A stretch of 64,000 bases of DNA, from the NCBI GenBank assembly GCA_964035545.1, contig OZ037769.1:5003929-5067928 (forward strand). The letters run 5' to 3'. The notes below the pieces were generated by a model, which was not told the origin of the DNA, searched no databases, and saw nothing but the letters and a program-made list of their open reading frames with translations. Position 1 is the first letter of the stretch; each line of letters starts with the position of its first letter. The stretch comes from Bugula neritina. Taxonomy: Eukaryota > Animalia > Bryozoa. Both the position numbers and the translations under genes were made by a program. Below are positions 1-64,000 of the stretch, one piece after another.

Positions 1-3000
1 AGTGATGGTCTCGACATTTGTTTGTAGAGTTCGAACCTGTAAAAAACATAGTCAAAAATATGAACAATAATGTAGCAAAACAACACTATCTCAATCATAA
101 ACCGGACTACCAAAACATTTGCTAAAAACTAGAATGTCTGCATTCAATTATGAATAGAAGGAAACAGATATTATTTAGCGGAAATTCATATGTTGTTGTG
201 TTCAATTGCTGATGGTTCTAGCAGGGTGATTAGAGTATGACATTGTAGCACCAGTTACGAGTTAGCACCAAAATTTCACAAAACAATTAAATCATTAGCA
301 CTAACATCGAAAGATAAGAACTTAAGAAAGTACAAAATAGATAAAATTAGCTTGTATGATCTAATAGCTGAAAATATTTTGGAAACAAAACAACAAAGAT
401 GGCATGAGTAAACATTATGCAATACAACAAAATAGAATGGCAGTGAGATGGCGACTTGAAGCTGGAAGATAAAGGCTGCATGCCAAGTAAAATGACTATA
501 GCAAGCACAGTATGGTACGTAAATATTTGCTAGCTGTAGTGGTTAGCAATGAGAAAGGAAAAAAAACGCTTTCAAGGAATTATAATATATAAACTTTTAT
601 AATAACTACATAATTTAATATATACATATTATATTTCAAGTATTGCTGGGGTGTAAAAAAAAGAAATTTGTTTAGACTGATAGCCAAATCTAACTGAATT
701 AAGTGACAACTGCTTGTACTGTTGCATTAGCTCAGGACTACTTTTAGCATGAGTAATGCAAGGGAGATAACTACAGAGTAAGTATACACGCAGGTAAACA
801 TAGCATTAGAACATACAGCATTTGGGAGTTGTTAGTAGCTGCAGGTTATAGTCGTACATTATAATGGATAAGCTGAGCAATAAAGAAAGCTCTACCCCAT
901 ACCATGCAGTAAAGACATGTTCATGGTTTTACATGTGGGCTGGCAATTTTATCAAACAAGAAATAGACTTGAAGCAAAGAGCAACCTTTAATATTCTACC
1001 TAACCAACAGTTTCAAAAGGGGATAACTAGGGGTTAGCCAAAATAATAATTTTTTTTAGTGTGTTATTTTAAATGTGTTAGATTATGAAAGGGTTTTTAC
1101 AAGCAATCTTATACCTTTCGTTTCAATCGATCAATAGTTCTAGTGTTACTGATTGATTGATTCATTTGACGAATCTAAAACAAGTGGTGAAAAATTAATA
1201 AGGCAAGTGAACGAACAAGGAAGTGGTGCTTAATATGCTTGCACTTACTCGGGAGTTGATGTTATTGGCTCTGTTACCCAAATTAGTGATCTGAAAACAG
1301 CAAAAGTATGATCATGATACAACAATGTATAGTATTTAAAGCTGTTGCAGGGCACACCAGCTGCAATGTGCATAATATATTAGTACAGGAGTCAGGGGAC
1401 ACAACTACTTATAACGATATATTAACCAGAAGGTGATGAATACTGATATTATATTTACTTTGGTACATGATTTATAGCACATAGACATAATATAATATAT
1501 TATACATATAATATATATTATACATCCCACATAATAATATATAAGCATGATTTGTAATATTTAATCTAATCATTATTGTTACCTATAGCCTTATAAACAT
1601 ATTATAGCATATAATATAAGTTATATAACATAATATTATAAATGCATAAAATGTTGTAACGTTACTATGCATGTTAATATCTTTAGCCAATACTTTCCAC
1701 ATATGTTAATGAAGATTTAATAGTTTTTCTTACCTGCAATCAGCTTTATTAGCTTGAAGTCATCTAACATAGTATTTTATATAACATTGGATCAACACAA
1801 TAAATCAAACAACTTTTTAGGAAATAATAATTCATGGATTACAACCATTCAGTTGATGGGACTTTACTTTAATCCCAGACGGGTTGAGGGGCATGAACCC
1901 CATAAATCAAATTTTATAACTCAAAATCTACTAGCGAAACTTTATTTACTAGCAAAGCCCTTTTACTATTACTGAACTACTTCAGTGTTCACCGGATTTA
2001 CACTTGAAAAGTATGCAAGAAGTTAATGAAAAAAAAACTGAAAAACTCAGTTTTTTTCCCTTTTAGAAATTTTGAAGGGAGCTTTACACTGTTTGGTAAT
2101 GAGGTATCATAATTTCAACATATAACAGTATACTCTGACTCTACTTACTAACTACAAACTTGAGAAACTGTAACAATTGTATACTTTAAAAGTTTTAGAA
2201 TACATAATCAACTGTGAACACTCCGTTATCATAAGATAGTATAACAAGCATCTGCATATTTTACCTGCTGTGTATGATTCCCCAGCAGAGAGTTGGCTTC
2301 AGTAAACTGGTCAGCTACAGTGATTTTGTAGAGGTCTAAGTCTCTCCCCTGTTGGACCACTTGATCCTATAACATATACAAATCAATAAGTATGCATTCT
2401 TTCAACTTTCGAAGTATAAGTACTAGAAATTGGGATTAACAGCAAAGGCTGTAGCAAAGTACACTGCAAACTGTTAGAAAAGAGAGCATGTGGAACTCAG
2501 TCTTTCTGGAAAATCGCTATGATAATTCAGACGATAATTTCATGCAGACTATATGTAAAAAGTAGCCATATGTCAAATGAGAACTTTAGCCACCTTCAGC
2601 AAAGTAAATAAATGGTACACCGAAATATCTTAAGCCATTAAAAACTGCTAAATTCAATAACCATATATAAAAAGTGAAATGCTAGCATTTATTAGCTTGG
2701 CAATTTTACATCATAAGACTGCACAAATGGTTGAGAAGATAACTTCTATATAAAAGTCAGTTTGAGTTTAGTTGTAGAATGACAAACATACAGACAACCT
2801 GTAGCAAGTACTTGCAGTTGAATCAGCTGTAAAGTAGCAGCTGATGTCTATTGACACCATGTTGACACATAAGATGCAGCAGAAACAACGGTTAAACAGA
2901 AATACTAGATGTTTCAGTAATGCTACACGCATCTTGTGGTAAAAACTGTTTTATTAAACCTTAAAATTCACTTGTCATTCATCAAGTCTCTTGATAATCT

Positions 3001-6000
3001 AATTATTCAATTACAAGGTGAGCTACTCAGTTCTACTAAACTAAACTTGTTAGTAGCTTAGCTTCAGTTCTACATTTTCATAAACCCTTTCTGTATTTCA
3101 CAATATGGCTCAGTGCAAAATGAGAATAACATGTGTGGGTACAATACTAAAAAAGAAAGCTAACAACATACAATTTTTATCACTGTGAATTTACTATTAT
3201 CTATACTAATATTTAACATTATTTACAGAACTGGGAGCTATGTCACACATATGTGAATTAGCTGAGTATTTTATTACTTATTTTGGTTTGGAGTGGTAAT
3301 AAAACAGCCTGAATTTAGACATCACAAATGAGTGTTAAATCTCAGGCTCTTCTAAATCCACTAAACTTGCCTCCTACATACAAGTGTTTCCATCAATACT
3401 GTTTCATGTAATTCTGGCAGCTTATTTAGTTGTTTCAAGCACAAGGAAAAACTTGAGAAAGTAGGTTGCCATGTTTATTTATTTCTGACTTGAATGTAGG
3501 AGGTAAAAAAGCGTTCACTAATCTTTCAGGAGCTGACAATCACTAGTTAATATATTATACAACTAAAAAGATTACTAGGCTGAGAAATTCTCACACATGT
3601 TGTGACTTGCCAAATCAAGTTTCACAAAAAGTTTTGCTTACTAGTTGAAGTTGCAATAATTAAAACCTGTCCCACCAGATTCCTGCTTATTAGAAAGTAC
3701 ACAAAATATGCTGCGGTTAGTGCACAATGCTGACAGTATTTTCAGGCTCTAAAGTGAAGTTAATACTAGGGTTCAAAGACCCTAGAATAAATGGTCTGTT
3801 AAACACATGTGCAAGTGGTTGTCTTTGCCAGTCCTGCTGTTAGATGCATGCTAGTATAATGATTAACAGGGGGGAGGATCCCAACACACTGGCACTGAGT
3901 GGCAGAGAGGTTAAAGGTTAAACCTCAATACTCCACTTCAAATCGCACTCAGTTGCATTTTTATATAACTTTGCTGATATGCTCTTGTGACCAAAACAAC
4001 CCCATTTGATGTAGTAATGAACATTTTGGTTGGAATAGTTGGAATTCTTTCAGTTTGGTGGTAAATTTCAAGTGTTGATACAGGTAGAACATGAAGCTGA
4101 GATAGATTAGCTCTAGTAACTAAAATGATTAAGCCAATGACTGTAAAATTGACTAATAGTGTAGGTTAGTATATAATGTATATAATGGTGGATTAGTGGT
4201 GTATTATGACTCTTGTATTGTTATACATGACTCTGTTGTTTAAAGTGTCTAGAAAAAAAGTGACCCATTAAATGGGAACTAACAAGTTCTCCATTAAGCA
4301 AGAGACATAAGATGTATTTGTGGGCCATATGACAAATATACCAAATTTCAATAAAGACCATTGGTGATGTTAGGAAGGGAATTCAGTTATAATTGCTCCT
4401 CTGCCATATCAGAAAACAAGTCCTTACAAAAATCCTTTCCACCAGGGATTCTCTCGGGGATGGTGACTTTAAACCCATTCGAGTTTTTATATATCTAATA
4501 CATATGATTGTGCAAGTACTGTTGGTATACAGTGTAAATAGTCATGCATATTATGAGCAGGCGCTTAAAATCTATGTGCAATATGTGAAGACTTGTCAAT
4601 CAAAAATATTTTTGTAATTTAAATTTTTTGCTTTATCTATTAAACCTTTTAGCACAAATTGAAGATCAACCATTTATTGAAAAACTAACTACAAGAAGCC
4701 AGCAATTTCTTCTTAGAATATATCTGTCATAAGTCTATCATACGTTGGTTCAGTCTAAATGTAACAGAAAGTTGTCTCTGCTTTTGCCTTTAAATAGGTA
4801 TTAAATATTTTTCTCACATTTTAAAAAGGGGTGTATTTTTGAGGTTATCATTATTTAAACTTTTATAGCATGATAGTTACATTTTGTTTATTTGTCCATT
4901 TATATAAAAATATGGTCAACTTGAGTGACTCTAGCCTACAAGCAAACCCCTACAATTAATCTGGTTACACTCCCTTTCCTTCCCAGCAACCACTAGTGCC
5001 CCCTCCCCATTCTCCCTCTCCTATGTTATCACCAATCACCTTATCTTTATAGCTGTCAAGGGGTGTATAAAACGCAGTAAGAGTAGGTGGGAGCTCTTAG
5101 AGAGATATAGAAGCTGTTGTTGAGTGCCACTCACAGATTACTCGTACCAGATTTATAGTCATGTACCATCTCATGCCTTTAGCCAAGCTACTGGTGATAA
5201 TTACATCACTGAGTTACAAGATAACTTGAACTCACATATGTTTGCAATATAGCTACTGTTGTATAACCAAATTCACAACTATTTTGGATGCAATTTCGTC
5301 ACCGGCACCACATTCAACAAAAATAAACTTGGAACATGTGCACTCAATTTCAGTCAATAAATTTTGGAAGTTTATAGACAATACAGTTACTTAACAGCAG
5401 ATTCACTTTTTATATTTCTCAGCTAAAATGTATTCAACTTCCACTTCTATAAGGGAACCCTAAAATAACTGTATTTTGTAATCGATACTCTAAATAATTT
5501 ACATATATTCACTGAGAAAAAGTTTCTAAAATATTTGCATATTTGAACTTGCACATATTTGTAGGAATGCTGATTGCCAATTTTTGATTATTAACATTAA
5601 AAGGATTACTTAATCTATTACACTGCCAGAGTAGTAATATATTTCAAGCTCAAGCAGTATCATTGTATCAGTAAGTAAATTAGTTTTACATGCAGTATAA
5701 AAATATAAAGGCAGCCATATTTAAAAATGAGTTTTGCATGCTAGCTTGTCTCCTTCAGTGACTAGTGATATACTAGTCTAGTAGTTGGTATAGCTAGCAG
5801 TCACTCTATTGCACTCAAGGCAGATACTGTTTGCTAATGAATTCAGTGAAACTATTTAATTAAAGCCATTCACTCACTCAAAAGCCTCCTAGTGCTAAAA
5901 ACTACTACTACAATTATATAATAAATATGGTAATTGGTAAAAGCGGACTTACAGGAATTCCCTCTAAGCTCTGAAGTTTGGTCTGGTGGAGATCAACCTA

Positions 6001-9000
6001 AAAATAGAATGTGGTGATCATCAAGCGGAGTACAGTAACACTGATGACAGAACATAGAGATATCTGGAGCAACAAGCTTTCAAAAGAGCTGCAGGAATGA
6101 TTTAATGGATTCTCCAGCAGTTAGATAAGATCAAACTGACATCTCATGAAAATCGAGGCATCAGGCTATGTATGGTGCAACACAGAATGTCACCACTAAT
6201 TTATATGAAGTTTTCAGTACAGCATAATAATATATTTCCACTGTAATAGAATAAGCATGTGATAACTATAAGATATTACATAACTTTGTCCAAAGTGGCA
6301 GCAACAGCAAGTATATTCAGTGTTTACTTTAAATTTTAGCAATTATTGGTCTAGCTTCTGGTAATGGTTTTAAACTGTTTATTTCTTACACCATGTGACA
6401 ATTACTGCACATGTGACTGTCACTTACTGCAAACTATAGGAAATCAAATACCTGATTTATATATCATAGGTTTCAGTTTATGCCAAAATTGGGGGTTGTT
6501 ATAAAAATATGATATCATGGCTCTTAGCCCAATTCACTATCTAGATAGCTTTGAATTGCATGCGGTATTTGAGAAAATAGGAAATGAGATGGGTCAACAC
6601 TAACAAACACTTGTAAAGAAACATGATACATAATCCTAATTTAAAACTTGTAAATGGTATGCATGGGGACCTTTTTGGCATCACCAGTATCAATTATTAG
6701 AAATAGCGTCTGAAAAGGTTACCCACAGTTGACCACAGCTACAGACATAGAGTTAGTGTCAAGTCAGTACGCAATAAAAGAAGGAAAGTCTACCTGGGTG
6801 GTTGGTATGATCAGCTGATGGAGGGAGAGCCCTCTGTTTAATCATCATAATATATGTTAATATAAATTTAAAGACTAGTAATAGAAAGGAAAGGCGTGCT
6901 AATATGATATATTCTTTGACTCTAACGCAATATTATGGCTGACAAAGTGGAGTGCATTGAACTGATTATCATCCATCATTGAGATTTTAAGAGATTGGAA
7001 AGCTTACGCACAGAACGGATGGAAATGTTTGCCATCTACGAGATCAGTGAAGCGAAAAGAGCAATGTTTGCAGACGGTGGTAGTTGTACTAATCTCCAGC
7101 TGTATAACTGAGTTTTGGCAAACAGATGACGCAGAAGTTATATTTTTTATAATAGCACATTTATAAACCAGACCGTGATTATAAGAGTGAAATTGAAGGT
7201 AATAACAGTGATTACAATAGAAAATTATAATCAAACTATAAATGGGCACTCTTGTTTCTCTATAGATAGCATACTATGTGTTGCATATCCCTTAGTTGAG
7301 AGGTCATTTGTCTTTTAAATTCAACAATTTGTAGACATTAACCAACAATGACCAAAATGACCAGCAAATTGTATGTTTTACGAGAAAAATTTGACAAGAC
7401 ACTTAATTTTCTTTAAAATCTGCAGCTAACACTGTATTAGACAAAGAGCGCAGAGTTTGAAATGTTACAGATGAACGAATGAGATAGTCAGGGCAGATAG
7501 AAGCTGCATCCATATGGAAACACTAGATGAGTCTAATAAAGACTAGATTTGTAGACCGAATATTAACCTTTTGTGACATGGTTTTGATGTCTGTGCCATC
7601 TATGTTCACTGATCCACCAGATGAGGACTGGAAAGATATGTTGTGATTGGCACCAGTCTGGAACACAAGGTGTCCGTCTGTGGTAACTATTCTAGGTCTG
7701 AAATAGACAATAATATTTACCAAATCTCTATTTACTAATCAATAAATTATATAATAACATCACAAAACTCTTCATATGATCAGATTTAGGCTTATCTGCT
7801 TGAGGGGAACTTATTCCATGTATGATGAACAGTGAACAGTAGATAAAGCTTTAACTGGACACCAAGAATGTGTAACATTATAACCAGTACTAACCATTAC
7901 CACTTGGTGATTAGTACACATACTAATTAGAAGATAGCAAAGTTCCTTCCTAAATTTTGAACAAATTTAAAGGCTTTACACAATCAACAGGCACTTGGCA
8001 CGTCTGCATTGCCAACATAATTTTTATGCAATATAGATTTCCTAAAATAGTCATTCTAAGCTAGTTTAGTAGAGTCTTGTAACCGTTCAAGTAATTCTAT
8101 TTTTAATGAAGAACAGTAATTTTACAGGGCTACAATGAGCTTTACAATAATGTAGTGAAGCTACCTGTACCACAGCCAGTAGATTAGTAATATTAGGATA
8201 ATTAATATGACACAAGATTACTGAAATAATTGAAGCCTGAGGCGTGTGATTGTGAGTTTCAGGGATATTATACCAACTCTGTCATTTCTCACAGATTTAT
8301 TGCACAGCAGATTGTATAACTGAATGAATTAAGCAAGTAGATTGGACATGTCATATCAGGGTTTAGAATAAGTAAGTTAGGTATTGCAAGGGCACACTTC
8401 TTTAGTGTAAAAATAGAAGCAACTTTCTCTAAATGCAAATTTAATTAAGTGTCATTTCATTTTCTAATATTTCATTATACTAATGCTAAAATTTATACAC
8501 TACTGCAGCCTTTAATAATGCCAAGTGACATTATTAATACTATCTCATAACCCTGTAGTTTGGTGAGGGTAACAAGTGACTAATAATCACAACTCAAATA
8601 TATTTTAGCATGCTCTTAGTGTGACAATGGCTACTGAGGTCGTCCCGAAAATTGCATTATCTTGTGAGAGTTGTTGGGGACAGATAATATTATTATTGTA
8701 TCATAACTCATAAGAAACATCATCCCAAAGTAGTAGAATTTCTTCTAATCTTTTCATTATAGTTTATGTTTCTAGTAATTAGTATTATACAATTATCAAA
8801 TAATGTTAAACTAATATTAAATAATTATATGTTTACCATAATATATTACCATATTGATAATAATATTACATCACTATCATAATTATTATTGTTTAAATAT
8901 ACAATAAATGTATTATCATAAATGTGATGTTAGTGCCCATTCTTCTCACTATAAACTCAATATTTATAATTATTTCAATATTTATAATAATTATTATATT

Positions 9001-9253
9001 AAAGAGAAAGCAAAGAGAAAGAAACACAAATGCCACTTGGATGGATTTGTGCACGTATAATATTATTAGTTACAAGTATTATCGTGATCGTCGTAGAACC
9101 AGTTGATTTACTATAAATCTATAATTGATTATTGGTTATTGATACTCACTGCTGAGGAGGTGTCCCAGGGCTTTGTCGCTTGACTCTGTTATTGCCAGTC
9201 GTAAGGGATAGACAGCAGCTAGCCATTACAATAAATAGTTTGTGTAAATGCAT
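1..9253 (-). CDS. CUBN: Cubilin, 5' portion: signal peptide, furin site, N-terminal amnionless-binding region and coiled coil. Continues beyond the left edge. Exons 9150-9253, 7568-7697, 5953-5997, 2265-2366, 1249-1290, 1115-1174, 1-36 (open).
   Basis: Spliced translation MHLHKLFIVMASCCLSLTTGNNRVKRQSPGTPPQQPRIVTTDGHLVFQTGANHNISFQSSSGGSVNIDG... resembles the cubilin N-terminus (human RQKR furin site followed by [23 protein letters not shown]). All junctions are GT-AG and in frame. The small downstream exons are supported only by splice signals and frame. Confidence 0.85.
4352..4474 (+). mobile_element. tRNA-derived SINE family copy (head lost), in a cubilin intron
   Basis: Shares CCATTGGTGATGTTAGGAAGGG...TAATTGCTCCT...GGGATGGTGACTTTAAAC with the copies at 33425 and 63300. 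Confidence 0.75.
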
Positions 9254-11351
9254 TGTATCTAGTTGTCACTAATATCGCCAAGGAAGCAGTCAAAATATAT
9301 GTTGCATCTTCACTCTGCTCCTTCGGCTTTAATGAAATCAAGTTGCACAAACACCGCGTCTGGATTTTGGAATTGAAACGGCGAGTTCAAAAGGTCATCA
9401 ATCATAATACTAATTTGTCGTGGAGAAATCCGTTGGCCAATGAAATTGTTTACAGCACGTGTATTGTTTTTCAAACAAACTAACTAATGTTGCATAAACA
9501 CGATACTGTAGATTGTAGAAGCAAGACTTATAAACTATTTTCAAGTAGATTAGTCACGTTGAGGGCAATAGTACTGGAAAACATTTTATTCAAGTAATAA
9601 TTGGCATCGTTTTATAAGCTCAAATAGCAAAACGCAGCCAGTTGACTTACTTCAACTTGAGTGTAAGAAGATCCTTAGAAATAGAAAACCTGCAAGTCCA
9701 ATTACAAACAAGTGAAATAGGAGACACAATATAAGGATATAAATGATGCACGCAGCAACATTTAATAAGCAATAGCTAAACAATCTAATACTAGCTGAGT
9801 AAATAAATAGAATGCTAAATTGTTGTCAAATCTTTAAATGTTTATCTGAGCTGGTAACCTTTTGCTATGACTTATGAACAGTTTACACAGTAGATTCTAT
9901 TGTCCCTTCATACACTTGTACTATGACATGAGCTTTGCGTGGTGACATGTTGAAGGCTGCTAGCAGGTACCCACTAGTAAGACGCAGGAAATAACTCAAT
10001 AAAGGTGCAATAAACCCTAAAATTGAGATGCAAAATAGTCTGGATATGTAGCTTACCATGATATACTTTAGTACATCACACTTAGCTACCATCTTAAATC
10101 AGTTACTTCCTTAACTTGATTATTGTAAAGTTTCAAGAGAAGATAATTTCCAAAACAAATATAAGAGCAAAAATGACAGGATATACAGTACGTAGTCATA
10201 TATATCATAAATGATATCCTTCAATTCATTCTGATCCCTGATCTGCATAGCCAATCTAGCATATAGCACTTATCTTAAAACCTAATAAACTAAATCTCAA
10301 CAGTTAAGTGAAATATCGTAGATAATACGAAACTTATTTATATAAAAGCAAACCAACCTAGTGCTGCAAGCCTCTATGAAGTAGGCTATTAAAGAGCTGT
10401 ATAACAATTTAATAGCATGATGGTTGCAATATTTTATCTTGATATCCAAAAGAGGTCACAATAATTATAATGAGAAAAACTGCTATTATCATTGCAATGG
10501 CAGGATAGATTGTAAATATATTTATAGCGTAATAATTTGCAATAGAATTTAAAGCTGATAAATAGATTTATAATGATTCTGTTAGACAACTCGACCACAA
10601 ATCTGTAAATAAAGTTATTGATGATATATTCAGACCAGCTGAGTATATTGTAAGATCATAGAGTTATCTCCCTTAAAATAACTCTGAATAAAAATATTTG
10701 AATAAATTGGTCTAAGCATATTCAAATTGTATACAATCTATCAAAAACTGTATAAAGACTAATAAAGCTACTATAGCTTTATGGGCCGCATTAACTTGCA
10801 AGACTACTGATCAAATGCTGTAAAAAGAAAACTAGGACTTGCATGAGTCTCATTTTCTATTTTTGTAATGCTTTTTAAGCAGCATTTTTGCTGCCTCAAT
10901 AAAAACATTCTGTCAGCGTTTACTCATGGGTAGCTTGCTGGTGTAGAACATTTTATTTCTTTAGTATTTCTTTTGTATTTATATTGTCTCATGCTACACA
11001 TCTCTACAGAAATTAGAGTATTTTATGCAAACTGATACATAGCTGAGATAGAAGTATTTGTCGACATTGACTGATAAAACAGAGTAGGTGAGACAGAGGT
11101 ATGGTCTCCACTGACTTCTATAGCAAAATTTTGAAATTACCAACTTGTTTAATCGCTCAAAGAGATAATTAACTGCTAGTAACTCTACAGCTGCTAAAGT
11201 TATAAAACGCTTTCATTTCGATAGTTCAGCAAACAGGGAATTATCGAGACGTGTCTAGACTTGTCCCTGAGCAGGTAGTAAACGTAGCTTGAGCTCCTTA
11301 GACTCAGTATGATTGACTGAAGAAGTGAAAGTAATAGTCCCTTGTTCTACA

Positions 11352-11423
11352 GTCCCTGTGGTGTAGTGGTTAGTGCACCTGCTTGTGAGCTGGATGTCCC
11401 AGGTTCGAATCCCAGTGAGAGCA
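11352..11423 (+). pseudogene. tRNA-like sequence (tRNA pseudogene or SINE head; GTG at the anticodon position)
   Basis: A box TGGTGTAGTGG and B box GGTTCGAATCC at tRNA spacing. Acceptor and anticodon stems are imperfect. Confidence 0.6.
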
Positions 11424-11667
11424 ATGGGTTTATACTCATAGTTCCTGCTTTTACAACCATCTTGCAAAAATAAAGCTTACTTTTTGCAAGATTAGCTGTT
11501 TCTGTATTACCTATCTATGCAGTTGTTGTAGTTCTCAGACTTGTCTTGCTCTGAAATAGCAAATATATTGGCATTGAATGAAAACATACTGGCCTATAAT
11601 TATCTGAATATTTTCATCCAAATACGTTAAAAAACATTGAATCAAATTAACCACTTTAAAAATTATG

Positions 11668-12196
11668 GTTGCAGCAAGTGTGCTAACCATTACACTACGG
11701 TGGGGGGGGGTGGGGGGGGGGGAGGGGGGAGGCTTCGAGATTCCAAACAACATCCTACCCAGTACTCTCCAGAACTGCACTGGCCCCCACATACTCTCTC
11801 AGTTCATGGGCTCCACTCGCCACTTAACGTCCTAAGAGTACTTCCAAAACACAAGGCCGAAATAGCTTGTAAAATAATTGCTTCCGAATTGCAAGCGGCG
11901 CGCTAACCAATTACACCACAGGGGCTGTTGGGTTAACTCAACGCTACATCCCACCCAGTTCTCTAAACTCCACTGGCCTCTCTACTACTCTTTCACTCCT
12001 TCCGGTCATCAGGCTCCCCTGGCCTCTCAAGTCTCAACTCTCTTAGAGTACTATACTACTACACTTCACTAAAGGCCGAAATAGCTTGAAAGATTATTGC
12101 CCCCCACCGGGAGTCGAACCACGGACCTACGTCTTGCAAGCAGGCGTGCTAACCAATTACACCACAAGGGCTGGTGGGTTAACTCATCACTACATG
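11668..12196 (-). repeat. Degenerate tandem array (~220-246 bp period) of tRNA-like units; best-preserved tRNA-like copy at 12099-12171
   Basis: GCTAACCA(A)TTACAC recurs at 11682, 11902 and 12148, with shared flanks AAGGCCGAAATAGCTTG and GGGTTAACTCA. The minus-strand copy reads GCCCTTGTGGTGTAATTGGTTAGCAC...GGTTCGACTCCCGGTGGGGGGC. Confidence 0.65.
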
Positions 12197-13153
12197 TATC
12201 CTGAAATTTCAAATTATTCTTAATATTTAATTTTTCCTAAAGAAGTTTTTACAAAAACTTATAATTAAATTTGTACCATGTTGATTAAAACTGGTAGCGC
12301 GCTTTATAATTGAGTCTTTTCTTTATTGCAACTCTGTTCGTTGGCATATGCTATTCCTTTACCAATGTTTGCCAGGTTGTGTTTTTTGCCGAGATTTCCT
12401 TGTATTATATTAAGGCATGACTCACTTTTTCATATAAATTATTGCAAGTCCATACAGCTGCATACATGAAATATAATAAAGAATGCCTTCTAAACATAAA
12501 TCTTAAATTCTCCCTCAACTCACTTTGAAGTTTTAATCAGAAACTACAATAATGGTCAAAATATCAAATATTTGGTGTTCATCACCATGTTGATGCACTC
12601 AATTTCATTTTCTATGATTTACATAAATGACATACATTAGTTCTATTTAATGTTAACAAGGGAAAATTTTGGCATTAAAACAAATGCGAATTTCTTTACT
12701 AAGGAAAAATTAATCCTAGTTTTTTAAAAATATATCATCCTTATGTTAAATATTCCAACTCAACATACGCCATAATAATAAAATTTGACAAAAAATCAAT
12801 TTTGTCATAACTTTAGCTTTACTTTGAGCTATGATACATATAAAGAAGGGAGAGGGTGGGGTATCAATCATTAAGTGAAACTATTGAAATAGCATAACCA
12901 AGGATGTTGCATGTGGTATTTATTTAGACTGCTATAATGAAATAATAGGTCATCACAAACGTTGATGTCAATCATTTTATTAAATATATTAAAAACACAG
13001 ACTATAATTGCAATAAGGCATCAGTTTGCATGAAATAGTAGAATATCATGACAGGAAATATGTATAAATACTTGTACTACACGTTATGATCACATAACAA
13101 TCTTGTAAGGCATTGTACACTAATAGATTATTCTGATAGCAGCTACAGTTAAC

Positions 13154-22301
<9,148 letters not shown>

Positions 22302-22908
22302 ATTTTTAGAAATATGTATCTATATAAAAAAACTACTGTTAAATCTATTGTGTGCCACAAACGTCGCTTATCATTACTTGCTTTATTGAAACCGATATAC
22401 TTGAAGAAACAAACAAGCACCAAAAGCTGAAGATGGAAGCGATAAATTAACATCTAAGATACACTGGTTGCTATTGGTTGCTAACCAAGGATCATGATGT
22501 GTTCTTCTTGTTCAGTCAAATTTGACGTTTTTTATTTATGAAGAGATCAAAGAGAATAAGTCGGATGTAGCCAGACAACTGAAAATACTTGGCTCATGAA
22601 AACTACTTCATTTTATTAGCCTTTTTTCAAAACAATTAGGACGCTATCTTTTTAAGATAACTTTAAGAACCACGAAGGTATATTGACTCTTGGCGCACAG
22701 TTTACTGATGCTCTCAAATGAACACCAATAATACGTGTAGGGTTTGTAGAAGTAACACATCTTACTAGTGGAAACAAAAAGTTTAAGCGTGGTAGTGAAT
22801 CATCAGTTTGCATTTTACATCGTTCAACACTAGAAGTAGATAGCCAGTCATTATTATAATATATCTATAGATAAAATTTGAAAAAGTTTAACAAAGCACA
22901 CAGTCACA
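22302..22908. promoter_or_regulatory. Probable bidirectional promoter between IQCA1 and BCAP31, with RFX half-site-like GTTGCTA motifs at 22467 and 22477
   Basis: The two start codons are divergent and ~600 bp apart. The motif assignment is by eye only. Confidence 0.5.
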
Positions 22909-25900
22909 ATGAGTCTGCAATGGACTGCAATTACGGGATTTTTGTACTTCGAGATGGCGATTATCTTCCTACTTTTACTTCCTTTCATTTCTGCTGCTAG
23001 GTAAGCCAACTTTTTACTTTACTGTCGACTGAAGTTATAATTAAAGTTGGATTTTGTTGTTTTTATTACCAAATTCAATTTGCGTTTCGCAGACAAAACA
23101 AAATAACAAAGTGAAAAGGGCAAACTGACACGCAAATTGATTTTGTTGAAACAGCTTGAGCTCGAGTTACTATTACTATTACTATTAGTATTAGACTTGG
23201 TGTGACACTTGGAGTTGAAGTTAATGTTGCTTTTAATGCCTCAGACTTAATCCAACAGTAACAACTATTACTAACAAGTAACAAGTGAATAACTGGTAGA
23301 TATTTACTGATTATTCATTATTCATTTTTCATATTATTACAGATTGCTACTACTACTAGTACTAGTAGTAGTAGTACTACTACTAGGTACTAGGCTACTA
23401 GCATATTGAAATTGATATTGATTTTGACAATAATCACTTTTTATATATTTATATTAACAATAATAATATTAAATATCCATGCTGTTCGGTGTTCATGTAA
23501 ACATTTATTTCTAATTTGTTATTTTATTATTTTACTATTTTTTGTCATAATCTTAATAATTAATTGTATCACTTATTGTAATAGTTTTAGTATTTTCGTA
23601 TATATATATTGTGGTAATAAATCACGGCTTCGGCCTCTTACGTTTATCAACTAACTCGAGCACGTTCTGTCTTTTCACGATAGCTGAAATAATATCACAA
23701 ATCAACATAAAACATGGTGCCCCGAGTCTAATTATTATTAATATTACACTGAAATAACATGGAGCAATTACTAGCGCCAAAACCATTAGCAGATGGACCG
23801 AATTTACCTGAGGAATGGAAGATTTTTAAACGTGACTTCGAACTTTTTTTAACTGCCACATCGAAAGATACAGCCGAAGGCAAAGTGAAAACTGCATACC
23901 TACTTAGAACTATCGGTCGCCGAGGCAACCAAATATACGACTCTTTCAACTGGACTGACAACAATGACAAAACTGACTATGACAAAGTTGTGACGCAGTT
24001 TGATGACTACTGCAAACCAAGAATAAACTTAGTGGCTAAGACTCACTCACTACTGACTTGTAAGCAAGGAAATAGAACTATTGACGAATTTTTGACTGAA
24101 CTACATACCATTGCAGGACTATGTGACTTAAAAGACATGTACAACCGACTGATACTACAAGCACTGATACTGGGAATTGAAAGTGACAAGATTAGAAAGA
24201 AACTGTTTGACTTGACTGACTTTGACAAAGCAATTGAACTCTGCAGACGAGAAGAAGCATCGGCTATTGACTACAAGACTATGACTAAGGATAACACATA
24301 TGGACTCGAACAAGTGAACTTGGTAAAACATAGACCTCCGACTCATCAATATCACTCTAATGACACTCGTAACACTGATAAACACAGAGGACAACTTTCA
24401 CACACTCACTCTCAGCCCAACGTCAGAAAATCAGTTGGTGCTTCTAGGTGTGGAAACTGTGGAGGCAATCACCCACCTCGAGCATGCCCAGCATATGGGA
24501 AACAGTGCAATCATTGCAAGAAATTTAACCACTTTGCTACATACTGCAGGTCACGCATGCATCATTATCGCGACTCAACCGAAACAGCCAATCAAGTCAC
24601 CTGGAATTACTCTTCAGACAGTGACTCTCAACATGTAAGTACTATCTCCACTACTGTACGAGATCGTAAATTATTAGCGATGCTCACTGCTAAGCAAGCA
24701 GATACTATTTATGACATTGAATTCCAACTTGACACTGGTGCATCATGCAATACTTTGAATACGATCGACTACGACAAGCTAGGTAAACCGAAACTTACAC
24801 CGACTGATACTGTACTAACTTTATATGACCAGAGCAAGTGTGCACCACTAGGGTGGACACGGATACAGATACTAAACAAGCAAGGATGTTACACTACATT
24901 AAAATTCCTAGTTGTGGAAACCACCCAACATAGCTTGCTGTCATGGAAATCATGTTTGCACCTGGATTTATTACAAATGCCCAGCACCAAAAGCGAGAAT
25001 GTAAACTTTGCCACTACTGACCCAGACCTTCAGACTTTACTGACTAACTTTGATGACATATTTACCGGACTTGGAAAGTTTGAACAGGAATATAGGATAG
25101 AGCTAAGACCTGAAGCTGTACCAGTGCAAGTCCGACCGCGGAAGGTGCCCTTGTCGATGAAATCAGATCTCATCAAGACTATTCTTGAACTAGAACAACG
25201 TCAAATTATCGCTAAGGTAGAAGCACCTACAGACTGGATAAGCCATCTACAACCAGTGCGCAAGCCTAATGGAAAGATACGCATCTGCATAGATCCGCAA
25301 CATCTCAATCAAGCAATTAAACGAAACCACGCTGTCATGCCAACATTGGAAGATGTTTTGCCACAACTCAACGGTGCCAAGTTTTTCTCCTTGTGTGACG
25401 CCAAAGAAGGTTTCTATCAAATTCCCCTAGCTGAGGAATCTACAGACTTGACAACTTTCTGGACTCCCATAGGAAAGTACAAGTACCTAAGGCTACCCTT
25501 TGGAATTGCATCAGCGCCGGAGGAGTTTCAGAGAAGGCTCACGGAAAATCTTGCTGGTCTTGATGGCATCACCATAGTTGCAGATGACATCCTAATTTTT
25601 GGAAGCACAAGGAAAGAGCATGATAGAAACCTTGAAGCGCTCTTCAAACGTGCTCGACAGACAGGACTGAGACTGAACAAGGAAAAATCCCGCTTCCTTC
25701 AGGACGAACTACCTTACATTGGACACATACTGACAACTAATGGACTTAAACCAGATCCTAACAAAGTAAAAGCCATTCTTAAGATGAAACCTCCCTCATC
25801 TCCACAGGGAGTAAAACGATTCCTTGGTCACATCACATACATGTCAAAATTTATTAGCAACCTAGCATCGGAATCTGAACCATTACGACGTTTACTGACA

Positions 25901-28900
25901 CAAGACAATGCTCAAGACTTTCACTGGACTGACGACCAAATGAACGCTTTTAATAGACTGAAGACCTTACTAACTGACTCAGAAACTCTACAATACTTTG
26001 ACTGCAACAAGCCAGTAACTATACAAACTGACGCTTCAAATGCTGGTGTGGGTGCAACACTCATGCAAGGAGGCAAGCCTGTAGCATATGCATCTCGCAG
26101 TTTAACAAAATCGGAACAGAACTATGTGCCACTAGAGCTTGAGTGCCTTGCCATAGTGTTTGGCACTGAACGCTTTGACCAGTATATCTTTGGTCACCAT
26201 GCTGTCACTATCCAAACTGACCACAAACCCCTTGTATCTATTTTCAGGAAATCCATTCATAAGGCATCTCAGAGGTTGCAGGCTATGCTTCTTCACTTAC
26301 AAAGATACCCCAACATTAAGGTAACTTGGCAAAAGGGTGCTGAACAAATCACGGCTGACTTACTCTCAAGAGACTCATACTTTGACTCCCCCAACTATCA
26401 ACAACTACCAGAACACATTTTTCACATTGACTCTCAAAATAATGATGCTCCTGTTTGTGACGACTTAATTGACAACATTAGGACTGCTACTGCACAGGAC
26501 AATGAACTTATGACACTGACAAACCTTATTAAACATGACTGGAACATTGCCAACTGCACAACTCACGACAAGTACAAACACTTTCAGGACGAACTATCTA
26601 TTGACAATGGCATTGTTTACAAAGGACTACGAGCCATTATTCCAAAGACACTCCAGAGAAAGTTTCTCCAACTACTTCACACCGGCCATAATGGGATTAA
26701 CTCCACACTAAGACGTGCCCGCCACACAGTGTTTTGGCTTGGCATCACCAATGACATCAAAAACAATATTGCTAACTGTCGACAATGTCAACTGGATGCT
26801 CCCCGGCAACAGAAGGAAACACTTTTACTCCACACAGTTCCCCAACAACCCTGGACCAAAGTAGGAATTGACTTGTTTGAATACAATCACACTCACTACA
26901 TTACTATTGTTGACTATACGACTGACTACCTTGAATATGACCGACTGGACAACCAAACAGCAGAGGCTGTTATCAACTCCATAAAGCGCTGTTTTGGACG
27001 CCTGGGAATACCCAGACAGGTTCACACTGACAACGGACCACAGTTTACCTCGCACCAGTTTTCCACTTTCAGCCAATCATGGAATTTCACACACACCACC
27101 AGCTCTCCATATCATCCTCAGTCCAATGGGAAGGCAGAGTCTGCTGTGAAGATAGCCAAACGTATACTCCGCAGATGTGAAGAGCCCGAACTTGCGTTAC
27201 TGGAACATCTCAACACCACCAAAGAAGGCCTGACGGCCAGCCCAATTCAGCAACTTATCGGAAGACCCACCAGGTCAGTACTCCCACAAGTTCGGCCAGA
27301 AACAGAGAACAACCAAGGTTGGTGGGAAAAGCAGGGCCGCAATGAAAAACTGCAGCAGAGATGCAATGACGGTGCAAGAGATTTGGCAGTGCTGAAAGAA
27401 GGGCAACCAGTTTTGGTTCGAGACTGGAGTCAGCACCGGAGAAAATGGCAGGAGGCGCAAATTAACAAACAATTGAGTAGCAGAGCCTATGCCATACAAC
27501 TTAACAACAACCTCTTTCGGAGAAACCGGCGAGACATCAGACCACTCGTCACGGAGCCAGCGAGTCCTGAGACACCAAAGGATCCTAAACAAAACGCTAG
27601 TAGTACCCAGGTTGACACCACCGAGAGCGCCAATCATAGCGACAATCTAAGACGTTCAACCAGAGAACGGAAGCCACCTAGTTGGATGGCAGACTATGTG
27701 CCCTCTTAAAACAATCATATCTAAATAGCTTTTTTTCTATTCTGTGGGAGATGTTCGGTGTTCATGTAAACATTTATTTCTAATTTGTTATTTTATTATT
27801 TTACTATTTTTTGTCATAATCTTAATAATTAATTGTATCACTTATTGTAATAGTTTTAGTATTTTCGTATATATATATTGTGGTAATAAATCACGGCTTC
27901 GGCCTCTTACGTTTATCAACTAACTCGAGCACGTTCTGTCTTTTCACGATAGCTGAAATAATATCACAAATCAACATAAAACACATGCTTGGCACAATAT
28001 ATAAATAATTAATATTTGGATTAAGGTATTAGCACAGTCATGCAATCCTGTTTAAAAAGACCTAGGTTGTCACTTGTCAATCTGACTATGAGACGTAATC
28101 AAGTATTCAAAATACCTACACATTCACAAACACATTGCCTGGTTAAAGTTAGTAGTTTAAGAACTCTGCATTAGGCTTAGCAGCTATATTTTTATTTTAG
28201 TTGGCAGAGAGTGTTCAACTCTGGTCTGGTAAGAATGGCTGGACTATATGCCAACTACTATTTCACTATGGCAATGGTGTTGCTAGGCATATGCTTTGCT
28301 GGTAAGTTTCAGGAGCTCTTCAGTTCAGCAGGAAGTTATGATACATTATGCTGACACCAAGTGACTGACCATGAACTGATATGATTAAACTGTTTTGGAG
28401 TATGTAATAGCTGTATATTTTCAATATACTTTCATTTTTTGAAAACATTTTATCTCAGATTGTTTTAATTTATGTAGATTCGATTCGGGAAATGGTGAAA
28501 TACACTCACAGCGACAAGGCGGAAGCTAGTATGGCCAACAACCCAAATACAGTTGATCACATTCACATGAAACTGTTCAGAGCGCAAAGAAACTTTTACA
28601 TTGCAGGATTTTCTCTCTTCCTGTGGTTGTATGTGTCTCTGTAAACATGTGCTTTTTCTGTTTCAGTATTTATTGAAATGACTACCTGCTCATGTAGGAT
28701 GAGACGACTGCTAATTTTTTTCCAATAGTTTTTTATGAATTTCCAACACCATAGTTTAATATTATATTATTTTCTCTCACTATTTTTGTAGAATTACCAT
28801 TATTACCAGCTGGTTTCTATGCCAATATTAGTTGGTATAACAGATGATAATGTTACAAATCTTGCATTGCAATTATATATCCCCACTTCTGTTTGCTCAT

Positions 28901-29856
28901 GCAGTGTACTCCACCGACTGGTCACCCTCCTTTCTACTGAAGCCAAGCTGTTTGCTGGGAAAGAAGCTGCCATAAAACAGGCTAAAAGTGCATCTGAAGC
29001 AGCTCAAAGACTCATGAGTCAACAAGAGAAGGTAATTACCACACTTAATTTGTTCAAGGACAGAGCCTCTCTCGAGTTTGATTTATCGCATGCTTTTGAA
29101 TTAAATACATTATCATGTCTAGTTAATAGAATAGCTACTCCTCATTCAACCTTGACCTACACAGCAATTTGGAAAACAATTGACTTGGTTTGCTGACTTC
29201 CATTTTTCACAAATAAATGTTTCTGGACTGATTTACACTATCTTCATATAAGAATATAGCTCAATGTTTCAAATTAGCGTATTTCTGTTATTGTTGGAGT
29301 TATACACGAAAATGGTATTTTATGTTTGTACAACAGAATATTATAGTTAATTTTTCTGCCAGTTAAAATTGTTTACTCTTGTAATTGTCTTCTCTTGTAA
29401 TCTATGCGCAGGGAGATGACTCCAGCAACGACAAGAATGAACTAGCTCAGCTGAGAGAGAAACTCAGTGAAACAAAATCTACCCTGAGGGCTAGAGAAGC
29501 CGACCTTGAAGCTATAAAGAAGCAGGCTGAGTCGACTAACCGAGAGTACGATAGGCTGAGTGAGGACTTCCAGAGATTGCAGGTAAACACTCAGACTTTT
29601 TCAGTAGTATTGCAGGTAACCACTAGGACTTTTTCAGTTGTATGTTAACTTTACTACAGTAATTCTCTCTCAACTAGACTATTATAGTAGCTGTACTCCA
29701 ACTATATCATGCTAATATTATTCTGGATCCTATGAATCTTTCCCAGTATATCTAGATATACACAATGGCTGCCTGTAACAACTTAGTATTATTATGAGAT
29801 GCTGACTTTTGTTACAGCAAGAGTTAGATTCTTCTTCCGACAAGAAAACATCCTAA
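22909..29856 (+). CDS. BCAP31: B-cell receptor-associated protein 31/29 homolog, 226 aa. Exons 22909-23000, 28201-28301, 28478-28628, 28905-29031, 29412-29582, 29818-29856.
   Basis: MSLQWTAITGFLYFEM..., HMKLFRAQRNFYIAGFSLFLW, KKQAESTNREYDRL and a C-terminal KKTS (KKXX ER-retrieval motif). 681 nt, in frame. Confidence 0.95.
23483..23714 (+). repeat. 5' LTR (232 bp)
   Basis: Identical by eye to 27752-27983; contains AATAAA at 23616. Confidence 0.97.
23759..27709 (+). CDS. Gag-Pol polyprotein, 1316 aa (Gag with two zinc knuckles, aspartic protease, RT, RNase H, integrase)
   Basis: CGNCGGNHPPRAC and CNHCKKFNHFATYC; LDTGAS; RLPFG...VADD; TDAS/ELE/TDH; HHCC plus the D,D(35)E triad (DLF/DNG/ESAVK). 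The PR-RT-RH-IN order is that of Ty3/Gypsy. C-terminal LRRSTRERKPP. Confidence 0.98.
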   Translation: MEQLLAPKPLADGPNLPEEWKIFKRDFELFLTATSKDTAEGKVKTAYLLRTIGRRGNQIYDSFNWTDNNDKTDYDKVVTQFDDYCKPRINLVAKTHSLLTCKQGNRTIDEFLTELHTIAGLCDLKDMYNRLILQALILGIESDKIRKKLFDLTDFDKAIELCRREEASAIDYKTMTKDNTYGLEQVNLVKHRPPTHQYHSNDTRNTDKHRGQLSHTHSQPNVRKSVGASRCGNCGGNHPPRACPAYGKQCNHCKKFNHFATYCRSRMHHYRDSTETANQVTWNYSSDSDSQHVSTISTTVRDRKLLAMLTAKQADTIYDIEFQLDTGASCNTLNTIDYDKLGKPKLTPTDTVLTLYDQSKCAPLGWTRIQILNKQGCYTTLKFLVVETTQHSLLSWKSCLHLDLLQMPSTKSENVNFATTDPDLQTLLTNFDDIFTGLGKFEQEYRIELRPEAVPVQVRPRKVPLSMKSDLIKTILELEQRQIIAKVEAPTDWISHLQPVRKPNGKIRICIDPQHLNQAIKRNHAVMPTLEDVLPQLNGAKFFSLCDAKEGFYQIPLAEESTDLTTFWTPIGKYKYLRLPFGIASAPEEFQRRLTENLAGLDGITIVADDILIFGSTRKEHDRNLEALFKRARQTGLRLNKEKSRFLQDELPYIGHILTTNGLKPDPNKVKAILKMKPPSSPQGVKRFLGHITYMSKFISNLASESEPLRRLLTQDNAQDFHWTDDQMNAFNRLKTLLTDSETLQYFDCNKPVTIQTDASNAGVGATLMQGGKPVAYASRSLTKSEQNYVPLELECLAIVFGTERFDQYIFGHHAVTIQTDHKPLVSIFRKSIHKASQRLQAMLLHLQRYPNIKVTWQKGAEQITADLLSRDSYFDSPNYQQLPEHIFHIDSQNNDAPVCDDLIDNIRTATAQDNELMTLTNLIKHDWNIANCTTHDKYKHFQDELSIDNGIVYKGLRAIIPKTLQRKFLQLLHTGHNGINSTLRRARHTVFWLGITNDIKNNIANCRQCQLDAPRQQKETLLLHTVPQQPWTKVGIDLFEYNHTHYITIVDYTTDYLEYDRLDNQTAEAVINSIKRCFGRLGIPRQVHTDNGPQFTSHQFSTFSQSWNFTHTTSSPYHPQSNGKAESAVKIAKRILRRCEEPELALLEHLNTTKEGLTASPIQQLIGRPTRSVLPQVRPETENNQGWWEKQGRNEKLQQRCNDGARDLAVLKEGQPVLVRDWSQHRRKWQEAQINKQLSSRAYAIQLNNNLFRRNRRDIRPLVTEPASPETPKDPKQNASSTQVDTTESANHSDNLRRSTRERKPPSWMADYVPS
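27752..27983 (+). repeat. 3' LTR (232 bp)
   Basis: Identical by eye to the 5' LTR; followed by the TSD CATGC. Confidence 0.97.
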
Positions 29857-31611
29857 TCAGCCTATCGCTGCAGTACTGAAGGGAGAACATACAAACGCCT
29901 TTACTGAGATATTACACTAAACACACTTGGCATGTTCATGTAAACCTCTGCATGTGTTGTAGACCCTAGCCACACTTTACAAATGCCAGTATAATTTCTA
30001 ATACCAAATACCATTCGCAGTCTTCTAGTCTTTTTGAAGAATGCATTCGTCTTCAGATCAAATATAGGAAGGGAAACTGCTTTGAGTTGTCAACTGATGT
30101 CAGATATCTAAAATAGTTTCTTCTACAATGCCATAAAACTGCACATTTACTGGTGTCATTGGGTTTATATATCTTTTCATTGTTTGGCTTTATGTTGCCT
30201 GTCTCTTCATTTTACAAGGCGTTAATGATTGCTACAAAAGAAAATTTCGTGAAATTTTGATTAAAAAATTAAATTGATCTTGTATCTTTCATTTCTATTT
30301 AAAATATGTGCATAGGCGATACTGACTTTTTATGTTGCCGGCTTTGGAAGTCAAATAATAAGTAATCATTTTGTAATATCCTTGGTAGTCTTAATGTATG
30401 TCTAGCTGATCTATGTTGTGTGTTTTCATTCTATTCACTGCCCTATCGATAGTCTTGTTTGCTGTTGATTTTATGTATGTTTTGTTTTGTTAATATTTGA
30501 CTAACCATTTTCGAGGCATCATTGATTAATACATGTAATAAAAACACAAACTGATTTTGTTAAGTTTTTCACCGTTTCTCATAACATGCAAATAACACAA
30601 GCACACCCAGTAAATTAGACTGCATAAAATACTAACATTATCCTAACTTTGAACTGTGTGAATTAAATAAAAACAGTTACTGCTAGTTATAGAAGCTACA
30701 GCCTCCCCCTTTATGATTAAGTGGTGTATAGAGTGTTTTACGAACTTCCCCACATGATTTAGAATATATTATTGTTTCGTCTTAATCTACTGAGAATTTC
30801 TACCAGAACACTTCAGCCTAATAACCTGATGAAAAGACAGGTGTAGGAGAAAGCAAAAGGTGTCTTGGGAAAGAACAATCAACTATCAAGTGTAGATTCA
30901 CTTCAAAGCTGCTTTTATGATTTGTAAATAAATTGTTAGAATATGCTACTCATGGAAGGAAAACTCTCCATACTAAACAAAGCTATTTGCAATGGTCAGC
31001 ACCAACTTGGCTCAATAATCTATTGCTAAAAACTGTTCCAATGCATTGATAATCTGTTGTAAGTAGAACACCAAAAACTAGTAGGAAGCAGAAAATACTA
31101 AACATGGGATCCAATTATTCACCACCAAAAGGCATGACATGTGACGCATTGTAATCCATATGCATTCATTAGGATCACCTTGTTAGGTCTGTAAAAACCC
31201 TTTAATAATTCACTCTTAGTTTATACAAGCATTTAAAAAGTACGTAAATTTTGAGTTAAACATGATAAAACAAGTTATTAAATAGTTTTAGAGACAATTT
31301 TTTACTGATGAGTTATGATTACCTTTCGGAAAATATGGCTTTGTTAGTGCCAAGACACTAGTATGTTACACGTTTATTGGCTAGCAATGTGAACACATTT
31401 TATTTTTAAAACAAGTATTAATTATAGCTTTTCTATTTTATCACCCATACAAAAGGTATGCAGGACTTTGCATATTATGTCTTTACAATAAATTCACTTG
31501 TAGTGAGAAAAGTGAACTTCAGTCAGCTGGTGATACAGAGTTTGTGTAAAATATATACAAAGTAAGAATATTTAGCTGCTGATTACACTTGACTGTCTTA
31601 CTGTCTGTTGA

Positions 31612-33324
31612 TTACACTTGGCTATCTAGATTCAATATTCTGTGTACAACAGTGTTGGATCTGTGGCTAGGTTTTGGGTCTCTCTTTGCTTTACTGAGTG
31701 ACTTATAATACTCACTGTAGTCATATGACCTGAACTGTAGATTCTTATCTTCTAAATATCCTGGAGAAAAGAAAGGTGGTTTACCAAACGGCCCGTTATC
31801 ATCCAAATAATATATGTCCTTGACACAAGAGCTACACAACTACACCTTACTAAGTGGTATACTTACTATACATTACTAAGTGGTATACTATCTACACATT
31901 ACTAAACTGTAGTATACTAACTATACATTACTAAGTGGTATACTAACTATACATTACTAAGTGGTATACTAACTATACATTACTAAGTGGTATACTAACT
32001 ATACATTACTAAGTGGTATACTAACTACACATTACTAAGTGGTATACTAACTATACATTACTAAGTGGTATACTATTAAACAAAAAGTTACCTACCAACA
32101 TCCTTAGCTTTTTCCAGGGCTATCAGTAGCTGCTTGTTTTGCTTCATACAGATCTCTAAAAAATAGTAAACACAAAAATGAACTAGAAATCAAATGCCAC
32201 AATTGGTAACAAGTTACAAAAATTTTTATAAATTATAACATTATTCAACACTTTGCCGTATAAAGTGAAATATTATCAACTATTGAATCCACACAGCAGA
32301 TCAAGCTGGGAGGGAACTCAAATAACCACTTCCTTTTGCTCAACGCTTACACTCCTGTGAGAACCCCTGATAGAAAGGGGTGTTCAAGTGAGCCAAGGAC
32401 TTATGCCTCTCACCATGTGGGCAATATGGCTCAAGGACTTCTAATTTCAGCACAGTATGACTCGGTGTCCTCCATTACATCACTGCTGGCCCTGGCAGGG
32501 TGTGAACCCCACCATCATACTAGGCCAGCACTTTAACCACCATACCACAGCTTCAAACTACCACTAATGTTAGAGTAAATTTACATAGGGCCTAAGTAAG
32601 TTGTAAGTAAGCAAGTTGTACATACGTGTTCTAGCAGGTCGATATATAGCCATCTCATTCGGGTTTAAAAATTGTTTCAGCAACTTCACATTCTACAGAA
32701 AATAATAGTTGAGCGTGCATCTTGTTTTATAAGCAATACAAATGAAAAAGCATACGTATATCATGATAATAAGCGAGTAATAGATGTAATATAAACATCT
32801 AATATATCATAATATAAATATCTAATATAATATGAACATATAACATAATATAATGTAAACATATAGCATAAAGTAAATATATAATGTAAATATACAATAT
32901 CAATATATAACAAAATATAAATTATGCATAATGTAATATAATATAAATACATAATATAATATAAATATATAATATAAATACATAATACAATATAAATATA
33001 TAATATAAATAAATAACATGTTATTTAGATTCTTTAACACATAGATTGGTATAAGTACTGTAAGAAGAACTAAGTGCTACACAAGAGATACACCTACAAT
33101 AGATAGACAACTCCTAAATGATGTGGAATACAGAGAAAAATAGCGAAGAATCATACCCTATAGTCAAACTTGAGATACTGATCTCTACAGATAGGACAAG
33201 GATTGCCAGTGGATACAAATCCTCCCACCTGAAAAAAACACACTTTGATTTACATTCATGTTTAGATAACTTAATATCTTCTGCAGTGAGAACATAACTT
33301 CTACTAATACTTTGACAGATGATA

Positions 33325-33372
<48 letters not shown>

Positions 33373-35297
33373 AGAGTTGTATATTATATATATAAAAAGA
33401 GTTTTATATTCAAAATACAAAGAAGGAGCAGCCTCGGTCTAGGGGTTAGAGTGTTTGCCTAGTAAACATGAAGTCATGGGTTCAAACCCAATTAAAAGCC
33501 ATTGGTGATGTTAGGAAGAGCATCCAGTCATAATTGCTCCTGTACAACATATGAATAAGTCCTTAGCCCAATTTAATAAAGAAAACCTTTCCATCAGGGG
33601 TTTCTCACAGGGATGGCGACTATAAACTTGCGGGAGTTTTATATAACATAGGGAGAGTTGTATATAATATAAAGGGAAAAGATATTAATCTCACCACGCA
33701 AGATCTACGAGTGATCTTCCTCGGCCGACCACCAGGGTGGTTGGGTCTGTAATGATGCCAGACCGGCAGCTCACCGTACGTCTCCCTGTAGGCATCACTC
33801 TCCATGTACTGAATGCTCGTCAGCGCGTCTACTTGCATATATGGCTTCTTTCCTGTAACACAACGAGCTCATACGACACAACTGCAATGTGACACTTTCT
33901 TTATGTAAGCATTAAAGAAAATCCATGAAAAAATATTTTAAACAATCATTTAGGCTGGCATAGAACGTAAACATCTTCAATAAAACAATGTACTAAAATA
34001 TATATAATTCTGTCATTGTTACTAAATAGCATTTAGCATTTTGGCAGAATGTTGGCATGTTGGCAGAGACTAAATGTTAGAAAGTTGAAAATTTTCACTT
34101 TTGCAGCAACGGCAACACAAAATGAAGTTAAATACAAAGGAAATTTGAACTATAAAATACCAGTTGTAATTTCATTGTAAAACAGAAAAAGTAAATTATA
34201 AGATTTATTTTTAAGCCAACAAATGTATTCAAGATGCAACAGATGGACTAAATCTATGGAATGGTGAGCGGTATGGTACCTTTTGTTTCTACACCCATAT
34301 ACTCGCCTTCTTCTGTTGAATCATTTTCTTCTGTGCTGCATTTTCGAACTTGAGATAACTGTGAATGGTTGACTATTCCAGAATGCAGCTAAAGTTTGAA
34401 AACGGATAAACTAGCAAAGTTGAAAAATGTTTGCAATTACATTAGTCACTTGGGTACATCGTGAAAGAACTTAAGCCCTGATTTTACAGTTTCAGATAAG
34501 AATTACTTTCATAGCTGGCACGGCCAATGTGCCATAAGCCAAACAACTTTTGTATATACTAAGTAATGCACCCTGGACTAGTTTCACAGTACATGAAATA
34601 TTACATTAAACTTCAGATTTATTCATCTTCGACTTTCCGTCCTATTCTAAAAAATGTTTCCATGTATAGAATTAATCAATTATGAGAAATAAAATATTCA
34701 CTTATGCAAAAAAAAATCGAAGGTTACAACAAACACTAACAGTAACCAAATTAGTGCCACTAACTTAAGGCTAACAACTAATAAGTAGTACGATTAACTT
34801 TAAGTTACTGTTAGGAGTTATACTTAGACCATCAGCCTCAGGCTCAGGTGTAAAATTAACACCATGACCAAGTTTAACAGTACGCCGAACCTGTAGTCTA
34901 AGCCCAAATCACAGAGTTAGTACAGAGCTTAAACGCATATAAGTGATATCCTTTAGAATTAGCTTGGTCTGAAAGTTAATGGGTGAGTCACAAGTAAACA
35001 GTAATTTTACAAAGCTGCTGAAAGTGAAACTCAAGTTGAGAAGATCAAGATGAGTTAGATGACTAAAACTAAAAGTAAAAGTAAAAGTAAAATTAAAAGC
35101 AAAACTAAAGGTTTAGTAACCGTTAAAATTACAAAATATCAGCATACCACATAATGTTTGTTCCTCCAATGATAGCTCAACTGCTTAACATTTGAGGCAA
35201 GTATATTTTGTAAAGAGGCCGCCTTATCACCAAATTGAAACAAGTTCCTGAAACATTTTGTATGCATTGCGAACCTCGACTTTATCGCCAATGCCAT
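31612..35297 (-). CDS. MRPS18B: Mitochondrial ribosomal protein S18B (mS40), ~254 aa. Exons 35148-35297, 34280-34388, 33695-33852, 33157-33228, 32626-32692, 32096-32155, 31612-31760.
   Basis: YMESDAYRETYGELPVWHHYRPNHPGG...TRRSCV...GNPCPICRD...DYRNVKLLKQF...ICMKQ...LEKAKDVGYL matches MRPS18B. The basic N-terminus resembles a mitochondrial presequence. 765 nt, in frame. Confidence 0.92.
31838..32075. repeat. 26-bp minisatellite (~9 copies; AACTATACATTACTAAGTGGTATACT) in the last intron of MRPS18B
   Basis: Directly visible tandem copies. Confidence 0.95.
32346..32551 (-). mobile_element. Diverged tRNA-derived SINE related to the main family
   Basis: Shares the tail GTGAGAACCCCTGATAGAAA...AAGGACTTAT and has a degenerate A/B-box head at the right end. 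Confidence 0.5.
33425..33627 (+). mobile_element. Full-length tRNA-derived SINE (~200 bp) in MRPS18B intron 3
   Basis: Head GGAGCAGCCTCGGTCTAGGGGTTAG...GGTTCAAACCC (A/B boxes), body GGTGATGTTAGGAAGAGCATCCAGTCATAATTGCTCC. At least 6 related copies in the window. Confidence 0.85.
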
Positions 35298-35727
35298 ATT
35301 GAATTCGCAATTATAAATTCCCAAAATGGATACGCTAATATTTTTAAACCTTTTTTATATATATAATTATATAGCGAGATTCGTCAAAATAAGTTTTACA
35401 TAGAGAACGCAACCCTAAAAACACATGAACTTTGCCGTGAAGTTGTAAACATAATAATTATTATAAAATATAATGGGATGGTATTTGTAGTTACAGTTGG
35501 CAACACCCAGTGAGATACACGCTTTTTAAACGCTTTGGCAATACCAAGCCAATCACAAATCATAATGCAAAATATATTTTAAAACTTTATATTGATGTCA
35601 TATTCAGCTTTTTTGCCAAATTGAATAGTATCGTCATCTATTTAAACATGTTTGTATTGAAGTATTTTATATAACTATATACATTACATAAAAATAAATT
35701 AGGGATCGAACCAATATACGCATATAT

Positions 35728-36470
<743 letters not shown>

Positions 36471-36954
36471 TATATATATATCCTGCATCTTCTCTATAAT
36501 ATACAACATTGTACACTGTCTCTCAACAGTATTATATCTATCGCTTCTCTTACAACAACATTAGAGAAATACAAGTCAACCCATTCAACTACTAAGATTT
36601 CATGTTGTGACATTCAGTTTGCAATAAGCTGTATTATTCTTCAAACTTACTCTTCTTTTCAAAGGTAATTGTTCATATCTGTGTCTTATATTTCTTTTAT
36701 TATAATGCTCAATAAGATATCCAATAACTAATAAATAATTAATTTACATTACCTAAAGCAGTATAATATACATATTGAAAAGTGTTACAAAGCTTGAATG
36801 AGTCACTGTGTATTATACTAGCTATCAGATGAACGGCTAGGCCTACTTGTAGTGAAGGAGCTTAACAACAAATAAAGTTAAAATCAATATAACGTAACAA
36901 GTGATTATAATATTATATAGACTATCGTACACTATACTCGTACAATAAGTTGCA

Positions 36955-39900
36955 ATGTCAGTGCTACCAGGTAAGCCTAGGGCCACACTGTGCGTATTTT
37001 CGCATGCGAAAATTGAAATCACAAGTAGCAAAGGTGTCCACTGTGCGCGTTGAGAAAACGTTCGCACTTGTCGCTCTGCATTTTCAACGCAAGTGCGAAT
37101 CGTCTCTGTCGTCGTCACCTAATTGGCTGGTAGTTATTAAGCAAGCCCAATTTCTTTATTTTAGTGCTGAATTCCAGTAAATTGCGTTTTATTGAAAGCG
37201 AGTGCGATTTAAAAATGAAAGCTTTATTTATCACGCATCACTGACGCTACAGTGGACGCCTTTGCTACTTGTGGTTTCAATTTTCGCATGCGAAAATACG
37301 CACCGTGTGGCCCTAGGCTAAGACTTCATTTTCTATTTTTATTATTGACTTTCTTTTTCTTTGTATCTCATATATTGGAAGCTATTATTTTCAGTTTATA
37401 ATATGTAGGATATAGTATTATAACAGTAGCATATAGTAGTACGAGATTGCTTTATTTTATCAGCGTATGAATGTTGTGTTCGATGCTAAGTTAGGCTAGG
37501 ATAGTCATGATTCTATGAAAAGTAGGCTGAGGCCAATGTTCAATGAAACGACAAATACTAAACATCTAAAGCAGTCTACACAGCCTCTCTTGAGCTCCAT
37601 GTTAGAAAATGGCCAAGACTAATTTGCAGTAAAACATCTTAATAAAACTTTAGAAAAGAGAGAAAGTTTCAGGCTTGCTTCTCTCTTAAACTTACAAACT
37701 GCAACCATATTATTTTCAATTAAGCCTCCAAAAAGCTACATTTAGGGGCAGTAATAGATAAATTGAGGTAGCCTAAGTTCTTTAATTTTGTTATTAAATT
37801 TGAGTTTTGGCGGGTTGAAATTCTTGCTAGAACATAACTTCTTATGCTGCATTTCTAATCTGGAACACAGGTTTTTCTCAGTTTCTCTGTTACTGCACCT
37901 ACTCCATTTCTATGATCCCAGTGTGACTAGACTTTTTGTGCTGACACCATAATCTAGCATGTTGGCGCTTTGGCTTGTATATCCAGTCAAAGCTTCTAGT
38001 AAAATATATCAGCATCTCTTTTCTGCTGCTTTTTAAAGTTTCAAATGACTGCACAAAGAAGAATATTCATGTAAGGACACGGTGCTGTGAGAGTATTAGC
38101 ACTTCATTCACTAGTTTTCTTTATTATCTAACTTATCATGGTAAAATTTATATTATGTCATGATTCTGTATAACCATGTACTATAAGGTGGTGGCCATGT
38201 ACCCATTTAAGTTACCCACTCCGAATGAGTAAACATGGTGTAAAGCTGCATGTTGGGAACTTCATTCTGGATTCAATTACAAATACTTGGAGCCTGTTGT
38301 AATGATTTGGTTTAAGGGAAGCAGCACAGCTGCGCAATAGGAACTGCTGCTGTCTGTTACACGATTTAATATTGTAGCATCAGAGAGTGCTGTTCACCCC
38401 CCACCACCGCAGTACGGTCAACCACAACCACCACCACAGTATGGGCAACCACAACCGACACCTCAGTATGGGCAACCACAACCGACACCACAGTATGGGC
38501 AACCACAACCGACACCACAGTATGGGCAACCACCACCTCAGTATGGGCAACCACCACCTCAGTATGGACAACCACCACCTCAGTATGGACAACCACAGTA
38601 TGGGCAACCAGGTAGTTAGTTCGCACTTGACTTTCATAACCTATTAGACTTTAAGTACTTATTTGATTTATTATTATTTATTAATTTCATTTATTAAGTA
38701 TAAAATAACCTATAATAACAATTACGATTATTTGATTTTAAAAAAAATTGTAAGATATGAGAATGAGAACTATAGCTAGTCACATGATGTGTATAGCAAT
38801 ACTTCTGAATCCTGCCATAACTTTTTTAAATAACATTTTTAAGCAACACTTTTGTCATAGGGGTCATTTTACTTAATTTAGTACACACTAAAAATCTCCA
38901 GTTCTTTGCTATTTTGTCTAAAACCAATAAAGTATTAATAAATACTCTTAAATAATCAAGGTTCTCTTTAATTTTACTTGATTTCCTATGTTTTTCCTAA
39001 TTATTCAGCTACTTTCGATTGCGGACCGTTATGGTTTTTTCGTAACGGTCTGCAATCCAAATTAGCTAAATAAATAGGAAAAAGCATGGGAAATCAAGCA
39101 CAGTTAAGAAGAACCTTGATTATTTAGATGTATTTATTGATATTTTACTAATTATGGGCAAAAACCATGTTAATTAGCAGCTAAATTGTAAAAACTAGCT
39201 AAAATCTCGAGATTTCCAGTGTTTACTAAATTAAGTAAAATGACCCATAGGCTTCTTGTAATTTTTGTATCATGCCAGAATGCTATGTCATTTAATTGAA
39301 ACCTTGTTCTTCTAATACATTTTGAAAAGACAGTATAGTTTTCCTAAAACACTACTTACTATAAACTCTTAGTTTGTATAGACATCTGTTGATAAAATCC
39401 AGAGCTAGAGTTTTATAAATAGCCTTATATGCTGCAGTAGGGGTCTCTACCACGGTGATGGTAGGAGCACCCAGTCTTGTTCAAGGAGCCGTTCTAAGAG
39501 AGCATCCTACAAGCACCACCTGCCCAACATGCAGTGCCCAGATTGTCACTACCATTTCTAGAAAAGTTGGGACATTTGCTTTCGCTGCCTGCGCTGTTCT
39601 TTGTTTTATTGGGTAATTTCTTTGGTCTCTGTCATTATGAAATTTTAGTTTTAATGGTCTTTTTGTTGGAGAGACTTTTGCAAAAACCTTAGCAATGACT
39701 ACATTTTTAAATTGCAGCAATATCTTTGACATAAAATACATAATAATATGCAAATATATAAATTATCTAGTTTATTTAGTTAATGATCAATACAACCTAT
39801 AGCCAATATGATCCTAAGTGTCAGTTTTCATTGTTAATGTCTTTTTACATGTAATTTATACCATCTTTTCATAAAACAGTCACTATTCTCAATTAAAAAA

Positions 39901-40259
39901 GTTACATTATAAAACACTCACATGGGTTTATAATCACCATCTCTCTAAGAAACTCCTGATAGAAAGAGTTTGTGTTAGGTTGGCTCAAGAAGTTTTCTCT
40001 GTTGGAGTAATAGAGTATAATTATGACCCAATGCCCTTTCTAACACCACCAATGGTCTTTACAGGGATTCCAATTGCATTATTAAGTATAATACTTGTAT
40101 AATATCTTAATATATACTATTATAATATTAAGTTGTATTATTTTTATTTCTAGGTTAGGATTGTGCAGCTGGATTGTGTTTCTAGTCCCAGCGTGTCTGG
40201 ATGTGGAACATCACTGCCCTAACTGCAAAGCTCTAGTTGGAACACACAAAAAACTTTAA
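36955..40259 (+). CDS. LITAF/CDIP1-family zinc-binding membrane protein, ~176 aa. Exons 36955-36970, 38378-38611, 39438-39612, 40154-40259.
   Basis: LITAF domain: CPTC...hydrophobic stretch...DVEHHCPNC. Pro/Gln/Tyr/Gly-repeat N-terminus. Exon 1 (ATGTCAGTGCTACCAG|gtaag) was the phase-1 ATG exon I found compatible with exon 2 and is less certain than exons 2-4. Confidence 0.88.
36975..37318. mobile_element. MITE, 344 bp, PIF/Harbinger (Tourist)-like
   Basis: ~70-bp TIRs (GCCTAGGGCCACAC..., 3 mismatches) and direct TAA at 36972-36974 and 37319-37321. Confidence 0.9.
38861..39246. mobile_element. Fold-back MITE, 386 bp, with a 4-bp TSD (Sola2-like by TSD length and GRG termini)
   Basis: GGGTCATTTTACTTAATTTAGTA.../...TACTAAATTAAGTAAAATGACCC, ATAG on both sides (38857-38860, 39247-39250), arms complementary to a central hairpin. 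The superfamily assignment is tentative. Confidence 0.85.
39923..40070 (-). mobile_element. Degenerate SINE family copy in LITAF intron 3
   Basis: AATTATGACCCAATGCCCTTTCTAACACCACCAATGGTCTTT matches the family body. Confidence 0.65.
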
Positions 40260-43200
40260 CTTTTTATAGGAAAGAATCAAATGTATTACTATAGTATATT
40301 TTTATATTTTTATAGAAGCAATAGTTTTGCTACCCTTATTATTCTATAAAAGAGATAGTATGGCTCAAGTGTTAACAGTGGGTCATATAATATGAATGCA
40401 AAATTTTCTCTATGATGGTTTATATTAATGATTCTAAGGTCAAATAAAAATTCACTAAAATCACACTATTTTATTTCTTGTCTCTTTTGGTAACCTCAAG
40501 CTTTCTTCTAATATTTGCATTTCAAGAAAGTGTTTTCAACTTTAGTGAGCAATAAGTATGAGAATAAATAATGCTAAAAGTGCATATTTTTTATTTTGTT
40601 ATCTTGAAAACTGTTAGTTACCAGCGCGTGGTAATGATCTACTTAAATAGCTTTCTTTTTGTATTTTACATAGTCATTTTTAGCAATTATAGCAATTGTT
40701 ACAAAATGCTAATTTATATATTTCATGCTCCTCAGTAGTATTTTTTATTCTACTTTTATATAATGACTTAATGTTTTATTATATTATAATACTAATAATA
40801 CTAATGTTGATTAATTTGGTGGATTTCAATTTCGATGACTGAGAAACTATGTGGGAGCTGAAGGGTTCTTTGTTCAGAATGTCTATTTTTTCCTAATGGT
40901 TAATGAATAATACCAATAATACTAATAATACTAATGGAAAAGCAGCAAATTTCAGCCTTAAACAGCATTTCTTGTTTCAATTCTTCAAGTTGATTTAATA
41001 TATATTATGAAGCGTACCTCTTTTGTTGTATATGAATATTACAATTTTAAGTATATACACTGTAAGAGAGCAAATATTCCAAGTATTTTTCAGATTATTC
41101 GAGGATCAAATATCATTATACAATATAATATATTATATAATGTATTATGCATATTATGTAATACAATATATTATAAAATATAATAAATTATGTATAATAT
41201 ATAATGTATACTGTATAACTATATATGTATATTATATTAATCTATAAAAAACAATACTTCAAAAGATTGAATATTTATATTTGGGACATTTTAAAACAAG
41301 TATAAATGACAAGTAGCCTAATTATACCAATTGAAGAGGAAATACGGGTAAAAACTACCCCCCCCCCCTTCCCCTGATATAAATAGTAGATTCTCTAAAT
41401 GTGACCAGCTGTTTATGTTTGCTAATAGTGCTGACTCACGGCAATTAGTAAACATACTGAATATAAGTGACTGCATTGGCAGCTACCCATGCAGTGTCAA
41501 GTACCATCAGTTAAATCTGTTACTTGTTTAGGTATAGCAGAGCTTGTAAACAAATGTTTAAAACTTCTTTTCAAAGTATACAACCATTTAAAGTAAGAAT
41601 AAAGCAAACCAATATTTACAGCCTGTAGCTTTCTAAACCCTGCCACAGTTAGGTATATCTAAGATAGTAACTTTTCCTCAACAATAACAATAATTCAGTT
41701 TTTAGGAAATAGTTGGAAGCTTTGTGGGAGGTAAACTTTTACTTAATTGATTTAAAACAAGTTTATGGTAGTTTATTACACAACAAAGTTTAATTAAATT
41801 ATAACAGAGATTATGCAAATAAACACCCGACCTGTTATTTATCAAGTGTCTATTATGCTCAATATTTACATGATAATTGAATATTGAATGCATAGAGTAC
41901 AAAGAAAATCGGAACAACTTCCTCCTAGAGTTTAGACTACACAAACAAAAACTGCCATAATCAAAGATGTATAGTTAGCATTACTTTTAGTCTCTGCTAA
42001 CTTCATGATAAATAAAATTAGTTTCTTAAAAGAACTACTGACAGAGAACCACATCAAGACTCTAACTACAAATATTTTGACTTAAGATAATTCACATACA
42101 TCAGTGTGTAGTTTGAAAACAAACCGGATCATGCTAATTATAACTTCACATACTTTTATTTATTTATTCTGGTAACAACCTGAAACTTTCCAACTTCAAT
42201 AAAAAATGAAAACTTTCATAAAATGAACTATATAAACTAACAAATATAATACAAATTAGTAAATTATGCTTGGCTTGCCTTAATGCAGGTTTAAAACACG
42301 TCATTCAAATTTAGATGTTAAAATTGTTAACTACACTGACTCATTTCTATAATAGAGTATCTGTTATTTATTAACTCATTTCCACTTGATAGTAATGCTG
42401 ATTTTCAGTATGATAAATTGGCTCTATAAAATTAACTTAATTGTTGTAATAAAATATTACTCAGCTACTTTATGTGTGTATTACTGGAACAGCTCCAATT
42501 ATGGTATACTTGATCATGTTCAGCGTATTGATTTCCTTGTCAAACAGTTGTATATGTAAAGTGATTTCCTCCCACAAAACATGTCATGATTCGTATATTT
42601 TTGATTTATTTAAAAACACTACAAATGAAATATGCGTTCCATGCACCATAAGCCACATTAATTATCGAGCAATCATCAAATAGATTTTGTATGATATATA
42701 CAGATGAGTTTTGGCAAACAACTAAGAAGTGAATCAATACAGCTGCCATAAAATCTGATTGACTATAGATGATGCAATTATTATAAAAAACATTTTTAAC
42801 CTCCAAATTAAAAACATTTATCATAATGTCTACACTAATTGTCTTATTTCCTGGCACGCATTAGATGAAATTAATTAGAACATGTCTAACAATGGGTTAA
42901 TACTTTCACTTAAAAAAGTGAAGGCGTAAAATGTACACCTTAATGCCTGGCATTTAAACTATCAAATTTTTTTTAAATATCAATTGAAGAAAACATTATT
43001 GTGAAATTGTAATTCAAGAGCATAATTTGTGCACGAAGTGACAAATAATAAAACAAATTGTATCTTTAATGGTATATATAGTTCCAGCAGACCAATAAGT
43101 CATGAAGTCAAAACTTGACGGTCAAACTGATAATTGAATATAAACAGTGCATGCTGATTACTCCAGTGCTGATTGTACAAAAACGAAGTGGTATTGTTGT

Positions 43201-45078
43201 GCTGTTGTGCAATAAATATAAACATGAATACAAACATACTTGTAAACTTAATCGTAATGTAAAAATAAATCTACATAAATATTGTTGGTCTAATTTATAT
43301 AAGCGCTTTGGTTCAAAAGCCAGTGTTTTTGCAAGTTCTTCTATATTTTTGTTTTCCAAAGGAAATGTGGTTAGGACTATAATAACGTTATGGAATTGGG
43401 TGAACTGCAAAATGAGGGTTTATACTAAAGCTGTCAAGCTTAATACCACTTTTTTTCTAACATTCTTTCACAGTTTATCATATTTTTGTATCACCAGAAA
43501 ACTTAAAGTTTACCCATCATGGCCAGCATAATAATGGTTTGTACGCTATAGAAATATATTATCCATTGTAAAAAGTATTAATGTCTAAATAGATGTCAAC
43601 CATATTTATTTTTATATAATTTCATTATAATATATTATACTTTCTGTGATATAGAAAAGCAAAAGTTATATTGTACACCCCCCAGTATCCCCCAGTACCC
43701 CCCAGTATCCCCTGCTAAACTTAACTCAATAGATTATGGTCAGGAATGGCAACTCCAAGTCATGCCGCATCTCCATGCGGTGCCGTATTAGTGACCATGG
43801 GCGACGCCACCAGCAACTGCAGACGACACCGCCATAATCTTGCGTCGTCCAATCAGGATCGACTTCATGTATATAAGTAGCCCTTTTCGGCGCGCACAGG
43901 CAGTCTCGGACACAGCTAGTAGCTACTAGGTTAACCATATGTAATCGCTTTGACTATTGTTATCTTTTCTCTTTTATATGTTTACTGATTTTATCGTGTG
44001 TAATTGATTCAATACAGTTTTCTCGATTCATGATCGACTTGTTCGATTCCTCACATAACCTCACAGTGGATATGCAGTAATTATCAACACACAATAACAT
44101 CCAAACTAGCAGTGCACAAAACTACAACAATATTACATTCTAATGCTTTTTCCTTCATATATACCATCAACACTATTTTTTCTTATAATGCATGTATGAT
44201 ATTTTTGCATTTTGTATTTTAAGTCTTTTAATATAACCAATGTTTAGGTGCAAAATTATTATTATAGCGTTTCAACTACTTTTCAAACAATAAATTTTCA
44301 ACTAATGACAATATTTTTAAAATGTCTAGAGTTTTATTAAATTTAACAAATTGCATAAATTTTTCTCTCCTCACCAACATGAAACATGTTTACAATATAA
44401 GTTTTTTTATTTAAACTCACTTAATTGTTAGTGTATTATTTCTAAACTTATTCTCATTGACAGATCATTAAAGAGATACATCAACTTAATGGTAATGATT
44501 AAAATGTTTTAATTAACTTATAACTATATGTTTTTATCTAAACTAGCTTAATTGTTAGTAGCTTAATTATCCTAAATCTAAAGTTTGACAATTAAATATC
44601 ATTACTTGCAAATCAAATGACAAAATAAATCAACATAAAATTGTGTTTTTTGTTACGAAATGCTTTACAGTAAAACTAGTGTATATACAATATGTGTATA
44701 TTGTACAGACAGCTATAATGCAAAACTGTAAATAAAGAGTGAATCATTACATTTCGTACCTGGTAGATCTCTGCTATGGTCCACATCTGGTGCAGGATGA
44801 GTCACCAGTGTGTAAACAACACCACAAGTATGAATTGCTGATTTCATCTGTACTGAATCAAGACTTCCCAGAACCTTTGAATTGCTCATATACATTACGG
44901 GAAGTGTATGAAATGACTAACCTTTTCACGGTTGAATAACAACAAACATTAAATATACTATGATTTGTAATATATATGATTATGCTGACAGTGCATGGAT
45001 ATATAAAGAGATGTGAATACTCAAACTATATTATAGATTTCATTTATATTTTGTTGTGGAAAGTTTTATTTTGAAGAA

Positions 45079-48000
45079 ATGTTGTCTGCCAGAAGTGCTG
45101 TGTTGATAGTGCTAGGGGTTAGTAGCCTGGTGAGTATATTGCAATTATTAAATGTATTATATGTATTATATGTATTATATGTATTATATGTATTATATGT
45201 ATTATATGTATTATATGTATTACACACAAGTATAAATATGTGTATTATCGTATTATGCAAGTATAAAGCAAAGGGTGAACTTATGTGTATTTATAATAAA
45301 ATTTAAAAAAGTAAAAACTTTATAGATTCTTTATGGTACTGCTTTTATTACTTACAGGTTTTTAATGATACAGTGCAGCTTTATTTATTAGGATTTATTA
45401 TTATAGAAGTATATACTATAATAATATATGTATATCAAATTACATTACATGCAATATGATTTAACTTACAATGGTAAAGTAATTTAATTTGAGAACTATA
45501 AATTATATTGCAAAATTAAATTATAGGTCAAACAGCAATTAGTAATTTACTAACTGTAATAATACAATGACTTACATTAATTTGCAGATTCAAGTAACAG
45601 GTGGCAGCTGTATGCATGATAAGTATACTATTGTACCTGGACATACGGGATGTATTAACAAATCTCCATACGCTACTCACTTTGGTAAGTCAATTTATTA
45701 TATTTACTGTAATGTTATTTACTATACTTCTCTAAAAATAGATTTTAGACTTTAATGCACAAAAATTTAATTATAACAACTTTTGTGTTATGAATATAAA
45801 TTTTAATGACAATGGTAACTGTAAAATGCTTCAAATTGCGCTTTTTTTACTATAGTAAATTTGCAAATTCCCAAATAGTAAAAGCAGCAAGTTGTTTTCA
45901 CTTTATATAACTGGATTGTAGCTGACATGACAGATGACCTACAAGAAGAGATAGTACAGCAACACAACACTCTCAGGTCTCAACTCAATGCCACAAATAT
46001 GCAGAAAATGGTACGTTAACCGAGAAATACCTAAAGAAATTCTATTAATATAGCTTAAATAATAAAGTATATGAAAACTACATTTTATTGAAGTATATAA
46101 ACAGTATTCAAGTCTATTAATTGCATATATAAATATAAAAAAAATTAACTTTAGAGTTGCTACCTTGGTAAGAATTTCTAAAGAAAAGGTTTTTAGTGTA
46201 AGAAACTATAGGACTTATATATAACTATATAAAGTGTATTTATAAGTATAATATGAACAGCTATATAGCGTGTAAATACCTATATAAGTTGCATATAAGC
46301 ATAAGAAGTGTATATAAGTATATGAAATGTACCTCTACGATATTTATAAAATAGAATTATTGCATAACATATTTGTTCTACTTGATTTAATGATTCAACA
46401 TCTTTTAACACTCTACACTACACTCTATACTACAGAGCTGATGGTGCATGCATAAGAACGTCATATTACATGGTAAGGTTTATAATATATTCTAGGAGTG
46501 GGATGACGAACTAGCAGAGTTATCACAAAAATGGGCAGACAATTGCGAGTTCAAACATGACAGTGGCAAAAGAGCTATTCCAGGAAGGTTCACAGTTGGT
46601 GAGGATTATTTATTCTTAAACTCTGCTATAATATCAACTAAATAAAAATGTTGTACCTTAATTGTCAAAACTCCAAAATAGAAAATACTTTTTAAACAAT
46701 GATTTTAAGGTTACTGAATTACAGTTGTTTAAAAACCAGATTTTAATAACTTCTAATTTAATAAAGGTGAAAATGTGGGCTAAGGGGAAAGGTAAGCTAC
46801 AAAGAAAATGAGTTTATTTTATAGCATGTAATCGATTCTAAATAAAAAAAAATTATATCCCAATTAGAATGTCTGAATTAGAAAATAAAAATGCAAAATT
46901 ACCTTTAATAGATTTAGCCAATCAATATTTGACCTAGTTAATATTGTCTAAATTTTTATCAAGAGCTATAGCAAGAGGGCTCTTCATATTTGTAGGTCAA
47001 AACTTAGCCTTGGGTTACCAAACATGGAAAGACGTGCTGCAAGGGTGGTGGGATGAAATAGAACTGTTTCATTACGGCCACAGAGAACTCATGTCTTTTG
47101 GAGCAGTAGGACATTTTACTCAGATGGCATGGGCGGAGTCAGCTAAAGTGGGGTGTGGCTGGGCTGTGTGTACGAATGACGACATGATGAAGTGGTATGG
47201 AGGAAAATACTTCGTCTGCAACTATGGCGCAGCGTAAGTGCATCATTTGCTGCTGAATCATCGAATTTTATGGCAAAATTATTCTTGAAAAATTTAAAAT
47301 ATACATTGCAGACCTAGGTATATATATTCTTAGCTACTAGTTTGGCAGATATAATTGAATAAGCAATTGTGTGCAACTACATGACAACTAGAAACAAACG
47401 AGTTAATATATTGTTTAAATTATCTTGAAAAAAAAAATCAAAATTTTATTTTTATTTTCAAAAACTGGTAATTAAACTCTCATAAACTTTTAAAGCAGCA
47501 ATTTCTTTGATTTGAAACACTTTAAGTAAAATGATGCTGTGTAACTGTTCAAAAAAAAATTCTGGTTTACCTGAATATTCTTAAATTACCAGTCTAAGCA
47601 AATTAATTAAGTAAAGCAGTAACAAAATTTGATTAAAATCTTTAAAAAAAAAACTCACATATGTGTTCATAAACACAAATTTAGTGAGAAAACCCAATAT
47701 TCTGAGTTTTTTTAACAGTATTCAAGAACTAAAGAACAAGTGTATTCTTGTGAACTAAAGTAGCACAGGAGCAATTATGACTGGATGCCCTTCCTAACAT
47801 CACCAATAGCCTTTATGGGGATTCGAACCCATGACCTCGTGTTTACTAGGCAAACACTCTATCCCCTAGACCACGGCTGCTCCTTAGGTTTTGAGATTAT
47901 ATAAGGATTGAAAATTATTTAAGTATTTCATAGTTTTAAAGCTGTATAGCTATAAACTCTAAACTCTTTTAAAAGTATTGTCTGCTTTAAAGCATTTCCC

Positions 48001-50109
48001 ATGTGTACCCAACCAAAATTATTTGCTTACTATAAAATTTTATTTACAAGGTTCAAACTATAAGTATTTTTGAAAAAAGTTATTGAAATTTTTTTCTCAG
48101 CTTTCAGCCCTTAACTGCTAAAAATTATATTAACACTTTTTTTTCAAAAAATTTCTCTTCTGATTTGTATATTTTCAATAAGTCTTTCGCAATTGGTAGA
48201 GGCAATTTACATTGGTGGACGCCATACAATGTGACAACCATAGATGGAGATAGAAGAGAATGTGGCTCATGCCCAGACACTTGCAACGAGAATGGACTAT
48301 GTGGTAAGCCTTGTAATTAATTTAATTGAAATAAAGCTTCAATACTTTTGTTTTTATTAGTAATCAAACAGAAAAAGTTCCACAATTCAATGTTTAATGT
48401 GAGAAATCTAAGCTCTAGATGAATATAAGATTTAACTTTACCCGCAAATATCTACTTTTTTAACTTACTTCAATCTAAAAGATATAAATGGAGATTTTTT
48501 GTTCTAAGTGTAGCAGGAAACAACATTAGTATGTATATAATTTGCACTATGTTCTTAGATTGTGGAGGTAAGGTTTGTGGTAATGGAGGGACGCTGGATA
48601 TCAACACATGTCAATGCAAATGCACTAAGCCATACCATAAAGCAGACAATTGTGAATGTAAGTATAATATGACATCTTGAGGCAAGTGCCTGCTTGCCGA
48701 CATCTTGCTATAAGTTATATAAAAACTTATAGCACATGTTTTCTGATGTAAAAGAATAGTCTACAATTAATGGTTTACTAACAACCCAAATAATTTAGTA
48801 AATGCAGCATCTGTAGTATATTTTATATTTTACTCTCAGCGTATGTGGCTTTTATATTTAGTTATTCAGTTTAATAATTGCACAGGCATAATTATGGCCA
48901 GCACCAGAACCTATGATTCACGTTTACATTAGATTCCTAGCCCAATGTTGATTGTACTGTTCAGGTTCAATAACCAAGTCCTGAATCAATCAGAGCGTGT
49001 AGTCTATTTGATATCATCCAGTCTATTTGTCATAATAATTGATTGATTTTCACCGTGAAAGCTTGTGGTAAGAAATGAATAAAATTAAATAGTTGTTTTA
49101 AACAGATGATTGGTTATAGGAAGTGATTTAGCTGTCATGTCTCATTTGTAATGGAACATTTGAAACAAACATATTGCAATATATTCTCAACAATTTAGGT
49201 AATTACTTCACAGCTACTTCAAATCTCACTGAATTAAAACGTTTTTAAAATCAAAATCTAATTTATATTTGAATCATTTGAATTTTTAGTTTCTAATCAT
49301 CTAACAAAAATAATAGCGTTAAACATTTGTTCATTTGTATTATCTACAAATCTACAAGTATTAGTCATTAAGTGAAAGTTTTAACTTTGAAGTATAGCAG
49401 TATACGGACTTTGTGCAAAAGTCAATCAAGGTCAATGTGGTTTTAAATTGGTAGTGGATGACATATATAATGTGTTACATTTTTTACAGTGGATTGTGAC
49501 TTGGCCATTGATTCTCCCCACTGCGGAACATTCTGGCAGTACGCCCAATGTGACATATACCAGAACGTACCTAATGAATGTCCTAATATGTGTGGCCTGT
49601 GCCCATTGGCTGATTACAGGCAGGGGATCGCAACTTCTAATGCACCAACCACTACAACTACACCAACAACTACAACTACAACAACAACTACAGCCACACC
49701 AACAACTACACCAATAACTACAACAACTACGCCAACAACTACAACTACACCAACAACTACTTCTACATCAACAACTACAGCAACACCAACAACTACATCA
49801 GCTATCTCTTCCACAACACAAGAAATATCAACTGAGAAGCCATTGGCCATCTCTACACGGTCACCACGGTTACCACCACCAACAACATTGTCAAATATCT
49901 TGCAGTCTCGTTCCACAACCCCCACCACAACTGATCTGAAGGTTTCCACCACAAAACCATTTAACATTCATGTAGAACAAAAAGAAGGAAAAACATTAAT
50001 TAGCATTCCACACAGCATCTCTATAAACAGCAATGAGGCTGTGAAAGGGGTGCAGCAGCTCTCAAGTAAATTATATTCAACCTTGGTCCTCATTTTAAAG
50101 CTTGTATAA
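45079..50109 (+). CDS. Secreted CAP/SCP (CRISP-like) protein: signal peptide, CAP, hinge, EGF-like, ShKT-like, Thr-rich mucin stalk and hydrophobic C-terminus; 466 aa. Exons 45079-45129, 45588-45684, 45922-46010, 46496-46598, 46996-47233, 48200-48303, 48559-48657, 49490-50109.
   Basis: HNTLRS...NMQKMEWDDELA...WADNCEFKH, GQNLA, WWDE, GHFTQMAW (CAP1), VCNYGAAGN (CAP2), CGSCPDTC...LC hinge, CGNGGTLDINTCQCKC and ECPNMCGLC. 1401 nt, in frame. Confidence 0.92.
45152..45221. repeat. 9-bp tandem repeat (ATGTATTAT)n in intron 1 of the CAP gene
   Basis: Directly visible. Confidence 0.9.
47761..47883 (-). mobile_element. SINE family copy (tail missing) in a CAP-gene intron
   Basis: Clean B box GGTTCGAATCC on the minus strand plus the family body. 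Confidence 0.85.
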
Positions 50110-50291
50110 ACTGGGCGCTCTTGTAGAAATCTTGTGATTTACTGTTGCTATATGTATCTGGTGCCAACTGAGATATTTTGTGTTTTTAGAAAACTAAGTC
50201 AATCTCAAACACTTGCTCATCTAACCAGAATATGCTTTTAGCTGCATCACTTGCAATTTGTGCAATTCTTTTTTAATCATGCATTTAATAT

Positions 50292-50457
<166 letters not shown>

Positions 50458-53400
50458 TATACATAATAAGATATATCTAACTTTTTTGAAACACCTTTTT
50501 ATATGACAAGAATTTGAAATAAAATTCAATAAGCTTGATTGATTAATTTTAGTTTTTAAGGTGCATTTATCAAATAAAACTTGGGTATATGGTACAAACT
50601 AATTAATTATACATATATGATTGATAATATTTTATAAGAAATTGTGCTACCTCAATGCTTATAATCTATCTAACAATAAATAAAACTTATTAGCATATGA
50701 CATTGAATAACATAAGTTATAACCACATTTTAATTCATAGTGTACTTGATTTGGATAGTGCATATATAAAAAAAATATTGCAAACAATTAAACTTTTCTA
50801 ACTTCAAAATATTAGTAGAGTATATTTCTGCTAGTAAGTAAAGAGCACATGTTAACTAACTCTTTCTTCATTGCTAGCTGATCATTAAAATACATGCATA
50901 TTATAAACTATTGGTAACAATACAGTGACCATTATTTTACGTGTATGTATAATATATTATAAACTGTTGCTAACAATCTATTGGACAAATTTACTGAGAT
51001 AGTTTTTACTAAGATTCAGAGCAATACGTATATTTAATTAAACACGAGAATCAAATTAAATAGCTGACTTCTTTTCAAACTTTTTCATGCAATATAAAAA
51101 TTAAAATTATCAGACATCTTTTACTAATTGGTAATGGCAACTTGTACATTATAGATAAACCACAAGTAATATGGTAGCATATAAAAACAAAAAGCTTCAA
51201 ACTTTAAACATTGTGCTTTAAGTAATAAGTAACAAAATTGTAATTCTAAATTTATAGAATTTCTTTGAAGTCTTTTGCCTTTCAACTGGCATCCATAAGC
51301 AAATAATGCAATACTTGCTTTTCTAATGTTTCAAAGTGGTGCGCTTTTCAATTAAACAAAAATTGTAGTGTAAGTTCTAACATAAATGTATACACTTTAC
51401 TGTGCCTTACTTCTCTCCCCCCTCCCCTGTTTTTATATTACACAAAGTTAACAAAACAAACTTATTTCCATAGACATAATATGTTTTTATATTTTCATAT
51501 TCAGTATTTTGTATATGGCCCATTCTGCTCAAGAGTTGTCTTTCCAGAAAGACTTAGCTACCTGTAACCATTAGAACATAAACTATGTTTTTTATATTTT
51601 CACAAAGCAGTTTCTGCTGTAATTGGAGCCGCAACTTTTTTGAAAAATTTAGAAAGATTTCTATCGATGAATATTTTAGTTTTTCCTGTAGTCACATTGA
51701 ATATATGTAAATACCCAATCAAAACAAGCTATACATTTTTTGCATACTAATAATTAATTCAGACTGAAGGCACTTGGGCATCATTGCAAACAGAAAATTT
51801 CATGTTAATTGAGTGCTCCTATTTGAATTTGAGCTATATGGCAACAAATTTAGATCTTTTGTGACACGAAGGTGGTACATGTGCGTCACTATTTGGTGCC
51901 TAATACGAAAGTCTATTTCTCTGAGAGGATAACATCCGCTTCTCCTTTTAATTATTATTGTGAGCTTAATCAATAGAGTTAGGGTAAAAAACTTCAAATA
52001 TTATTTTATAATTAAACAAGACATTGACTTTCTTATGCAAGTTTCTTGTCCCATCTTATGCCATTTACAACCTGCCTTTAATTTGCAGGTATGCTAATAA
52101 ATGAAGATTGTAGAAATAAAGACAATATAAATAGTTGCTATATAAATGAATGCTAAATAAATGAATACTGTAAATATAATGCTGACATGCATAAATTTAT
52201 AACTAGAATAGTACTTTCCATTTTAAAATCAGCAGAATGTGGGCTTAAAAAGTCAACTAGCTATGTAGTCAACATTCAAGTATAATTTTAGTTTGAAAAA
52301 GCAATTTCATTGGAATGTATATAAACTAAAAACAAATGTATTGTGCTGTAAGTATAAATGGTACTCTAAAACTACCATCTTGAAACGCAACTAATTTTTT
52401 TATTGTAAAAATATTAAATAATTAACAGTGAATTTAAATTTGATTTTGCATGGAACAAGTATAAGTTTCAAGTGCTTTAATGGTGCAAAAAAGTGCTAGG
52501 GAAAGAAAGACCTCCAATCTGTATTAGAAAAGCTGTTTTTAGGTTTTTTTTAAGTTATAGTATATCTTTTTAAACCCTGAATAGCGTCTAAATATAATTG
52601 ATACAGTTTAAAATAAATAATTATACAGGAGACAAGTATAGCCTCATCAGCAAATATCAGGTCTACCATTTCATTCAGTGACCGCAACTTAATCCTCACC
52701 TAAGGGCACGTGTCTAAAGCATAACTAAGTTAAGCTGAAAAATTACTTCCTATTAGTTTTAATAAGAAGTCAAACAATATTGATAATATTTCTTTGGCAT
52801 CATGTCAATCAATATTTATAATATATTAATATAATATATTATTATATTATAATATAATGCACCTATCTTAAACTAGGTGTATTTTTGACACTGTCATTAA
52901 TTTGTATATAAGCCGGCTCAGAAATAATCATCTTTATTGAACATAATTACTAGCTTATAGCTTTAATAAAATATATATGTTTTTAATTTCTATAATTTGA
53001 TAGTTTGAGGTCAAGGAAGCAGCTGCATAGTCATAGACTTTCAATTGACGTATAACTCAACTCACTCCCTAATATAAATACTTATGGTTGCTGCGTTGCA
53101 CCCAAAGTATTGTTTGCTGGCAGCACGATTTAAAATATCTCCAAGCAGCGAATCATCAATCTTTAAGCAAAGAATCATTTGGCTGAGTTTGAAAATTGTT
53201 ACTAAAAATATTTTTCTAAATTTTTTTCAGTAACAACTATAAAACATAATTAAGTCTTTGTGAAGTATTTTTATTAGTTACTGCATTTTTACATATTATT
53301 GCAAATTAGATAAATACATAAAGCAATTCCATTTTTGTTATTAATTTTGTAAGAAGTTAAATTACATAACAAATTGTCATAAGATCATGAACATATATGT

Positions 53401-53951
53401 GTGCTCACATGAATTCCTTTATTTCCTTGCAATTATAAACTTATTTTGTCATCTCTTCCCTGGAGTTTAAGGAGACTCAAAGTCTAGTATCATAATAATT
53501 TTGATCTGCCACAGCAAGCTCAGTACATCTTTTTGTCCATATCTTTTTCCAAACTTAATTGGTTCAATTATGAAAAATAAAACTTTTATATTGATTTTAG
53601 TGTAGCAAAATGAGATATATATCATATATTTATAACGAAAATATCATCGAGATCTTAATATCATGTAGATTCTGTTAAAATTATAATATTTTCACATAAA
53701 TCAACGTTAGCAAAGAAAAAGGGTTGCTGTAAATTATACATGTATAATAATTTAACGATTCCTTCTCAAAATTATGTTAGCCATATAAATATACTCCAAA
53801 ATGGCTGCATTGACAGTATAGGTGCTCTGTAAATAAATCACAGTGGACAAACTTTCTGTGGACCAAATAAAATACAAGATACTATTCAAGTGTTGTACAA
53901 TTTTAAGTATAAGTAGGAAAGGCGTGCAGAAAAGTTTACATTAACTATGAC

Positions 53952-54396
53952 GGTTTCATCCCAGATAGACGCTTCCCAGTTAGGCGCTATTTTTTATTTT
54001 GGTACCATAATAATGTATATACCTATGTAACTGTTGTATTGATTGATAAATAGCTAATATGCTAATAGCTATAATAGCTAATATAAAGTATCTAGAATAA
54101 TAGTCCACATTTCACGGTTTTGTGTGAGGCAAAACACAGTAATATGTTAATAATAGACATTATTTTTAATGAATACTTATTAACGAAGTGTTTTTTCTAG
54201 CAACAAGAAGTATAGAGTGTGCAAAATTATTAAGTTAATGCAGATCAGCGACATTTATTTATGTGCTAGATAACAAACAATTGATCCAAGTTTATTTAAA
54301 TATACAGATTATATATTTCAATAACATTAAAATTAATTATCCATAAACTATATATTTTGACAAGATAAATAAATAGCATCTAACTGGGATCACACC
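53952..54396. mobile_element. Non-autonomous DNA transposon, 445 bp, 8-bp TSD, GG...CC termini (Merlin-like)
   Basis: ACTATGAC at 53944-53951 and 54397-54404; imperfect ~22-bp TIRs GGTTTCATCCCAGATAGACGCT / AGCATCTAACTGGGATCACACC. Confidence 0.75.
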
Positions 54397-55396
54397 ACTA
54401 TGACTGCCTTAGTTCAGATGTTACAGGATTGGTTGTCACAAAAAATAAAGTTATGAGAGAATTGAAGGCAAAAAATAGCTAATCACAGTGTTCCATAGGC
54501 TATGTTTCATGTAGCTTCAACCTAGCTAACCTAACCTAACTGAAGTGAACTCAATTTTGAAAGTTTATAAAGATAAATTATTGAGATTTTACTGCACATT
54601 CTATATTTTTACTGTCAGCTGATAAAACAACAATCATTTGACAGTGAGCAGTTCATTTTCTTTATTGCCAACCAAATCCATTTCTTCAACACTCAACCTA
54701 TGTTTATATTTTATATGTTTATATATATGCATTGCAATAATACTGTAAATAATTATACAGTCCCCAAACAGTATAAACTGTATCAACTTCATAGTTATTT
54801 CATTTACTGAATTGTCAAGTGCTTTTTTACATATTTCGTAATTTACTTTCATGTTATCTGTAAAATAGTAATTTGGCTGCTAGATAAACTGGTAGCTATA
54901 TTGCAGTGTTGAAAATCTTTCAAAATTCCCAAAAATAAATTTGTCATATCTGGCAAGTTGAATTGATTAAATTACTGCAGTTTACTGCAAAGTAAGAACT
55001 GTTCATTGACATGCAGAGTGACTAAAAAGCCTGCAACTTGGTAATAGAGGATATTTCCTCTTCCAAATTTCACTCAATTAGAAAAGTTAATTTAAATTCC
55101 ACACAAAAAAAGAGTAGAATTAGATTCTACTTCAAATATTTCTGGATATTAAATCATATTGATTTTCTTGTGTGGGCTACCTCTCTCCCAGCCCTCATTA
55201 CAGCAAGGGTATTAAATTAGGTACTTAGGCTATTAATCAATGTATAGCCGACAAATAGTTGGTGAGAGAAAGACGTGTGGCAATCACTTAAAAAGCTGAG
55301 TAAATACCACAAATTATTACTAATATTCCTCTATGGGCTGAGGTCTGGTCTTGAGCAACATACTTTGAAAATACAGCAGGGAGCCTTGGCATAGTC

Positions 55397-58300
55397 ATGC
55401 AGCTATCCGCTTACATTTTCATTTTGGTTGCTGCTAAGCAGGTATTTATATAATTACTCCTATTCATATAATGTAAAGTGTTTTTTATGTTTATCCTTTA
55501 TTCAAAAGATTGACTTGCATGCATATATTCTTGAAAAATTCACTTCTTTTGTGCATGCAGTTATTTTATAAAAATTAAAACAAAAATTACATAGAAATAG
55601 TTAGAATGACAATATATTTATTTTCTGGTAATTCATTTGCCAACCCTGGATATTTTATGTAAGCAAGCTTTCGCATAGAAGGCTGATAATGTGAACAAGT
55701 AATCTGTATTAACACGTCTCTTACTCTGATTGCACGGCTAGCATGGTTCTTCACCTATCTCTGCTCTGTCCTGTTAGCGTAGCGGGTGGCTGCCGTAGGC
55801 CTAGCTTAATTAAACTTCTCTATCTAATCCCGTCTTGGGCTTTTTTTAGACTAGCATGCGTAATCTAGTGTAAATCGAAAGTCTAGTCAAATTGGAATAT
55901 TAGATGGCACCAATCTTGAAAATGTGCATGTATAATAAGGATAACGTTGTTTGAAAGATTTATGCTTTTGTTTTTGAAAATTTTATTGCCTTAATGTATG
56001 TATATTCAAAAATACAACTGAAAGCTTTTGACGTTATACCAACTCAAATTCTAAGGAAATTTTATCCAAAGCCTTTTCCCCTCAAACATGTTAAAGCAAA
56101 AAGATTAATTTTTTTTTAAAGTATCTCATTTGTGGATTATTTTGCACTAATCTGTTTATAGTAAAATTAAATTGCATATTATCATAATGTGTACACTTCA
56201 GCTAAACTTTTGTCAAAACTAACAATGGTTAATAAGAGTTATTTTGGCCAACTATACTACATACTGCTTGTATACTGCAGGTATCAGAAACATTAGTCTC
56301 TGCAGACAGCAACCCTCCGCAAAGCAGTCATCACACAACATGGCCGCCATCTAATCTTCTGCAGACTCAACCATCTGGAAATACTCAAGCAGTGAGACTT
56401 TCTCAAACTTCTTATTTTAGAAGTCCTAACCACCATAGCATACCATCATCCCCCAGTTATAATCAACATCAGCCTTCATTTTTTCTGACTCCGACCCCAG
56501 CACTACACAGAGTTCCATCTTCTGTACCATGCACCACCACACCATCATCTGCACCATATAAAGCTTCAGTACTACCCCTAGGCCCTTCTCCTGTACCACA
56601 TAGTGCTCCTTTTCCTGTACCTTACAGAGCTCCTGTACCATATACAGCCCCTTCTCCTGTACCTTACAGAGCCCCCTCTCCTGTACCTTACAGAGCCCCC
56701 TCTCCTGTACCTTACAGAGCTCCTGTACCATATACAGCCCCTTCTCCTGTACCTTACAGAGCCCCCTATCCTGTACCTTACAGAGCTCCTGTACCATATA
56801 CAGCCCCTTCTTCTGTACCTTACAGAGCCCCCTCTCCTGTACCTTACAGAGCTCCTGTACCATATACAGCCCCTTCTCCTGTACCTTACAGAGCCCCCTA
56901 TCCTGTACCTTACAGAGCTCCTGTACCATATACAGCCCCTTCTCCTGTACCTTACAGAGCCCCCTCTCCTGTACCTTACAGAGCTCCTGTACCATATACA
57001 GCCCCTTCTCCTGTACCTTACAGAGCTCCTGTACCATATACAGCCCCTTCTCCTGTACCTTACAGAGCTCCTGTACCAAATATAGCTCCAACCTCTCTAC
57101 CATATGATACAACTACACAATACAGGCCACATATAGCTTCACAAGCTCCACTTCACAAAGCTTCACAAGCCTTACCATCGATTAGCACCTCAAAGCATAT
57201 ACAAAGCAGATCCTCACTTTTATCTCACATGCAACCGCAACATCCACCACACAGGCAACAAATATATGCTCACAATGTACAAAATAGAAGCTCTGTATCA
57301 CAAAGTTTGAAAGCCTCTCAAGAAGTATCACCTTACAGAGCCCCTTCTCCTGTACCACACACAGCTTCTTCTCCTGTACCACACAGAGCTCCTGTACCAT
57401 ATACAGCGCCTTCTCCTGTACCTTACAGAGCCCCCTCTCCTGTACCTTACAGAGCTCCTGTACCATATACAGCCCCTTCTCCTGTACCTTACAGAGCTCC
57501 TTCTCCTGTACCTTACAGAGCCTCCTCTCCTGTACCTTACAGAGCTCCTGTACCATATACAGCCCCCTCTCCTGTACCTTACAAAGCTCCTTCTCCTGTA
57601 CCATACAGAGCCCCTTCTCCAGCACCTTACAGAGCTTCTGTACCATACAGAGCTCCTGCACCATATACAGCTCCTTCTTCTGTACCATATATAGCACCAA
57701 CTTTTCTACCATATGATACAACTACACAATACAGGCCACATTTAACTTCACAAGCTCCACTTCACAAAGTTCCGCAAGCCTTACCATCGAGTAGCACCTC
57801 AACGCATATACAAAGCAGATCTTCACTTTTATCTCACATGCAACCGCAACATCCACCACACAGGCAACAAATATATGCTCACAATGTACAAAATAGAAGC
57901 TCTGTATCACAAAGTTTGAAAGCCTCTCAAGAAGTATCACCTTACAGAGCCCCTTCTCCTGTACCACACACAGCCTCTTCTCCTGTACCACACAAAACCC
58001 CATCTCCTGTACCTTACAAAGCTCCTTCTCCTATACCTTACAGAGCTCCTTCTGCGGTACCATACAGAGCCCCTTCTCCTGTACCTTACAGAGCCCCCTC
58101 TCCTGTACCTTACAGAGCTCCTGTACCATATACAGCCCCTTCTCCAGTACCATATACAGCCCCTTCTCCAGTACCATATACAGCCCCTTCTCCTGTACCA
58201 TACAGAGCCCCTTCTCCTGTACTACACACAGCCACTTCTCCAGTACCACACACAACCACTTTTCCTGTACCATACAGAACCCCATCTCCTGTACCTTACA

Positions 58301-61300
58301 GGGCCCCCTCTCCTGTACCTTACAATGCTCCTTCTCCTGTACCATACAGAGCCCCTTCTCCAGCACCTTACAGAGCTTCTGTACCATACAGAGCTCCTGT
58401 ACCATATATAGCACCAACTTCTCTACCATATGATACAACTACACAATACAGGCCACATTTAACTTCACAAGCTCCACATCACAAAGTTCCGCAAGCCTTA
58501 CCATCGAGTAGCACCTCAACGCATATACAAAGCAGATCCTCACTTTTATCTCACATGCAACCGCAACATCCACCACACAGGCAACAAATATATGCTCACA
58601 ATGTACAAAATAGAAGCTCTGTATCACAAAGTTTGAAAGCCTCTCAAGAAGTATCATCTTACAGAGCCCCTTCTCCTGTACCACACACAGCTTCTTCTCC
58701 TGTACCACACAAAACCCCATCTCCTGTACCTTACAAAGCTCCTTCTCCTATACCTTACAGAGCTCCTTCTGCGGTACCATACAGAGCCCCTTCTCCTGTA
58801 CCTTACAGAGCCCCCTCTCCTGTACCTTACAGAGCTCCTGTACCATATACAGCCCCTTCTCCAGTACCATATACAGCCCCTTCTCCAGTACCATATACAG
58901 CCCCTTCTCCTGTACCATACAGAGCCCCTTCTCCTGTACTACACACAGCCACTTCTCCAGTACCACACACAACCACTTTTCCTGTACCATACAGAACCCC
59001 ATCTCCTGTACCTTACAGGGCCCCCTCTCCTGTACCTTACAATGCTCCTTCTCCTGTACCATACAGAGCCCCTTCTCCAGCACCTTACAGAGCTTCTGTA
59101 CCATACAGAGCTCCTGTACCATATATAGCACCAACTTCTCTACCATATGATACAACTACACAATACAGGCCACATTTAACTTCACAAGCTCCACATCACA
59201 AAGTTCCGCAAGCCTTACCATCGAGTAGCACCTCAACGCATATACAAAGCAGATCCTCACTTTTATCTCACATGCAACCGCAACATCCACCACACAGGCA
59301 ACAAATATATGCTCACAATGTACAAAATAGAAGCTCTGTATCACAAAGTTTGAAAGCTTCTCAAGAAGTATCATCTTACAGAGCCCCTTCTCCTGTACCA
59401 CACACAGCCTCTTCTCCTGTACCACACAGAACCCCCTCTCCGGTACCATATACAGCCCCTTCTCCTGTACCACACACAGCTACTTCAGCTCCTGTACCTT
59501 ACAGAGCTCCTGTACCATATACAGCCCCCTCTCCTGTACCTTACAGAGCCCCCTCTCCTGTACCTTACAGAGCCCCTGTACCTTACAGAGCTCCTGTACC
59601 ATATACAGCCCCTTCTTCTGTACCATATATAGCTCCAACTTCTCTACCATATGATACAACTACACAATACAGGCCACATTTAGCTTCACAAGCTCCACTT
59701 CACAAAGCTCCACAAGCTTTATTATTGAGCAGCACCTCAACCCATACACAAAGTAGATCTCCACTTTTATCTCACATGCAACCACAACATCCACCACACA
59801 GGCAACAAATATATGCTCACAATGTACAAAATAGAAGCTCTGTATCACAAAGTTTGAAAGCCTCTCAAGAAGTATCATCTTACAGAGCCCCTTCTCCTGT
59901 ACCACACACAGTCCCTTCTCCTGTACCACACACAGCCCCTTCTCCTGTACCACACAGAGCTACTTCAGCTCCTGTACCTTACAGAGCCCCCTATCCTGTA
60001 CCTTACAGAGCTCCTGTACCATATACAGCCCCTTCTCCTGTACCTTACAGAGCCCCTGTACCTTACAGAGCTCCTGTACCATATACAGCCCCTTCTTCTG
60101 TACCATATATAGCTCCAACTTCTCTACCATATGATACGACTACACAATACAGGCTACATTTAGCTTCACAAGCTCCATTTCACAAAGCTCCACAAGCTTT
60201 ATTATTGAGCAGCACCTCAACCCATACACAAAGTAGATCTCCACTTTTATCTCACATGCAACCGCAACATCCACAACACAGGCAACAAATATATGCTCAC
60301 AATGTACAAAATAGAAACTCTGTATCACAAAGTTTGAAAGCCTCTCAAGAAGTATTATCTTCTAATCACAAAGTAATTCAGCCTCCCTCACAACAACCAT
60401 TGTCAACAACAACACATCAGCCTTTTAATAACGTGCCACAAACCTTCACCCACAGACCTGCTTCTTACCCTGTGCCACATTCATATAGCCATGGAATGCT
60501 TCCTTACTCTGATTCAAGAGTATCCCAGTCATCAACGTATAGAGCACAACCTTTACCACCAGCACATTCTACACGCAGGAACTTCCAAACCACTATGCAC
60601 TTAGGAGAACCTCCAGCTCTATCATCTCCAAACTCACAGCCTTCTTCATACAGGACAACTCCAGCTGCTACACAAGAGACAGTGCAGCTAACAGCTACTC
60701 ATCTGCCAGCTCACGATCAAAATCATTCTCCTCTATTATACCCTACACAAACAAGTCTGCCACTTTCTTTACCTACTGCCCCTCAAGTATTTAGACAGAA
60801 TGTAGTCAAGATGCCACCAAGCCATACAGAACCATCATCTTTTAACCATCACTCTATAACAAGCAAGCTAACACACGGTGGATCGACTAGTAGAGCTAAC
60901 GGAAGACCAAGTAGTGCAGAAAGCATTGCACCAAGCAGCAGGGCAGATAGGTGGAGAAGTATTGCAGAAAACAATGAGCTGACTAGTCAAACTAACAGAT
61001 GGGAAAGCATTACAGAAAGCAGTGTACCAACCAGGTCCACTAACAGATGGGAAAGTGTTACAGAAAGCAGTATACCAACCAGGTCCACTAACAGATGGGA
61101 AAGTGTTACAGAAAGCAGCGTACCGACTATCCCCACTAACAGATGGAGAAATCTTGCAGATAACCATGAGCTAGCTATCCAGACTGATAGGAGACCAAGT
61201 AGTGTGAGAAACAGTGAGATACCTAGTAGAACTAACAGAAGACAAAGTAATTCACCAAACAGAGCACCTAACACCAGAACCGATAGAAGACAAAGTAATC

Positions 61301-61779
61301 CACCAAACAGAGCGCCTGACACCAGAACTAATAGAAGGCAAAGTAATCCACCAAACAGAGCACCTGGCACCAGAACCAATAGAAGGCAGAGCAACTCAGG
61401 AGGTCAAAGGTCCAGCATAAGTGGCAGAGACCGAGCTTCAAACAATCGAAGAAGACTTCCATGCACTGATGATGACGAGGATTGTATATCAGGTGATGGA
61501 ATTCCTCTACCCGTAGAGATTACAGATGATGAGCCGGCAGACAGACTAGATGAAGGTCAGAATACTAACAGATTCCGTAATACTATCGTCAACAACTTCA
61601 GACCAAGTTTCATGCTAAATTCTAACCAGCCACTTGACCGTCTGAGGAGCAATGAGCCTGTGCAGAGTCGTCAAGTTAATGTTGCAGGACATGCTCAACT
61701 AAGGAGCTTGGCGAATACAAATTATCCATATGTCTTTTTTATGATTGCTACTGCTTTGGTTAGTTGGATGTTCTTCTGA
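55397..61779 (+). CDS. Uncharacterised 1847-aa secreted Pro/Ser/Tyr/Arg-rich repetitive protein with a C-terminal GPI-signal or TM segment. Exons 55397-55441 and 56281-61779.
   Basis: Exon 1 MQLSAYIFILVAAKQ|gtattt splices in phase 0 to ctgcag|GTATCAGAA, which is in frame with the 1795-aa ORF. All repeat periods are multiples of 3. Ends YPYVFFMIATALVSWMFF*, with AATAAA at ~61795. Confidence 0.85.
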
Positions 61780-63299
61780 TAGTACAACACTACAAATAAA
61801 CTGCTCAAAAAGTTTTTAAATTTGTTTTAAAAGACACAGCTTAGAGTAGCATTTCAGCATACACTAGGTTAGAATATTATTGTCACAGACTTAAAACTTT
61901 TTTACTAATATTACATACATGCATTTTATTCTTTGTATTATGGCTGGTTTTGTAGCAATGGTTCATATTTTGGAAACTTTAATTATCATGCTTAATTGCT
62001 CATATGCATATTTTGTAAAGTTTTGGACTTGTTCAAAGGGACTAAAGGTTAATAAACTGTTCCAAACTACTCATTGCGTAACTCTGGTTATGTGATATTC
62101 CAATTCTTAACTTTGCAATCCCACAACGCACTTCGATAAGTGCGTTAGGCTGTCAATATGCATGTATAATTAAATACATGAATGACCGATTTTACAAAAT
62201 ACTATGAATTTTAGTAATAAAAAACTCATTTGCTCTCAAGAAAACAATAGTCAATCAATAATGTATTGTTAACAAACTACAGTACTAATTATTTATTAAA
62301 CAACTGTTTTGCATTTAAACTGATAGTGATTATATAACCACTGACTTTAGCAGGGCTGGAAAATCATTAATCACCACATCAATATAAATACAGTTTGATT
62401 TGCAACAAAAGCACTTGCATGTGTTCCTAAAATTGAATAAACTAATAATTGGATTTTATACGTGCATCAGCTTAAACGGAGCATGTAGAAAATAATAAAA
62501 TCCGTTAACAAGATGTACATTCAATAATTACATTTGATGGCATAGAGAGACGATTCACATAGCTCAAAGTTTTTCATTATGTAGAGTTTTGGTTTCTATT
62601 ACTACTTTAAAGTGGATCACTTCCACCCACAAATACTGGTTGCATAATTTAATCTCCAGAACTTTTAGTATATTTTTTTCTGCTTGATATGAATCACTTT
62701 CTGTAAACAATTTACTGTAAAATACTAGGGAAAGTTGTGCTATAGCTAGATGCCATTTTGTTTGTGTTCAATAAAGGCAGATATGTTGTGCTTATATCAA
62801 CAAATCTATTGAATTGTCACAACAGATATTTTTAAAGCAGTTCAATTGATTCAATCATCTATCATAATTGATAATATGAGCTGAGCTTTTCATTCTTCAG
62901 TTGGCATATTATCTCCTATTTATATTGATTGATTTGTTGCTATACGCTGTGTTAATTAGTTCTCGGGATAGTCTTGGCTTACCTTGTGGCATTGCTTGAT
63001 AGGTGAGTGAAATTCTTTCATTAAAATATCATATTTTATTAATGAGGTATAAGCTTACAGATCAAGCTGACTAATAAACTGATCTATTTATATTTTCAAG
63101 TTATTTGCTTTGGGTTATGTAAGAGGATTATTAGCAGGTTTTTAATTAGAAAAAAATTCAGGCATACTAACACTGTCTACCTGATACACAGGTTTACAAA
63201 AGATCAGCAAACCGGGGCTCATAACAAAGTATATTCTGTACATCCGATTTAAAAAAACTCACGATTTAAAAAAACTCACGATTTAAAAAACTCTTGCTA

Positions 63300-63503
63300 G
63301 TTTATAGTCGCTATCCCCGTGAGAAACCCCTGATGGAAAAGGTTGTTGTTATTAAACTGGGCTAAGTACTTATTTAAATGAGGCACAAGAGTAATTATGA
63401 CTGGATGCCCTTCCTAACATCACCAATGGTCTTTGTCTGGGATCAAACCAATGACTTCGTGCTTACTAGGCAAATTATCTAACCCCTAGACCATGGCTGC
63501 TCC
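63300..63503 (-). mobile_element. Full-length SINE family copy
   Basis: Reverse complement aligns end to end with 33425-33627. Confidence 0.85.
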
Positions 63504-63612
63504 CTGTACATTTGATTTAAGCTTCTCTATAATTACGCCACACCTTCCAATTGGTGACAGCAATACTTGTTTAAACTCTTTTGTTCAAAAGCTGGGAAAT
63601 ATTTTATTTAAA

Positions 63613-63654
63613 TAAAACTGCTGATAATAAGAATTCTTATTATCAGCAGTTTTA
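63613..63654. repeat. Perfect 42-bp palindrome
   Basis: TAAAACTGCTGATAATAAGAATTCTTATTATCAGCAGTTTTA. Confidence 0.9.
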
Positions 63655-64000
63655 AACAGTTTAGACTAAGTTTCACATTTCAAATAAGAGCTTTGGATTG
63701 GAATCTTTTACAAGAATATAATTTAAAGGATTGCTCTATATTAGTTTATTACAATCACATTATAATTATGAACTATAATCTAATGTGTATGCAAACAATT
63801 GTGACTTTGCAAAGGGATATATGCTTAGAAAACAGCTTTTCAAAATTCCAATTTTGAGGGAGGTAAAATTTTCAGCCATGAAAAAGAATAGCCTAATACG
63901 TGGCGTGTGAACGCCAGTAACTATGCTGCACGTGCTAACTATAACGCTAGTATTCAAGGTTGCTGAGCGCAACATCAACCAATAACGCTCAAGCAGTTAC

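Follow-up and report, generated by a model that had tools for sequence, protein, structure and literature searches.

Introduction

Mussel adhesive proteins contain about 20 mol% tyrosine, together with abundant lysine in the mfp-1 type, and the insect CPLCP cuticular proteins are of low complexity and rich in proline, valine, tyrosine and lysine. Fly vitelline-membrane proteins carry repeats resembling a Pro/Ala/Ser/Tyr octamer, and the PTS domains of mucins are recognized by a threshold of 40% serine plus threonine with more than 5% proline. Repetitive low-complexity orphan proteins are typical of lophotrochozoan shell proteomes (PMC13425148). The general rule for glycosaminoglycan attachment is a Ser-Gly with acidic residues nearby, and Ser-Gly motifs by themselves over-predict proteoglycans (PMC8418075); a loop similar to the one described below lies in the heparan-sulfate region of fly neurexin, as established by experiment (PMC6173057). 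Our search of the literature on bryozoans turned up no account of a protein from their cuticle or glue, no skeletal proteome and nothing specific on the present repeat motif, Bugula adhesive or tyrosinase.

Here we analyzed a window of 64,000 nucleotides from Bugula neritina contig OZ037769.1, which holds a concrete, single-copy, transcribed candidate in this model fouling species. The sequence is an orphan and its design is of a known kind. The product resembles a scaffold of the coat or cuticle, putatively glycan-carrying and open to cross-linking, more than it does a glue of the mussel type.

A transcribed two-exon gene encodes a long cationic protein

The gene lies on the forward strand and consists of two exons encoding 1847 residues (Table 1), so that the open reading frame with a signal-like start proposed in the first-pass annotation is confirmed in its exon structure, with an intron backed by an RNA contig. 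Exon 1 contains at least 53 nt of 5' UTR, the ATG at 55397 with an in-frame stop codon upstream, and 15 codons (45 nt coding), whereas exon 2 (56281-61779) is a single open exon. A 433-nt RNA-type contig (X1) links 55344-55437 to 56277-56575 at contiguous record positions with an 839-nt skip, the joint being ambiguous by 4 nt and set at 55441/56281. This spliced contig is full in one study and a short low-depth fragment in the others, contig depth being no ranking of expression; read coverage was examined over the non-repetitive 5' part. Compared with a second allele, dN/dS is 0.37 over 540 codons (p 5e-7), and the gene as a whole gives no indication of positive selection. We conclude that this is a real gene, transcribed, spliced and under purifying selection.

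A non-coding minisatellite misread as an open reading frame is ruled out by the splice contig, the dN/dS value, the triplet-only spacing (91 of 91 anchor-to-anchor distances are divisible by 3) and a locus-private core DNA word, 51 of whose 52 genome-wide matches fall within the gene. The Pro/Tyr-like matches elsewhere in the genome come from 24-nt satellites that have no relation to the gene. An assembly artefact is unlikely, as the HiFi assembly and an independent short-read assembly present the same module design.

The protein is very long, non-globular, positively charged (pI 10.4) and hydrophobic at both ends, with less than 3% Asp plus Glu, 1.2% Lys, 42% Pro plus Ser plus Thr, and three cysteines. 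The putative signal peptide is short and carries Lys14 and Glu18; its 9-residue hydrophobic core has a mean KD of 2.66, its n- and h-regions are encoded in exon 1, and the candidate cleavage site, assigned by eye, follows Ala23. The last 556 residues, folded without an alignment, have a mean pLDDT of 41, which is weak evidence.

Table 1. Features of the Bugula neritina repeat-protein gene (window coordinates)
Feature	Position	Strand	Basis or remark
Exon 1, to limit of RNA contig	55344..55441	+	RNA-type contig, run X1
Intron, phase 0, GT-AG, 839 nt	55442..56280	+	skipped in X1; fully covered in DNA-type run X11
Signal peptide remainder and Ser/Pro/Thr-rich N-terminal segment, aa 16-116	56281..56583	+	translation; single copy in genome
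Six modules (aa 117-1374, 1258 aa), each a Pro/Ala/Val/Tyr/Ser/Arg array then an 83-aa spacer	56584..60357	+	sequence analysis
Six arrays	56584-57081, 57331-57690, 57940-58407, 58657-59124, 59374-59628, 59878-60108	+	sequence analysis
Spacer 1 of six, 249 nt	57082..57330	+	copies differ by 1-22 nt
Spacers 2-6, starts	57691, 58408, 59125, 59629, 60109	+	same 249-nt length
Recent tandem duplication, 717 nt (modules 3 and 4)	57919..59352	+	2 mismatches
Unique Ser/Pro/Thr/Gln-rich stretch, then RWES repeats	60358..61227	+	sequence analysis
Arg/Asn-rich 16-aa repeats	61228..61395	+	sequence analysis
Invariant block, aa 1721-1795 (75 aa)	61396..61620	+	0 replacement, 10 silent changes between alleles
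Candidate glycosaminoglycan attachment site: acidic loop Cys1743-Cys1750, then Ser1752-Gly	61462..61500	+	motif comparison
GPI-type signal: candidate omega Ser1824, short polar spacer, hydrophobic end, stop	61705..61779	+	by eye and hydropathy

Structural and sequence similarity

The Bugula neritina genome contains no paralogue, and the gene is single-copy. Searches run exon by exon on the non-array parts found no relatives among 1.84 billion cluster representatives, no distant homologues by word search and none in the PDB or the protein atlas, where the spacer likewise had no match; a full HMMER scan gave no homologues, its two weak matches being unrelated repeats. The arrays were compared with their own genome and Pfam only. 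No Pfam domain matched, in line with the initial impression that the protein has no recognizable globular domain, and the non-repetitive parts yielded no ortholog of known function. The libraries searched may contain few bryozoan proteins, and the family could therefore be bryozoan-wide.

Tyrosine-rich arrays alternate with conserved-length spacers

Of the roughly 1250 repeat residues described at first, the octamer and hexamer units are real (73 octamers, 26 of them exact, and 25 hexamers), but arrays make up only 760 of the 1258 residues, the other 498 belonging to the 83-residue spacers. Tyrosine recurs every 6-8 residues as described inside the arrays, where it reaches 11.8%, but not in the spacers (3.6%), and it amounts to 6.5% across exon 2. 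The claimed pairing of Tyr with Arg or Lys holds for Arg, which follows an array Tyr 55 times, but Lys does so only 3 times and Thr 22 times. Octamer position 7 is always Tyr or His, with His in 16 of 73, which bears out the reported occasional replacement. The reported scarcity of Asp, Glu, Gly and Cys is complete in the arrays, which contain none of the four; their Lys is 0.7% and their Ser plus Thr 17%. The spacers contain 18% Ser, 13% Gln and 9% His and are also rich in Leu. No run of three prolines occurs in the translation. Over the protein, Ser plus Thr peaks at 38 per 100 residues and reaches 25% in 29% of windows. The number and order of array units vary between alleles.

The C-terminal region carries the most constrained site

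The 473-residue C-terminal region, including the most conserved part of the protein, was absent from the first-pass annotation. Its RWES-containing 16-residue repeats (60991-61151) number three, and two in the other allele. In the Arg/Asn-rich repeats that follow, RxxR occurs four times as a minimal site of the convertase type (aa 1665, 1681, 1697 and 1713), a canonical Rx[KR]R is absent, and dN/dS between alleles is near 1 in this block.

Directly downstream of the four RxxR sites lies the candidate glycosaminoglycan site, within the invariant block, which contains two of the three cysteines and an acidic cluster ahead of Ser-Gly. The block gave p 0.001 in a longest-run permutation and, having been picked post hoc, p 6e-5 in a Fisher test. 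Ser1752-Gly is preceded by five acidic residues and is unchanged between alleles, so that the Ser-Gly with a nearby acidic cluster expected of a proteoglycan core is present at Ser1752; a pattern modelled post hoc on the Cys-acidic-Ser-Gly motif occurred in 0 of 200,000 shuffles. The tightest constraint between alleles thus falls on the glycosaminoglycan-type site near the anchor, and the Tyr arrays differ in the number and order of their units.

The protein ends in a hydrophobic stretch of 15 residues (61732-61776) with no tail after it, as the anchor-like signal noticed earlier would require, and the other allele keeps both the stop position and the hydrophobic character. Attachment of the protein to the cell surface is probable. 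Anchor loss in JGI contig L030 is probably an assembly slip, caused by an 11-nt duplication that is not in L029. Contig L029 has a 49-nt duplication of its own.

A putative tethered, cross-linkable coat scaffold

The anatomy, splicing and purifying selection support the earlier view of a secreted, membrane-tethered, non-globular structural protein. We tentatively favor a lineage-restricted, intrinsically disordered, cationic scaffold in the surface coat or cuticle that is GPI-tethered, probably glycosaminoglycan-bearing, sheddable and dityrosine cross-linked; as part of this joint and still tentative reading, the coat may be the bryozoan cuticle, the ectocyst or a different envelope of the epidermis. 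The protein would enter the secretory path and receive a GPI anchor near Ser1824, and a xylosyltransferase, a gene for which exists in the genome, would initiate a heparan- or chondroitin-type chain at Ser1752 beside the acidic disulfide loop. A furin-type convertase might then cleave the RxxR cluster (aa 1665-1716) and release the ~180-kDa repeat part, whose extended Pro-rich arrays could bind sulfated polyanions via Arg and His, while peroxidase or laccase, rather than tyrosinase-made DOPA, would cross-link the array tyrosines as dityrosine. The splice contig, dN/dS, invariant block, neurexin-like loop, xylosyltransferase gene and CPLCP-like Pro/Val/Tyr composition are consistent with such a scaffold, as are the oxidases: about 15 or more loci for haem peroxidases and about 11 for laccase-type multicopper oxidases were counted in the genome, against one tyrosinase-domain locus (PF00264) found inside a kielin-like gene, the tyrosinase searches giving lower bounds without a positive control. 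Against it count the short signal peptide with its two charged residues, the minimal RxxR sites with dN/dS near 1, the over-prediction by Ser-Gly motifs, His for Tyr in the octamers, and the lack of a chitin-binding domain. Oxidase families are also widespread in animals, and no oxidase gene adjoins this one; its surroundings include a CAP gene on the upstream side and INSIG and a convertase gene on the downstream side.

A somewhat unlikely alternative is a surface protein of the ordinary mucin-like kind, or one that is a proteoglycan part of the time, namely a GPI-anchored, O-glycosylated stalk of the glycocalyx or mucus with uncross-linked Tyr and arrays serving as variable-length spacers. 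The single large repeat exon, the allelic variation of its arrays, the Pro, Ser and Thr content and the constrained Ser-Gly site would all suit such a stalk, as would the upstream neighbour, whose product likewise has a Thr-rich stalk and hydrophobic end. However, array Ser plus Thr is low and stays below 40 in every 100-residue window, octamer position 7 is invariably Tyr or His, and a net positive charge is atypical of mucins. It is distinctly unlikely that the protein is a reproductive or larval envelope component (oocyte or embryo coat, ovicell lining or gamete surface) that peroxidase would harden, as it does the vitelline-membrane proteins of insects; the uneven recovery of the transcript among studies hints at stage- or tissue-limited expression, and the orphan status and octamer composition agree with it, but the overall positive selection that might accompany such a role is not seen.

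The cross-linking chemistry proposed earlier, catechol-cation or dityrosine, survives in its second half, since many peroxidases and multicopper oxidases make a dityrosine cuticle plausible. The DOPA reading is weakened because Tyr is 12% in the arrays and 6.5% in exon 2 versus ~20 mol%, array Lys is 0.7%, His occurs in 16 of 73 octamers and one tyrosinase-domain locus was found. A DOPA-based coating or adhesive for wet surfaces like that of mussel foot proteins, such as a glue of the larval internal sac or the rhizoids in which Tyr-Arg pairs serve as catechol-cation units, is very unlikely: the Tyr-Arg pairs, the pI above 10, the Pro-rich tandem repeat and the adhesive larvae of this fouling animal speak for it, whereas the GPI-type tail speaks against it and nothing ties expression to attachment tissue. 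Least probable among the alternatives considered is a skeletal organic-matrix protein framing calcification, with the acidic loop or glycosaminoglycan binding calcium and the cationic rod organizing an organic sheet; the acidic segment is invariant between alleles and repetitive orphans are common in shell matrices, but the protein is strongly basic and very poor in Asp and Glu.

Returning to the cross-linked coat scaffold, a bolder version that we consider unlikely would make it the first identified structural protein of the bryozoan cuticle or attachment layer and a convergent animal counterpart of extensin. In this version a convertase would release the proteoglycan from its GPI tether, Tyr-Arg and His units would condense it with sulfated glycans, and peroxidase or laccase would cure the product in a host possibly without a working tyrosinase. 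If true, it would provide wet coating or adhesion without DOPA. Should the protein prove structural and an active tyrosinase really be missing from the genome, coating chemistry in bryozoans departs from the mussel model on which the design of glues and antifouling measures draws; should it not prove structural, it is another lineage-specific mucin-like surface protein.

Comparison with known systems

Like mussel foot protein-1 of Mytilus, the Bugula protein is large and basic, with a Pro-rich tandem repeat and Tyr beside a cationic residue. They differ in that the Bugula protein has less Tyr, Arg in place of Lys, Ser/Gln/His spacers interrupting its arrays, a GPI-type tail and a Ser-Gly site; there is no sequence homology, and a canonical tyrosinase was not found in the Bugula genome. 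The insect CPLCP proteins share low complexity, richness in Pro, Val and Tyr and, probably, secretion, whereas the Bugula protein is Lys-poor, probably membrane-tethered and much longer, with no homology detected in its non-array parts. Plant extensins are also Pro-rich rods whose regularly placed Tyr residues are open to cross-linking by peroxidase, but the Bugula protein is of animal origin, without homology and without Ser-Pro4 or Ser-Pro3-5 repeats.

The membrane-proximal acidic two-cysteine loop beside Ser-Gly resembles the stalk of neurexin, and the GPI-type end that of glypicans. However, the Bugula protein has neither the LNS or EGF domains and cytoplasmic tail of neurexin nor the cysteine-rich globular domain of glypicans, and what it shares with their sites is a short motif only, probably by convergence. 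Membrane-tethered mucins similarly have one large VNTR exon, allelic length variation, disorder and a comparable Pro/Thr/Ser content, whereas the main Bugula repeat is low in Ser plus Thr, rich in Tyr and Arg, and accompanied by no SEA, VWD or similar domain.

Gene model and transcription

The gene under study in the cheilostome bryozoan Bugula neritina (hereafter the PT-coat gene, after the coat role proposed for its product) is a real orphan gene, whose two exons encode a Pro/Tyr repeat protein of 1847 aa. Exon 2 is open throughout, and because its first in-frame Met lies ~315 codons in, an upstream exon is required; exon 1 contributes 15 codons in phase 0, with a GT donor, an AG acceptor and an in-frame stop preceding the ATG. 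The gene is transcribed and spliced: a single 433-nt contig in the RNA-type run X1 whose two parts adjoin in the record maps to 55344-55437 and to 56277-56575, skipping 839 nt, and a shared 4-nt word shifts the joint to exactly 55441|56281. The intron is covered end to end in the DNA-type run X11. Runs X3 and X5, apparently a single data set deposited twice, yield only a 156-nt stretch at low depth. In ten runs guessed as RNA, 5-12% of words from the 3' part are present, where 17-19% is expected for the diverged allele at full cover. The window spans C5:5003929-5067928 of the tzBugNeri2.1 assembly, which was built from HiFi reads (PMC11480708).

Modular architecture of the protein

By eye, a putative signal peptide has a 9-residue hydrophobic core and is likely cut after Ala23. 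Residues 117-1374 form six modules, each composed of an octamer/hexamer array and an 83-aa spacer; modules 3 and 4 form a 717-nt duplication whose copies show two differences, and every spacing between units is divisible by three. The arrays (760 aa; 73 octamers, 25 hexamers) consist mainly of Pro (34%), Ala (13%), Val (12.5%), Tyr (11.8%), Ser (11%) and Arg (7.6%); Gly, Cys, Asp and Glu are absent. At position 7, 57 of the 73 octamers have Tyr and 16 have His. Lys, which the first-pass annotation placed beside Tyr, is rare (0.7%). The spacers (498 aa) contain Ser 18%, Gln 13%, His 9% and Tyr 3.6%; the octamers and hexamers of that annotation are real, but make up only 60% of the repeat region.

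The C-terminal quarter, with its candidate glycan site, had been missed. Within the last 473 aa are three 16-aa repeats with Trp, a separate set of Arg/Asn-rich 16-aa repeats bearing four minimal RxxR sites, and an acidic loop (Cys1743-Cys1750) followed by Ser1752-Gly; the protein ends in 15 hydrophobic residues without a tail. Folded as a single sequence, the last 556 aa gave low confidence apart from the terminal helix.

Relatives, selection and a candidate glycan site

The PT-coat gene is single-copy, with its repeat word found at its own locus alone. The protein has no match in Pfam, the PDB or the protein atlas, and word searches plus a full HMMER scan of 1.84 billion representatives revealed a sole relative, a JGI metagenome fragment on two contigs, 83-84% identical. 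Since run X11 contains two haplotypes that diverge by up to about 7% (window 53200-56575), one matching the window and the other having many variants common to X1, the JGI form is probably an allele or a sibling type within the same species complex. Such divergence in one DNA run could reflect very high heterozygosity, hybridisation between cryptic types or a mixed sample. An exact duplication breaks the frame in each JGI contig, both probably assembly slips; the 11-nt one, if real, would delete the anchor signal.

The coding sequence is under selection: over 540 codons, the window and JGI forms differ with dS 0.167 and dN 0.062, a ratio of 0.37 (p 5e-7) that is therefore partly within-species. 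Array unit number and order vary between alleles, the stop position is identical, the only indel in the coding sequence spans 48 nt, and non-triplet indels occur in the 3' flank. Residues 1721-1795, which include the acidic loop and Ser-Gly, carry 10 silent changes but no replacement; the rest has 69 replacements and 37 silent-only codons (Fisher p 6e-5; longest-run permutation p 0.001, for a block chosen after the fact). Ser-Gly beside acidic clusters starts glycosaminoglycan chains, although the motif over-predicts (PMC8418075). In fly neurexin, the region that carries heparan sulfate contains an acidic two-cysteine loop flanked by Ser-Gly (PMC6173057); the PT-coat loop is very similar, a likeness of short motif rather than homology. 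The Bugula genome has a xylosyltransferase gene, and the protein offers a testable candidate glycan site.

Genomic neighbourhood

Upstream of the PT-coat gene lie a CAP-domain gene, which likely encodes a second GPI-anchored surface protein, LITAF and BAP31, and downstream lie INSIG and a proprotein convertase, whose proximity to an RxxR-bearing protein gene may be chance. The retrotransposon directly precedes a BAP31 exon and probably sits inside a BAP31 intron.

Features of the window, the B. neritina assembly (G000) and the JGI contigs (L029, L030)
Feature	Position	Strand	Description
PT-coat exon 1	window 55397-55441	+	
PT-coat exon 2	window 56281-61779	+	
CAP-domain gene	window 45079-50109		signal peptide, CAP/SCP domain, Thr-rich stalk, hydrophobic end; EGF-like and ShK-like cysteine modules (by eye)
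LITAF-like gene	window 38387-40259		Pro/Gln/Tyr/Gly repeat exon
Ty3/Gypsy-type LTR retrotransposon	window 23483-27983		young; two identical 232-bp LTRs, 5-bp target duplication, one 1316-aa gag-pol ORF
AC microsatellite	window 35731-36453		nearly perfect, 723 bp
High-copy dispersed repeat	window 53950-54330		upstream of PT-coat gene; summed contig depth up to 47,000 vs about 100
High-copy dispersed repeat	window 55750-55830		PT-coat intron; summed contig depth up to 2,700 vs about 100
INSIG and furin-like convertase gene	L042-L044, G000:C5:5075000-5089000	minus	~10-23 kb past PT-coat stop
Tyrosinase-domain locus	L045, G000:C7:2084000-2094000		
Multicopper-oxidase domain	G000:C13:35207-35560		intron-free 619-aa frame, small scaffold
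Exact duplication	L030:2505-2530		11 nt
Exact duplication	L029:259-356		49 nt

Tyrosine chemistry and proposed mechanism

Mussel adhesive proteins contain about 20 mol% Tyr (PMC9027906), compared to 6.5% in the PT-coat protein; nothing directly supports the earlier proposal of an adhesive, and some evidence speaks against it. Genome searches, which give a lower bound and had no positive control, found a single tyrosinase-domain locus, within a kielin-like gene of many cysteine-rich, VWC-like exons; a canonical tyrosinase might have been lost in Bugula. About 15 or more haem peroxidases (from 87 exon matches) and about 11 animal-type multicopper oxidases, the latter mostly in two clusters, form tandem clusters on C9, C3, C7 and C5 of the assembly; none adjoins the PT-coat gene. 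If its Tyr is modified, dityrosine is a likelier product than DOPA. An egg or embryo envelope component and a DOPA glue are both improbable readings. The multicopper-oxidase scaffold C13 is possibly a bacterial contig.

As the likeliest reading, we tentatively propose that a GPI anchor tethers the disordered scaffold, that a glycan chain sits close to the membrane, and that cleavage at the RxxR cluster sheds the protein, whose cationic Pro/Tyr arrays would bind sulfated glycans and become cross-linked into cuticle or some other coat of the epidermis. The data show transcription, splicing, selection and composition; we infer secretion and anchoring, the glycan chain, the cleavage, the cross-links and the tissue. 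A plain mucin-like or part-time proteoglycan coat is rather unlikely; the strong constraint at the candidate Ser-Gly site would suit this reading, and Ser+Thr content falls below the mucin threshold of 40 per 100 residues. A role in skeletal matrix is highly improbable. As a component of the bryozoan coat or cuticle, the protein is a reasonable candidate.

Compared to known kinds, the PT-coat protein resembles CPLCP cuticle proteins and extensins in its repeat part and a GPI proteoglycan at its base. It fails as an mfp-1 on Tyr and Lys content, and differs from extensin in lacking Pro runs, from glypican in having 3 Cys in all, and from a strict mucin in Ser+Thr. Lineage-specific low-complexity secreted proteins are common among lophotrochozoans; both the sequence and the combination of features are new to the libraries searched, whereas its design principle is already known.
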